From an uncultured Armatimonadetes bacterium (GTDB lineage Bacteria; Armatimonadota; UBA5829; DTJY01), in contig OY970325.1 of NCBI GenBank assembly GCA_963717145.1, forward strand, positions 128,001 to 192,000: 64,000 nt of DNA. Reading direction: 5' to 3'. The notes below the pieces were generated by a model. That model saw only the letters and a list, made by a program, of their open reading frames with translations. It was not told where the DNA came from and ran no database searches. Both the position numbers and the translations under genes were made by a program. Shown here one piece after another: positions 1 through 64,000 of the stretch (its first letter is position 1; the number at the start of each line of letters is the position of its first letter).

Positions 1-25
1 ATGGTTAATGGGGGCCATTCCCGCG

Positions 26-1459
26 GGGTGCATTCGCGTTGAGTGGGTAGCAAGTAAGGAAGGAGTCTCCTGTAATAGTCGGTAATGGTTTGTTGAAGGA
101 CAAACATTCCGAAAGGAGACTCCCAGAGAATGCTTACACTTTTGCACACAGACTCCCTCCTTCAGGCCGCTCGCGACTTTGCGCGCAGCTACATCGATTG
201 CACGGACTTAGGGTCAGCCGAGGAGCGTATTCAGATCCTGGCGCGTCAGATTGCCGGCGCAATGATGAGTGAGGTTGCCGCCAAGATGAGCGGAAAGCCC
301 ACCTACAAGGGTGTTGGGATAGAATGCGAATGCGGCAGACTGGCCAGGTTCAAGGGATACCGGAAACGCTTCATTCGGACTTTGCACGGAGACATAGAGG
401 TCGAGAGGTCATACTACCGTTGCGACCATTGCAGGCGGGGCTACATTCCATGGGACCGCGAGCAGGGGCTGTCCGAGAGAGTATGGACCGCCAGAGTGAA
501 GGAACTCACCGCCTCGATCTGCGCCGCGCTTCCATATGAAGCAGCCGCAAGGCTGATCGAGCGAACCACGGGTATTGCGATCGAAGAGAGCAGCGAAGAA
601 GAGATAGTCCGGGATGTTGGGGAATGCCTCCGCCGAGAGGAGCAGGAAGCGATCATCTCTGTGGTAGACACAGGTGAAGAGGTCTCCTGCGAGGCGACGC
701 CACAGAGGCTCTACATTGGCATAGACGCGGCCAAAGCGCACACCGATGGCCAGTGGCATGACATCAAGACCATGGTGGTATACGAAGGCGTTCCGGCTGC
801 AGGCAAAGACACGGATACCGTCACCAACTCGCGCTACATAGCGGCGCAAGAGACGAGCGACGAGTTCGGGAGACGGGTATACACCAGAGCACTGCAAGCC
901 GGCTATGACGGGGCAAAAGAGCGTATAGTGATCGCCGACGGCGCAGACTGGATATGGAGAGAGGTCAGGAATCATCTGCCGGAGAGCATCAAGATCATCG
1001 ACTACTGGCATGCCTGTGAGCACATATACGGCTTGGCGCGGACACTCTACGGAGAGGGGAATCCCAAAGGGAAGCGCTGGGCAAACGAACACTGCCGGAA
1101 GCTTAAAGAGAAGGGGCCGGGGAGTCTGCTTAGAGCCATGAAGCGGCGCAGAGCACGAAACGATTCTGAGAGGGAAGCGCTTCGGATCGAGACAGGCTAC
1201 TTCAGAAAGTACCGCAAGTACATGAACTACCCGGCATACAGGGCCAAGGGGATGATGATAGGCAGCGGTCCGGTGGAAGCGGCGTGCAAGGTGATAGTAG
1301 GCCAGAGGTTAAAGCAAGCCGGGATGCGATGGACGAAGGACGGCGCAGATGCAGTGCTCGCGGTGAGAACTGCCCTCCTAAGCGGCGAACTGGCTCGGAT
1401 CGAGCACGCAGCACGTGCCGCCTGAGCCGTGCTCTACCCACTCTGAGGGAATTCCACCC
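26..1459 (+). mobile_element. Complete ISKra4-family insertion sequence
   Basis: Imperfect terminal IRs (GGGTGCATTCGCGTTGAGTGGGTAG / revcomp GGGTGGAATTCCCTCAGAGTGGGTAG); 9-bp direct repeat ATTCCCGCG at 17-25 and 1460-1468; encloses a transposase. Confidence 0.9.
130..1425 (+). CDS. ISKra4-family (UPF0236-like) DDE transposase
   Basis: CxC/CxxC N-terminal motifs, IADGADWIW, IDYWHACEH, IGSGPVEAACKxxxxxRLKxxGMRW. Confidence 0.9.
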   Translation: MLTLLHTDSLLQAARDFARSYIDCTDLGSAEERIQILARQIAGAMMSEVAAKMSGKPTYKGVGIECECGRLARFKGYRKRFIRTLHGDIEVERSYYRCDHCRRGYIPWDREQGLSERVWTARVKELTASICAALPYEAAARLIERTTGIAIEESSEEEIVRDVGECLRREEQEAIISVVDTGEEVSCEATPQRLYIGIDAAKAHTDGQWHDIKTMVVYEGVPAAGKDTDTVTNSRYIAAQETSDEFGRRVYTRALQAGYDGAKERIVIADGADWIWREVRNHLPESIKIIDYWHACEHIYGLARTLYGEGNPKGKRWANEHCRKLKEKGPGSLLRAMKRRRARNDSEREALRIETGYFRKYRKYMNYPAYRAKGMMIGSGPVEAACKVIVGQRLKQAGMRWTKDGADAVLAVRTALLSGELARIEHAARAA

Positions 1460-1504
1460 ATTCCCGCGTTCCCCATTGACAATCAGCCATCAACCATCCC
1501 CACG

Positions 1505-3052
1505 CTACGATGCCAGTCTGAGGGTGAATGGAGGGTCGCTCTCTTCCGAGTCGTTCAGCGTCTTATCGTAGATCTGGGCGTTCACTATCGCGACCGACGC
1601 GGACGAAGCGAGTGTCTGGAAGAGCTTGATCTTCTCGTCATTCAGCGAGATGTGCTTCTCGAAGAAGAGATTCAGCACCCCGAGAGCAAGGTCATGGTAT
1701 ACGAGCGGGACGGATACTGCGTATCCATCGTGTCTGGCGAGGACTCTCCAGGGAAGGAATTCGACGTCCGTGAACACGTCATCGACCGTGCAGATCCGCT
1801 TCTCTCTGAATGCCCTGGCGGTGTGGCCTGAGTAGAACGCCGGAAAGCCCTTCCCGTCGACTTCCTGGCTCTCGCGTTGCCTGAGAGGCGACTCGGGCAG
1901 TCCGTATGTCACCTCGGTGGTCAACGTCTGGCCGCTGTCGTCAGAGAGCATGACGGAAGCGAACTTGGCCGAGAGCATTGCCGCGGTGTCGGATACGAGA
2001 GCAAGCAGAACGACTCGCAGGTCGAGGGTATTCGTCAAGCGCGAGGACATGTAGTGAACGGCCTCCATGTGCTTGATCCGCGACTGAGCGTCTTCGTATG
2101 ATGAGCCGAACTGAAGGCCCAGTTCCATCAGCAGCACCATCATGCCGCAGATGTACAGGGCTTGGGAGACCCACCAGGTGATATCGAAATCGTGATGAGA
2201 TGCAAGTGACCCGGCGCCGGCTGCTACTGCCAGAGTCAGGAATGATACCAGCCGCTTGCTGAGATCGTCTTCCCTGATGGCGAAACCTCGTATGTGCGTG
2301 ATCAGCGCCAGCGTCGCGAAGCCCATTCCCAGGATGGAAAGGCTGCGCATCGATATGAGATCCAGCCACAGATCGTGTACCACCGAGACTACCGGGCGCG
2401 ACAATATCGATCGCAGGTGGAGCCACTCGGGATCGAACACAAGCGGGAGGACCATGACGCACATGGAGAGCACGAGCGCGATTATGAGAGTGCGCGTGCC
2501 CGTTCTTCGGAAGGTCTGCGCGTTGTTCACAGTGGTGCAGCCGGCCGCCATGATCAGAAGACATGCCGCTGCGATATGCCATCCACCGGCATACCGCGCG
2601 CCAAAGATCGCCAGCGATGAAGTCGAATCCTGAGACACCGCCGACAGGATGCCATGAACAAGCGCAGCCAGTGACACACCGCTGAATGCGATCGTGGAGA
2701 GCAGGAATCTCTGTTCCCTGGTGACGTTGTACTGCACCCACAGGCAGTAGACGACGCAGATTCCGACCACCACGCCGCAGCCTTCAAGAAGCGCGTGTGC
2801 GGAATAGTTGCAGTGCGTAACTGGGAAGTTGGACAGGAATAGCAGTCCGGCGATCATTGCGGCGAGTGCGGTTACCCAGACAAGCGATCGCTTACCATAT
2901 GAACTGACTGCGAGCATGAAGCCTCGCGCCTCGCCTGCTGCCGGACTTATCTCTGTCGTTGTGCCCTCGAATCCCACTGTTGTGCCCGTCCTGCGATCTT
3001 GCGTGATAGTGCTAATCCTATTATAGGAAAGGCGGGGCCATTCTTTACCCAC
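1505..3052 (-). CDS. Multi-TM membrane sensor with C-terminal GAF domain (start may be ~2917)
   Basis: About 7-8 hydrophobic helices followed by a GAF-like region (LSVPL..LGVLNL..LASSASVAIVNAQIY). Confidence 0.7.
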   Translation of the reverse strand: MGKEWPRLSYNRISTITQDRRTGTTVGFEGTTTEISPAAGEARGFMLAVSSYGKRSLVWVTALAAMIAGLLFLSNFPVTHCNYSAHALLEGCGVVVGICVVYCLWVQYNVTREQRFLLSTIAFSGVSLAALVHGILSAVSQDSTSSLAIFGARYAGGWHIAAACLLIMAAGCTTVNNAQTFRRTGTRTLIIALVLSMCVMVLPLVFDPEWLHLRSILSRPVVSVVHDLWLDLISMRSLSILGMGFATLALITHIRGFAIREDDLSKRLVSFLTLAVAAGAGSLASHHDFDITWWVSQALYICGMMVLLMELGLQFGSSYEDAQSRIKHMEAVHYMSSRLTNTLDLRVVLLALVSDTAAMLSAKFASVMLSDDSGQTLTTEVTYGLPESPLRQRESQEVDGKGFPAFYSGHTARAFREKRICTVDDVFTDVEFLPWRVLARHDGYAVSVPLVYHDLALGVLNLFFEKHISLNDEKIKLFQTLASSASVAIVNAQIYDKTLNDSEESDPPFTLRLAS

Positions 3053-3119
3053 ACAAGCAGAAGAGCCCCGACCTTTGTGGGTCGGGGCTCTCGAGAAGAA
3101 TGATTTGCGAACCGTGTTC

Positions 3120-3779
3120 CTACGGCATTCCGGGGAGCATGATCGGCATGTCCACGTTGCCCATGCCCATCGCCGGGAGGTACGTCTTGGCTTTCTCCAT
3201 GGCAGAGGAGATGATCTCGGGAGCAGTTCGATTGCCTGCCTGACCTCGGAGTTCCGCCATCAGACGGCCCAGGAACGCGGATACATCCGGAGCCGCATTC
3301 TTCGCAGCGGCATCCTGCGCGATCTCGACATCCATGGCGTACACTGCGAAGAGCGTCTCCCAACCGGTCTTGGTCCTCTGCTCGGCCTTGTACTCTGCCG
3401 GAAGAACGACCGTCAGGACTCTGCCGTCCAGCGTCTTGTGCTTAAACTTGAGACTTGTGAAGACCCTGCCATCCCAGTTCTTCTTGGAGATGACCTTGGC
3501 CCCGGAATGAACAAGCTGACCGAAGCCGATGGCAGGCTCGGTGACTATTCCCGTGGTGGAAGGAGCACTCGATCCGGAACTACCCGTGCCTCCAGCGGCC
3601 GCTCCCATGCCGGCCATACCGGAAGCGTCCATCGCGCCGGGCGGCGGAGTCTCGACCGGTATCTGGCTATTCTGAGACTGCGCATAGATGCTCTGCCAAC
3701 TGTAGAGGACTCCAAATGCCACTATCACGACAAAGACTGTTATCAGCCAAAACTTGCTTTTTCTTGCGGTGTCTGCCAT
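3120..3779 (-). CDS. Hypothetical membrane-anchored/secreted protein
   Basis: GGAGG RBS before MADTARK, N-terminal TM helix, Gly/Met-rich linker. Confidence 0.65.
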   Translation of the reverse strand: MADTARKSKFWLITVFVVIVAFGVLYSWQSIYAQSQNSQIPVETPPPGAMDASGMAGMGAAAGGTGSSGSSAPSTTGIVTEPAIGFGQLVHSGAKVISKKNWDGRVFTSLKFKHKTLDGRVLTVVLPAEYKAEQRTKTGWETLFAVYAMDVEIAQDAAAKNAAPDVSAFLGRLMAELRGQAGNRTAPEIISSAMEKAKTYLPAMGMGNVDMPIMLPGMP

Positions 3780-3845
3780 TCCCGTAGTCCCTCCTCCGGA
3801 CAGAAGCGCTTGCAGCCCAAGGCAAACGCGATCAGGACACTGATA

Positions 3846-3874
3846 ATAATAACGCATGCACGGCTTGTTGTCAA
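3846..3874 (-). promoter_or_regulatory. sigma70-type promoter TTGACA-N17-TATTAT
   Basis: Near-consensus boxes upstream of the 3779 start. Confidence 0.6.
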
Positions 3875-3890
3875 CCGTTCGGACGTGCGA

Positions 3891-4066
3891 GGGTGCATTT
3901 CCGCAGAGTGGGTCAGCCTCTCGTTATGCCACCAGAGTGGCTACTCGAGGAGAACGGTTGGGTGGCTTGCCAAGCTTCCCAAGCCCCAGCCCCGTCTAGT
4001 CTCGAGTAGGTTTCTCTGGAAACCATAACGAGAGACGGTCGCCACCCACTCAACTCGAATGCACCC
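3891..4066 (-). mobile_element. 176-bp MITE with ISKra4-type ends
   Basis: Ends match the IRs of the IS at 26-1459 in opposite orientation; 9-bp direct repeat GACGTGCGA at 3882-3890 and 4067-4075; no transposase. Confidence 0.85.
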
Positions 4067-4121
4067 GACGTGCGACGACGCGTCCGGTATTTCTTAGACG
4101 GTACAACCTGGGCAATATGTT

Positions 4122-5258
4122 TCACCCCGCGCGCGGAAATTCGAGTGCCGCTGCAAATTCTGCGACGACACTCCGGTCGTTCTCCCTCGCCAGGGCGCTC
4201 TCCAGGGCATCCTTCGCGCGATCGGAGCCGATCTTCCCGAGTGCCCACGCGGCATGTCCCCTGATGACGGGCTCCTCGTCAGAGAGCGCCTTGACCAGTG
4301 CCGGAACCGCGATGGGGTTGCCCGTGTTTCCGAGGGCGACCGCCACGTTGCGACGGAATCGAGTCCTGCCTATCCATCCCGCGGTGGTCGGCCCGATCAG
4401 TCGTTTGAACTCAGACGGACTGATATTGAGCAGGGGAAGCAACTCCGGCTCTTCACCCAATCCCGCTGATGGGCGGAATGCCGCGACGTTGCCGGGCTTT
4501 GCCTCGCGGTTGAGCGGACAGGCATCCTGGCATGTGTCGCAGCCGTAGATCCGTGTGCCGAGCTTCTCCCGGAGCGGGTGGGGGATGAACCCCCTCGATT
4601 GCGTGACACGGGAGAGGCATAGGCGAGCGTCCACCGTGTATGGCGCACAGATGGCCCCAGTCGGGCACGCTCTCATGCACTCGTCGCACTCGCCGCAGAT
4701 ATCGAGCGGCGCAGGCGAATCGGTCTCAAGCTCAATATCGGTAAGAATCTCGCCGAGCACCACCCACGACCCGTACTCCCCGACGTAGACGCAGGTGTTC
4801 TTCCCCCGCGAGCCGATTCCCGCTCGGATGGCCGCCGAGCGATCGACGATCGGCCCGGTGTCCGTGTACGACCGGAACTCGATGTGGCTGCCGACCTCGG
4901 TCCGGATGCGTCTTGCCAGTTCGGTGAGCCGCTCCTGGAGGACTCCATGGTAGTCGAGTCCCCGCGAGAAGCGGGCGACCCAGCCTCGGGGAGTATGGGA
5001 CTGATGGGACATATGAGACTCATGGGATAGGTAGGAGCGAGCCACCGAGATGATCGATCGGGCGGAGGTCAGGCTCTCGCGCGGGTGCGTGTACAGCGCG
5101 ATCTTCTCGGCGTCGTAGCCGGATCCCTCGAGCAGGCCGTGCTCATACCGCTCGCGGAGAGTCTCCTGTGCCTCGACGAACGGTTCCGCGCTCGTGATCC
5201 CGACCGCGTGGAAGCCTACCCCCCGCGCAAGACTCTTCACTCGCTCTGTCAGAGACAT
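4122..5258 (-). CDS. queG: Epoxyqueuosine reductase
   Basis: RFSRGLDYH, DTGPIVDR, CxxCxxCxxACPTGA, GCDTCQDACPLN, C-terminal HEAT repeats. Confidence 0.92.
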   Translation of the reverse strand: MSLTERVKSLARGVGFHAVGITSAEPFVEAQETLRERYEHGLLEGSGYDAEKIALYTHPRESLTSARSIISVARSYLSHESHMSHQSHTPRGWVARFSRGLDYHGVLQERLTELARRIRTEVGSHIEFRSYTDTGPIVDRSAAIRAGIGSRGKNTCVYVGEYGSWVVLGEILTDIELETDSPAPLDICGECDECMRACPTGAICAPYTVDARLCLSRVTQSRGFIPHPLREKLGTRIYGCDTCQDACPLNREAKPGNVAAFRPSAGLGEEPELLPLLNISPSEFKRLIGPTTAGWIGRTRFRRNVAVALGNTGNPIAVPALVKALSDEEPVIRGHAAWALGKIGSDRAKDALESALARENDRSVVAEFAAALEFPRAG

Positions 5259-5478
5259 GGGCAGAACCCTAGAACACAGATGGCACAGATGGCAGAGGAT
5301 GGAACGGATAGAGTTCTATGAGGAAGCCAGGAGAGCGGGAAGACAATGGGGGAATGGAAGAGTGGGCGACTCCGGATCTCCCATCCGCCCTTTCCCCCAT
5401 TCTCTTCCCGCTCCTGGACCCCTATCTTCCTGGTTTCCTGATAAGAAGCCTTATCCGCATTATCCTCTCCAATCCGTC

Positions 5479-6525
5479 TCATCTGTGTTCTGAGACCTTT
5501 CGCAGGCCGTAGTGATAGGTTTCGTCGCAGAACGCCTCGAGGCTCTCGATCGGGCAGTCGGCGGTGATGCCGTTGCCCGCCGTGATCATCAGCCGCCCCT
5601 CGTCGGGCCGCCAGTATGTGTCGATCAGGAAGCGGATCTCCGCGCGGACCTCCTCCGGCGTGCCCCAGGGGATCACCTGCTGAACGTCGAGCCCCGCCCA
5701 GACGCAGATATCCTTGCCGAACCGATCGGCGATCACCTGGTCGTCCATGGTGTGCTTCTGGATCGGATGCAGCACGTCGAGGCCGGCTTCGATCCAGTCG
5801 GGGATGAACTTCTCGACATTCCCGCAGCAATGAAGCCAGAAATGCATGCCCAGCTCGTGTGCCTTCGCGAACAGCTCGGAGTAGTAGGGCAGGAAGAACT
5901 CGCGGAAGATGGTCGGCGAAAAGAACGGACCGGTCTGTGTGCCGAGATCGTCGCTCGTGAAGATGCCATCGACATCTGCCTCACCCTTCGCCCGCTCCAT
6001 CATTGCGAGGTAGAAGTCGGTGAGCGCGCGGAACATCCGGTGGACACTCTCGGGATCGGTATAGTAGTCCATCAGGGCGTTCGTCATGCCGCGCATCGAC
6101 CAGTGGCGCTCGAAGTAGCAGAACCAGAAGTTGCCCAGGAGATAGCGACCGTCCGACTCGACAGCAGGTATCAGGCCCGGATAGCTCGGCTTCGGAAAGT
6201 CCTCGAGAATGCCATCGAGCAGCGCCCAGTCGGGGATCGCCATCTTCGAGTCGATCGCGCCGCCGGAGTTGATGCTCGGATCGGCGTAGTTCACCCAGCG
6301 GTACTCCGGATCGTCCTCAGGGGCGTCGTACATCGACGGCATTCGGATGCCGACCGTTTGGACGTCCATCGGGTAGGTCGCCAGGAGGTCACGGGCCCGT
6401 TGCTCATGGACGCCGAACCTCGCCGGGTCGGTCCAGAAGTGCACCATCATCGGGACCCGTGGCGCGATCGAGCGCCCCTCGATCACGGAAGCGGTTTCAT
6501 CTCGTGTCAGCGGTTGATAACTCAC
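5479..6525 (-). CDS. Uroporphyrinogen decarboxylase / MtaA-CmuA-like family protein
   Basis: SDDLGTQ, HCCGN, LHPIQ, GLDVQ..GTPEEV motifs. Confidence 0.85.
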   Translation of the reverse strand: MSYQPLTRDETASVIEGRSIAPRVPMMVHFWTDPARFGVHEQRARDLLATYPMDVQTVGIRMPSMYDAPEDDPEYRWVNYADPSINSGGAIDSKMAIPDWALLDGILEDFPKPSYPGLIPAVESDGRYLLGNFWFCYFERHWSMRGMTNALMDYYTDPESVHRMFRALTDFYLAMMERAKGEADVDGIFTSDDLGTQTGPFFSPTIFREFFLPYYSELFAKAHELGMHFWLHCCGNVEKFIPDWIEAGLDVLHPIQKHTMDDQVIADRFGKDICVWAGLDVQQVIPWGTPEEVRAEIRFLIDTYWRPDEGRLMITAGNGITADCPIESLEAFCDETYHYGLRKVSEHR

Positions 6526-6545
6526 TATCTACTCTCCAACCCGTC

Positions 6546-6643
6546 AGTCCTGAGTTCGCCGGTGAATGACGGCGTGTAACGAAGGACGGTGGCATGAGGC
6601 CGTCCTTCGTTACACGCCGTCATTCACCGGCGAACTCAGGACT
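6546..6643. repeat. Perfect long palindrome (44-bp arms, 10-nt loop), copy 1
   Basis: AGTCCTGAG...GAAGGACGG and its exact reverse complement. Confidence 0.95.
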
Positions 6644-6660
6644 ATCGGTGTTTCTATCCA

Positions 6661-8087
6661 TCAGTTGTTGAGGTCATTCCGTGCTGCGTTCAGAATCTCC
6701 TCCAGCGCATGATCCAATGCCGGATCGAGCGGTTCGGGGACGTGCGCGCGGAGGATCTCCTCCTTGCGGACACGGCAGCGGTCCTGCATCGATGTCGCCC
6801 CCGAATCGAGCCACGCCTGATAGTAGTCGCGGTCGAGCAGGCGCGGGAACTACAGCTCTCGGCGGAAGTGCTCGGCGGTGTGCTCGCGGTCGATGAACGT
6901 CCCGCCCGGACCCGCGTCGTCGATCACGTCGAGGCCGAGCGCCTCGTCGCTGAGATCGATCTCCCGCATCATGCTCTCGACGTAGGCGATGACCTCGTGC
7001 TGGAGCATCAGCATGTCGAGCGACGACGCCTGATCGACGCCGCAGATGCCCATGTGGCCGAAGATGTCGGCGCCGGCGGCGGCGCCCATCGCCAGCGTGA
7101 TGCCCGCCTCCAGGCCGGCCTGGGCGTCGGCGCGCTTCGAGTCGGTCAGGCCGACGTTGATGTAGACCGGCAGGCCGTAGTGCTTGCCCATCTGCGTCAT
7201 CGCCACGCCGAAGATCGCCTGCTCGGGGCCGCAGAAGATCATCTGCGTCGTGCGCATGTCGAAGGCGTGGCAGATGCCGCCGTAGCAGACCGGCATCCCC
7301 GGCCGGATGAGTTGGGTGATGCAGACGCCGGCGAGGATCTCGGCGTTCTCCTGGGCCATCGTGCCGGCGACGGTCGCCGGCGCGGAGAGCCCCATCTGCG
7401 CCATCGGGCCGATCGGGACGGGCAGGTTCAGGCGCGCGGTCTCGAAGAGCAGGTCGATGCCATGGAATGGGAAGCGCAGCGGGCTGATCGGCTCGAGGAA
7501 CGGGTAGCAGACCGGGAACTCGACCGCCCGGGCCTCGCTGCCTCGCAGCGCGATCATCATCTCGATCAGGTACTTCGCCGACGCGCGGTCGTGGAACCAG
7601 AAGTGATCGGCTTGGTGGTGTTGCGGATCATGGTCGCCATGACCTCGACGCAGCGGTAGCTGACCGGCATCTCGTGCGGGTCGGCCATCGCGCCGGGGAT
7701 GGTGATCTGTTCGAGCGCATCGGCGAATCGGGTGGCGGTGGCGACGTCGTCCATGGTCACGAAGCGTCGCTCACCACGGAGTTCATCGACCCAGTAGGCC
7801 TCGCCGGCGATCGAGTTGTAGTTCCGCTTGCCGACTCCGAACTCGGCCTTCTTGGAGAGATCGCGGCCGTAGATCGTGAACTGCTTGCCCGCCTGGTCGA
7901 GCGACCGCATCACGAGATCGGCGGGGATCCGCACGATCTGCTTCTCCCGATCCACTCGTGCGCCCGCATCGGCGAACCGGCTGAGCATCTCCTCATGGGG
8001 TGTATGTACGCCTGTGCGTTCGAGGATCGAGAGCGATGCCTCGTGTATGCAGTCGATCTGGCTATCTGAAAGGACTCTGCTGAACAT
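6661..8087 (-). CDS. Trimethylamine methyltransferase (MttB) family protein, interrupted by a frameshift (~7590) and an in-frame TAG (6850-6852)
   Basis: IHEASLxILERTGV, PATVAGTMAQENAE, FDMRT, TDSKxxDAQAGLE, GPGGTF; frame continues 62 codons past the TAG. Confidence 0.85.
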
Positions 8088-8095
8088 GCTTCTCC

Positions 8096-8212
8096 TTTGG
8101 AGTGCGATGGCTCGACATCGCTTTGGTCTTCGGCGGCTTGACGCCATCCTCCCGTGGGCCGCCGTGTCAAGCCACGGCTCAGGAAAGCGATGTCAAGCCA
8201 TCGCACTCCAAA
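8096..8212. repeat. REP-like inverted pair (GGAGTGCGATGGCTCGACATCGCTTT family); another copy at ~9589-9628, a relative at 57597-57629
   Basis: Identical ~39-bp segment upstream of both MttB starts; inverted partner at ~8185-8212. Confidence 0.8.
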
Positions 8213-9584
8213 TGACGGCTCGGAGGGCGCGTTCTTCCTCTTCGGAGATACGGCTCTCGGGGCGGAAATCCCTCTCGAACTCGCGGACGATCTCGCGCGC
8301 CTTGTCGATGTCGGTCTTTCCGCCGGATGCGCGCCAGGCGCTGAGCGACTGGTTGCTCCAGGTGCGCGGCTCGAACAACTCGGTCCGGAACCGCTCGACG
8401 GTGAACTGCGTGCCGAGGTGGTTGCCCCCGATCCCGGCGGCGAGGATCTCATCGAACGCGCACTCCTCCTCGTCAACGTGTGCCTCGGAGAACAATGCCT
8501 TCAGGCTGCCGGCGAGATCGTGATCGAGGACCATCTGCACCGGCGAACAGACCGTATCCACGCCCAGCAGGCCCGCCTCAATGCCTGCGTAACCGGTCGC
8601 CAATGCCGTCATGAGCGCTCCCTCGGCCTTCTGGACTCCGGCCTCGCATGAGGGCATATACGCATCGGTGCAGCCGGTGTGCCCGCCGGTCGAGCAACCG
8701 TAGAAAGCAGCGATGTCGGCAAACGCGAGGTTCACGCGAGTGCGCTCCGGCCTGCCATAGAGCGACATGCCGGTGCGCATATCGACTGTGGTCGCCATCC
8801 CGCCGACGTTGAATTGTGCATCATCCCATAGTGCGCTGTTGAGCAGGAACAGGAAGATCTGTTCGGCCAGCGCGAGGGTGAGAGTCCCGGCGAACGACAC
8901 CGGCGCGGTCCCTCCCTGCGATGGCAGGTGCCCAATGCTCATGCGGAGTCCGCGGTCGGCAAAGTATAGAAGCTGCTCGCACTCCGGTCGCCCGAGCTTC
9001 AGCGGCGAGACGAGCCATCCGCACGCGCAGAAGACATCTGTCAGCGGCTTTCCGATCGCATCGGCATGAATACCGAACATCTCGATCAGCGGCTCGCACA
9101 GCGCCGTGAAATGCACCTCGCCGCCGGGCGATCCGCCGTACTTCCATGCGTAGAGCTTCTCGGCAAGCGGGAGGAATTGCGCTGGGATGTCATCCGGGAC
9201 GAAGGGCAGTCCGAGCATCCCGCAGCCATCAAGCCCCAGGTGCTGAGCGAGGCCAAAGTACCGTGCGAGCAGTGACTCGTCGAACGGCCGCATCTCGTCC
9301 GTGAACGGGTCGAGATACATGCACTGGTAGACCCCGCAGCCGAGCCCGATCCTCGGCGTGTCGAAGCTGACCGGCGTCTTCGGCGCATCCCAGATCCGGC
9401 GCTCGGTGAGATCGGACGGAAAGCACACACGATCCGTCAACGGATCAGTCTGCCCTCCCACGGACGCCAGCTTCCGTCGCAGGCCCTCGTGCTCCACCTG
9501 CACGCCGACTTCCGCGAGAACCCGGAGGGCGTTGCGGTGGATCTCCTCGATCTGAGGCTTTGTCAGGAGGCCGCTCAGTCGCAT
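8193..9584 (-). CDS. Trimethylamine methyltransferase (MttB) family protein, no amber codon
   Basis: IHRNALRVLAEVGV, GGTAPVSFAGTL, VDMRTG, TD..PSCEAGVQK. Confidence 0.85.
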   Translation of the reverse strand: MRLSGLLTKPQIEEIHRNALRVLAEVGVQVEHEGLRRKLASVGGQTDPLTDRVCFPSDLTERRIWDAPKTPVSFDTPRIGLGCGVYQCMYLDPFTDEMRPFDESLLARYFGLAQHLGLDGCGMLGLPFVPDDIPAQFLPLAEKLYAWKYGGSPGGEVHFTALCEPLIEMFGIHADAIGKPLTDVFCACGWLVSPLKLGRPECEQLLYFADRGLRMSIGHLPSQGGTAPVSFAGTLTLALAEQIFLFLLNSALWDDAQFNVGGMATTVDMRTGMSLYGRPERTRVNLAFADIAAFYGCSTGGHTGCTDAYMPSCEAGVQKAEGALMTALATGYAGIEAGLLGVDTVCSPVQMVLDHDLAGSLKALFSEAHVDEEECAFDEILAAGIGGNHLGTQFTVERFRTELFEPRTWSNQSLSAWRASGGKTDIDKAREIVREFERDFRPESRISEEEERALRAVIWSAMA

Positions 9585-9630
9585 AGTCTTTGGAGTGCGA
9601 TGGCTCGACATCGCTTTGGTCTTCGGCAGG

Positions 9631-9723
9631 CTTGTAGGAGGCGACTCCAGTCGGCGATCCTGGCAGCAAACCGATCTCGTAAGACGACAACTGAGATCGC
9701 CGACTGGAGTCGCCTCCTACAAG
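9631..9723. repeat. GTAG-type REP inverted pair
   Basis: CTTGTAGGAGGCGACTCCAGTCGGCGAT ... ATCGCCGACTGGAGTCGCCTCCTACAAG. Confidence 0.85.
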
Positions 9724-9736
9724 CCTGCGGTTGGTG

Positions 9737-11042
9737 TCAGAACTGCGGGAGGTACTCCGCCTGGGCCGCGAGGAGTTCATCCGCGAGCTTCTCGGCGGTC
9801 TTCATCGATTCGACCGCGCCGTCGAGCACCAGCGCCTGAATGAACTTGCCCCGGCTGCCCTGAAGCGCGGCCTCGACCGTCGTCTCGACCCACGCGAGCC
9901 GTGTCGCCAGCGTGCCGACGATCCCGACGGGCAGGGGAGCCTGAGCGATCGGATGCATCCCCGATCTGTCGGCGATGGCCGGACTCTCGACGACGGCATC
10001 CATCGGGAGGTTCGGGACCTGCCCGGCATTCGGAAGGTTGGCCGAATAGGTGCGCCCGGCGTCGGTGCGGATGCTCTCGATGATCTCCATCACCTGCTCA
10101 TGCTCGCCGCCGATTAGCTCGAAAAAGTCCTCGGTGAGCGGCTGATCGGACGCCGCGACCTCCTTCATCTCCTCGAAGATCGCGTCCCCGCCGGCGATCG
10201 TCCCCTCGAAGCTGTATGCGTCGACCCCGAGCTTCTTGCCATAGTAGTCGCCGGTGCGGAAGAACTGCGTGAAGAACTCGGTGATGTGCCGGTCGAGCAC
10301 CGCCGGGAACGCGCCGAACAGCTTCGTCATCTGCCAGGTGAAGATGCTTAACTCGTCGGGCGGTGACTGGCCCAGCTTGGCGATGTTCTCGTCGGCGATC
10401 TGCATCAGCCGGGGCATCACGTCCTTGCCGCCGATGCTGATCTCGGTGAACCATGTGAGGTGGTTCGATCCCGACGGCGCTATAGTCGATATGCCCTCCG
10501 AGGACATGCGAAAGGAAGTGCGCCACGTGAAAAACGCCATGGCAGAGGCCGACCATGTTTGCGCCGGTCGCCTTTCGGACGCCTCGGCACACGGGGCCCA
10601 TCGGGTTGCCGTAGTTGAAGAAGAGAGCGTTCGGAGCGAGATCGAGCACGTCCTCCGCGATGGCGACCATCGAGTTGATCATCCTCAGCGCCCGAGATGT
10701 CCCGCCGGGCATCACGCTGTCACCGACGGGCTGATAGATGCCATACTTGCGAGGGATGAACACGTCCTGCTCCCACGCTCGCCGTCCGCCGACCCCGATG
10801 GTGCAGATGATCGCCGTCGCGCCGGGGAGGACATCCCTGCGGTCGAGGGATGCGCTCAGCGTGATCGGCGACTTCCGCGCCTCGATCATCTTGCGCGTGA
10901 GGCCTTCTGCGACGGCCAGGGCCTCTGGGTCGATATCGACGAGCGCCAGGTCGCACTCCTGGCCGCGCTGGATCAGGTCAGCGACCATCCCGCGTGTGAA
11001 CATGGCGCTCCCGGCTCCTACCAGTACGAACTTCTCTCTCAC
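9737..11042 (-). CDS. Family 4 glycoside hydrolase (alpha-galactosidase/glucosidase-like), frameshift ~10470
   Basis: GAGSAMF NAD-binding motif, QPVGD..PGG..RALR, NYGNP, GLCHGV, NHLTW. Confidence 0.88.
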
Positions 11043-11064
11043 GGCACATCTCCTTACTAACAAC

Positions 11065-11173
11065 ACCGTCAGTCCTGAGTAGCCGGTGAATGACGGCGTA
11101 ACGAAGGACGGCTCGGTGCAGCAAGGCCGTCCTTCGTTACGCCGTCATTCACCGGCTACTCAGGACTGACGGT
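11065..11173. repeat. Perfect long palindrome (48-bp arms, 13-nt loop), copy 2
   Basis: Same family as 6546-6643. Confidence 0.95.
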
Positions 11174-11209
11174 TTCTGCGCGGGTATAATGATGGTTTGT
11201 CCTGAATGG

Positions 11210-11446
11210 TCAGGCTGCGTCTGCGGCCACAGGTACCGACACGACTACGTACTCAGCGATCGATTGCGTCTCGGGGATCGGCAAGCCGTCCTCCAGCATC
11301 CCGCGTACATGCATCTGGATGGCCTGGTGCATATTGCGCTCCGTATCCTCGATGGTCTTCCCTGTAGCTATGCACCCCGGGAGGTCTGGTGAGTAAGCCG
11401 AGTAGTTGCCGTTTGCCTTTTCGATCACAACCAGGAACCGATACAT
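11210..11446 (-). CDS. hicB: HicB-family antitoxin
   Basis: YSAYSPDLPGCIATGKT..E..IP motif, downstream of HicA. Confidence 0.9.
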   Translation of the reverse strand: MYRFLVVIEKANGNYSAYSPDLPGCIATGKTIEDTERNMHQAIQMHVRGMLEDGLPIPETQSIAEYVVVSVPVAADAA

Positions 11447-11456
11447 TCTTTGCCTC

Positions 11457-11642
11457 CTACTTCAGGCCAGCCTGTTCCAGTATACTGTTCAGCGTCTTGG
11501 GCGCCACGTCATCGCTCGGGTGACCGGCGATTGTTACCCGTCCCCGCTTTGTGGCATGTTTGTATTGTCGGTGACTGCCTTCGGTCGTCACGAGATACCA
11601 ACCGTCGGCGATTACCCGCTTGACTATATCACGTACTTTCAT
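11457..11642 (-). CDS. hicA: HicA-family mRNA interferase toxin
   Basis: GW..GSHRQYKH..VTI..H..TLNSILxQAG. Confidence 0.9.
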   Translation of the reverse strand: MKVRDIVKRVIADGWYLVTTEGSHRQYKHATKRGRVTIAGHPSDDVAPKTLNSILEQAGLK

Positions 11643-11676
11643 CGGTGTCCGAACTCGTCATCTGCCCGTCGGTCTC

Positions 11677-13923
11677 CTAGAGCACCGACTTCACCGCTGC
11701 GATGATATCATCGCGCTTCGGGACGACGGCGTCTTCGAGCGGCTCGCTCATCGGGATCGGGCACGTCCTTGCCCGCCAGGATCACCGGCGGGGCGTCGAG
11801 GTAGTCGAAGCCGATCGTGCCGTCGGCGAACCGATACTCGCTCACGTCGCGGACGATCTCCGCGCCGATGCCGCACCGGAGAATCCCTCCGAGACGGTGA
11901 TCAGCCGGCCGGTCTTTCGCACGGAATTGGCGATCGTCTCGACATCGAGCGGGTTCAGGGTTCGCGGGTCGATGACCTCGACGTTGATCCCTTCCTTCTC
12001 GAGTTCGAGAGCCGCGTCCATCGCGAAGTGCAGCATGCCGGCAGTAGGCCACGATGGTCGCGTCCGTGCCCTCGCGCTTGATGTCGGCGACACCGAGCGG
12101 GATGATGTAGTCGTCGGTCGGGCACCGGGCCCATCACGCCGCTGTAGAGGACCTTGTGCTCGATGAAGATCACCGGGTTGTCGTCGCGGATCGCGGCCTT
12201 GAGCAGGCCCTTCGCGTCGTATGGCGTCGAGGGCATCACGACGTAGAGGCCGGGGATGTGCACGAACCATCGCCTCCAGGCTCTCGGAGTGGTGCGCGGC
12301 GATGCAGCGTCCGACTCCGCCTTCGGTTCGGAGGACGCGTCGGGACCTTGGTCTTGCCGCCGAACATATAGCGGTTGTAGCGCCATGTTGTGGACGAGCT
12401 GGTCGGAGGAGATGGTCAGGAAGTCGATGTACATGATCTCGGCGATCGGCCGCATGCCGCGCATGGCCGCGCCCGCCGCCGCTCCCGCGATCGCCGCCTC
12501 GGAGATCGCGGTGTCGATCACGCGCTGTCGGGCCGAACTCGTCGTAGAGGCCGCGGGTCGCCGCATACGCGCCGCCGTAGAGCCCGACGTCCTCGCCCAT
12601 GATGAACACGGTCTCGTCGCGCTTCATCTCCTCGCGCTGGGCGTCGACGATCGCCTGGCCGTAGGTCATGATCGGCATCCCGAACTGCTCTTCGAACTTG
12701 GTCGTCGCTTCCTTGTTCAGCTTCGGCAGAGCCGTCTTCGCCACGACGTCCGACTGCTCGCGGAGGGATCGCCGAATCTCGGTCTCGATCGCGTTGATCT
12801 TCTGCGCGACCGGCTTCTCCTGAGCCTTCTGCGCCTCCCAGGCCTTCTTGTCGACCGGCACGTAGACGTCGTCGTACAGCTCGCTCACGTCGGGATACGG
12901 GCTGTCGATCGCGAACTTGGTGGCGTTCTCGATGCGTCTTGACGGCCTTGCCCTCGATCGCGTCCAGCTCGGCCTCGGTGGCAGACCGCCGTCCAGGAGC
13001 TTCTTGCGCAAAGCACGTGATCGGGTCACGCTGCCTTCCACTCGGCTTCCTCTTCCTTCGGGTGCGGTAGACGCGCTGGTCGCTGATGGAGTGGCCGTAC
13101 CAGCGGTAGGTCTTGCCCTCGATCAGGGTCGGTCCGCCGCCCTTGCGCGCGCGCGTCGACGGCCTTCGTGACCGCCTCTCGACGGCGAGCACGTCCATGC
13201 CGTCGACGATCACGCCCGGCATGCCGTAGGCCGCCGCTCGGATCGGCGATGTCCTCGATCGCTCGACGCCTGCCCGGCGCACGTCGACGGACTTGTCGTG
13301 GAACGGGACGGACATGCCGTAGAGGTTGTTCTCGCAGATATAGACGATCGGCAGGCCGCAGAGCATGCGTCGCGCCCATGTTGAGCGCTTCGTGGAAGCT
13401 GCCGGTGTTGGTCGCGCCGTCGCCGAAGAAGCAGAGCACGACGTCGCCCGTGCCCTTGAGCTTCTCGGCCAGCGCCGCGCCGGTGCCGATCGGGATGTTG
13501 CCGCCGACGATGCCGGTCGAGCCGAGGTTGCCCTTCTCGACGTCCGCGATGTGCATCGAGCCGCCGCGGCCCTTGCAGTAGCCGGTGGCCTTGCCCATCA
13601 GCTCGGCCATCATCTTGTTCCAGTGGTCCTGGCGCTCGGCCTCGGTGCTGGGCATGCTTGTCGCCGATCGCGCCGCAGTGGCCGTGACCTCGGTGGGTGC
13701 TGGCGATCACGTCATCCTCGGTGATCGCCGAGATCGCACCGACCGCGACGGCTTCCTGGCCGGCATAGAGATGCGACGCTCCCTTGATTATGCCGAGTTT
13801 GAGCAGCTCGGCGACCTTCTCTTCGAAGAATCGAATCTCATACATCTGGCGAAGGAAATCGCCCAGCGTCTCTTTGCCCAATCCGCCGAAGGATTCGGAC
13901 TTGCGAGCAAGTGTTTTTGCCAT
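11677..13923 (-). CDS. Fused E1 alpha/beta 2-oxoacid or acetoin dehydrogenase, with many frameshifts
   Basis: [62 protein letters not shown] across shifting frames; alpha end runs into beta start in one frame. Confidence 0.82.
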
Positions 13924-14157
13924 GAGGAACTCCTTTGCGCGTAACCGGTTTCTTCAGCGATGATTGTAATGCCTTGGCGGCCCGTTCGTCAAGGTCATAT
14001 GGAGTGCAGACCCTCACCCCCGACCCCTCTCCCGGGGGGCGAGGGGGGTTGGCGTCTCCCCTCTCTCGGGGGCGAGAGCCCGCGTGCCGCTGTTTCCCGC
14101 GTGTCCCGCAGGGGAACATATATATCGGAAGACTCGACATGGAGAGGATGATGCGAG

Positions 14158-14649
14158 ATGACGGAGACAATCACGGATGATGCCGGCATGGAAGAGCCGT
14201 TGATACTGGAACGCCTGAGCGACCTCCACGACCAGGATGAATACCTGGCGAACTACCCTGATATACGAGGCCGCGCCGTAGTGAATCCCGTGGGAGAGGA
14301 GGTCGGTACGGTCGACGACTTGTACGTGAATCCGAGGCGGCGAAAGGTGGAGATGGCGGCAATCACCTTCACCGGCCCGGTCGGTTCCGGCGGCAAGAGC
14401 GTCCTGGTGCCGGTTGACGAGATCCGCCACGATGAGGACCAGGTGAAGATCATGACCGCATACGCTCGAATCGAGCACGCACCCGAGTTCCATCCCGACG
14501 CGCTGAACTACGAGTCGTGTTGCGACTTCTGGGGAGACGAAGCCGCCGATCCTCAGGACAGGCCCGGAGAGCGCAACCCCCTTCCACCGGGACGCCTCGA
14601 ACTCGAGGATGAGGACGAGTACGAGCGATCACTCGCCAGTGAGGAGTGA
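14158..14649 (+). CDS. PRC-barrel domain protein
   Basis: DIRGRAVV..GEEVGTVDDLYV..K.VLVPV..I..APEF. Confidence 0.8.
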   Translation: MTETITDDAGMEEPLILERLSDLHDQDEYLANYPDIRGRAVVNPVGEEVGTVDDLYVNPRRRKVEMAAITFTGPVGSGGKSVLVPVDEIRHDEDQVKIMTAYARIEHAPEFHPDALNYESCCDFWGDEAADPQDRPGERNPLPPGRLELEDEDEYERSLASEE

Positions 14650-14722
14650 ACGGTGACCCCGGTGCACTTTCGGCCCGAAATGGCGTATCATATGTGTAAC
14701 GACCGTACCGGGAGATACCATT

Positions 14723-15676
14723 GTGATCCGTGAAGATACTCAGAGCCGCGCATGGTGGCTCGTTGCGGTGATTATCCTTCTCGCGGCATCGGCTGTGTCT
14801 GCGCAGGAGTTCACCTTCAGCTTCTCCATCACCGGCTACCAAAAGGATACACGGTTCGGAGAGCCGGCCGGACTCGCCGTGTCCGATCGCCTGAACACGG
14901 TCTACGTTGCCGACGTGAAGGATTCCGCGCTGTATGCCTTCGACCTCCAGGGGACTCCGAAGCCCATCAGGGCTGACCGGGAGAAGATCGGCATCCTGTA
15001 TGCGGTCGCCGTCGACAAAGACGGCAGCGTGTACGTCGCCGCCAACGACGCCGCCCCGATCAAGATAATCGACCCGAAAGGCGAGATTGCCACCCTCGAA
15101 CTCCAAGCGCCCGAGGGAGATCAGAAGCCGAGGCCCGGGCGGATGACGTTCGATCGTGACGGCAACCTGTACGTAGTCGATCGGGCCAACTCGCGGCTCT
15201 ACGTGCTCGACAAGGACCGCAAGCTCAAGATGCGGATCGGCGGCAAAGGCAGTAAGCGCGGCGAATTCCGGCAACTGCAGGATGTCGCCGTCGACCGCCA
15301 GGGACGGATCTACGCGCTCGATGCGCTCGGGATTCCGGTCCAGGTCTTCGATAAGAAGGGGAAGTACCTCTACCGGTTCGGATTCCACGGAGGCGGCGAT
15401 CAGGACATCGGCACTCCGAATGCGATCACCCTCGATCGGAACGACCAGGTCTGGATCGTGGACAAGGGCCAGCACTGCCTCAAAGTTTTCGATCGCGCGG
15501 GCGAGTTCCTGCGACGGCTCGGGACATATGGGGTGGGCGAGGGGACGCTCTTCGACCCGGTGGACATCGAGATCGACGGCTCGGGGAAGGTATACGTGGC
15601 AGAGGCCGGTGGTCGAAGGATACAGGTATTCCTCGTCAGCAGGCCGTACGAGACCTTCACGTCCCCAGGTTTTTGA
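14723..15676 (+). CDS. Secreted NHL-repeat beta-propeller
   Basis: Signal peptide; repeated (V)AVD.DG.(V/I)YV.D....I.VFD. Confidence 0.85.
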   Translation: MIREDTQSRAWWLVAVIILLAASAVSAQEFTFSFSITGYQKDTRFGEPAGLAVSDRLNTVYVADVKDSALYAFDLQGTPKPIRADREKIGILYAVAVDKDGSVYVAANDAAPIKIIDPKGEIATLELQAPEGDQKPRPGRMTFDRDGNLYVVDRANSRLYVLDKDRKLKMRIGGKGSKRGEFRQLQDVAVDRQGRIYALDALGIPVQVFDKKGKYLYRFGFHGGGDQDIGTPNAITLDRNDQVWIVDKGQHCLKVFDRAGEFLRRLGTYGVGEGTLFDPVDIEIDGSGKVYVAEAGGRRIQVFLVSRPYETFTSPGF

Positions 15677-15739
15677 CACGTTTTGCTCAATAAGGTATAC
15701 TCAGAATCGCATTTCCCAAACAATAAGGAGCCGTCACAC

Positions 15740-17163
15740 GTGGAAGATGAACTGAACAGACCGTCCCAACCGGATAGCGCAAAGGAACCGGGACTTATCA
15801 GAGCCTTGTGGGTGTTCTTCAGCTCGATGAAGACGGCAATCACACTGCTCCTCCTGCTGGCCATCGGATCGGTGATCGGCACCATCATCCCCCAGGGCGG
15901 ACCGCCGGAAATGTACATTCAGAAGTACGGCCAGGGGAACGGATCCTCTTCCGCGCACTCGGTCTCGATGACGTGTTCCACTCCGGTTGGTATGTGTTTC
16001 TGCTGACGATGGTGTGCGTCAACCTGACGGTCTGCAGCATCAACAGGTTCAAGCTGGCCTGGCGGAAGGCGTTCCAACCCAAGTTGTCGGCGAAGGCGGA
16101 TCAGATCCTCGGCATGCAGGTGTCCGACAAGCTCACAGGTCCCGTCGAGAACGCCGAGTCGAAGGCCGTATCCGCTCTCCGAAGCGCGGGCTACGGAGTG
16201 ACCACGGGTGAAGATGGCGGGGACCGATGTGTGTATGCCACTAAGGGCCGAATGGGCATCTGGGGGCCGTACATGACGCACCTGAGTCTGCTCGTCATCT
16301 TCGCGGGGTATATTCTAGGGAACCAGCTTGGCTTCGAAGGATTCACGTATATACCGGAGGGCGCGCAGGTCGGCAACTACTATCCGGACGGAGCAGAGGA
16401 ACCGCGCAACCTTGGCTTCGAGGTCAAGCTCATCGACTTCACCATCGAGCACGACGCCGGGCACAACCCAACTGCGTATAAGAGCCGGTTGCAGGTGTAC
16501 GATAAGGGCAAGATGGTTGCGGAGAAGACCATCGACGTGAACCATCCGCTCACATACAAGGGGATCACCTTCTACCAGAGCGACTTCGGCATCGAGGGGC
16601 TGATCCTCAGGATCGTGGCGCCCGACGGCGGCGCTTCACAGGTTCGTATTCCCGTGCATACGCAACAGGGCGAACGCGGCAAGGAATTCGTGCCGGAACT
16701 CGTGCCGATCGAAGTGAATACCGGCGGCAAGGCCTGGACCATCTTCACCCACAACTTCATCCCCGACTATATCGGACCGCCCAAGTTCAGCGCCTCCGAT
16801 CTGCCTCTCAACCCGGCGGCGGAGGTCTACGTCAACGAGCACTTCACCGAGGACAGGACCGATTGGCACGGGGTCGGATGGGTATCAGCGGATGCCCCGG
16901 CCACTTACAAGGGTCACAAGATCGAGTTGGAGCAGGTGATCGACTCCACCGGGCTTCAGGTGGCAAGCAATCCGGCGCTTCCGGTTGTCTACGCCGGATT
17001 CGTGATCATGCTGCTCGGGGTGTTCGCGTCGTTCTACATTCATCATCGCGTGATCCGGGTGAGGGTTTCCGATCAGAGCGTGGTCGTCGGGGGCTCGTCC
17101 CGCGCCGATACTTTCGTCCTGGAGAAAGACATCGCCCGGGTAAAGGCCGCCTTGTGCGGGTAG
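15740..17163 (+). CDS. resB: Cytochrome c biogenesis protein ResB/CcsB, frameshift ~15940
   Basis: FSSMKTAI.LLLLLAI.S.IGT.IPQ, LTVCSINR, THLSLL, IxVNHPLTYKG..FYQS, TGLQV..P..PVVY.G. Confidence 0.88.
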
Positions 17164-17178
17164 ATCCGCTCCCCGCGC

Positions 17179-17817
17179 CTATCCACCAATACCGAGTTCC
17201 CTCAGCACTGCCTGTTCGACCGCTGATAGATCTCCTTCGGGTGGGAGTTCGAGGGTGATCACCGGAAGCTCGCGCTCCCAGCCGTAGTACGTGCCCATCG
17301 AGCCGGGGCACGGATACCCGATATCACCCTTCGCTGGGAGTCCGCAGCACTCCGACATCCGCTCGGCGATCGGAGCCGCGCGCGAGCCGTTATAGTTCAC
17401 GCAGGCCAGAGGCTCATGCAGCGTGATGATGAGGTGAGGCTCGAAGCGCCGGACGACATCGAGGATCGCACGGGTCTCCGGCTCGGAGGCAGGGACGACT
17501 CCACCGGGCGCGTCCTCAGTGCCGACGAAGTCCTTTGTAGGGAAGTTGCGGTTGATATCGATACCCCGAGCGTTCCGGCGAGTCCCGGCCTCGTAGCCGT
17601 CAGGGTTGGCGAGCGGTATGACTACGATGCGGTCGTCGAGGCGCTCGCATGCCCTGAGCCTCGCCAGTAGCGAGCCGACCAGTCCGACGCCGCACTTCTC
17701 GTCTCCATGGACGCCCGCCATCAGCAGGATCGTGCGCTCTCCCTCTCCGAACGAGAGCACCTCGATCGGGCGACCTTCTACAGATCCGTGTATCGGTGGT
17801 TCTGATTTGGACATCAT
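17179..17817 (-). CDS. M14 zinc carboxypeptidase (murein peptide amidase MpaA-like)
   Basis: GVHGDE, NPDG, RxNARGIDINRNFP, EPET, LH, ITLELP. Confidence 0.85.
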   Translation of the reverse strand: MMSKSEPPIHGSVEGRPIEVLSFGEGERTILLMAGVHGDEKCGVGLVGSLLARLRACERLDDRIVVIPLANPDGYEAGTRRNARGIDINRNFPTKDFVGTEDAPGGVVPASEPETRAILDVVRRFEPHLIITLHEPLACVNYNGSRAAPIAERMSECCGLPAKGDIGYPCPGSMGTYYGWERELPVITLELPPEGDLSAVEQAVLRELGIGG

Positions 17818-18884
17818 AGCCTCAGGGCGACCGGGTTCTCGATCCATATTGGAGAGGAGTAGGCGGTCGGGCCGTCGGTCTTATCCGCGCAGTAGACCTG
17901 GACGAAGTAGTACTTCTGCGTCGGAACTAGGGCAAAATTCCAGGAAGCAGTATGTGTTGAGAACTCCTTGGTTCGGCAGACCTTCCCATTCTCGCCGACG
18001 AACTCGATCCTCGTAATCAGGTCCTTCGCATCCCTAGTATCAGGGTCGGTGATACGGATCGAGCAGGTAATGTTGGCCGCTTCCCGGATAACCGAGCCCA
18101 TGATCTCGCCGTTCGCGCGGAAGGTCAGCCGAAGGTTCCTGTCCCAGGTGGCGTAGACCCGGCGCGTCCTCATCGCCTGCATGATGCTCTCGCGGGTGAG
18201 GCTCGGCGCGAGCACGCCTGTCCTGTACTGCTTCTGGGCGATCATCTGAGTGCCATGTGCATCCAGGGAGGCGATCGGCGCGAGTCTCCATCCCTTGTTC
18301 AGCGCGGCGAGGTAGGCCTCAGTTCGGGCGTTGCTGTTGCCGCTGAACAACTCGAACATGGTGACGCAGTCCCGGCGAGCGGGAGTCAGGTAGCCATAGC
18401 TGTTGTAGGTATCCTTGCCGGGATGGTTGAACGATGCCGCCACCTTCGTGGACTGCTCCGTCACCAGCCAGTCATAGAAGACCGGGAAGGTCACCTTCGG
18501 CCCGGTGGCGTCGAGGGTGGTTGCCGTATTCAGGGCATTGAGGTGTCCTCTGCCGTCGGGGCCGTCGTTCTCGGAAAACTCGAAGCCGGCGATGGCGATG
18601 AACGAGCTGTCGGTGGCTTCGTCCGCCTCACGCTTGGTAGTCTCATAGTTCTCGGGCGTGTATCCCTTGAGCCTGGCCAGTGCGTGGTCAGTGATGGCAT
18701 AGAAATCATAACCCGCGGCCTTCGCCAGGCGGAAGTGATCGGCCGGGTTCTCCTTGCCGTCGGAGAAACGGCTGTGGGCGTGCGTGCTCCCGAAGTAGTG
18801 ATGGTAGATCTCAGCCTGTGCCGACGCGGCCGTCAGTAGAAGGATGATGAGAGCGATGAGCGCGCGACGAGTATTACGAGTCAC
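17814..18884 (-). CDS. Secreted PHP-domain (CehA/McbA-like) metallohydrolase
   Basis: H.HS.FSDG, ITDH, GHLN, FNHP, DAH, YSSPIW. Confidence 0.8.
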   Translation of the reverse strand: MTRNTRRALIALIILLLTAASAQAEIYHHYFGSTHAHSRFSDGKENPADHFRLAKAAGYDFYAITDHALARLKGYTPENYETTKREADEATDSSFIAIAGFEFSENDGPDGRGHLNALNTATTLDATGPKVTFPVFYDWLVTEQSTKVAASFNHPGKDTYNSYGYLTPARRDCVTMFELFSGNSNARTEAYLAALNKGWRLAPIASLDAHGTQMIAQKQYRTGVLAPSLTRESIMQAMRTRRVYATWDRNLRLTFRANGEIMGSVIREAANITCSIRITDPDTRDAKDLITRIEFVGENGKVCRTKEFSTHTASWNFALVPTQKYYFVQVYCADKTDGPTAYSSPIWIENPVALRL

Positions 18885-18926
18885 GTGGGACCTCCGGAGA
18901 TAGTAACTGTCAGTACTATTCGCCGC

Positions 18927-19502
18927 TCACCGGCCTGTGAACTCCTTTTTCGCTCGCCCTGTGATCTCGATGATGAAGTCGGCCTTCGCATCGGTGTACG
19001 CTTCGCGGTCGTTGCGGTGGGTTTCGGCGAGTTGGTACTTCAGCAGCTCGTACTCCTTCGCCGTCTCGGGATACTTCCGTAGGTAGTCGCGAAAGAACAC
19101 TCGGTCCATGAGCGGATGATCAGCGGGCGCCATGTGATAGTGGTACTTGATGGGCGTCTCGGGGTAATACCCCTTCCAAAACGCCATGTGTCCTGGTGGA
19201 GGACCGTTCGGATAGCCGTAACCGGTCCCCTGATCCATCAGCACGGGCACAATCTCACGAATTGCCTCTTCGAACGACGTGATCTCCGCGATCAGGTCGA
19301 TGGTCGGCTTGGCGGCTAGGCCCGGAACGGCGGTGCTGCCGATGTGCTCGATGTGCACGATCAGGTCGCCGAACTGCTCCCTGAGGAGTCGCGCCTCCGC
19401 CTCATACAGCTCCGGCCATTGGGGATCGTGTTCCACGATCTCGATGGGGAATATGCGACCGAGCGCTTCTGTGCTCCGGTCATCGTTCGATGGATCGACC
19501 AT
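18927..19502 (-). CDS. GrpB/UPF0157 nucleotidyltransferase-like protein
   Basis: EHIGSTAVPGLAAKPTID, FRDYLR, Y..LK..LA, YTDAK. Confidence 0.88.
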   Translation of the reverse strand: MVDPSNDDRSTEALGRIFPIEIVEHDPQWPELYEAEARLLREQFGDLIVHIEHIGSTAVPGLAAKPTIDLIAEITSFEEAIREIVPVLMDQGTGYGYPNGPPPGHMAFWKGYYPETPIKYHYHMAPADHPLMDRVFFRDYLRKYPETAKEYELLKYQLAETHRNDREAYTDAKADFIIEITGRAKKEFTGR

Positions 19503-19601
19503 GCGACAATCATATTCGCTTCCGAGGTCGGGCGTCAAACGCGACGAGGCCCCTGCCGGAAGGGCAAGGGCCTCGCGTTGATGCTGTGATGTGCGACCGG
19601 T

Positions 19602-20459
19602 CTACTTTCTGCGGCGGATCATCCCTGCGCCGAGCATCCCGATGCCGCTGAGGAGCGCGAGCACACCGGCGGGCTCGGGTACCGGCAGTTGGACGCGGGC
19701 GTCGGTATAAGCGCCCTCCCGCTGCTGAACGGCCACGATGCAGTAGTTTCCGGCGCCGGGCGTCGGTAGACCCGGCTGAAGCCTGTTTAGAAGCGAAGTG
19801 TTAAGCAGCATCTGCCAACTGTCGACGTGCTGGCTCGCCGCGTTCCAGTTCCAGATCAGCCTGCCGCACTGGTACGCGGGAACAGCCGCGCCGTTCCGGG
19901 AGATGTGCTCAGGCTTGTCGAGATCCATCAAGGTGCCGGAGTGTGCGAGCCAATCGGCGGCATAGAACCAGCCCGTCGAGCGCATGAAGACCCCGCCACT
20001 GCCGGCGGCGGAAGTGCTTCCTACGCCGTTCCCCGCACCCGGCGCGACGGTGCTCGGGGAGAATGTCGCTCCTGAAGTGCCGAACTTGGCGACGAACTTC
20101 GTGGCTTCGCTAAGCAGCCCGTTGACTGCCCCGCCCGTGAATGCACCCCATCCGGCCTCGGACGCGGTGATATTGGCGAAGACGCCTCCGACACCGATGA
20201 CGGTGTCACCCGCAAGCCAGGAAAACGTTCCGTCGCTGATGTTGAGCATGTCGCCGGTCGAAACCGTCAGGACGGAGGAATAGGTGTCGAATGCGTAGTT
20301 CCCGCTCTCGCGGACGTAGACACCGTTCGAGAGCGAGTTACCGCCGGAGGTCCATCCGTCGGCTGAGGGGTTTCCGCTTACGGAGGCAGCGTCGGCCAAG
20401 CCGACGACCGAGATCGCGAGCAGCACTGTGAGTGCCGCCAACCATAGTCTATTCATCAT
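19602..20459 (-). CDS. PEP-CTERM sorting-domain surface protein
   Basis: Signal peptide; C-terminal VPEP + TM + RRRK. Confidence 0.88.
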   Translation of the reverse strand: MMNRLWLAALTVLLAISVVGLADAASVSGNPSADGWTSGGNSLSNGVYVRESGNYAFDTYSSVLTVSTGDMLNISDGTFSWLAGDTVIGVGGVFANITASEAGWGAFTGGAVNGLLSEATKFVAKFGTSGATFSPSTVAPGAGNGVGSTSAAGSGGVFMRSTGWFYAADWLAHSGTLMDLDKPEHISRNGAAVPAYQCGRLIWNWNAASQHVDSWQMLLNTSLLNRLQPGLPTPGAGNYCIVAVQQREGAYTDARVQLPVPEPAGVLALLSGIGMLGAGMIRRRK

Positions 20460-20508
20460 CTTTTCTCCTTCGCTCAGCCGCCGGTCTGTGCCGGCATGCT
20501 ATACTCCA

Positions 20509-20537
20509 AATGTATCACTGAACAGCCGCTATGTCAA
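20509..20537 (-). promoter_or_regulatory. sigma70-type promoter TTGACA-N17-TACATT
   Basis: Upstream of the PEP-CTERM gene start. Confidence 0.5.
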
Positions 20538-20616
20538 CACATACGGGGCGAAGTTGCGAAAAACTGGTATTGTTACCAGGTTCGGGGGATGGATGCGGAG
20601 ACTCCTCGGGACTGAA

Positions 20617-21558
20617 CTAGATACTCAGGCCGATTCCCTCATCGAGGCCGAGCATGAGGTTCATACACTGAATCGCCGCCCCGGATGCGCCCTTGCCCAG
20701 GTTATCGATTCGGGTAATGAGGAGGATTCGGTCATCCCCGCCGAAGACGAAGACATCCGCCCGGTTGGTGTTGTTGCATCCCTCGACGTTGAAGAAGCCG
20801 CCCCCGGTGTTCGCATCAAGGTCGAACGGCATAACTCGAACGAACCGCTCGCCGGCATAGTAGTCGGCCAGGAACTCGTGGATCTCCGCCGCCGACTTCC
20901 CGCCGGTGAGTCGGGGTGCGAGTGGGATCGATACCGCCATGCCCCGGTAGAAATTGCCGACGATGGGCATAAACACCGGCTCGAACTGCAGACCGGAGTG
21001 TTTGCGTATCTCGGGGAGATGCTTGTGGGTCAATCCCAGCGCGTAGGGAGTTGGACTCACCAGAATCTGCCCAAGTTGCCGGTATTTCTCGATGAGATTC
21101 CTGCCGCCGCCGCTGTATCCGGTGATGGAGGCAATCGAGACAGGATAGTCTTTCGGCAGGATGCCTTCGCGGACAAGCGGATGGAGTGCGAGTATCGCAC
21201 CCGTGGCGTGGCATCCCGGGACGGAAACCCTCTTCGACTTGGCGATCAACTCTCGCTGGCCCGGATTGAGTTCCGGGAGGCCGTAGGTCCACTCAGGATC
21301 GACTCTGTAGGCTGTGCTGGCGTCGATCAGGCGAGTGTTCTCGTTGGTGACGAGCGACACCGATTCCCTGGACGCGAAGTCAGGGAGGCACAGGAATGCA
21401 ATATCCGCCTGATTCAGCCAGATTCTGCGCTCCTGTGGATCCTCGCACTTCTCCGGGTCTGCCCTGAGCAACTCGAGATCCGACCGTTTTTCCAGATAGT
21501 CACCAACTTCGAGACCGGTCGTGCCGTCCAGACCGTCTACGAATATCCTGTATTTCAT
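20617..21558 (-). CDS. argC: N-acetyl-gamma-glutamyl-phosphate reductase, type 2
   Basis: FVDG..GTTGL, FLCLPD, IDASTA, PGCHATG, GYSGGG, DNLGKGASGAA. Confidence 0.93.
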   Translation of the reverse strand: MKYRIFVDGLDGTTGLEVGDYLEKRSDLELLRADPEKCEDPQERRIWLNQADIAFLCLPDFASRESVSLVTNENTRLIDASTAYRVDPEWTYGLPELNPGQRELIAKSKRVSVPGCHATGAILALHPLVREGILPKDYPVSIASITGYSGGGRNLIEKYRQLGQILVSPTPYALGLTHKHLPEIRKHSGLQFEPVFMPIVGNFYRGMAVSIPLAPRLTGGKSAAEIHEFLADYYAGERFVRVMPFDLDANTGGGFFNVEGCNNTNRADVFVFGGDDRILLITRIDNLGKGASGAAIQCMNLMLGLDEGIGLSI

Positions 21559-21652
21559 CAAAGCCCCCCAAGTGCAGTCGTTCGTTACACAATCATATCC
21601 GTGCGAGGTTGGTAACGTCAAGCCGCATAGCCGGCAGTCGCACTGCGGGCGG

Positions 21653-22801
21653 TCAGAAATCGGCCTCCATCTCGATCAGAAGCTGATTCGCCCCACCGTC
21701 GCGGAATCGGTACTGCCCGGTGAACTTGGTGTTCTGACCGGAGACGCGCGCCACACCAAGGCAGTACTCACTCGCCGTGTCGCCGGATTCGGCAGTATCG
21801 GGATCGAAGGAATCCCACCTGGCAAACGCGGCCGTCGAGGGGTTGACGAAGTAGTTGCCCTCGATGAAGAGCCCCCTGCAATCCTGGGAGACGCCGTCTC
21901 CCTTGGGGTTGTCATGCTTGCCGGTCATGAATCCGCCGAATAGCTTGTGGTTCCCCTTGAGTCTCGTGTGATCGACCTGGAGCAGGAGGCGGCTGAAGTC
22001 ATCATCATACGAGCCGCCGCCGGTGAGAGACGAGGTCATCCTGCCTGTATAGGCGTAGATCCCCAGAGAGTTGCTCCCACCGAGCCAGTTTCCCGTGAGC
22101 GCCTGGTTGATGGAGAGCGCGATGTCCTTGGAGTTATTGCTGTCGGACAGGTTGTTCTTCTCGGCCGGGTTGCCGTTGCCGTTGACCAGCGAGATGCCGT
22201 AGTAGCTGTCCCCTTTCCCGTAGGCGAACAGCTCGACTCCGCGCTGGGGGGTTCGGAGCCGCCAGCCGTTGATCCGGGAGTCATAGACGAGGTTCCGGGT
22301 GACGCTGATCCGCTGGCCGTCGGAGTTCAGCAGGGATGGCTGGAACTGGCCGGCGCGGATGCTCAGAGGCATCTTCCCCAGCTTCAGGACGTCACTGCTC
22401 TGTATGAAGACGTCTCCCGCCTCATGTGGAGCCCCCCGTTCTTCGATATAGGCTTCCACGAAGACCGAGGTCTTACCGGAGAGTGCCCCGCCTGCGAGCA
22501 GCTCGATCTTGTGAAGCTGGAAATCCGACCCGCGCGCTTCGTTCTCGCTCACCATCCAGGTTTCGACCGCCAGGCCGATCATCGAGCCGACATCAGCCTT
22601 GGGGTCGGTCTCCCCCGGCATCTTGTAGTTGTTTGCGAGAAAAGTGCTTCCGAAGCTGTTGAGCTGTGGCCAGACGGTGTGACAGGTTGCGCAACTGACT
22701 CCATATCGTCGGGCGAACGGGGCGATGGCATGCGCCGGGCTTCCCATGACGGATACCCCGATCGATGCCAGGACGATGAATAACCAGGATCTCTTTGACA
22801 T
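21653..22801 (-). CDS. Putative outer-membrane beta-barrel with an N-terminal c-type heme motif
   Basis: Signal peptide, A.PFARRYGVSCATCH..P.LN.FG, amphipathic strands, C-terminal Phe. Confidence 0.75.
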   Translation of the reverse strand: MSKRSWLFIVLASIGVSVMGSPAHAIAPFARRYGVSCATCHTVWPQLNSFGSTFLANNYKMPGETDPKADVGSMIGLAVETWMVSENEARGSDFQLHKIELLAGGALSGKTSVFVEAYIEERGAPHEAGDVFIQSSDVLKLGKMPLSIRAGQFQPSLLNSDGQRISVTRNLVYDSRINGWRLRTPQRGVELFAYGKGDSYYGISLVNGNGNPAEKNNLSDSNNSKDIALSINQALTGNWLGGSNSLGIYAYTGRMTSSLTGGGSYDDDFSRLLLQVDHTRLKGNHKLFGGFMTGKHDNPKGDGVSQDCRGLFIEGNYFVNPSTAAFARWDSFDPDTAESGDTASEYCLGVARVSGQNTKFTGQYRFRDGGANQLLIEMEADF

Positions 22802-22858
22802 TCCAATTCCTCTCAGGGTGCGTAGTACTAGAGACTGCGACTCAGTCTCAATTACCGC

Positions 22859-22887
22859 AGTATACCATTGGACGGACGCCTTGTCAA
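22859..22887 (-). promoter_or_regulatory. sigma70-type promoter TTGACA-N17-TATACT
   Basis: Near-consensus boxes upstream of the 22801 start. Confidence 0.65.
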
Positions 22888-22899
22888 CGGTGATATCGA

Positions 22900-23033
22900 G
22901 AAGGTGTTCACGATCCGTGATAGCGGCTGTCATTCTGAACGGAGTGAAGAATCTGTCTGCGCACGGCCAGATTCTTCACTCCGTTCAGAATGACAGCCGG
23001 TGGGTCGCACTATCAACGATCGTGAGCGCATAC
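22900..23033 (+). mobile_element. 134-bp MITE with IS66-type ends carrying a REP hairpin
   Basis: Ends resemble the IRs of the IS66 at 49849-51325; 8-bp direct repeat GATATCGA at 22892-22899 and 23034-23041; internal GGCTGTCATTCTGAACGGAGTGAAGAATCT palindrome. Confidence 0.82.
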
Positions 23034-23155
23034 GATATCGATTGTCGGGTTCGTCGGTTCGCTGTGCGGGCTCACGGGTAGAACTGAGTTGTCGGCTGAT
23101 CAGTTCGGACAACTCGTGACTGGTCGCTGTGAGAGTCCAACCGACGAAAGGAGTC

Positions 23156-23422
23156 ATGAAGATGACTGAGAGACCATGGATGGTGATAGTCAGGATACTA
23201 GTCGCTGCAGTCTTTGTGGCGCTATTGCTCGTTCTGTTGAGCGTCAGCACGGTCAACGCGGATACTGTCGGATCACCTGCCATCGAGCGCACCACGGAGG
23301 CCGTCGAATTCCGGACGGCCATGCGCGAGCTTTGGGAGGATCATGTCTTCTACACGCGGATGGCCATAATAAGCGTCTTCGGAGACCAGAAAGACTTGAC
23401 CCCGACCCTATTTCGGCCTTGA
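23156..23422 (+). pseudogene. Probable 5' fragment of a secreted protein
   Basis: RBS and signal peptide, then MRELWEDHVFYTR; ends abruptly overlapping the convergent gene. Confidence 0.5.
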
Positions 23423-24592
23423 CTGGATCGTCGGATTGCTCCTCGGCGGGTACAGGAACGGCTTGATGTCCCGTTCGCGTGGGCCGGGGATGATCTCTCC
23501 GGTCGCAATGTCCACCGTATACGCAGCGGGCTTTGAGCCCTTGTCGCCCCATACGAAGGCATATCGACCTCCGATGAAGTCCTGCCCACGCATCGTGAAG
23601 TCTTCGATTCGCGCGATCAACGTCTCATCTCCCGTGAACCAGACAGTCGCAATCTTCACGGCCGGTTTGCCGTTCCCGGTGACCTGCTCTATTACCAGCG
23701 ACTCGCTCTTGCTGAGCATGTAGTCCGGCCCGGGGAAGAGGTGGTAGGCGACCTCTTTCCACTCCGGCTTCTCGGCCTTTGGGGCGATCTCGAAGCCTGT
23801 CGTCCGCTCGCCCTTCTTAGCGAGAATCATCAGATCGTCGCCCGACCATGCGATCCGCTCGGGGGAGATTCCGTCCGGCAAAGGCAGGACTTGCCGGTCT
23901 TTGCTCTTCCGATCGATTCGGCCGATGGTCACATTCCATCCTGACCCCAGACCGGGCATGACGAATCCGGCCCACTGCTTCCCGTCTCCACTGATCGCCG
24001 CGTCGCCGAAAGCAAGTGCGGAATGAAGGGTCACGGCCTTCGATTTGCCGTCCGCCTTCACATAGAGTAGATCGCAGCCGGAACGCGATGTCCGCCGTGT
24101 GAATATGACCATACCCTTCTCCTGAGGGTAATATCCGTCCACGCCTGACGCCACTCGGACGCTGTTCGTTCCCAGCAGCGAGCACTGGTAGAGATCGCCG
24201 TTCATATTCGGCTCGTTGGGTGCACGTTTGAGGTAGAGCAGGGAACAGGACCATGCGGAGGCCGGTCCGCCATATCTGAACGTCTTCGCACTCGCGGTGT
24301 AGAGATACCGGGTACCCTTTGCCTCCAGGATGACCTTGAATCCCGGTGTCAGCACCTGGGCATACATCTTGCCGCTCTCCGGCATCCCCAGCGATGCGTC
24401 CGGCCAGGTGGTAGGCATCGCTTCGATGACCTTGATATCGCGCGCCTGCATTTCAAACCTCTTCGCCAGATCGGCTTTGCACTTCGTCACGATCGGAGCG
24501 TTAACCGGCTTACCAACCGGCGCAGATTCGCTCGCCTGTGTAAGACAGCCGGCAAGGGCAAATGCCATGATGCCTGCGAGAATGTATCTCAT
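23408..24592 (-). CDS. Secreted/lipoprotein hypothetical protein, possibly beta-propeller
   Basis: Lipobox-like LAGC; WPDASLG.P..G.MYAQV.TPG motif. Confidence 0.7.
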   Translation of the reverse strand: MRYILAGIMAFALAGCLTQASESAPVGKPVNAPIVTKCKADLAKRFEMQARDIKVIEAMPTTWPDASLGMPESGKMYAQVLTPGFKVILEAKGTRYLYTASAKTFRYGGPASAWSCSLLYLKRAPNEPNMNGDLYQCSLLGTNSVRVASGVDGYYPQEKGMVIFTRRTSRSGCDLLYVKADGKSKAVTLHSALAFGDAAISGDGKQWAGFVMPGLGSGWNVTIGRIDRKSKDRQVLPLPDGISPERIAWSGDDLMILAKKGERTTGFEIAPKAEKPEWKEVAYHLFPGPDYMLSKSESLVIEQVTGNGKPAVKIATVWFTGDETLIARIEDFTMRGQDFIGGRYAFVWGDKGSKPAAYTVDIATGEIIPGPRERDIKPFLYPPRSNPTIQSRPK

Positions 24593-24844
24593 TGTGATTC
24601 CTCCTACCGTAGTATTGGCGCAGACTCGGCGTCCGCCGGCCGAACAAGCGCTTCCGTATACCTTTGATCCCAAAGATAACGCTGAGCTTCATTCCTAACG
24701 ATTCCACGACCAACAGTCAGCCTCCTCTGGGGAAGACATGAAAAGGGGACAGACACCTTTGATCGGATCAAAAACGCGTCTGTCCCCTTGGAGATCAAAG
24801 AAGTCCGTCGTCAGCGCGTTGCTGACGACGGCTTCGTCTGCATG

Positions 24845-27800
24845 CTATGGTGTTAGCACGCTGGCCGGGAGCGACCATCCGGAGGGACCTCCGGAGTTGT
24901 TCGCTCTGACCTGATAGTAATAGGTCACACCTCGCGATGTGGTCTGACTGTACGTCGTCGTGTTTGCTCCGACGTTGTACGAAGTGGCTCCCGTAAACGC
25001 CGCGTTTGTGGCGCGCTGTATCGTGAAGCCGGTCTCGTTGTTCGAGTTGTCCACCCAGTTGAGCCTCACAGTGTCCTGGCTGGAACTGCGCGTGTTCCTC
25101 GTAGCCGTCGCTGTCAGACCTGACGGAGGATTCGGAGGAGCCACGACGTTCACGGTGACTTGGTTCGTGTAAGCCGAACCCGCCAGACCGTTCATGGCTC
25201 TCACCCGGTAGACATAGCTGTTACCTATCGCTACCGCGGTGTCCGTGAAGTTCGTCGTGCCGGTGTTTGCTCGCGGTCCCGGCGACGCGATCGTGACGAA
25301 AGCACCGCCGTTGTCGGCGCGTTCGACCTCGAAGCCGGTTTCATTGGTGGCATTGTCCCTCCACGCAAGGAGGACCTGCGGACCGGCCTGCAGAGTCGCA
25401 GCCAGAGTAGTCGGGGCCGTCGGCGGCGCCGGACCCGCGCTCAATGTCACGGTGTTCGACGTCCTGCTGCCGGCAGCGTTGTAAGCGACGATGCGGTAAC
25501 GGTACCACTGGCCCGGCGTGACCGATGTGTCGTCAAAGGTCGTCCAGTTGGCGAGAGCCTTACCGATATCGGTGAAGGTCCCGCCGGATGTGCCTGGAGC
25601 CCGCTGGACAGTGAATCCGATCTCATTCGCCGGATTGCCGAGGGTGGAAGTGGGCAACCCGGTAGTGTAATCGAACGGTGTCGTATCAGTCCAAGTGAGG
25701 GTGCATTGGGTCTGCGTCCCCACGGCACTCATATTGAATGCGGCCGGCAATGTGCTCGGAACTCTGAACACGATCGGCCGCATCATGTCGTTCTCTTCGT
25801 GCCCCAGCAGGTGGCAGTGCCACACGTATTCCCAACCGAAGTCGGTCGGCACGTTGGTGATCTGGGCTACAGCCGGCACTCCTATTGGTGGCAGCACGGG
25901 TTGGAAGTGCCCTATCGAACCCGCCGGCATAGTCGGGTCAAGTAGTCGGACACTGTTGGGGATCCCGAACGGGAGTCTCATCGCCGACACTTTCGGGCGC
26001 AGTGCGAAGATGATGTCCTCGAACGGGTTCGTCCTGATAGTCTCCTTCCAGCCCAGTTCCTCTGGGTAGGGTGGCGATATCGTGTTGGTCCAGTCGACCC
26101 GGTTGATCACCTGCACCTCGAAGAGATGGAAGTGGACGGCGTGCGAGTCGACTCCTATGTGCGTGAGACGCCACAGGCGCAACTCGTCGGGGTTCAGTAT
26201 CTCCGTCGGCGGATCGATATAGAAGGACATGCCTGGTACGGGACCCGCGCCTACAGTGGGTGTCAAGACGTTTGGAATCGAGCCGAGCACTGCGTTCATG
26301 CGCCCGAACTCCATATCCATACCCTCGACGATGGCCTTGCCGTCCAGCACCATGTCTCCCTGGAGCATGGCAATGGCTTTGGCCCCGCTTCCGCCTCCGC
26401 CCGTCAGATAGATATGAGGGGCCTTGGTATACATGCCCGGATTCTGGATCACGAGAGATCCCACTGTGCCGAGCGAGAGGTTGGCTAAGGCCGTCGCGCC
26501 CGTGCCGCCGCCACCGTTCAGGGTGATGATGGGGGCCGTGGTGTAGTTCGACCCCAGATTGGTCATCACGATGGCGGTGACAACTCCGCCTGATACGATC
26601 GCCTGCGCAGCCGCACCAGTGCCGCCGCCGCCTGAGAACTGAACGGCCGGGGCCGAGACGTAGTTGGCGCCACCGGCTGTCAGCGTGGCGCCTGAAATGC
26701 CGTTAAGCGTTGCAACGGCCACGGCCGGAGTGATCACTGTGCCCGGTGAGCCATAGAAGGTGACCTTGGGAGGCGTGATGTAGCCGACGCCGGGCAACTC
26801 AGTCATGATCCTTGAAATGGGCTTAGCCTGTCCGGATATGTTCAGCGTCTCATCGGCGACTGCCGCATAGATGCCGGCGGGCACGGGGTGCGGATCCTGT
26901 CCGGCCGCAAAGGCCTGCGGCAGGGCCGTCCCCAGCGTGCCGAAGTTGGCAGGCGCCGGCAATGTCCCCTTGATCCGGATCTGCATCACAGTTCGGGTAT
27001 TCGGACCGTAGCCCGGCGGGATCTGGGGTACGCCGCCCTTGAAGAGCCGGTCACCCGGATCGTTAGTGAAGATGTCATACCGCGCATCATACAGGGGTAT
27101 GGGCGCGGGGGCATCGTTGTAGAGGATGAGCGTGTCGCCGTCGTTATAGCCCCTCAAGTCCACGAGCACGTCCGCGCGGACGGCCGGAGGCAGGAAGAGA
27201 GCGACGTTGCTGACGCTCCCGAAGGTAGCACTTGTCCTATCATAGTCATAGTTAAGCGCCTGCGCCGGTATCACCGCGACCTGCTCCAGGAAGCCGCCCT
27301 CGTTTCCGATCTGGAGCATGTCCGGTCCCGCGGTCAGCGGATCGGGCACTCCACCGTCTCTGCCGTCACGCGGCCAATCCGGGAAGTCGTTTCTTGGGGC
27401 CGCAGGCACCATCTTGACCTCCGTGCCCCAGGAGTAAGGTCCATCGGAGATGGCAAAGTAGTCTGGGTCACTAGTGTCCGAGAGAGCCTCGTACAACTGC
27501 AGGTTCAGCATGCGGTCGTTGCACGCGTTCAGGATGCGGAGGCGGACGACCGTGGCCGGCAGTTCCACATAGGGGAACGGGGTACCGTTGACCACCGGGG
27601 TATCCATGAAGGCCTCCGGGACGTGGCTCGGGCTAGGCAGAACGTCCACCATCGGGAACATCGGCGGCATGATCCAGGGCCCGTAATCCCATCTGCCCAT
27701 CGGCCAGAAGCCGGTCCCATCGAACATGTTCTCGTTCGGCAGGTACTCGTGAGGGAACCACAGGTCACCCTTCGAACTGCCTTGTATGTGCTTGTACCAG

Positions 27801-28993
27801 AGAGGGTCAACCTCGAATGTCGACTTGGTGGGCGTGTAGGTCCCCACCGGGAAGCCCGGAGACAGCGTCCCGTCGTTAACGAAGGACTTGTCCTGAATGA
27901 CCAACGGGATTCCATAGCGGTATGGATCTCCAATGTTGGGCAGGACTTCACTATTGATCAGGTTCTCCTCGGCCTGGTCGGTCAGTACGAATCCCGCCGC
28001 CTCGCCGCAATAGACGTTCAGACGGGTGATGCCGTACGCGTGGTCGTGATAGAACATCAAACGGGCTGACTGCCCGTTGGTCCAGTAGAAGTTCATCGCG
28101 CCCGGGCCGGGATCCGGCATATCCGGGACGTTCGTGGTAGCCACGCCTTTGGGATAGGCGGTCATCTCCATCGCCGGCGCGGTCCATTGATGTGGTGTTC
28201 CGTCGCTGATCCACGGGCTCAGTCCGCCGTGCAGGTGCAAGGTGGCACGGTTCTGGGTGTAGGGCTCCATCATGTTCGGCATTCCGGGCATCGCCAACGG
28301 GCCCATTCCTGATCCCATGATGGTAGTGTCAACAGGTATGAATAAGTTCCCTCCGGCGCCGTCGGGAAGCATGTTGACGAACTTCACGCGGACTGGCCGG
28401 TCTCTCTGGGCGACGATCACCGGCCCCAGATAGTGCGGTACCGGATCTCCGCCATTGAGTTGCACGTAACCGCGCAGCTTAGTGCCGCCGGTCGCGTTGG
28501 GATCCATCTTGTCGCCGACGACTTCGGGAAGGTCGGAGTGCATCTGCTCGCGGTATTGGACGACCGCGATCTCGTAGTAATCGGACCCAGGATAGGTGTC
28601 CTTATCCGCTACGGCTATCGGGATGTACTGCCCGAGGTTGTTGTGGGCCGCTGCGGTTAAGCCCGGCAGGCCGTCCACGAACTTCCTCAGGTTCGGACTG
28701 TACGACCAGTTTGGCTTGGTGATATCGACATCAGGGTGGATTCCCTGAGGAGGCTGAGTCATCACGAGAGGCGCCATCAGCACTTGTGCAGCGGTCTTCT
28801 GCTGAGGCTTCTGCAGGTCCTGCCATGCTTTGAGACGCTGATTGGCCTCTTGCCTCCTCTGGGCAGCAGGTTTCATCGTCTCCTCGCGCATCAATTGCGT
28901 GTTTGCTGTCGACTGGGCACAACCCTGGCTAATCCCCCAGGCCAGGATGATGAGCACCAGTCCAAGCCGCACCATCCATCTGCGCGTGTTCAT
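24845..28993 (-). CDS. Large secreted multicopper oxidase with three C-terminal FN3 domains
   Basis: HLHGG, FYHDH, HAVHFH, WHCHLLGHEENDMM; W.DN..NETGF..R FN3 repeats. Confidence 0.9.
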   Translation of the reverse strand: MNTRRWMVRLGLVLIILAWGISQGCAQSTANTQLMREETMKPAAQRRQEANQRLKAWQDLQKPQQKTAAQVLMAPLVMTQPPQGIHPDVDITKPNWSYSPNLRKFVDGLPGLTAAAHNNLGQYIPIAVADKDTYPGSDYYEIAVVQYREQMHSDLPEVVGDKMDPNATGGTKLRGYVQLNGGDPVPHYLGPVIVAQRDRPVRVKFVNMLPDGAGGNLFIPVDTTIMGSGMGPLAMPGMPNMMEPYTQNRATLHLHGGLSPWISDGTPHQWTAPAMEMTAYPKGVATTNVPDMPDPGPGAMNFYWTNGQSARLMFYHDHAYGITRLNVYCGEAAGFVLTDQAEENLINSEVLPNIGDPYRYGIPLVIQDKSFVNDGTLSPGFPVGTYTPTKSTFEVDPLWYKHIQGSSKGDLWFPHEYLPNENMFDGTGFWPMGRWDYGPWIMPPMFPMVDVLPSPSHVPEAFMDTPVVNGTPFPYVELPATVVRLRILNACNDRMLNLQLYEALSDTSDPDYFAISDGPYSWGTEVKMVPAAPRNDFPDWPRDGRDGGVPDPLTAGPDMLQIGNEGGFLEQVAVIPAQALNYDYDRTSATFGSVSNVALFLPPAVRADVLVDLRGYNDGDTLILYNDAPAPIPLYDARYDIFTNDPGDRLFKGGVPQIPPGYGPNTRTVMQIRIKGTLPAPANFGTLGTALPQAFAAGQDPHPVPAGIYAAVADETLNISGQAKPISRIMTELPGVGYITPPKVTFYGSPGTVITPAVAVATLNGISGATLTAGGANYVSAPAVQFSGGGGTGAAAQAIVSGGVVTAIVMTNLGSNYTTAPIITLNGGGGTGATALANLSLGTVGSLVIQNPGMYTKAPHIYLTGGGGSGAKAIAMLQGDMVLDGKAIVEGMDMEFGRMNAVLGSIPNVLTPTVGAGPVPGMSFYIDPPTEILNPDELRLWRLTHIGVDSHAVHFHLFEVQVINRVDWTNTISPPYPEELGWKETIRTNPFEDIIFALRPKVSAMRLPFGIPNSVRLLDPTMPAGSIGHFQPVLPPIGVPAVAQITNVPTDFGWEYVWHCHLLGHEENDMMRPIVFRVPSTLPAAFNMSAVGTQTQCTLTWTDTTPFDYTTGLPTSTLGNPANEIGFTVQRAPGTSGGTFTDIGKALANWTTFDDTSVTPGQWYRYRIVAYNAAGSRTSNTVTLSAGPAPPTAPTTLAATLQAGPQVLLAWRDNATNETGFEVERADNGGAFVTIASPGPRANTGTTNFTDTAVAIGNSYVYRVRAMNGLAGSAYTNQVTVNVVAPPNPPSGLTATATRNTRSSSQDTVRLNWVDNSNNETGFTIQRATNAAFTGATSYNVGANTTTYSQTTSRGVTYYYQVRANNSGGPSGWSLPASVLTP

Positions 28994-29329
28994 TCGGGTG
29001 TCTCCTTTCAATAACGGTCCCGCGTCGACCATCTCGCGGCAACGCATTCGCTCCTCTGCACGAGTCTCTGCGGAAAGCGGGGCGGTTCGAAACGTGTGCT
29101 CTTCGATCTGATCGGCTGGGCCTTTGCGAATTTCACCCCCCGTTTACCCTTAGGGAGCGCGTTCCTAAACGCCCACAAAAAGCGATCTTTCAGACAGCGG
29201 CTATTGGTTAAGGCCATACATGTCTGCAAGACGATCTAGCAAGCGATGAGCACACATGTGAGGGTAAAATCGAGGATCGATGGGATGATAGCAGGAGGTA
29301 AAGCCAACGGCAGTATCGAAAAGAAATAC

Positions 29330-30304
29330 ATGCTGCCGAGAGAACGGGTCATCGAAACGATCGAGCATCGCAGGCCGGACCGCGTGCCGGTCTACGCATG
29401 GGTCCGCGCCAACCTGGAGGCGCAGATTACCGAGGCGTTCGGTTCAGTGGAGGCGTTCGAGGACCGGTACGAGTTCGACTTCGCCCATCTCTTCGGCGGC
29501 CCGGGGACCTATGACTCGAAGGCGATCCAGGCGCTCAGAGACGCATCCGGCGGAATGATCGAGCCGCCTGCCCTGCTCGATGTGCATCCCATTCCCCCGG
29601 ACGACCTGTCGGCGTACCAGGGGATCGTGGACGGCATCCGGCATCACAAGCAGGAGCGCGGGCGGTTTGTCTATGTGCAGACGCCCGGCTTCTTCGAGGC
29701 GATGAACGGAATCTTCGGCATCGAGAATCACCTCGCCTACCTGCTCCTCTATCCTGAGGAACTGCACGAGATCTACTCGCGCCAGGCCGAGTGGAACACC
29801 CGGTTCGCGATGAACTGCCTCGATCTCGGCGTCGATATGGTGCACGTCTCAGACGACTGGGGCGCTCAGAACTCGCTCATGTTCAGCCCGGAGGTCTGGC
29901 GGAACCTCATCTTCCCATACCACAAGCGGGTCGTCGATGTTGTGAAGAGCCGGGGCGCATATGTCAGCCTCCACACCGATGGCAACAACATGTCGGTGCT
30001 CGATGGGATCGTGGAGATCGGCTACGACGTGGTGCATCCGTTCCAGGAGTCGGCGGGGATGGACTACGGTGTCTACCGGTCGCGTTACATGGACAAGTTC
30101 ACGGTGATGGGCGGGCTCGACATCCAGACGACGATCGGCTTCGGGAAACTCGACCGGCTTCAGTCCGAGATCGAGCGGATGCTCACGATGTTCAAGGACG
30201 GCGGCCTGCTCTTCTGCACCACGCACTTCATCCAGGACCACTGCACAATCGAGGAACTGACCTTCGCCTTCGACTTCATCCACGACTTCGTGAGAAACTG
30301 CTAG
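29330..30304 (+). CDS. Uroporphyrinogen decarboxylase-family protein
   Basis: RERV..PDRVP, SDDWG.Q, LHTDGN, HPFQ, GGLDIQ. Confidence 0.85.
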   Translation: MLPRERVIETIEHRRPDRVPVYAWVRANLEAQITEAFGSVEAFEDRYEFDFAHLFGGPGTYDSKAIQALRDASGGMIEPPALLDVHPIPPDDLSAYQGIVDGIRHHKQERGRFVYVQTPGFFEAMNGIFGIENHLAYLLLYPEELHEIYSRQAEWNTRFAMNCLDLGVDMVHVSDDWGAQNSLMFSPEVWRNLIFPYHKRVVDVVKSRGAYVSLHTDGNNMSVLDGIVEIGYDVVHPFQESAGMDYGVYRSRYMDKFTVMGGLDIQTTIGFGKLDRLQSEIERMLTMFKDGGLLFCTTHFIQDHCTIEELTFAFDFIHDFVRNC

Positions 30305-30311
30305 GGCCGAG

Positions 30312-30650
30312 TCAGAGGGCATGGCCGAACGAGTGCACGACGTAGTACGCTACTACTACCAGGCAGCCCGCTATCACGGAAGCTACGAATACGACCAACA
30401 GCGTTCCGCCGCTGATCTTTCGGGCAGCTCTGGAGTTGGAGAGGATCACCCCTAGAGTGACGTATGTGACTAGCACGATGACCGCATGGGTTATCCAGTG
30501 GTGGCCGGTAAGGCCCTTCATCCAGGTCTTGATCCCAGCGTCTGATTCCTTCAATATCACAAGCAACGAGTTCAGCAACACGGTGATCGCAAGCGCAAGC
30601 CCGAATCCGGTGGCATGCCCGGCAACGGGTCTGTTCCCAGTGCTGCTCAT
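30312..30650 (-). CDS. Small 3-TM membrane protein
   Basis: Hydrophobic helices, GHHWITH motif, start overlaps upstream stop. Confidence 0.65.
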   Translation of the reverse strand: MSSTGNRPVAGHATGFGLALAITVLLNSLLVILKESDAGIKTWMKGLTGHHWITHAVIVLVTYVTLGVILSNSRAARKISGGTLLVVFVASVIAGCLVVVAYYVVHSFGHAL

Positions 30651-31105
30651 GATGCCGCCCCCATCCTGACCGCCAGACTGACTATGAGCCCCGACTGCGC
30701 CATCGCCAACCCGAGCAATACAATAAGCCCGGCTGTAGCCATAGCAAGCATACGCAGGCTCTTGTTTCCAGTGATGGTCTGTCCCCTGACAACCACAGGC
30801 AGATATGTGGCCAGAAGTAGAAGTACCAGAAACAGATGCTCCTTCGCCTCCATGAATAACGAATGCGCCCACGGCCTGGCGCCGGCCAGCACCGCCATCT
30901 TGTCGGTGACGTAGAATGAAACGTACCAGTATCCGCCTGATATGAAAGCCAGCCAAACGAAGACCGCCGTCGCCACGCCGGCAATGAACACCCTTCTGCC
31001 GTTCTGCTCGCTGGCGTTCAGCAGCTCAGCCAAAGTCCACATTGCTGCTAATATGCAGACCAAGCCAAACATCACGTGAGCCGCGAGAATACCGTCTGCC
31101 TTCAT
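30647..31105 (-). CDS. 4-TM membrane protein
   Basis: Four TMs, PWAH..FME.KEHLF motif. Confidence 0.65.
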   Translation of the reverse strand: MKADGILAAHVMFGLVCILAAMWTLAELLNASEQNGRRVFIAGVATAVFVWLAFISGGYWYVSFYVTDKMAVLAGARPWAHSLFMEAKEHLFLVLLLLATYLPVVVRGQTITGNKSLRMLAMATAGLIVLLGLAMAQSGLIVSLAVRMGAAS

Positions 31106-31329
31106 GACGATCCTCCGAATAGCCGCCGCACTGCGTATCGTGGCCAGGTTCAGTATACCATCTTCCTGATGACTGGGTTGGCGAAGCTCGACCTCGTGAG
31201 GATGCAGGGGTGGCGGGGGTGGGATCATCGAAGCTGGTCAGATACTAGAGCAACCAGGCCGTCCCATAAACAGGGACGGCCTGGGCAAGAACCGTTTGCT
31301 TCTCTAAGCCCACTTGCGTCAGTGAGTCC

Positions 31330-32325
31330 TCACAGTTTGCGGCGACGCACCATCCAGCCGGACATACCCAATAGTCCCGTGACAAGCGTCAGCAGGGCCG
31401 ATGGTTCCGGCACGGGCGCCAGGTTCACTGCGACCATATTTGCAGAGATGAAGTCTCCGAGTTCGTCGGTAGGATCGCCTATACCATCCCAGTTCGAGAG
31501 CGGTGCATGGTCCTCGGCCTTATATGCGCCAGTGTACTTGTAGAACTCGTAACGACGTATAACGGCCTCGGCGTTGTTGCCAACCGCTCCCCCATCTATC
31601 TCCGGAACCCCACCCTCAAGTAGCGCCCATTCTGTCTCGATCTCGACGCCGTCCTGAGGCACTATGCTGTCAGGGCCTGAGATGAGTTCTTCGAGGTCGA
31701 CTGGACGTTCCATTTCGATCACGAATACCTTCATCCATAGCGAATCGGGCAACTGCGGTTCTACTTCAACTGGTTCCGGAACCTGAACTACCGCCTGCAA
31801 GACCGGCGGATTGCCGGGGACCACGGCAGGAACATAGTTCCAGGTCGCCGTAGGTACGGACATCGGAGTCGTTCCGATTCTCTGTAACTGCTGGTCGAGC
31901 CAGAAGTACCGGGTGGCAGTCGGCTGCGATGTAACTGAGAACCCGAAGTGCTCGGCTCCCTTGATATTGACGGCGTAGTGTCCGTTGGTGTTTTGACCGA
32001 CGGTTGGTGCGATGAAACCAAGGGGATCGAAGTTGTATCCTGAGAACTCGATGTGTGTGCCGAATGTCGCCCCACTCGAGTACTCGTGCATGTTCATGTT
32101 GTTGAAGTGCGACGGATATGTCTTATACACCTCGGACGGGTGTAAGCCTTCCAACTCCAGTTCGGCGCCGTATGCGTTGCTGGTGGTGTCATTGAACACA
32201 TCGAAGTTGGACATCGTTCCGGAAATACCCACCAGAGCGAAGGCGGGTGTCAAACCTGTGGCGATGATCACAGCCGCTATGTAGACAGCCGTATTGCGAC
32301 GCACCGCGCCGAGAATGCTAGACAT
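31330..32325 (-). CDS. PEP-CTERM surface protein
   Basis: Signal peptide; VPEPS + TM + RRRK; extra internal VPEP. Confidence 0.88.
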   Translation of the reverse strand: MSSILGAVRRNTAVYIAAVIIATGLTPAFALVGISGTMSNFDVFNDTTSNAYGAELELEGLHPSEVYKTYPSHFNNMNMHEYSSGATFGTHIEFSGYNFDPLGFIAPTVGQNTNGHYAVNIKGAEHFGFSVTSQPTATRYFWLDQQLQRIGTTPMSVPTATWNYVPAVVPGNPPVLQAVVQVPEPVEVEPQLPDSLWMKVFVIEMERPVDLEELISGPDSIVPQDGVEIETEWALLEGGVPEIDGGAVGNNAEAVIRRYEFYKYTGAYKAEDHAPLSNWDGIGDPTDELGDFISANMVAVNLAPVPEPSALLTLVTGLLGMSGWMVRRRKL

Positions 32326-32618
32326 GTGTATACCTCCTCTTGCTACCAGAATAGTTTCGGCCCCGCCGACGCGTGCCGATCTCACTCAAGGTCTTAGCTT
32401 CCCAGATCATCCGCAATACCAAACGCGACCTTTGGAGGGTTTCTTTGCCGGTGCTATATACCTGCTGAATACACGAAACAGTTGCGAAACCCCGGAAGCC
32501 TCGGGGAAGGTTCGCATATGCGGAAACCGGGTAGACAAGAGAGCAAACACTCGGGCACAGGCAACTACCAGGGAAGCGATCGCGAAGACGATCTGCCTGG
32601 ACGAGAAAGGAGTCAGTG

Positions 32619-32975
32619 ATGGGTAAGGCTGAGCACAAGGATTTCAGGTCGCCGGACGAGGTGCGGACCTTCCAAAAGGGCAAACTTGAGCTTCTGAATA
32701 TAGGGGATGGGGTAGTGGGGAGACTCACGCTCGAACCAGGTTGGCGCTGGTCGGAGCACGTCAAACCGATCGCAGGGACGGAATGGTGCGAGGCTCCGCA
32801 TTTTCAATACCAAATCGCCGGACGCCTGCATATCGTGATGTCCGATGGGACTGAGTTCGACTCAGAACCCGGGATGGTCACCAAACTGCCGTCCGGACAC
32901 GACGGCTGGGTGCTGGGCGATGAAGAGGTCGTGCTCATCGACTGGGCGGGGGCCGGCAACTACGCGCAAGCATAG
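32619..32975 (+). CDS. Cupin-domain protein
   Basis: EPGWRWS..C..H..GRL..GHD.WV.GDE. Confidence 0.85.
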   Translation: MGKAEHKDFRSPDEVRTFQKGKLELLNIGDGVVGRLTLEPGWRWSEHVKPIAGTEWCEAPHFQYQIAGRLHIVMSDGTEFDSEPGMVTKLPSGHDGWVLGDEEVVLIDWAGAGNYAQA

Positions 32976-33021
32976 CGCGTGGCCGTCCCAGGGAGTTCGA
33001 AACACAGCCTGCCGACGGCTG

Positions 33022-34518
33022 TCATGGCCTTCGACGTGGCGTCTGCATCTTGCTGCCATCGGCATATGGGATGTTGCCGGACGCATCAGTGGTGTAGCCC
33101 CAGGTATCGAGGTAATACTTCCGGGGGCGAAACGTGTCTCCGATGCGCAGCAGTGCCTTCTGGAGGCGGGCATCCATCTCCTTCTGAAGCGACTCGGAAT
33201 CCGACTGCCCGATGAGATTCTTCATCTGGTACGGATCCTGCTCATCGTCGAACAGCAGAGCGGGACCGTTGATGGTGCGAACGTAAGTGTGCCGATCGGT
33301 GCGAATGGCGCGGTATGGCGGCTCGTTCATGGCGCCGGAGAAGGGCGCCGGGAGCATGTACAGCGCGGTTCGATCCTCTTCGTTTTTCCCGCGAATCAGA
33401 GAAGCCAGACTGTCGCCCTCGAGTCCCTTCGGCTCCGGCACCTTGGCGAGTTCGAACAGGGTCGGCAGAATGTCTACCGTGCCGATGGGCGTCTTGACCA
33501 CGCGTCCCTTGAGTCCCAGTTCGGAGGGATACCGCAGCAGGAAGGGCACGCGAGCTGATTCGTCCCACGGGACTTGCTTGAACGTGGGCCTGAAGCCGTG
33601 AGAGCCAAGCATCTCGCCGTGGTCGGATGTGAACACGAGTATGGTATTCTCGGCCAATCCCGTATCCTCGAGTGTGCGCACTATGTCGCCGATGCAGGTA
33701 TCGAGCGCCGTGCAGTGGCCGTAGTATCCCTGGGCCTCCCTGCGGGAGATCTGCTGCAGGGCATCCGGTACGTTTGTCGGCAACTGAATGCTCTCCGGTG
33801 GGTAGAGCGCCTTGTACTCCTGTGGCGCGGTCTCATGCGGGAAATGGGGCGTACCATAGGAGACAAAGAGCGCGAAGGGCTTCCGGGTCTTGGCATGGTC
33901 CCGCAGATACTTCTGCGCATCTTTGGTCTGCGCGAAGGCGTCGTAGCCCTGCCAGTACTGAATCGCATCCGACCTGCCGGTGTAGTAGTGTGAGTGCGGG
34001 TAATTGTGGTCGCACTCAGCCGCCTTCCAGTATTGGAATCCCTGGCGTCGCTCAGGAGGGATATACGCGGAGCGTCCATGTCCATCCAGGTGCCACTTGC
34101 CTATGTAGCCGGTGTCGTAGCCGGCCTGATCGAGCATCTCAGCCATGCAGAGATGATCTTCGGGCAGGTACAGATCGTTCATGAACATGCCCGTGCTCGT
34201 CGGGTAACGGCCGGTCAGCAATGCGGCGCGATACGGCGTGCAGACAGGGCAGACGGAGATGGCGTTGCGGAAGTTGACGCTCTCGTGTGCCAATCGATCC
34301 AGGTTCGGCGTCTTCACGTTGGGATCACCCTCGTAGCCGGTAGCCGACGCGCGCCACTGGTCTGCGAGCAGGTAGACTATGTTAGGATGCTTCAAAGCCT
34401 TGCCGGTCTCCGCCGCGTTCATTAGTCCTCCCGAGCCGAGAAATCCAAGGCCGATCGCTCCCGCGCGCTGCAGGAAGGATCGCCTGCTTATCGAGTCTTG
34501 CCTATCCTGTCCGGCCAT
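33022..34518 (-). CDS. Tat-exported formylglycine-type sulfatase
   Basis: SRRSFL, PNI..ADQ, CTPYRAALLTG, GKWHL, FTSDHG. Confidence 0.92.
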   Translation of the reverse strand: MAGQDRQDSISRRSFLQRAGAIGLGFLGSGGLMNAAETGKALKHPNIVYLLADQWRASATGYEGDPNVKTPNLDRLAHESVNFRNAISVCPVCTPYRAALLTGRYPTSTGMFMNDLYLPEDHLCMAEMLDQAGYDTGYIGKWHLDGHGRSAYIPPERRQGFQYWKAAECDHNYPHSHYYTGRSDAIQYWQGYDAFAQTKDAQKYLRDHAKTRKPFALFVSYGTPHFPHETAPQEYKALYPPESIQLPTNVPDALQQISRREAQGYYGHCTALDTCIGDIVRTLEDTGLAENTILVFTSDHGEMLGSHGFRPTFKQVPWDESARVPFLLRYPSELGLKGRVVKTPIGTVDILPTLFELAKVPEPKGLEGDSLASLIRGKNEEDRTALYMLPAPFSGAMNEPPYRAIRTDRHTYVRTINGPALLFDDEQDPYQMKNLIGQSDSESLQKEMDARLQKALLRIGDTFRPRKYYLDTWGYTTDASGNIPYADGSKMQTPRRRP

Positions 34519-34717
34519 GTCTTCCTCCCCGGGCGAGCCGATGTCCGGCCTCACCATCTGGTTGGGCGAGCGGCCATGCTTATCCTTCTCCCTTCTCGTT
34601 TCCCGGGAGGACCAGCGGTATGAACTGGGGTCACAGTGAAACTCCAGAAAGAACGAGCCCCCGGCAGTCCGGACTGCCGAGGGCATCGAGTGTGATTCGA
34701 GATGTGAAGCGGAGAGG

Positions 34718-35311
34718 CTATGCCCTACGCCGTCTCATGCCGATGACTGCGAACAATCCTCCGGCCAATACCACAAGCGATGACGGCTCGGGCACGGCGG
34801 TCGCTATGACCCAGGGATAGGCTCCCAGTCCGCCCGCAGCGAAATCAAGAGGATGATTCTTGCTTTGGAACACCTGCCCAATATAGGCCGGCCATGGATT
34901 ACTGCCCTCAACCCACGGATCGCCGGGAGTGTACCACTCCAAGATTGCATTGAAACCGCTCACCTGGGTCGCGCCTGACAACCGGAGGTCTCCGAAACCC
35001 AAGGGATTGGAGGGATTGACCTGACTCAGCGTGATCTGTGTTGGGGTGATGTGGACGAAATACGGGTCGATCACGGCCGAGGCGACGGTGTACGAGGTCG
35101 CCCCCATGAGGGTGAATGAGGCGGAACCGATGACACCCGTCGTCCAGTCGGCGGTGATAGTTCCCGACACGTGGTCGGTACGACCGGTCGCAATGGTATC
35201 GGTCTGGAGGGCAGGGTAGTCGACTATGGAGTAAGCCTGCATTGTCGCCTGCGCAGCCGAACCGATCGCCAGCAGCACGATCGCTGTCATTACTACGAGA
35301 ACGCTCTTCAT
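34718..35311 (-). CDS. PEP-CTERM surface protein
   Basis: Signal peptide; VPEPSS + TM + RRRR. Confidence 0.88.
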   Translation of the reverse strand: MKSVLVVMTAIVLLAIGSAAQATMQAYSIVDYPALQTDTIATGRTDHVSGTITADWTTGVIGSASFTLMGATSYTVASAVIDPYFVHITPTQITLSQVNPSNPLGFGDLRLSGATQVSGFNAILEWYTPGDPWVEGSNPWPAYIGQVFQSKNHPLDFAAGGLGAYPWVIATAVPEPSSLVVLAGGLFAVIGMRRRRA

Positions 35312-35910
35312 CTCTTTCTCCTTCTGATCTACTGGGCCTGTGGGATCTGCCGTCCCCTTGCACGTGCCAGGTGTGCTGGCCCAGATACTCACATAGTATC
35401 ATACGCCAACGGCCTGTCAATCCGACCTTAGTAGGGTTAGTATGCCTGATACGCAGAACCGGTAATATTACCTGCTCTGCCAACACCCAGTGGTCGATTG
35501 CCATGTGAGCAGAGGCCTGCCTGACATGCAGATGAACGCAAACCGACGAGCGTGCACAAGGCCATTGAGGACAACCTGCTAAGCGCATATCTTGCCCACG
35601 TGAACTCACTGACGTGAAGGCCGAATAGGAACGCAGATGAACAGCCCGCTGCCTCCGGCAACGCCGGGCGGGTAGTACTCGAACGAGGGGTTGTCCGCAG
35701 TATTTTGAGAAGAACATCCATCATAATATCGTTTGAATTAGCTACACAATGGAGACAAGTAAACAGATGACGGACTATATTCACCAGGTGCGTAGCTAAT
35801 ACGCAGATGGTGCGGTCGCATCGATGGTGGAGCTGCAATTACAGGGCATCGGAACCTCCACCGTTCCCGAGCCCGGCAGCCTGCATGAGAAGGAAAGGAT
35901 AGGGACTAGA

Positions 35911-37723
35911 GTGGAAAACCGAGTATCAGTGTTCTGCGCTGTGGCGATCATGATGATGATGGTGGTCGCGGCTACTGCTCCACAGGCAGTAGCCGCTATG
36001 GAGGATTTCTCCGGATTTACCACCGGCAATTTTTACCAACAGATTGTCGAGTTTGACTTGGGCTGGTCGCCGGCCAGCACCACCCTATGGGGAGGGGCAT
36101 TTCACCGAATGGCTTCAGGGATTATCGTAGATCTGGGTGGCACGGGCGGCAATGCACTGGAATTGCAGAACGTCGTAACCGGAGCCACCAATCCGATGCC
36201 ATCCTTTGCATCACCGGATCTTGGTCTGGGAAACGGCGTAATAGCCGGAGGGAATACCACGTTCTACTATTCGCTACGGTTCCGTTCATCCGACGACGTG
36301 CGGCCTACATTTGCGAGCGGGCAGGGGTACAACATCAACACGACCATTCGCTCGCAGATCATCCCAGGAGCGGGCGTTGCCAGGTCTGGGTGCCTGCAGT
36401 TTAGGGATAACTATGCGAGAGACGCCGAGGCCGGCAACACGTACACGGTGCGGGGGATTGGATGTGATACAGACTGGGTTTCCCTTCCAACCAGCACGTT
36501 CCTTCCGACCTACGGAACATGGTATCAAGCGTTCATGACTTACCACAGCAACCCCGGTTTCCGGGATGACACGGTGGACTACGTCATCAAGGACGAGTTG
36601 GGCAATACCTTGTGGAGTGAGTTGGGCCAGCCCGGTTGGGAAGGTGCCTGACTACGATGCGAGCGGGAACCCGAACTGGATGCCCGACTTGGGTCACGGC
36701 CTGCCGGAGTTGACGGGCATCGCATTCAACGTCAACTACCTGCCTCCAGGTAATGACTACGACTCGTACCCAGGCGGCATCTACCTGGACAACATGCAGT
36801 GGAGTGTGACTCTGGGTACGATCAACGTCCTCAAGTTCTTCGACCCCAATGGGAATGGCATCCAGGACTCGGGCGAAGTCCCGATGCCTGGCTGGACGAT
36901 CAAGTTGATGAAGATGGACTCAACCGGAGCTTACAATGTGGTCGGCACAGACACAACCGACCCCCAGGGCGAGACCTCGTTTGCCGATCTGGAAAGCGGC
37001 ACCTACGCTGTGACCGAGGAGTATCCCGGTCTGACTTGGACGAAGATCACCAGAGCGCCGGCGTGGTGTGATCGGCAAACCTCTGATGGGAAGTATCTGT
37101 TCACGAAAGCAAGCCTGGATGGAGGCATCTTCGACTTCGATTACTGCGGCTATGCCGGCAACGCCCCTCGCGTTGATGGTATAGTGGTTGGCACGGATGC
37201 GCATGACATCACATTTGGCAATGTGGGCTTGAAGATGGCAAGAGGTGGTTACAGCGTGAGCGATTGGTACAGGAAGAACAACAACTGGCTCAACAATTAT
37301 GAGCCCGCTTGGCGTCATCTCCTGAACGGATTCTGTCTTGTCGGACCTACGGGGAGTAGTTTCGATGTATCTTTGAAGAGTCGCTCCGGGTCTTCGGACT
37401 TCAAGACTTGGCTGCAGAAGGCTCAGGCGGTCAATATGGCTTACACGTTGTCGGCGCAACTGGCCGCAACTGCGCTGAACACGCATTTCAGAGGGCTGGA
37501 TCCCGACACAGCCATATTATTGCCGGCCTCACTGGCAACGTGTTACGGTAGTGAATTCGTGACCATCGGTGATGTGATGGCAGCGGCCGGCACAGCTCTG
37601 TGCAATGACCGATACACTCCCAAGGGTGATCCCAATCGCGCTCCGCAGGAGTGTTTGACGAACATATTGGCAGGGATCAACAACAACTCGTTCCGGTTTC
37701 TCTCACCAACACCGCAGATGTGA
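35911..37723 (+). CDS. Secreted protein with an SdrD-B/prealbumin-like domain, frameshift ~36645
   Basis: Signal peptide; KF.D.NGNG.QD.GE....GWTI.L..T.TD..G..F..L..GTY.V.E. Confidence 0.7.
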
Positions 37724-37752
37724 GCATCAGACTAGTTGTGCCAAAGGACTGA

Positions 37753-37796
37753 CTCACAACGAGTGGGACGGCAAGGAAGCCGTCCCACTCGTTGTG
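37753..37796. terminator. Strong hairpin after the 37723 stop
   Basis: CACAACGAGTGGGACGG..CCGTCCCACTCGTTGTG. Confidence 0.6.
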
Positions 37797-37868
37797 TTAC
37801 TTGCCTTGACCGTGCCGCGCGTGGTTGCATCATCCGCTTGGCAGGGAGAAACTCCATCTTGTGTTCTG

Positions 37869-37930
37869 TGGCGGAGGAACCGTGCCCTCCGCATAAAGTG
37901 CCGGCGGTGTTCTCTCAAGTCCAAGAGACC
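37869..37930. repeat. 62-bp structured repeat, copy A (starts TGGCGGAGG)
   Basis: ~85% identical to 40490-40552. Confidence 0.85.
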
Positions 37931-37972
37931 CATGTGAGTTTCGGGAACAAGCTTCCCGAAACACCGCTCAGC

Positions 37973-39196
37973 TCACTTGGCGTTCTTCTCTAGGCAGAGC
38001 AGTGCTCCCTGGCCCGGCGCGAGCCAGCAGTCTTCGCCTCCAAAGTCATAGGTATTGCCGCTGTACGCATTCACCTTCTGAACCTGCCCATTCTCTTTGA
38101 ATGTAACCCCGAATGGAGTGGACTTGTGGAGGTCCTTGTTCACCACCATCACGTAGGGCTGTCCGCCCGGCCCCTCGAACTCGCCGACAAGAAGGTTATC
38201 GCCGGTTATGGATTTCAGCAGCTTGCTTGTCGATATGCCCGAGCACTCCGCAGGCACCTCGGGATGGTGAAACACATTTGTACTCTTGAGAGTGACGTAG
38301 ACCGGGCAGAGGCGCTGAACCTGCATATTGACGTCACGCAGCATATCCCAGGTCGGCGTCTTGTGCCCGAACGGATCGATCGGAGACAGGCGATAGTTGC
38401 CCCTCGTTCTTCCGAAGTAGGTGAAGTAGCTGAGGCCACGGCCGCCGTAGGCCATAGTCGTGTATGCCTGGAAACGGAAGCCCGCCGGTGTCGGCTCGGC
38501 ATAGTGGAAGTGCGCGCAGGACAGCACGGTGTTCCAGAATGGCAGGTTGTGCTTTAGCGATGCTTTGCGCATGGACTCGAGGTTCCGGTAATAACCGTCC
38601 CGCACCGTCCCATCGTCCATCAGCGGATAGAAATCGTAGCTAAGGAACTGGGGCTGGACGGTTTTGACGAACAACTCAACATAATCATCATAGGTCGGGA
38701 CGCCGCCATACCATTCGGTAGGCGCATAGTTGGGCAATAGATTGATGTAAGCGAGCGCGTTTGGAGCGGCCTTCTTGAACGCCGCAACCCACCTTGCCAA
38801 TCCTGGGAACACATTTCCCGCCGGCTCGTCGCGCAGTGTATAGCCAAACACAGCCTTATGATTGCCGACGCGCTTCACTATGGCTTCCACTCGCCGATCG
38901 ATTTCAGGCCGATCGAGTTTCGCCTCGGCGTCGCCAACACTGCTATACACCAGGCACTGGAGACCTGCCGTGCTAACCGTATCCAGGTCCTCCGGGTGCG
39001 CGAACCCCGCCAGGTTGAACCCGCACTCGCGAATGTCCCTGAGCACATCCACGTCGTCCGGCACATCGTCCCACGGGATAATGGCAAAATCCGATGGTTC
39101 AAGCATAGGTTTCTCCACCGTTGCCGCAATCATGGTTGTAGCCAGGATTGAGGCCAGACCGGCTGTCACTGCCATCAAGAATACTGTCTTTCTCAC
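37973..39196 (-). CDS. Secreted glycoside hydrolase-like TIM-barrel protein
   Basis: Signal peptide, GY.L.DEP, LSYD.Y, G.RGLSYF; family unassigned. Confidence 0.65.
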   Translation of the reverse strand: MRKTVFLMAVTAGLASILATTMIAATVEKPMLEPSDFAIIPWDDVPDDVDVLRDIRECGFNLAGFAHPEDLDTVSTAGLQCLVYSSVGDAEAKLDRPEIDRRVEAIVKRVGNHKAVFGYTLRDEPAGNVFPGLARWVAAFKKAAPNALAYINLLPNYAPTEWYGGVPTYDDYVELFVKTVQPQFLSYDFYPLMDDGTVRDGYYRNLESMRKASLKHNLPFWNTVLSCAHFHYAEPTPAGFRFQAYTTMAYGGRGLSYFTYFGRTRGNYRLSPIDPFGHKTPTWDMLRDVNMQVQRLCPVYVTLKSTNVFHHPEVPAECSGISTSKLLKSITGDNLLVGEFEGPGGQPYVMVVNKDLHKSTPFGVTFKENGQVQKVNAYSGNTYDFGGEDCWLAPGQGALLCLEKNAK

Positions 39197-39233
39197 CCCC
39201 TACCTATCCTTTCCGCGTGCATATAACTGCGGA

Positions 39234-40373
39234 CTAGCTATCGAAGAGTCCAACACTTCGTGCCCTTTCGTAGTTCCCGGTTTCAGCGCTCGAGCAGGGA
39301 CCCCAGACGTAGGACTCGCGAACGGACACCTCCGGGCCGCAGATTTCCAAGGTGGTCTTTATCTTCGCTGTCACGAGATTCATAAGCTCTCGTGCTCCAA
39401 CAGTATCTCCTGATTTGAGACCCAGCTTCTGCAGAACCCGCAGATCCTTCAGTTGGTCTCTGGTATAGATCCATAGGCACATGTGCTTGTCCGGATCGTA
39501 GGCCGTGCAGGGATCACATACCATACAACAGCCTTCATTGAGCGTAACAGGTATGTCGGGGTTGTCCCGCATCTTAACGAGTATCTCGTGCAGATTGTCA
39601 ACATCGAGCGGATTCTCAAGATCGCCCAGACCATAGTGGCACATCAGACACATCAGGTGGTGTGGCCTTATAAACAGCCTGTCCGCTTGCTCTATTCTCT
39701 TACAAGACTCCGCCTTGGCTTTGCGCACTTCCTCTTTTGTTCTTATAGGCAGAAGTGAGTAGGGCCCGCAACCTAACAGGTCCTCTCCGAGGTTCCAACA
39801 TGCGTCCAGGGAGTAGCATCTCTCCCCGCCCTTCTCGCGAGTCTGTCTGTAGTAGTCGGTCCGAGCGTACTCGCACGTAGGCCAATCCTGAGACAGCTCG
39901 AAGTCCTGGTAGCATATTCCTTTGAGGCTCTCTACCTTGAGGAACAGCAACCGCAGCACATCTATGGCTGGGTGTACTGTGTTTGGGCGGATGTCGAGCC
40001 TGCAAAGAACCTCCAGGTCTTTGGCTCTATTGGCGTAGTCTGCCATGCGCGCAGAAAAACCCTCCGGGAGCTGAGCGTGACAGTCCGAGTTTATGTCCAA
40101 ATAATGCGAACGCGCCAGGTCGAGGTCCGCAGTCAGCTTGAGTTGTACGAACGGATGGGAGCGAATCGCCTCCCTTATCGCATCTGTCACGACGCTTCCG
40201 CACGGAGGTCTCTGAGCGCCGGCTGCCGCGCATATGGCGCAGAGCAAATGGTGCGCTCTCAGCTCGAACACTTCTTCGTCAGCACGCGTCTTAGCTTCGC
40301 TGGTGGAACATGTGTCAGGCACATCTACTGTATTGAACACATCCATATCAGGGTGATCTACATCGCGATCCAT
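39234..40373 (-). CDS. Tandem DUF1284-like Cys/His-rich metal-binding protein (start uncertain)
   Basis: Two RxHHLxC motifs, C..C..C, DL.VL..LG. Confidence 0.7.
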   Translation of the reverse strand: MDRDVDHPDMDVFNTVDVPDTCSTSEAKTRADEEVFELRAHHLLCAICAAAGAQRPPCGSVVTDAIREAIRSHPFVQLKLTADLDLARSHYLDINSDCHAQLPEGFSARMADYANRAKDLEVLCRLDIRPNTVHPAIDVLRLLFLKVESLKGICYQDFELSQDWPTCEYARTDYYRQTREKGGERCYSLDACWNLGEDLLGCGPYSLLPIRTKEEVRKAKAESCKRIEQADRLFIRPHHLMCLMCHYGLGDLENPLDVDNLHEILVKMRDNPDIPVTLNEGCCMVCDPCTAYDPDKHMCLWIYTRDQLKDLRVLQKLGLKSGDTVGARELMNLVTAKIKTTLEICGPEVSVRESYVWGPCSSAETGNYERARSVGLFDS

Positions 40374-40489
40374 GCGGTTTCCTCCGACGTTGACGATCTC
40401 TTCGTCGGCTGCATCGTGGATTCCTGCAAGTCTCAAATGCCAAAAGCCCCGGCGATCACGCCGAGGCTTCTAGCCTCTAACTTGTAGAC

Positions 40490-40552
40490 TGGTGGAGGAG
40501 TTGTTCCCTCCGCAAAAAGTGACGGCGGTTTTTCTCTCAAGTCCAAGAGACC
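40490..40552. repeat. 63-bp structured repeat, copy B (starts TGGTGGAGG, identical to the last 9 nt of tmRNA)
   Basis: Matches copy A and 41206-41214. Confidence 0.85.
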
Positions 40553-40584
40553 ATAGAAGGACTCCGCTCCAGTTCTCCCTTAGC

Positions 40585-41049
40585 TCATTCGTTAGCCAAA
40601 TCCCACCCAAAACCCAGCGGCGGGTCGTCATCCGTGCTCGGGTTGCCACCGGTCGACGCGTAGAGCGCGATAGCAGGCTCGTTATTGACGCCGGTAGTCA
40701 GAAACATCTTCCGGTGTCCTTCGTTACGGCATACGTCGATCATTGCCTGCATTACCATCTTGCCGATTCCCTCTCGACGCCGGCTCGAGATCACGCCAAC
40801 TTCGTGCACATACATCATACGCGTCCTGCCCCAGATGCACGGCATGCTGTAGCCTAACGCAAAACCGAGAGGCGCATCCCCCTCGTATGCCGCGACAAGG
40901 TAGTTACTATCCACAGCCAGAAAACCGGCGATGAACTCCGTGTCGATACGAATGTCCTCGCCGTCTTCCTCCAGTTTGCACTTATTCACGACATCGGCAG
41001 CCAGCCGCTCATCGCCTGGGAGCAGTCTTCTCGCTATGATCCCGGTCAT
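40585..41049 (-). CDS. GNAT acetyltransferase
   Basis: V....RREGIG, N.PAIALY.S.GG. Confidence 0.88.
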   Translation of the reverse strand: MTGIIARRLLPGDERLAADVVNKCKLEEDGEDIRIDTEFIAGFLAVDSNYLVAAYEGDAPLGFALGYSMPCIWGRTRMMYVHEVGVISSRRREGIGKMVMQAMIDVCRNEGHRKMFLTTGVNNEPAIALYASTGGNPSTDDDPPLGFGWDLANE

Positions 41050-41205
41050 TGCGCACCATCTTACCTTTCGATTCTTGCAAAACGCACCTAAGTTGTAACG
41101 ACCTCCAGCGCTATACAAAGCAAGACCACGCTCATATCGTCAGGACATGAGCGTGGTGCGGCTCACTCACATGAACAAACAGAGACGATTAATAACTAAT
41201 ATTGA

Positions 41206-41558
41206 TGGTGGAGGCGCGGGGACTCGAACCCCGGTCCAAAGAATAGCGCACATAAGCATCTACGAGCGTATCCCGAGATTTGTTTTCTCGCGCTTCGGTC
41301 TCCCTCGGGCAGGATACCTCTGCGCCAGCTCGATTTAGTGTCCCCTTCAGGCTCCCCGAGCGAGGTCCGTCAGGTAATCCGGCATTAGTTACGCCTGGAT
41401 CCGATCCGGCCGGAGGGGATCGGGCAGACGGGCTACCTTATTAGGCGGCCAGTGCGTAGCTGTTTGTGCCGTTTATAGGCTTCCCGCTTTTAACGAGGCC
41501 AGCGGGTCCTCGGCGCGCAACTCATGCTGCTATCGCTCTGTCAACTCCATTCGCCCCC
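41206..41558 (-). ncRNA. ssrA: tmRNA; tag reading (A)GTNSYALAA at 41441-41470
   Basis: 5' GGGGGCG pairs with 3' CGCCTCC-ACCA; T-arm GGTTCGAGTCC; ATAAAC before resume codon; YALAA then TAATAA. Confidence 0.95.
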
Positions 41559-41632
41559 ACATTGTTCAGCCCGCACATCTGAGGTCGGATAGAAGAGTAT
41601 CAAGGTGCGTTTCGCGGGCTCTCTACGCTCAC

Positions 41633-41661
41633 ATTATACCCGAAACCCCGCCTTTCGTCAA
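41633..41661 (-). promoter_or_regulatory. ssrA promoter TTGACG-N17-TATAAT
   Basis: Consensus boxes ~75 bp upstream of the mature 5' end. Confidence 0.7.
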
Positions 41662-41739
41662 TGGATTTGGAGTTCCGAAGCCCGCACATCGTATGGTATA
41701 CTGGGTTGGGATGACATCAGCACACACAGGAGTCCTGCA

Positions 41740-42108
41740 ATGGAAGACTGGGTTCTTGGCAAACCAAAGCCGGTAATGAACGGATTGGCACTCTGGTCGT
41801 ACCGACTGGCAACCTGGCCGCTGGCCGTTGGCGTGACCGCGGTGATCCTCATTTTCCTGGCGACATCGGTGCCCTGGTTGGCGAGCGGCTTGGTTGACGA
41901 CATCTTCCTTTGGGTAGCCATGGCGCTGCTCCTGTATTCATTGGTACTGGCTCCGCTGGGCCTGCTGCTCGGTATTGCCGCCCTGGTTCAGACCGCGCGC
42001 TCTGAGCGATACTGTGGGCGCGAGTATGCGAAGGTCGCGGTGATCGTGGGCCTGATAGTCTGCGCATACGTCATTCTGATGTACGTGGAAGGTTGGCCGA
42101 GGACATGA
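41740..42108 (+). CDS. Small membrane protein (DUF4190-like)
   Basis: TMs with LG..AL.Q....GR..A..A.I.G. Confidence 0.6.
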   Translation: MEDWVLGKPKPVMNGLALWSYRLATWPLAVGVTAVILIFLATSVPWLASGLVDDIFLWVAMALLLYSLVLAPLGLLLGIAALVQTARSERYCGREYAKVAVIVGLIVCAYVILMYVEGWPRT

Positions 42109-42839
42109 ACGAGAGCCGCGAACAGCGTAGCATGTTCAGCGTCCCGGCAGTGTCGTCTCTATGGGCGGCACTTGCCGGCTTCGGCCTGCCGACCGCACTC
42201 CCGTTCGCCATCCACGGGTGGGAACCCGGTTCAGTCGGGATGGTTGCGGTGCTATCTGGTGTGGTCGGCCTCATCCAGGCCCGTCGCAAGCTTATTCGAC
42301 GGAAAGACTCTTACTATGCTGCGGGAGGCGTGATCCTCGGTTGTGTGCTGATCGTCATGTGTGGATACGGTTTCTTCGGCCCTTATGGGCACAGCCCGCG
42401 GAGCGCGTGCTCGAACAACCTGAAGCAGATCGGTATGGCGGTTGAGGTGTACAGAGACAATCACAGCGGCAAGTTTCCGCCGGTCGGAAGCTGGAACAGC
42501 GCCGTGATCAAGTACTCGGACCACAAGAGCATCCTGTACTGTCCCGAAGCCGACAAGTCGATGCCGTCGTATGCTATGAACAGCCGGCTCTCCGGAGTTA
42601 CTATCGACGATGTGGCGGACCCATCGGCGACTGTTCTGGTGTTCGAGTCCATCCCGGGCAAGGACCTCTTCGGCGGGCCGGGGCTTCTCCCATCACCAGC
42701 ACGCCATGGCAGGTCCGGTGATCGCTCCTATGTCGTGCTTTTCTGCGACGGACACGTCAAATCGCTGAACAATGAAGAGATCGGTGGGCTCAACTGGGAC
42801 CCTAAGAAGAAAGGCAAACCTGCTTTGCCAAGGAGTTGA
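42105..42839 (+). CDS. Membrane protein with DUF1559 / H-X9-DG-type domain
   Basis: C.NNLKQIG.A, SYAMN, RHG..LFCDGHVK. Confidence 0.78.
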   Translation: MNESREQRSMFSVPAVSSLWAALAGFGLPTALPFAIHGWEPGSVGMVAVLSGVVGLIQARRKLIRRKDSYYAAGGVILGCVLIVMCGYGFFGPYGHSPRSACSNNLKQIGMAVEVYRDNHSGKFPPVGSWNSAVIKYSDHKSILYCPEADKSMPSYAMNSRLSGVTIDDVADPSATVLVFESIPGKDLFGGPGLLPSPARHGRSGDRSYVVLFCDGHVKSLNNEEIGGLNWDPKKKGKPALPRS

Positions 42840-42841
42840 AA

Positions 42842-43198
42842 ATGACAACCGACCAGATGAGAGCCCCGTGTGGGATCGACTGCTCGACCTGTGCGATACA
42901 CATCGCCGCCCAGGATCCGGCCGCGGCCGAGAAGCTCGCCGCGGAGTGGCGTGCAGGAGGTATGGAGAAAGCCCAAGCCGGCTGGTTCAAGTGCCAGGGA
43001 TGCCGCGGCGACCGAAGCCTCTGCTGGTGTGACGACTGCAAGGTCTACGCCTGCGCCGTCGAGCAGAAGGGACTCGATCTCTGCTCCGAGTGCGAAGAGT
43101 TCCCGTGCCGGCAGTACATCGACTGGATCGGCCCGGATGCGCACCACCAGGCGGCCTTCGAGTGGCTGAAGTCGACATGCCGCCGGGAGAACCAATGA
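42842..43198 (+). CDS. DUF3795-like Cys-rich protein
   Basis: APCGIDC..C, C.GCR, C....CA, CSEC.EFPC. Confidence 0.78.
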   Translation: MTTDQMRAPCGIDCSTCAIHIAAQDPAAAEKLAAEWRAGGMEKAQAGWFKCQGCRGDRSLCWCDDCKVYACAVEQKGLDLCSECEEFPCRQYIDWIGPDAHHQAAFEWLKSTCRRENQ

Positions 43199-43740
43199 GA
43201 GAACGAATCATCATCAAACCGTATGATCCTGAGTGGCCGGAAGTGTTTCGGCAACTCGGCGCATCTCTCCGGACCGCTGTGGGTGACGTCGCCCTGCGGA
43301 TCGATCACATCGGCTCGACGTCCATCCCAGGCATGGATGCCAAGCCGATCATCGACTTGCAGATATCGGTCGCCTCGCTCGATCCGGTGGACCCTTTCCG
43401 GATCCCGCTAGAGACCGTCGGTTTCGAGTGGAGAGCGGACAACCCTGAGCTGACGAAACGCTATTTCCGCGAGAGACCGGGAACGCGCCGGACGCATATC
43501 CACGTAAGGAAGCATGGGAGTTTCTCCCAGCAATTCCCGCTGCTCTTCCGTGACTACCTGCGCGCTCATCCGGACGAAGTGCGACCATACGCCGAGATGA
43601 AGTACCGACTCGCAGAACAATATGGCGAAGACCGGGAAGGCTACACCATCGCAAAGGGTGATTTCGTGTGGGCGGTCATCCGGAAGGCCGACGAGTGGGC
43701 GCAGGACATCGGCTGGGAGCCGGGTCCTTCGGATGCATAG
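43195..43740 (+). CDS. GrpB/UPF0157 family protein
   Basis: DHIGSTSIPG.DAKPIID, HIHV, FRDYLR. Confidence 0.88.
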   Translation: MRERIIIKPYDPEWPEVFRQLGASLRTAVGDVALRIDHIGSTSIPGMDAKPIIDLQISVASLDPVDPFRIPLETVGFEWRADNPELTKRYFRERPGTRRTHIHVRKHGSFSQQFPLLFRDYLRAHPDEVRPYAEMKYRLAEQYGEDREGYTIAKGDFVWAVIRKADEWAQDIGWEPGPSDA

Positions 43741-43752
43741 TAAGGAGAGATC

Positions 43753-44718
43753 ATGACTAACATATACCTGCTCTGTCTTGTTTTGCTCGCATCGGCGGCG
43801 GTGGCACAGGATGCCCCGAAGCCGCCGAAGCCTGTTCTGCCTCCCGCGCCTGAGGGCGTCATCATCCGGCAGGACGTGCCGTATCTCGCGCCTGGTCGAG
43901 ACGAGAAGCTCGACCTCTACCTTCCTGCCGACCGCCCGAAGGATGCCCGCTCGCCGGCGGTCGTCATGATCCACGGCGGAGGATGGGTCGGTGGCGACAA
44001 GGCCGAAGGGCGCGGGTACAACATATGCGCGACTCTGGCGCTGGCGGGATACGTCTGTGTGAGCGTCAACTATACCCTCGAACGCGGGAAGTGTTGGCCG
44101 CTCAACCTCTACGACTGCAAGAATGCCGTGCGCTGGCTTCGTGTCAATGCCGACAAGTATGGGATCGATGCCGACCACATCGGAGTCATCGGCGGATCCG
44201 CGGGAGGCCATCTTGCGCTCATGGTGGCCTACACGAACCACGTGCCGTTCCTCGAACCGGCGTCTCCGTATCCGCTCGTGTCCGACAAGGTCCAGTGCGT
44301 CGTCGATATGTATGGCATCACGAATCTGCTTACCCGCCAGAGGATCGATGAACAGGGCAACCCGACCGGTGTGACCTTCACCAGTCAGGCTCTGATGACG
44401 AAGACGCGCGATGAGGACCCGGAAGCATGGAAGCTCGCCTCTCCGACGTACCATGTGTCGAAGCGGAACTGCCCTCCGACTCTCATTCTTCACGGCACGG
44501 CCGATGCGACCGTCGACCGCGATCAGGCCACCGAACTGGCGAAGAAACTGGAGGAGTGTGGTGTCGAGCACCAACTCATGATGATCGAGGGAGTCGGCCA
44601 TACCTTCGACCTCCAGACCTGGGCGAGGAAGCCGCTGCCGAACGACCTTCGCCCGATTGTGACTGCCTTCTTCGACAAGCACCTGAAGAGGCAGTCAGCG
44701 GCGACCGATGAACAGTAG
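43753..44718 (+). CDS. Secreted alpha/beta hydrolase (esterase)
   Basis: HGGGW, GGSAGG, HG..D..V, GH. Confidence 0.9.
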   Translation: MTNIYLLCLVLLASAAVAQDAPKPPKPVLPPAPEGVIIRQDVPYLAPGRDEKLDLYLPADRPKDARSPAVVMIHGGGWVGGDKAEGRGYNICATLALAGYVCVSVNYTLERGKCWPLNLYDCKNAVRWLRVNADKYGIDADHIGVIGGSAGGHLALMVAYTNHVPFLEPASPYPLVSDKVQCVVDMYGITNLLTRQRIDEQGNPTGVTFTSQALMTKTRDEDPEAWKLASPTYHVSKRNCPPTLILHGTADATVDRDQATELAKKLEECGVEHQLMMIEGVGHTFDLQTWARKPLPNDLRPIVTAFFDKHLKRQSAATDEQ

Positions 44719-45586
44719 TGATATGGAAGAATACGCACAGACCGCAACGGAAGAGATAGCGGACGAGCAGACGGCAACCGAGGAGGCTGAGATCGAGCAT
44801 CGGAAGCCGAAGCTGGAGAGCAGGCTCGGCGGACTCGGCGTGCTCCTGGTACTCCTGTTCAAGTTCAAGGGCATCATCCTGCTCGTGCTGGCAAAGGCCA
44901 AGTTCCTGCTCATCCCGCTGAAGTACCTGAAGGTCGGCCAAGTCTTCACCACGATGGGCAGCATGCTCGTCAGCGTCGCGGTCGATGCCATGCTCTGGGG
45001 CTGGTGGTTCGCGGCCGGATTCGTCGCGCTGCTGTTTGTGCACGAGATGGGCCATGTGGTCGCTCTCCGGGCGAAAGGGATCAAGGCAAGCGCGCCGATA
45101 TTCATCCCCTTCATGGGTGCGGTGATTGGCCTGAAGGAGATGCCTCACGACGCTAAGTCGGAGGCCGAGGTCGGGATCGCCGGGCCGCTGCTGGGGACGC
45201 TCGGGGCGTTTGTCTGTCTGCAGATCGGACATCTGACGGGCATGCAGTTGCTCGTCCGGCTCGCGTACGTCGGCTTCTTCCTGAACCTCTTCAACCTGCT
45301 TCCGGTTCTCCCGCTCGACGGCGGTCGGGTGATGGCGGCCATATCGCCGAAGGTCTGGCTCGCGGGGATGGTGCTCGCGGTGCTGCTCTTCATCTGGAGT
45401 CACAGCCCGATCTTTCTGATACTGGTCGTCATGTCCGTTGGCCGGATGTGGCACACGATCAGGTCGAAGCCCGAAGACCTCGATTACTACAATGTCCCCC
45501 GCGAAGTCAGAATCCGCATGACACTCCTCTATTTCGGCCTCGCCGCGTACCTCGGTGTGATGCTCATGCAGCTTCGGCATCCGTAG
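44708..45586 (+). CDS. Site-2 protease (M50)
   Basis: HEMGH, AGP, NLLP.LPLDGG. Confidence 0.9.
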   Translation: MNSSDMEEYAQTATEEIADEQTATEEAEIEHRKPKLESRLGGLGVLLVLLFKFKGIILLVLAKAKFLLIPLKYLKVGQVFTTMGSMLVSVAVDAMLWGWWFAAGFVALLFVHEMGHVVALRAKGIKASAPIFIPFMGAVIGLKEMPHDAKSEAEVGIAGPLLGTLGAFVCLQIGHLTGMQLLVRLAYVGFFLNLFNLLPVLPLDGGRVMAAISPKVWLAGMVLAVLLFIWSHSPIFLILVVMSVGRMWHTIRSKPEDLDYYNVPREVRIRMTLLYFGLAAYLGVMLMQLRHP

Positions 45587-45640
45587 GCCGTCAGTCGGTT
45601 TTGTGGTAGAATGAAGCATCAAGTGACATAGGGAGTCATC

Positions 45641-46102
45641 GTGAGACGTACTGAGCGAGTATATGTCGATACATCGGTGTTCGGCGGAGTCTTTGACGAG
45701 GAGTTCGCCAAGCCGAGCAGGGCGTTCTTCGATATGGTTCGGGCGGGGCGCGTCGAACTGGTTGTGTCGGCGCTCGTCGAAGATGAGGTGACTCGGGCTC
45801 CTTCCGAGGTTAGCGGATTGCTTGATGAGATGCTGTCCCTCGCCGATGTAGTAACTCCTACCGATGAAGCAGTATCACTCATGCAGGCTTACATTGCCGC
45901 TGACGTGCTGTCCGGACGATGGCAGGATGACGCTCTTCATGTGGCGCTGGCTACAGTGTCGGGTTGCACACTAATCGTGAGCTGGAACTTCAGGCATATC
46001 GTGAACTACCGAAGAATCCCGAAGTACAATGCAGTGAACGCACTGAACGGCTATGCAGCCATAGCGATCCATTCTCCGTTGGAGGTGACGGGTGATGAAT
46101 AA
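45641..46102 (+). CDS. PIN-domain protein
   Basis: YVDTSV, DALHVA.A, SWNFRHIVN. Confidence 0.85.
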   Translation: MRRTERVYVDTSVFGGVFDEEFAKPSRAFFDMVRAGRVELVVSALVEDEVTRAPSEVSGLLDEMLSLADVVTPTDEAVSLMQAYIAADVLSGRWQDDALHVALATVSGCTLIVSWNFRHIVNYRRIPKYNAVNALNGYAAIAIHSPLEVTGDE

Positions 46103-46271
46103 GCCGAAAAAGAAGTTTGATTGCGTGGAGATGATGCACCAAGGCGCAGAGTATGTGCGGGAACAGACCAAGAGCATGTCGCCGGAACAGGAGTTGGAGT
46201 ACTGGCGTAAGAGGACGGAAGAGCTGTTGGCACGGAAACAAGGGCTCTCCAAGGTCCGCAAGGCCTCGTGA
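46095..46271 (+). CDS. Small 58-aa protein (MNKPKKKFDCVEM...), putative PIN partner; not in the ORF track
   Basis: GGAGG RBS, overlaps the PIN stop and the next start. Confidence 0.65.
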   Translation: MNKPKKKFDCVEMMHQGAEYVREQTKSMSPEQELEYWRKRTEELLARKQGLSKVRKAS

Positions 46272-46612
46272 TGGACAAGTACGGCTGGGCTACGCGTGAC
46301 TGGGACAACTATGATTGGGACAGCATGTCACCCGAGGAACTTGAGGCATACCGAAATATGCCTCCGGGGGAAAAGCTTCGCCTTGCTATGCAGGTGAGCG
46401 AAGCTGCCCGAGAGCGAATGAAGGCGGACATCCGTGCAGAGAATCCCGACTTCACCGAGGAAGAGGTGTTCAAGGAGTTCATACGACGCACCCTTCCGGC
46501 AGATCTCGTCAAGAAGGTCTACGGTTGGGAAGGATATCCGAGCGACAAGGAAGACGAGAGGGAGACGTGCAGGAAGCTACGTGAGCAACTCAATCGTACC
46601 GTGGACAAGTGA
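46271..46612 (+). CDS. Hypothetical protein, antitoxin-like
   Basis: Translationally coupled; M.P.EKLRLA..IRA.NP...EEEV. Confidence 0.55.
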   Translation: MDKYGWATRDWDNYDWDSMSPEELEAYRNMPPGEKLRLAMQVSEAARERMKADIRAENPDFTEEEVFKEFIRRTLPADLVKKVYGWEGYPSDKEDERETCRKLREQLNRTVDK

Positions 46613-48059
46613 ATACGAAGATTACCTCCGCGATGAGTCGCGGCGGGTGGGGAGCGCCGACTCGATCTCGTTCCCGACGAGCGAGGCCGATGTCGTCGAG
46701 ATCGTGAAGGCGGTGAGCGAGCGGCGCGGGAAGATCACCGTTCAAGGCGCTCGGACCGGCATCGTGGCCGGCGCGGTCCCCCAGGGCGGTCACATCCTCA
46801 ACCTCAGCCGCATGAACAAGATTGGCGATGTGAACGGCGACTCCATCACAGTGCAACCCGGCGCGATCCTCGACAACATCCGCGAGGCGATCGAGAAAGA
46901 AGGGCTCTTCTTCCCTCCGGATCCCACGGAGTCCACGGCATCGATCGGCGGGATGGTCGCGTGCAACGCATCCGGCGCGCTCAGCTTTCACTACGGATCG
47001 ACCCGCAACTGGGTGCAGTCCCTCCGTATGGTGCTCAGCGACGGCGACATCATCGGTCTCCGCAGAGGCGAGTGCTCGGCGCGGGGGCGATCGTTCTGCC
47101 TGACGACTGAAGGCGGCCGGACCATCAGCGGCGACCTTCCGACATACGCCGTTCCCAGCGTCAAGTCCGCGGCGGGCTACTACGTCGCTCAGGACATGGA
47201 CATGCTCGATTTGCTGATCGGCATGGAGGGCACGCTCGGCATCATCACCGAGATCGAGTTGAGGCTGATCCCCAGGCCCGGCGCGATCAACGGACTGACC
47301 GTCTTCCTGCCCGATGAGGACTCGGCGTTGAAGCTCGTCCGAATCCTACGCGAGGAGTCAAACCCGGTCGCCATCGAGTTCTTCGACCACGATGCTCTCG
47401 ATCTGCTTCGGCGGATGAAGACCGAGTCATCGGCGTTCGAGAAGATCCCGGCGCTCAAGCCGGAGTTCCATACGGCCATCTACGCCGAGTTCCATGCCGA
47501 CACCGACGAGGAGATCGAGGAGCCGATCATGGCGATCATGGAGGCGATCATCGAGCTTGGTGGCAGCGACGAAGACACCTGGTACGCGACCAACGACCGC
47601 GAACTCGAGCCGCTCAAGGCGTTCCGTCATGCGACTCCCGAGGCGGTCAACCTGCTGATCGACCAGCGCAAGCGTGACTGCCCCGAACTGACCAAGCTCG
47701 GGACCGACATGTCCGTTCCCGACGCCCACATGGAGTCGGTCATCGCCATGTACGACGCCGATCTTGCGGAGAACGGGCTGGAGTCGGTGATGTTCGGGCA
47801 TATCGGAAACAATCACGTCCACGTGAACATCCTGCCCAGGAGCATGGACGAATACGACACGGGCAAGGCGCTCTACCTCGCATGGGCTGAGCGGATCGTG
47901 GGGTGGGGCGGATCGGTCTCCGCGGAACACGGGATCGGCAAGATCAAGGTCCCGTTCCTCCGCATGATGTACGGTGACGATGCCATCGCCGAGATGCGCG
48001 CCCTCAGGTCCCTCTTCGACCCCGATGCGATCCTCAATCCCGGCGACCTCTTTCCGTAG
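46581..48059 (+). CDS. FAD-binding oxidoreductase (GlcD / D-lactate dehydrogenase-like)
   Basis: FPPDP..ASIGG..NASG, G.EGTLG, FGHIGN.HVH, SAEHGIG, LNPG. Confidence 0.9.
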   Translation: MSNSIVPWTSEYEDYLRDESRRVGSADSISFPTSEADVVEIVKAVSERRGKITVQGARTGIVAGAVPQGGHILNLSRMNKIGDVNGDSITVQPGAILDNIREAIEKEGLFFPPDPTESTASIGGMVACNASGALSFHYGSTRNWVQSLRMVLSDGDIIGLRRGECSARGRSFCLTTEGGRTISGDLPTYAVPSVKSAAGYYVAQDMDMLDLLIGMEGTLGIITEIELRLIPRPGAINGLTVFLPDEDSALKLVRILREESNPVAIEFFDHDALDLLRRMKTESSAFEKIPALKPEFHTAIYAEFHADTDEEIEEPIMAIMEAIIELGGSDEDTWYATNDRELEPLKAFRHATPEAVNLLIDQRKRDCPELTKLGTDMSVPDAHMESVIAMYDADLAENGLESVMFGHIGNNHVHVNILPRSMDEYDTGKALYLAWAERIVGWGGSVSAEHGIGKIKVPFLRMMYGDDAIAEMRALRSLFDPDAILNPGDLFP

Positions 48060-48143
48060 GGGAGGGCTTCAACGCCCTCCCGCCGCGTCGGCGGGGAACT
48101 TGTCCGACCCCCATGCGTAGTAAGATTGGTGGAGGCACAAGCA

Positions 48144-48588
48144 ATGAGCGACACCGATCCCTGGGTATTCCTTCCTGAGCGCGAGCCCGTTCCCGAGACA
48201 CCGCCCCAGACTACCCGTGAGGTCATCCGCTGGTGGGAGCGCCGCAGGCTTTTCTACAATCTGGTCGTTCTCTCGCTGATGGCTCTCTTCTTCGGTGCCC
48301 ACGCGCTGGCCTATCCTTTGCACGCCAAACATGCAGGTGAGATGTCTCGAATGGAACCTGGCCATTCTATTCACGGGCATGTACACAGTGGTATGCCTCA
48401 TCGCGGCGAACATCGGCTATACGTTCGGGTGGATTGCGGAAGTCACGCTGCGGCTAGTGCTCAAGTACAGGGCTCCTCGGTTCGGACCTGTCGCTTTCAA
48501 GGTGGGCGTCATCGCTTCCACCGTGCCCACTCTGATCTACCTTGTCTTCCACATCTCATGGTGGCTGAGTGTCGGTCCAAGACACTGA
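48144..48588 (+). CDS. Membrane hypothetical protein with a frameshift
   Basis: I.WWE.RR..YN, then ANI.YT.GW.E in another frame. Confidence 0.55.
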
Positions 48589-48660
48589 GTCCGATGCTTC
48601 ACTAGTTCATGTTGAACCCATCATCCTCCATGCGGTAGAATGTCCTCCTGGAGGAAGCTG

Positions 48661-49683
48661 ATGGAGACAACCCGCCTCGGACGCACCGGCTTGACGGTTA
48701 CGCGCACCTCGTTCGGCGCTTTGCCACTCCAGCGCTGTGACATAGACGAGGCCGCCCGGATCCTCCGCCGAGCGTACGACGCCGGCATCAACTTCTTCGA
48801 CACCGCGAGGGGCTACTCCGACAGCGAGGAGAAGATCGGCCATGCGCTCTCCGACGTCCGCGACTCGATTATCCTCGCCACCAAGAGCGGCGCGACCACC
48901 AGGTCGGCCCTCCTTGAGCAGCTCAATACCAGCTTGACCAACCTGCGCACCGACTACGTCGACCTCCTGCAGCTTCACAATCCGGGCGCGCTGCCCGACC
49001 CGGACGATCCCGACTCGTCCTACGCCGGGCTGCTCATCGCGAAGAAGGCCGGGAAGGTCCGGCACATCGGCATCACGAACCACCGCCGGGATATCGCCCT
49101 CGCCGCCGTCGATTCGGGCCTCTACGAGACGCTCCAGTACCCCATGTGCCACCTGTCGTCGCCGGAGGATGTCGACTTGGTCGATCGCTGCAACTCGGCG
49201 GACATGGGGTTCATCGCGATGAAGGCGCTCTCCGGCGGGCTGATCACGAACGCTCGGGCGGCGTTTGCTTTCTTTCGCCAGTACGAGCACGCCGTCCCGA
49301 TCTGGGGCATGCAGCGCATGTCCGAGCTGGAGGAGTTCATCGCCCTGGAGGCGAACCCGCCGTCCCTGGAGGAGATGTGGCCGGTGATCGAGCAGGACCG
49401 CCGTGACCTCGCCGGCGACTTCTGCCGGGGGTGCGGATACTGCATGCCGTGCCCGCAGGAGATCCCGATCTCGATGGCCGCGAGGATGAGCCTGCTCCTC
49501 CGTCGAATGCCTTACCAGGGCTTCATGACGGACCGGTGGCATGAGCAGATGCACCGGATCGAGAGTTGCACGGAATGCGGTCACTGCCGGGAGCACTGCC
49601 CATATGGCCTCGACACGCCGGCCCTGCTCCGGAAGCAGTTGGTCGACTACGAGGTCTTCTATCAAGAACACGCAAACACGTAG
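48661..49683 (+). CDS. Aldo/keto reductase with C-terminal 4Fe-4S dicluster
   Basis: DTARGY..SE, LATK, D...LH, CxxCxxCxPCP, CxxCxxCxxxCP. Confidence 0.92.
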   Translation: METTRLGRTGLTVTRTSFGALPLQRCDIDEAARILRRAYDAGINFFDTARGYSDSEEKIGHALSDVRDSIILATKSGATTRSALLEQLNTSLTNLRTDYVDLLQLHNPGALPDPDDPDSSYAGLLIAKKAGKVRHIGITNHRRDIALAAVDSGLYETLQYPMCHLSSPEDVDLVDRCNSADMGFIAMKALSGGLITNARAAFAFFRQYEHAVPIWGMQRMSELEEFIALEANPPSLEEMWPVIEQDRRDLAGDFCRGCGYCMPCPQEIPISMAARMSLLLRRMPYQGFMTDRWHEQMHRIESCTECGHCREHCPYGLDTPALLRKQLVDYEVFYQEHANT

Positions 49684-49848
49684 GGGCGAAGCATTGGCCC
49701 ATCGGATTGCACCGAGCTTGCGGACCTTATCGCCTGTGCTTCGCCCGCTTCTTGAGTGATCTTGCCTCGAATTAGTGGGCACCGGATAATAAGAGATGAG
49801 GTGACCCAAGATGAAGAGGCAGTATTCAGAAAGCTTCAAGGCGGAGGC

Positions 49849-51325
49849 GTAAGAGTTCACGATCATTGATAGTCTGAGCAGGAACCTTGGAGCGGACTGT
49901 CGAATGGCAGGTTGTGAACGATCTCGGCAACCTATCAAGAGAAGAACTGATCGGCATCGTCCTGGAGCAGCACCAGGCCGTCCTGGAATTGCGTGAAGGC
50001 GTGGACACCCTCACCGAACGCGTCCGAGCGCTTGAGAAGGAGAATGAAGAACTCCGGTCCAAGCTCGGTGGCGGCGGCAGGACGATACCTGCCTTTGTGA
50101 AGGCAAACCGGCCCGAGCGCAAGAAGAAGGATCGCAAGAAGCGGCAGAAGTCGTTTGCACGGCTGAGGGAGACTCCGACTGAGATCGTGGATCACGCGCT
50201 CGACACCTGTCCCGACTGCGGAAGGAAGCTCTCCGGCGGCACGGTGCATCACAGCCGGCAGGTGATCGAGATACCGGTGATGCCGGTCAGGATCATCGAG
50301 CACCTGGTGATCGGACGGTACTGCGGAGTCTGCCACAAGATACACGTGCCGAAGCTCGACCTCTCCGAAGAGGTGGTCGGGACACACCGGGTGGGCATCC
50401 GGCTGATGAGCCTGGTGAGCTATCTCCACACGGTCGGTAGAATGCCGGTCGAGCGTGTGCAGAAGCTTCTGGAATCACTCTACGGTCTGCATCTCGGGCT
50501 CGGAGAGATCGCGAAGATACTCCAGAAGGTGGCCTCCATGGGCAAGCCGGAGGTAGAGAAACTTCTGCAAGCAGTCAGAGGAAGCCCTACGGTGAACGCG
50601 GATGAGACCGGCTGGCGGGAAGATGGGAAGAACGGATACATCTGGAGCTTCACGACGCCACGCGTGCGCTACTTCGTCCGAAACAAGAGTCGGAGCGGCC
50701 AGGTCGCAAAAGACGTGCTGGGAGAGGACTACGAGGGTGTAGTCGTAAGCGACTTCTACTGCGGCTACAACGTGCTGCTCGGTTGGCATCAGCGGTGTTG
50801 GGTGCACTACCTGCGGGACTTGCGAACGCTCGTCGAGGCGAACCCTGACAAGAGAGGGGTAGCAGTCTGGGCCGGCAAGGTCAAGGCCGTTTACAGGCGC
50901 GCGAAGGCATTTTCGGGCGATGATTCGAAGGCCCGGCAGAAGCGGCGAATCGCATTCGAGGACGAGTTGCTTCGACTCGCCAGACCATATGTGAAGCGGG
51001 ATGTTCCGCAGAGGATACTCGCTGAGCGGATCGAGAGATTCCTGCCGGAGCTGTTTGTCTTCGTAGAATGTCCGGAAGTACCAAGCGAGAACAATGCGGC
51101 CGAGCGAGCGATCCGGCCTGCGGTAACAGCTCGCAAGATCAGCGGCGGCACACGATCGGCCAAGGGATCTGAGACCCGCATGGCGCTGATGAGTCTATTC
51201 GGAACCTGGCACTTGCGTGGTGAAGATGCGATGGAGTCATGTCGGCGAATGCTCGCGGGCGTTCCTCAGACACTCGCGACCGATCCAGCCTGACAACTTC
51301 ACTATCAACGATCGTGAACTCTTAC
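49849..51325 (+). mobile_element. Single-ORF IS66-family element (ISBst12-like)
   Basis: GTAAGAGTTCACGATC...GATCGTGAACTCTTAC IRs; 8-bp duplication GCGGAGGC. Confidence 0.92.
49887..51293 (+). CDS. IS66-family transposase
   Basis: Coiled coil, CPDCG, ADETGW, SDFY, QRCW.H..R, NN.AERAIR. Confidence 0.92.
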   Translation: MERTVEWQVVNDLGNLSREELIGIVLEQHQAVLELREGVDTLTERVRALEKENEELRSKLGGGGRTIPAFVKANRPERKKKDRKKRQKSFARLRETPTEIVDHALDTCPDCGRKLSGGTVHHSRQVIEIPVMPVRIIEHLVIGRYCGVCHKIHVPKLDLSEEVVGTHRVGIRLMSLVSYLHTVGRMPVERVQKLLESLYGLHLGLGEIAKILQKVASMGKPEVEKLLQAVRGSPTVNADETGWREDGKNGYIWSFTTPRVRYFVRNKSRSGQVAKDVLGEDYEGVVVSDFYCGYNVLLGWHQRCWVHYLRDLRTLVEANPDKRGVAVWAGKVKAVYRRAKAFSGDDSKARQKRRIAFEDELLRLARPYVKRDVPQRILAERIERFLPELFVFVECPEVPSENNAAERAIRPAVTARKISGGTRSAKGSETRMALMSLFGTWHLRGEDAMESCRRMLAGVPQTLATDPA

Positions 51326-51573
51326 GCGGAGGCGGTGAAGTTGGCTTTTTCCGGCAGGGCGAGCAAAGCTCGGATCGCAAAGGAACTGGGAGTCAACATC
51401 AACAGCCTGGACGCCTGGATCAGGAAGTACAAGGAGAGCCTGGGAGAGATCGATCCCAGGAAGAGAGAGTCCCTTGAGGACGAAGTGAAGCGTCTCCGCA
51501 AGGAGAACGATCTCCTCCGAGAGGAGAGAGACATATTAAAAAAAGCGGCGGCGTACTTTGCGAGGGAGCAGCA

Positions 51574-52443
51574 GTGAAGTACGCCTTCATCGCTGCTCAA
51601 GACGGCCGCTTCAGGATCGGGACGATCTGCGGGGTGCTCGGTGTGAGCCGGAGCGGCTACTACGCGTGGCAGGGGCGTCCCGAAAGCGATCGCGCCAGGA
51701 AGAACGAGAAGCTGCTCACACGGATCAGGGAGGTCCACGCCGAGAGCAGAGACACCTACGGTAGCCCGAGGGTTCACATACGGCTTCGGCAGGCGGGTGA
51801 GACCTGCAGCAGAGGCCGTGTGGCCAGGCTCATGACAGCAAACGGAATCCGCGCAAGACAGAAACGGAAGTTCCGTGTTACGACTAACTCCAGGCACAAC
51901 CAGCCTGTGGCGGCGAATCTGCTCAAGAGAAACTTCGAGGTAGCCAGACCGAACAGTGTCTGGGTAAGCGACATAACGTATGTGCATACCCGTGAGGGTT
52001 GGCTCTATCTTTCGGCGGTGATGGATCTTTACTCGCGCCAGATAGTGGGCTGGTCGATGAAAGAGACGCTTGGGAGTGTGCTCGCAAGTGAGGCGCTCAG
52101 GATGGCATACAAGAACAGAAGACCGGTCGGCGAAGTCATCCATCATTCGGATCGAGGGTGTCAGTACGCGAGCGGCGAATTTCGTAGGCTTCTCGAAGCC
52201 TACGAAATTCGAGCCAGCATGAGCGGCGCCGGGAACTGCTATGACAACGCCCCGATGGAGAGCTTCTTTGCGACGCTTAAGGCCGAGCTGATACATCATC
52301 GAACATACTCCTCACGAGAGGAAGCGAGATCTGATATCTTCGAGTACATCGAAGTGTTCTACAATCGGCAGCGACTCCACTCGAGCCTCGGCTATCGGAG
52401 TCCCGCCGACTTCGAGGCGGCCGCTCTCGAACGAGCGGCCTAG
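51574..52443 (+). CDS. IS3 OrfB (DDE integrase core), copy 1
   Basis: YGSPR, WVSDITY, HHSDRG.QY, DNA.MESFF. Confidence 0.92.
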   Translation: MKYAFIAAQDGRFRIGTICGVLGVSRSGYYAWQGRPESDRARKNEKLLTRIREVHAESRDTYGSPRVHIRLRQAGETCSRGRVARLMTANGIRARQKRKFRVTTNSRHNQPVAANLLKRNFEVARPNSVWVSDITYVHTREGWLYLSAVMDLYSRQIVGWSMKETLGSVLASEALRMAYKNRRPVGEVIHHSDRGCQYASGEFRRLLEAYEIRASMSGAGNCYDNAPMESFFATLKAELIHHRTYSSREEARSDIFEYIEVFYNRQRLHSSLGYRSPADFEAAALERAA

Positions 52444-52516
52444 GTGATCTGTCCACGAAAACTGATCTTGCCTCGAATTAGTGGGCACCGGATAATAAGA
52501 GATGAGGTGACCCAAG

Positions 52517-52794
52517 ATGAAGAGGCAGTATTCAGAAAGCTTCAAGGCGGAGGCGGTGAAGTTGGCTTTTTCCGGCAGGGCGAGCAAAGCTCGGATCGCA
52601 AAGGAACTGGGAGTCAACATCAACAGCCTGGACGCCTGGATCAGGAAGTACAAGGAGAGCCTGGGAGAGATCGATCCCAGGAAGAGAGAGTCCCTTGAGG
52701 ACGAAGTGAAGCGTCTCCGCAAGGAGAACGATCTCCTCCGAGAGGAGAGAGACATATTAAAAAAAGCGGCGGCGTACTTTGCGAGGGAGCAGCA

Positions 52795-52798
<4 letters not shown>
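52517..52798 (+). CDS. IS3 OrfA
   Basis: YS..FK.EAV HTH, LREERDILKKAA. Confidence 0.92.
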
Positions 52799-56998
<4,200 letters not shown>

Positions 56999-57055
56999 TG
57001 CTCCGGGTGGGTATGAACGCGGTGTCAGTCCGAATACGCGAAAGGAGAAGAAGCT

Positions 57056-57583
57056 ATGGAAGCGATGAGGAAGGACACTGCTGAACTGCAACCGACGATG
57101 GTGGCGACCAAGCCCCAGAAGGAGCACGAGTGGCTGCAGAAACTCGTCGGCGAGTGGACGTTCGAGGGCGAAGCTTCGATGGAGCCCGGGATGCCGAGTG
57201 AGGAGTTCACGGGGACCGAGAGCGTGCGGCCGATCGGTGACCTCTGGATCGTCGCCGAGGCACGGATCGACGCGCCGGGCATGGCGCCGATGATCAACGT
57301 GCTGACGCTCGGCTTCGACCCGCAGAAGGGGCGATTCGTCGGCACGTTCGTCGCGTCGATGATGACGTACCTCTGGGTCTACGACGGCGAACTCGACCCG
57401 AACGGTCGGACGCTGCACCTCTACAGCACGGGCCCCACGATGGGTCCCTCGGGGAAGACGGTCTCATTCCGGGAGTCGATCGAGTTCGTGAGCGACGACG
57501 AGCGGATATGGCGTTCGACGATGCAGGCCGATGACGGCGACTGGCAGGAGGTCATGAGGTCGGACTACCGGCGGAAGAGGTAG
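57056..57583 (+). CDS. DUF1579-like protein
   Basis: P..EH..L..LVGEW, G.D.....FVGT...SM. Confidence 0.78.
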   Translation: MEAMRKDTAELQPTMVATKPQKEHEWLQKLVGEWTFEGEASMEPGMPSEEFTGTESVRPIGDLWIVAEARIDAPGMAPMINVLTLGFDPQKGRFVGTFVASMMTYLWVYDGELDPNGRTLHLYSTGPTMGPSGKTVSFRESIEFVSDDERIWRSTMQADDGDWQEVMRSDYRRKR

Positions 57584-57631
57584 CTGAGGACCCGAATGGA
57601 GTGCGGCGGTGTCCAGCCACCGCACTCCGGT

Positions 57632-60600
57632 CTAATCGAACACGACGATGTCCGACTGGGATCGCACGCGGATGAGTGGATAGTAGTCCGCCCCCGACTT
57701 GATCATGGAGCTGATCCCCGTCACTTCCACATGCTTGCCCAGAGCCGGCTTGATTGTCCCGGCGGGTACGATGACTTTGATTCCACGGTATCCGGAGGCG
57801 TCAGTGACTCTCGACCCGTCGGAGACCACGAATGTCGCGCCGGCCGGACTATACGTCACCAGGCCGGTCGTCCTGATGAGCAAGCCGATGTTGTTGAGGT
57901 GGATGTTCCCCGCGAACCCCATCTGTCCCGCACCCGTGCCGGCATCATACCTCCATGCGGCGCCGCCCAGACACTCCATGTTCAGACCCAGTGGATATGC
58001 GGTACCCGTATCCCAGGGGGGCTCTGATTGAGCGGCGGTCGTGGCCAGAATATATCGCTCTCCATGCGTATAGGTCTTCATTGTGCCGCTCAGGTCCACT
58101 CTCATCCCGACGGTGAACGTGTGTCCGGATTTGTCCACCCGGATGCCCGAAGACCGGTGGTCAGCCTGTATATAGAAGTACCCTGGGAACGCGGCCGAGA
58201 CCAACGCCCGGGTGATGACGACCGGCGCTTCGTTCGGCAGGGTCTTGATGTCTCCCGGGGACACGGATGAGTCGATCTGGAAGTCCGCGCTCTTCACCGC
58301 GCTGGCCGGTGAGCCCTCCTTGTACGCCCGCGCCTTGAGCGTGACACTGGCGTTCAATAGCACCGGTTCGGCGTAGACGGGGTCGCTTTCCGTTGGGTCG
58401 ATGCCGCTCGTGGTATAGTGAATCGTTGCGCCGGGCGTGGCGCAGTTGATCGTCACGCTCTGCGCGGAGCCGAACACCCCGCCGTCGGGGCTGAAGGTCG
58501 GCATGTGGACGGGCACTACGTAGACGGCGGTGGCCACATCACTCGTATTCCAATCGGTCTTCCATGCCCTGGCTTTGAGCGTCAGATTCTCGTCCACCAG
58601 CAGCGGACTGCTGTAGAGAGCGTCAGACCCCGCCGGATCGATGCCGTTCACCGTATAGCGGATGGTGACACCGGGTATCACGCAGTTGATCGTCACGCTC
58701 TGGGCGGACGAATACGTGCCGCCGCCAGGATCGAAGGTCGGCGTGTCTAGCTTAGGCAGGATAGTGTAGACCGCGCTCTTGACGGCACTCGGCGTCCAGT
58801 TAACCTTAAAAGCCCTCGCCTTCAGTATCTCACCCTCCTGGGTCTGCACCGGATTCACGAATTCAGGATCGCTCTCTGTCGGATCGATCCCATCTGTCGT
58901 GTAGCGAATGGTTGCGCCGGGCGTCAAGGAAATCATATACACGCGTGGCGCAGAGTGATATGCGCCACCTTCCGGGGAGAATATCGGAGTGCTCACAGCG
59001 GGTGGAGTCCAACTGCCGGGGTATTCGTCCGCACCCACATCCACGACCCCGCCAACGATCCTGTCTTGCCCATCCATGTCCGTTAAGGGAAGGCCCGGCG
59101 CGCCGCCCCAACCGGCATCGATGCACGGCGAAGGCGTCGTGAGGTGGGCATCTCCACTCGTGGGATCGAACAGCAGCGGATCGAGAGAAATGTCTCCCGT
59201 CCCGGCTGAGAGCCCGGAGTACTCGTAGCCGGAGTTTCCGTATACGCAGTTGTTGCGAAGGGTAGGAGTGCCTCCGGTGCTGTATATCCCTCCCCCTGAG
59301 TTGGAAGCCACGATGTTGTTCGAGATGGAAGGCGAGGCGGCGCCACTGTAGATTCCGCCCCCTCCGACTGCGGTGTTCCCGAAGACGCTGTTATTGGTAA
59401 TAATCGGCCAGGAGACCGACGAGTCGTCACAGCCAATGCCACCGCCGAGAGGCGCGGTGTTGCCTGTGATCGTATTGTTGATGATAGTCGGCGAGGCGCC
59501 AAACTCGCATCCGATCCCGCCGCCAATGCCATTGATGGAGGCTGCATTCCCGGTGATCAGGTTGTTAGCGACAATCGGTGACGAAGCGAGGCATGAGACC
59601 CCGCCGCCCACGCCCCAATGGGGATTGGCCCCTCCGCGAATCATGAAGCCATCTATTCTACTCACCAGATAACCGCTGTAGGATGCGCTGACGACTGCGC
59701 GCCCCACTCCCAGAAGCACGGATCTGTTCACTACCCAGTTCCTCTGATCCCTGGCAGTCTCCGTCCCGACAAATCCGCCGTAGAGGTAGACGTACGGATA
59801 CGTCTCGATGCCTTCGCTGTAAACGCCTTCCCTGACCCATACCTCTCCGCCCTGCCCTCTTGCCGCTCTAAGCGCCGCCTGCACCGTCTGCTTCGCAAGA
59901 GCCCAACTCGAGCCGTCGTTTGCGTCGCTGCCTGAGGGGCTCACTCGGACGATGGCATATGGTCCTGGCGGCCAGGCTGTCCCATTGAACTCGTCAGCCC
60001 CTATATCGACTGTGCCGTCTTGGACTCTTGTCTGGCCGTCGATGTCCGTCGAAGGGATCCCCGGCGCGCTGTTCAGACCCTTGTTCACGCATGGGGATCC
60101 AGGCAGTATGTGAAGATTCCCGTACGCCCTGTCGACAAGCTGAGGATCGGCGGAGATGTTGTCCGACCTGTTAAGGGTTCCGGAGTAGTCGTACCTGGCG
60201 TTACCATACACGCAATTGTACCACACGACGGGAGACCCACTGCCTTCCTGCGCCAACACGCCTGATTGATTGAAGGCAACAATGTTGTTGCGAACGACTG
60301 GCGAGGAGTAGGCGTCGCAGCGCACACCATCGCCATTGTTGGCGACAATCGTGTTATTCGTGATCGTCGCCGAGGACTCCGCGCAGCCGATACCGTCTCC
60401 ACTATTCGCAGCGACGATGTTGTTGGTAATGATCGGGGAACCCCGCGCGCACCATATCCCGGACCCCCAGTTCTCCGTGATGAGATTGTTTGCGATTGTC
60501 GGAGAAGATTCCCAACACGCGACGCCTCCGCCGCCGCCTGGAGGCCAGCCCCTGCGTATCGTGAAGCCGTCTATGATCGTGCTGGCGGCTGCGCCTGCAG

Positions 60601-60961
60601 GGGCACTCACGGTGTCGGCCTGCCAGCCGCTTCCGTCCAGGATGGTCTCGTTCGCCCTGGGGCGCCTCTGCTCCCTTAAGGTTTCGGTACCCATGAAGCC
60701 GCCGTAGAGCCCCGCGCCCAGTTTGAGGGTGACGTTCTCTATGTACAAACCCTTGGAGACCCACACTTCATCGCCGGAGGAGGCAGCGTCCAGCCCTTGC
60801 TGGACTTTGTGGTAAGCGTTCGCCCACGAGGTCCCGTCGAACGTCGGGCCGGGGGAGTCATACTTGACGTAGACGATCGCGGACGATCCCAATGACGTGA
60901 CCGTGAGAAGCAGGGTCGCTGCAAGCAGAACCTGAAGGAGTCTCGGTCGATTCATCTGCAT
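57632..60961 (-). CDS. Large secreted right-handed beta-helix protein with three chitobiase/FN3-associated repeats
   Basis: Two DG.SW..A..Q modules with GGG..C..SP.I.NN repeats; PTF.P.GG..TI.YT..G.DP repeats. Confidence 0.82.
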   Translation of the reverse strand: MQMNRPRLLQVLLAATLLLTVTSLGSSAIVYVKYDSPGPTFDGTSWANAYHKVQQGLDAASSGDEVWVSKGLYIENVTLKLGAGLYGGFMGTETLREQRRPRANETILDGSGWQADTVSAPAGAAASTIIDGFTIRRGWPPGGGGGVACWESSPTIANNLITENWGSGIWCARGSPIITNNIVAANSGDGIGCAESSATITNNTIVANNGDGVRCDAYSSPVVRNNIVAFNQSGVLAQEGSGSPVVWYNCVYGNARYDYSGTLNRSDNISADPQLVDRAYGNLHILPGSPCVNKGLNSAPGIPSTDIDGQTRVQDGTVDIGADEFNGTAWPPGPYAIVRVSPSGSDANDGSSWALAKQTVQAALRAARGQGGEVWVREGVYSEGIETYPYVYLYGGFVGTETARDQRNWVVNRSVLLGVGRAVVSASYSGYLVSRIDGFMIRGGANPHWGVGGGVSCLASSPIVANNLITGNAASINGIGGGIGCEFGASPTIINNTITGNTAPLGGGIGCDDSSVSWPIITNNSVFGNTAVGGGGIYSGAASPSISNNIVASNSGGGIYSTGGTPTLRNNCVYGNSGYEYSGLSAGTGDISLDPLLFDPTSGDAHLTTPSPCIDAGWGGAPGLPLTDMDGQDRIVGGVVDVGADEYPGSWTPPAVSTPIFSPEGGAYHSAPRVYMISLTPGATIRYTTDGIDPTESDPEFVNPVQTQEGEILKARAFKVNWTPSAVKSAVYTILPKLDTPTFDPGGGTYSSAQSVTINCVIPGVTIRYTVNGIDPAGSDALYSSPLLVDENLTLKARAWKTDWNTSDVATAVYVVPVHMPTFSPDGGVFGSAQSVTINCATPGATIHYTTSGIDPTESDPVYAEPVLLNASVTLKARAYKEGSPASAVKSADFQIDSSVSPGDIKTLPNEAPVVITRALVSAAFPGYFYIQADHRSSGIRVDKSGHTFTVGMRVDLSGTMKTYTHGERYILATTAAQSEPPWDTGTAYPLGLNMECLGGAAWRYDAGTGAGQMGFAGNIHLNNIGLLIRTTGLVTYSPAGATFVVSDGSRVTDASGYRGIKVIVPAGTIKPALGKHVEVTGISSMIKSGADYYPLIRVRSQSDIVVFD

Positions 60962-61049
60962 AACCTCCGAATACGGACTGGTCTTGCAGGAGTATCAGGC
61001 CCAGGCGCGAGGTAGAATGAGCAGCCCGCCGGGAAATGATATCCTATCC

Positions 61050-61078
61050 ATTATGCCCCGCAAGCGTCGCCTTGTCAA
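61050..61078 (-). promoter_or_regulatory. sigma70-type promoter TTGACA-N17-CATAAT
   Basis: Upstream of the 60961 start. Confidence 0.55.
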
Positions 61079-61183
61079 CATGCAGGCTGAAAAACCGGTA
61101 GTATTACCGGGTACCCAGTCTCCGGTTTGGAAATGGAGACAAGCGGGAAAAGGGTATCAAGCTCAGCACACAGGAGGAATGAA

Positions 61184-61609
61184 ATGCGCAAACTGAGAAT
61201 CATCATCCCGATCATCGTCGCTCTCGCGATCGGTTTCACCGTGGGTGTCACCAGTACCCAGGGTGCGAACGTCCTGAAGGGCGCGGTCATCGCCGTCCTC
61301 GTCGACCAGTTCTCCGGCCAGCTCAACAAGGCGGTCAACAGCCTGACCGCGAACAAGAAGATGCCGTCGAACCTCTCGACCAAGGTTGTTCCGATCCTCT
61401 CGATCGGCTCGGGGGCATACGTCGGCGCGGCGCAGGTCAGCGGCTCGAAGGCCAGCGTGAACCAGGTCAAAGCGGTCGGCCAGTTGGAGACCGGATTCGG
61501 CAAGCAGTTCCGCATCAAGGCGCTCGTGCCGATCAACGTGCGCTCGGTAACGAACATCAAGCGCATCCAGGGCGTGGGTGTCAGCGCGATCATCGACGTG
61601 AAGATTTAG
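61184..61609 (+). CDS. Secreted hypothetical protein
   Basis: RBS, signal peptide, strong codon bias, TKVVPILSIG.G..VGAAQVSG. Confidence 0.75.
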   Translation: MRKLRIIIPIIVALAIGFTVGVTSTQGANVLKGAVIAVLVDQFSGQLNKAVNSLTANKKMPSNLSTKVVPILSIGSGAYVGAAQVSGSKASVNQVKAVGQLETGFGKQFRIKALVPINVRSVTNIKRIQGVGVSAIIDVKI

Positions 61610-61621
61610 CCTCCCGCATGG

Positions 61622-61688
61622 CGCTGTCATTCTGGGCGGAGCGAGTAGTCCCGCAACAGGCTTTTCGCCTCCGCCCGGAATGACAGCC
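61622..61688. repeat. Degenerate GTCATTCTG-family REP hairpin
   Basis: GCTGTCATTCTGGGCGGAG..CTCCGCCCGGAATGACAGC; same family as the MITE cargo at ~22925. Confidence 0.7.
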
Positions 61689-61696
61689 GTGGGCCA

Positions 61697-63643
61697 TCAA
61701 CCATTCCCCAGGCGGATTTCCATCAGGCACTCGGCGCAATCGAAGCGGAGTTCGAGGCGGTGCCCTTCCTCATCGACGAGCGAGAGCGCCCCGGATCGAG
61801 TCCGGGGTTGCGCCCCGTCCTTTGGGCATAGTCCGAGTTGGTGCTTGATGCAGTAGCGCGTCGTCATCACGCGTCGTCCGCGCATGTCGAGCCCTGACTC
61901 GGCTGCGGGTTCGATCTTCGTCACGCCGTGCCGCCGGTAGAACTCCTCGGCCTTGCGATTCAGCACGTTCCCCTCGAAGGTCAGGTCGGTCGCGGGGTAG
62001 GGGACGTCGTTCCGGATCGATCCTCCCTCCAGTCGCGGTCGGTTCTCTTCGCGGACCGTCGAGAGTTCCTCCAAGACTCCGCGCCGCAGCGAGTTCAGCG
62101 CCGAGATCGGTACGAACGGAACCTCCGGCAGATCAATCTCAACCTCCGGGGCCTCGAAGTCAGTGCCCCCCATCTTGGTCAGTTGTCTGCGGATGTTCTC
62201 AAGCGCCTGATCGGGCTTCTGCGCGGTCTCCCTCTCGCACGGGATCGTGAACTCTGCCGCGTTGCCATCCTCATCGACCGCCGTGATTGTCAGGCCGTCG
62301 GGCGACTCGCTCAGCGTCAGGGCGACCCCGATCTTCCTCTCGGGCTGTGACTTCTCCAGGCGCGTAAGGAACTCGTGGTCGTGATTGCGGTAGATCATCG
62401 TGCCCGGCTCGATGCTGACCGGCTTGTCGGTCACAACCGTCCGGCCCTTGACGCCGTTGACGACCGTGCCCCTGAGCCTGCACTGGCGGTCGAACCAGGT
62501 GATTCCATCGCCGTTGTGGAGCGGGATATCCGTGTCGATCATCACGTCTCGGCGGCTGACCCTGATCACCGGCCCGATCGGTTCGCCGATCATCTTGGGG
62601 GTGTCGGGCGAGCCGATCCTGTCGGTCCGCCCGTGGAGGAAGTAGTCGGTGTATCCGCGGTTGAATGTCTTGGCCAGGTCCGGCGTGAAGTCGATCGTGC
62701 TCCGACCGGAGGAAGTACGCTTTGGGGGCGCGCCTTGTGCCGCCTTACCTGCGCTACTCCGTAGGGGCGATCCTTCAACGGTCGCCCGTTGTACAGCGTC
62801 CGGCGGCACAAAGCGCGCCCCTACAACGTGGCGGGCGACCGTTGAAGGATCGCCCCTACGGAGCACTTTGTCTAACTCCTGGCGGTAATATGAGACAACA
62901 TTGGTCACATAGGCCTTGTCCTTCAGCCGGCCCTCGATCTTGAACGAGCAGACGCCCGCATCGATCAGCTCGCCAAGATGCTCGGAGAGGTTGAAGTCGC
63001 GGAGGGAGAGCAGGTGCTTCCGGTACTCCAGGACCTTGTCGCTCCGGTCGATCAGCTTGTAGGGCTTGCGACACGGCTGAGCGCACTGCCCCCGGTTGCC
63101 ACTCCGACCGCCGAGCGCATAGCTGAGGTAGCACTGCCCGCTGTAACAAACGCAGAGCGCTCCGTGGATGAAGCACTCCAGCTCGATGTCGGTGGCGGCC
63201 CGGATCGCGCGGATCTCATCGAGCGTCAACTCCCGCGCCAGGATCGCCCGCTTGATGCCGACTTTGCCAAGGAATGCGACCCGTTCGGGCGTGTTGTTGT
63301 GCATCTGAGTGCTCGCGATGAGGGGGATCGGCGGGAGGTCGCACTCCAGGAGGCCGGCGTCCTGGATGATCAGGCCGTCGATCCCGATGTCGTGGAGCTG
63401 CTCGATCAGCCGTACCGCCTGGGGGATCTCATCGTCGCGCAGGATGGTGTTCACCGTTGCATAGACTTTCGCCCAGAACTTGTGCGCGTGCCTCAGGAGT
63501 TCGGCGATGTCGTCGAGGCTGTTCCCGGCGGATTCGCGCGCGCCGAACCGTGCAGCGCCGATGTACACGGCATCGGCGCCGCAGTCGATCGCCGCTATCC
63601 CGCATTCCAAGTCTTTGGCAGGCGCCAGTAGTTCGATTGTCAT
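61697..63643 (-). CDS. U32 'peptidase' family protein (RlhA-like RNA hydroxylation protein)
   Basis: ELLAPA, GADAVYIG, HGALC..YSGQC, NRG.CAQ.CR, KIEGR; long C-terminal domain. Confidence 0.88.
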   Translation of the reverse strand: MTIELLAPAKDLECGIAAIDCGADAVYIGAARFGARESAGNSLDDIAELLRHAHKFWAKVYATVNTILRDDEIPQAVRLIEQLHDIGIDGLIIQDAGLLECDLPPIPLIASTQMHNNTPERVAFLGKVGIKRAILARELTLDEIRAIRAATDIELECFIHGALCVCYSGQCYLSYALGGRSGNRGQCAQPCRKPYKLIDRSDKVLEYRKHLLSLRDFNLSEHLGELIDAGVCSFKIEGRLKDKAYVTNVVSYYRQELDKVLRRGDPSTVARHVVGARFVPPDAVQRATVEGSPLRSSAGKAAQGAPPKRTSSGRSTIDFTPDLAKTFNRGYTDYFLHGRTDRIGSPDTPKMIGEPIGPVIRVSRRDVMIDTDIPLHNGDGITWFDRQCRLRGTVVNGVKGRTVVTDKPVSIEPGTMIYRNHDHEFLTRLEKSQPERKIGVALTLSESPDGLTITAVDEDGNAAEFTIPCERETAQKPDQALENIRRQLTKMGGTDFEAPEVEIDLPEVPFVPISALNSLRRGVLEELSTVREENRPRLEGGSIRNDVPYPATDLTFEGNVLNRKAEEFYRRHGVTKIEPAAESGLDMRGRRVMTTRYCIKHQLGLCPKDGAQPRTRSGALSLVDEEGHRLELRFDCAECLMEIRLGNG

Positions 63644-64000
63644 AACATCTCCAGTCGACGGAGGTCGACTTCGTGCCCTCGTTGCCGCGACTTCAGTCGC
63701 CCGGTCAACGCCCATTATACCTCATCCCCAGGTTTTGCGATCACGGGCACTCCGGACGTAACAGTTCACGCTTGGGGATAACGAGTTTGATCAGGCAGGG
63801 AAGAGGACAGACTTGCCTGCGAGCAGTTGCCTGCATGATTCGAGCATGTCCAGACCCCTGACGTGCCATGTGCCAAACAGACTCATGAGCGTCATCTTTG
63901 TCTCGGAACCCTTCGCGCTTCGTGTGCCTCCGCATACCTTGCGGGCGATCACACACGGCCTCAGCGCTCGTTCTGCGCCATTGTTGTCCGACGGTACTTC

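Follow-up and report, generated by a model that had tools for sequence, protein, structure and literature searches.

The question raised by this locus is how a tmRNA gene comes to be followed by a tandem series of small gene units, each closed by a copy of the gene's own 3' end. We analysed it in a 64,000-nucleotide stretch of DNA from an uncultured Armatimonadetes bacterium (contig OY970325.1, positions 128,001 to 192,000), hereafter the window; all features described lie on its minus strand. The tmRNA gene ssrA is intact at 41206-41558 (ARAGORN; Rfam RF00023, 156.5 bits, E 3e-62) and encodes the tag peptide GTNSYALAA. A sequence check bore out the starting observation of the original prediction, that the sequence of its last 9 nucleotides, CCA included (41206-41214), is repeated without change at 40490 and, with a single mismatch, at 37869. 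That the likeness extends about 53 bp beyond the 9-mer also held up: for each of two long words of the repeat the window has exactly 2 matches, where 100 shuffles lead one to expect 0. The site thus defined is present as copy 1 (37869-37930), which forms the distal end of the array and carries the mismatched 9-mer (model R1, 64 bits, E 2e-18), and as copy 2 (40490-40552), which closes unit 1 (model R1, 72 bits, E 5e-21; pattern matches). Unit 1 measures 716 bp (40490-41205) and unit 2 measures 2621 bp (37869-40489), in line with the predicted sizes of about 0.7 kb and 2.6 kb.

Unit 1, the newest, consists of a start module of about 92 nt, an ORF for a GNAT acetyltransferase and site copy 2. 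The start module carries a terminator-like hairpin (about 41113-41205) and recurs directly behind ssrA in three other genomes (G023, G028 and G040) as well as behind a site copy in G040. The acetyltransferase ORF (40585-41118; Pfam Acetyltransf_1, E 1e-16) is 177 aa in the ORF list, with an uncertain true start. Unit 2 opens with 7-nt tandem repeats and a terminator-like hairpin (about 40440-40489), followed by a DUF1284-domain ORF of 400 aa as listed (39234-40436; Pfam PF06935, E 1e-7), a 407-aa ORF with a signal-like N-terminus (37973-39196), a 10-bp hairpin (37935-37960, by folding) and site copy 1. The DUF1284 ORF probably starts at the ATG at 40373; its protein is 90% identical to the counterpart in another genome, G007, in an alignment that begins at residue 22, and the 407-aa protein is 89% identical to its G007 partner. 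Pfam thus agrees with the predicted GNAT and DUF1284 cargo, but the supposed glycoside hydrolase-like gene, the 407-aa ORF, matches no Pfam family at E<=0.001. All three ORFs share the strand of the tmRNA gene, as had been claimed. In an alignment with flanks, hairpins near-identical to that at 37935-37960 precede many site copies in other genomes.

Model R1 finds 86 matches to the site in 24 of the 53 genomes of the same Armatimonadota class, and matches in 3 of 137 genomes from other classes of the phylum. Across other genera and families the site keeps 80-95% identity, with a mean column identity of 83% in the alignment and a length across genomes of 57-60 nt (62-63 nt by coordinates for the two window copies). 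Copies lie in co-oriented arrays, with 27 spacings of 399-3492 bp (median 1892 bp); each stands 30-130 nt past a stop codon on the coding strand and is generally followed by a terminator-like hairpin, as is ssrA. Solitary copies also exist (copy 3 of the host genome and the single copy of G005). The host genome, G000, holds 3 good copies and 1 degenerate one, two of these four far from ssrA. Such low numbers agree with the expectation that the site is not a genome-wide REP, and we rejected the REP, REPIN and MITE classes on this count and because genes and site are gained jointly. A covariance-model search of the region 30000-50000 (Rfam 15, E<=1) returned the tmRNA only, plus an overlapping sub-threshold permuted-tmRNA match; the site itself had no match and so falls outside known Rfam families, again as predicted. 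A short word just 5' of the T arm of the tmRNA gene (41234-41241) is also found in the site. Cargo across genomes is accessory in character, comprising restriction-modification, HicB, ThiF-JAB, BrxC/D-like and SNF2-Mrr genes, GNATs, Cass2 and glycosidases, besides many further ORFs without a family; units frequently hold 2-3 genes, some of them on the opposite strand.

The 3' end of ssrA is the insertion point for the units. Its terminal 9-mer is common to all site copies and forms the terminus of 33 of the 34 tmRNA 3' ends in the class; judged from the sequences, it is the sole stretch that could hold a crossover. An array stands directly behind the CCA of ssrA in 7 genomes from 3 families (G000, G004, G007, G016, G023, G040 and G050), the first copy lying 0.7-3.5 kb past the CCA on the same strand. 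The predicted link to ssrA therefore recurs in these genomes but does not hold for the site at large, since many copies lie elsewhere and 9 element-bearing genomes keep the native 3' flank directly after ssrA (G005, G008, G009, G012, G031, G036, G037, G045 and G046). Using an nhmmer profile built from 12 native flanks, taken from genomes without insertions at ssrA, we recovered this flank after five site copies in other genomes (E 6e-13, 4e-10, 4e-7, 4e-7 and 2e-5) and after copy 3 of the host genome (E 1e-3); the flank past the end of the window array (37780-37868) resembles it weakly (E 0.008). Judged as Islander and Dehalococcoides ssrA islands are, the locus has an intact ssrA and, at the far boundary of each unit, a 9-nt repeat of its end, and the native 3' flank now stands after site copies. 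We attribute to the site the tendency of assemblies of these genomes to end shortly past ssrA.

Comparison of the gene content downstream of ssrA revealed unit-wise differences between relatives. G007 lacks the 716-bp GNAT unit: unit 2, with its DUF1284 and 407-aa genes, is the first to follow ssrA there. The DNA homology of G007 to the window begins right after the 9-mer, to the left of which stands the tmRNA in G007 and site copy 2 in the window, and it stops at 37868, one base past copy 1, where G007 continues into a different unit with an AraC-GNAT gene. Across unit 2 the two genomes are 91-97% identical in DNA, or 91-94% in the comparison that bears on transfer, against 77.6% for their tmRNA genes. 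G009 (family f1) and G035 (family f4) share a site-terminated 7.2-kb unit at 93% identity, and their sequences diverge from the first base after the CCA. Unit 1 is also missing to the base from a metagenome contig of run X3, which joins 40489 to 41206 and skips exactly 716 bp; 9 letters at the joint fit both sides, one side is 47 nt, and in this single case slippage between the 9-nt repeats might have removed the unit. The boundary evidence comprises three genome pairs and this one short contig. In each of the three informative comparisons genes and site were gained or lost together, and in none were the 60 nt gained or lost alone. The unit-wise breaks exactly at the CCA end and the lack of the GNAT unit in G007 support the predicted serial, unit-wise addition at ssrA. 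The boundaries are exact, genomes differ by whole units, units have spread horizontally, and the arrangement recurs at ssrA. No circular form or excision product of this organism turned up in the sequencing runs found, all of them contigs in which no more than 17% of the words are present.

We regard it as probable that integrase-free units were inserted serially after the CCA of the tmRNA gene by site-specific recombination. Units of 0.4-3.5 kb, each closed by a site of 57-60 nt with a final 9 nt identical to the ssrA 3' end, would be stacked exactly after the CCA, with the newest adjoining ssrA. In the most likely mechanism, a free and probably circular unit would use its own site to recombine with either the end of ssrA or a further site copy; the crossover would fall inside the shared 9 nt, and the enzyme would be encoded elsewhere. 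The recognisable sequence would lie entirely 5' of the crossover, the tmRNA gene would be left intact with its native 3' flank displaced outward, and each unit would import a terminator-like hairpin at its start, which would then come after ssrA. A circular intermediate, the type of enzyme involved and the continued activity of the system are points that we infer.

The array was predicted to be free of integrases, and none of the genome's tyrosine, serine or Y1 recombinase matches indeed falls inside the window. The ORFs of 9 ssrA-linked loci contain no recombinase domain or recognisable fragment of one, and these loci show no self-encoded integrase at the island boundary of the Islander or ssrA-GI type. 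Our searches brought out no enzyme for the trans-acting role that the original prediction had invoked. We think it unlikely that the array is instead a graveyard of classical ssrA-targeting islands or prophages whose integrases were lost by deletion, with units fixed in place or cis-mobilised with a neighbouring complete element (accretion). Dehalococcoides offers a precedent, in that tandem islands behind ssrA are described there as bounded by a 20-bp repeat (PMC3146451), and integrase genes do occur near the elements. A 393-aa tyrosine integrase in G040 and a frameshifted relative in G008, 79% identical, lie 1.3-2.9 kb from a site copy; looking for copies next to serine or tyrosine recombinases, as the original prediction had advised, brought out these two genomes for this family but no general association, the family being present in 7 of 24 element-bearing and 5 of 29 other genomes (Fisher p 0.34), with no site within about 6 kb of 10 further loci. 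Three genomes (G041, G035 and G027) show just two tyrosine recombinases each, of the ubiquitous Xer-like kind. Large serine integrases of prophage type lie 1-6 kb behind ssrA in five genomes (G008, G009, G012, G025 and G037), but the native flank still directly follows ssrA at all five loci, so those prophages are not inserted at the CCA end. This serine integrase family shows a loose association, being present in 14 of 24 element-bearing and 7 of 29 other genomes (Fisher p 0.02, uncorrected for kinship), and the host genome has no ortholog of it, the best match being frameshifted and about 33-35% identical. As candidates for the enzyme itself, both integrase families fit poorly. A history of decayed islands also sits badly with the absence of recombinase remnants from all 9 ssrA-linked arrays, with the very small units (median 1.9 kb) and with the identity of the site across families, which decay would not preserve.

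The original prediction had described a site folding into two hairpins and, as an alternative to cassettes, a repeated CCA-ended structured RNA. In such a reading, which we consider improbable, the site would be an RNA element mimicking the tmRNA 3' end, acting as a processed, hairpin-protected CCA end or a terminator signal, and the array would be a by-product of its use in 3' UTRs. The position of each copy shortly past a stop codon on the coding strand, its ending in the tmRNA's terminal 9 nt with a terminator-like hairpin usually next, and the word shared near the T arm all suit this idea. Both hairpins can be drawn, yet over 70 nt the RNA folds of the site are no better than shuffles (z -0.96, +0.16, -0.61 and +0.05), and the first hairpin is confined to the two window copies (alignment A1). 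In 131-nt DNA folds copy 1 alone beats shuffles (z -2.5 and -2.2; copy 2, -0.6 and -1.1; a G035 copy, -0.5 and 0.0), in a stretch that includes the stable neighbouring hairpin at 37935-37960. The predicted conserved terminal stem fared no better, with 78.0% of positions paired across 33 copies against 78.5% in shuffles and no excess covariation in the site; RNAalifold retains just a 4-bp stem, and the terminal helix has A-U where tmRNA carries its G-U identity pair. RNA-library contigs cross the CCA end into the next unit, a weak argument given that the library may include DNA. Weakened by these data and by the lack of an Rfam match, an RNA element also leaves the homology breaks between genomes exactly at the CCA end unexplained. 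We find it still harder to credit that the site, of roughly 60 nt, belongs to the miniature selfish repeats (MITE, REP or REPIN-like) and landed in spacers between ordinary chromosomal genes. Eight Y1-transposase matches in the genome and the solitary copies would be in keeping with this, but the genome has just 3-4 copies, all copies are oriented with the flanking genes, genes and site come and go jointly, and between genera the units match much more closely in DNA than the tmRNA gene does. In four other Armatimonadota genomes, moreover, the neighbourhoods of more distant DUF1284 homologues (75-78%) contain no copy of the site. Retroplasmid reverse transcriptases start or switch template at 3' CCA ends, and such an enzyme might have joined units head to tail before they entered the chromosome by recombination. 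We give this hardly any weight: its sole support is the placing of the unit boundaries, with a CCA immediately before every unit and another as its very end, while terminator-like hairpins and tandem repeats at unit starts would be odd for the 5' end of a transcript, and some units carry genes on both strands.

Serial site-specific insertion at ssrA can be extended into a broader proposal, which we put forward tentatively. The locus may represent an Armatimonadota gene-capture platform, integron-like in its working but made of different parts: the 3' end of the essential ssrA gene as fixed entry site, the 57-60-nt mimic of the tmRNA end as cassette site, a hypothetical non-IntI recombinase encoded off the array, and 0.4-3.5-kb defence and accessory units shuttled between genera and families. 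To our knowledge, integrons are the only well-understood bacterial system that stockpiles small integrase-free gene units at one site. If true, the proposal would add a second such system, arisen independently in a phylum that has been little studied and is mostly uncultured, and such accessory-gene organisation would have evolved more than once. Being compact and defined by its sequence, the site (about 60 nt, together with the tmRNA end) would also serve to fish out the recombinase, an enzyme whose target, if it is found, would exist in all bacteria. The conserved site lends itself directly to PCR recovery of the cassettes that Armatimonadota carry in metagenomic samples.

The likeness to integrons and CALIN, as described in PMC4889954, lies in arrays of small, mostly co-oriented accessory units with a recombination site at the 3' end, in the entry of new units at one fixed head point, in the position of nearly all recognised sequence 5' of the crossover, and in cargo that includes defence, toxin-antitoxin, acetyltransferase and Cass2-domain genes. 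Membership does not follow from it. The IntI model (NCBIfam TIGR02249, cut-off 265 bits) finds no IntI in five genomes (G000, G004, G009, G032 and G037), where the best match scores 94 bits; every match is Xer-like and falls into two parts on either side of the IntI-specific insert. Unlike attC, the site is conserved in sequence rather than structure and has no long imperfect palindrome of attC type (131-nt DNA folds; R''/R' boxes checked by eye). The array form and the single entry point are present, but units enter at an RNA gene's end instead of at an attI next to intI, and they often carry at least two genes, commonly 2-3, with terminator-like starts of their own. On the missing IntI and attC-type palindrome we rejected integron membership.

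Other integrase-free or tRNA-targeting elements share parts of this organisation. IMEX elements lack an integrase and form tandem arrays at one chromosomal site, dif, where they are moved by the host Xer recombinases; the target here is ssrA, and the site is unlike dif by eye. The units resemble CIMEs in being flanked by attachment sites without integration or transfer genes, but CIMEs are described as usually decayed kin of a conjugative or mobilisable element that is resident and provides the integrase (PMC5704250, PMC3146451), and we found no such partner. Tycheposons of Prochlorococcus are described as integrating at tRNA and tmRNA genes, newcomers pushing older elements deeper, with partial tRNA copies between neighbours and remnants scattered in islands (bioRxiv 10.1101/2020.12.28.424599); the displacement of older cargo elements is alike, whereas each Tycheposon encodes an integrase of its own, and its repeats copy part of the target gene. 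Among known cases the nearest is that of the tandem ssrA islands in Dehalococcoides, not all of which have integrases. They lie directly downstream of the single tmRNA gene and vary in content by strain, measure several kb to tens of kb and are bounded by 20 bp of the ssrA 3' end; 16 of 31 have a serine-recombinase integration module next to ssrA, and the rest are proposed to be cis-mobilisable (McMurdie et al. 2011, PMC3146451, as there described). Tandem units behind ssrA, variable content and integrase-free members are common to both. In the Armatimonadota arrays, however, ssrA contributes just 9 nt to a site of 57-60 nt, which otherwise consists of different sequence and is conserved across families; median unit length is 1.9 kb, no recombinase is present in any of the 9 arrays, and arrays also occur away from ssrA.

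The tmRNA gene (ssrA, 41206-41558, minus strand; ARAGORN gene call and Rfam match) is followed on the minus strand by a 716-bp unit with a GNAT acetyltransferase ORF (unit 1, 41205 down to 40490), a 2621-bp unit with a DUF1284-domain ORF and a 407-aa ORF (unit 2, 40489 down to 37869) and then a convergent gene beyond the array. These assignments come from the ORF list and Pfam; the 407-aa ORF matched no Pfam family. Each unit is closed by a copy of a repeat of about 60 nt, here called the site, on the same strand. The last 9 nt of copy 2 (40490-40552, closing unit 1) are exactly the last 9 nt of the tmRNA, and those of copy 1 (37869-37930, closing unit 2) differ by one mismatch. Two long words of the repeat each occur twice in the window and are absent from shuffled sequence. 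The observation behind the original prediction, that the tmRNA 9-mer recurs together with the same ~60 nt, is real, apart from its claim about structure. An Rfam search of the region matched the tmRNA alone, and a search of window positions 24000-37800 with filters off found no degenerate older copies further out (best E 0.09). Elsewhere in the 5.37-Mb host genome (G000), blastn finds only one further good copy, copy 3 at 4,992,464, behind an ankyrin-repeat protein gene on the coding strand; a fourth, degenerate copy at 4,181,839 was found by the site model R1. There is no support for copy 3 being a detached distal end of the ssrA array, as the gene behind it has no tblastn homologue among the loci tested, mostly the tmRNA loci of relatives.

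Other sequence matches in the window were also followed up. The 23 places of G000 that are matched by the 18-mer at 40558-40575 belong to a multicopy insertion sequence, which the 18-mer resembles by chance, with one mismatch (e.g. C1:751689-751800; none in the window); ~110-nt stretches are identical among these places. Window stretches 32509-32980 and 30324-30653 share 82% and 85% identity with sequences of the related genome G032 that lie within or next to units bounded by the site (L034 7317-7809 and L040 6119-6448, respectively), and no site copy is detectable near either stretch in the window.

The site had been described as structured, a description that the folding results do not bear out. 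RNA folds of 70 nt are no stabler than those of shuffled sequence on either strand, and 131-nt DNA folds stand out for copy 1 only, in a stretch that includes a stable neighbouring hairpin. RNAalifold on 33 distinct copies keeps a single 4-bp stem. The predicted terminal helix is paired in 78.0% of cells versus 78.5% after column shuffling, with no excess of compensatory changes, and the first predicted hairpin is confined to the two window copies in the alignment of 33. The case for structure is therefore weak. What is conserved is the sequence: mean column identity is 83%, and two parts are near-invariant, the word at the 3' end and a short one close to the 5' edge. The 5' word also occurs in the tmRNA gene, directly 5' of the T arm (41234-41241). 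Since both words are common to the two, the site looks like a tmRNA 3' region whose T arm has been replaced by ~40 unrelated bases.

Serial, unit-wise insertion at ssrA, as originally proposed, is supported by three comparisons between genomes and one environmental contig in which homology breaks at the CCA end. In a relative of another genus (G007), a DUF1284 plus 407-aa unit lies directly behind the tmRNA, its proteins 90% and 89% identical to those of unit 2. DNA homology to the window starts at the base after the common 9-mer; left of it, G007 has the tmRNA T arm and the window has site copy 2, so that the GNAT unit appears as exactly one extra unit. The homology ends at 37868, one base past copy 1; beyond that end G007 carries another unit, with an AraC-GNAT fusion, and then one more copy of the site. 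G009 (family f1) and G035 (family f4) share, at 93% identity, a 7.2-kb block encoding a KAP NTPase, a 384-aa protein and a ThiF-JAB fusion (L038 468-7655 and L039 7696-14889, the latter in G009). The block has the site at its end, and from the base after CCA the genomes diverge. This block is a defence-like island travelling with the site. Finally, a contig from the environmental sequencing run X3 joins 40489 to 41206, skipping exactly 716 bp, with 9 letters that fit either side; it comes from a relative, its shorter side is 47 letters, and it is perhaps not independent of G007. The sequencing runs that matched are all stored as contigs, and none of them contains more than 17% of the sequence words. 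In unit 2, G000 and G007 share 91-94% DNA identity, far above the 77.6% of their tmRNA genes, which points to a recent transfer of the unit. Four other Armatimonadota genomes encode more distant relatives of the DUF1284 protein (75-78% protein identity), with neither a site nor a tmRNA gene nearby; the cassette gene thus has ordinary chromosomal relatives. As a separate observation, an ORF adjoining a site copy in G009 (L039 5367-6890) has a Cass2 domain (integron-associated effector-binding protein; E 1e-8).

Searches for the site covered genomes of the phylum together with plasmid and phage collections. A DNA search of 41 relatives showed that other genera and families have copies with as much as 95% identity. 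R1, a sequence-only model built from 33 copies, gave 86 matches in 24 of the 53 genomes of the class, with 1 to 18 copies per genome. The host genome aside, positive genomes by family were 6/10 (f1), 0/6 (f2), 4/6 (f3), 11/28 (f4) and 2/2 (f5). In a sample of the phylum 9 of 151 genomes matched, 6 in the class and 3 among the 137 of other classes. Arrays of the site are co-oriented, with 27 spacings of 399-3492 bp (median 1892 bp). No match to the 70-nt site was found at E<=0.01 in 72,556 plasmid records and 50,697 phage records.

The link to ssrA, obtained by combining site coordinates with tmRNA gene coordinates, is real but not exclusive. ssrA-linked arrays, with the first site copy 0.7-3.5 kb past CCA on the same strand, occur in seven genomes of three families (G000, G004, G007, G016, G023, G040 and G050). 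In G032 the first good copy lies 16.5 kb past ssrA with two degenerate copies between, and the sequence directly after the ssrA CCA is of a cassette-start type. Nine element-bearing genomes have a putative native flank directly after the tmRNA and their copies elsewhere, and in G032 and G009 many arrays are remote from any tmRNA gene. Another nine element-bearing assemblies are uninformative, as the tmRNA 3' side lies 5 to 1564 bases from a contig end (five) or the tmRNA is unassembled (four). We also noted that contigs G045:C45, G006:C55, G036:C25 and G046:C67 end 5 to 68 bases past the tmRNA gene, as if repeats break the assembly. In G033, which has no R1 site, 7-nt tandem repeats of a unit-start type directly follow the tmRNA (G033:C10, locus L087, tmRNA 7561-7916), and the contig stops 243 bases further on. 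G013, a member of family f2 without the site, has two full-length tmRNA matches 4.4 kb apart on the same strand (G013:C2 766414-766781 and 771131-771498; 170.8 and 175.4 bits).

The putative native flank, found after ssrA where nothing has inserted, measures ~90 nt and contains a terminator hairpin. Of the 30 tmRNA loci returned by the class search, 12 have it directly behind ssrA, as do four additional loci (G009, G012, G025 and G037). A profile of this flank matches the sequence after site copies in G009, G035 (two copies), G004 and G026 (E 6e-13 to 2e-5); in G000 it matches the flank of copy 3 at E 1e-3 and that of copy 1 weakly, at E 8e-3. Such a displaced flank is what insertion between CCA and the old flank would predict. 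The same flank type opens at least one internal unit in G035, and so is not a pure marker of the array end. Besides this one, two other start types are found in both positions, after ssrA and after copies of the site. The first consists of 7-nt tandem repeats and then a hairpin. The second, a ~92-nt module that has a hairpin and a tail rich in T, opens the GNAT unit in G000 and lies behind ssrA in G023, G028 and G040. In all three types a terminator-like hairpin lies no more than about 70 nt from CCA, so a newly inserted unit would supply ssrA with a new terminator. Metatranscriptome contigs of run X20 (window 40489-40493) join the site to 7-nt-repeat starts of other units, and hence transcripts, or contaminating DNA, extend past CCA into the next unit.

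The units are probably moved by site-specific recombination, with a putative enzyme that would act in trans. Of this earlier proposal the unit-wise insertion holds up; as for the enzyme, the two recombinase families tested fit poorly. The absence of an integrase from the array is borne out: no recombinase domain was found in the ORFs of nine ssrA-linked loci, and G000 has three tyrosine recombinase, seven resolvase-domain and eight Y1 matches, none within the window. Two Xer-like enzymes occur in every genome of the class, with nothing else of that superfamily in G027, G035 and G041. In G040 (C77) the distance between a site copy and a 393-aa tyrosine integrase is 2.9 kb, and in G008 a frameshifted relative of this integrase lies 1.3 kb from a copy. 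The integrase family is present in 7/24 element-bearing versus 5/29 other genomes, which is no association, and 10 further loci of the family have no site nearby; we therefore rejected it as the general enzyme.

The other family consists of large serine recombinases, 55-91% identical among seven loci, that lie 1-6 kb behind ssrA in five genomes spanning three families. In all five a small conserved partner gene (136-148 aa) follows, and the recombinase is convergent with the tmRNA gene (L122 1020-2998, L123 874-2674, L124 4051-5837, L125 92-2133 and L126 5034-7078). An M15 peptidase gene was identified beside the recombinase in both G008 and G009, and a DUF2924 gene in G009; the recombinase is probably a prophage-type integrase at a prophage end. 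The native flank still stands directly after ssrA at these five loci, and no ortholog of the family was found in G000. The family is loosely associated with the site (14/24 element-bearing versus 7/29 other genomes, p 0.02, uncorrected for kinship). As partner enzyme of the site it was set aside on these grounds and kept as a weak candidate. In nine genomes a member of the 393-aa tyrosine integrase family and a serine recombinase of the 54-60% subgroup lie 15-26 kb apart on the same contig (G040:C77, G048:C4, G037:C46, G001:C8, G029:C49, G016:C9, G014:C67, G051:C55 and G008:C1), with a terminase beside the integrase in G040; the paired genes seem to mark both ends of a single prophage-like element.

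We found no description of such arrays in the openly accessible literature. The original prediction likened them to an integron. They are alike in function to integrons and to integrase-less attC clusters, but they do not qualify as members on two counts: a search of five genomes yielded no integron integrase, and the site is unlike attC in nature. Tycheposons likewise stack at tRNA and tmRNA genes but carry their own integrases (bioRxiv 10.1101/2020.12.28.424599), whereas the arrays examined here hold none. Closest among described systems are the tandem ssrA islands of Dehalococcoides: their boundary is a 20-bp repeat of the end of ssrA, and roughly half of them have no integration module and are proposed to be cis-mobilisable (PMC3146451). 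In contrast to all of these systems, no examined array here holds an integrase, the units are very small, a long non-tmRNA site is strictly conserved across families, and the arrays also occur away from ssrA.
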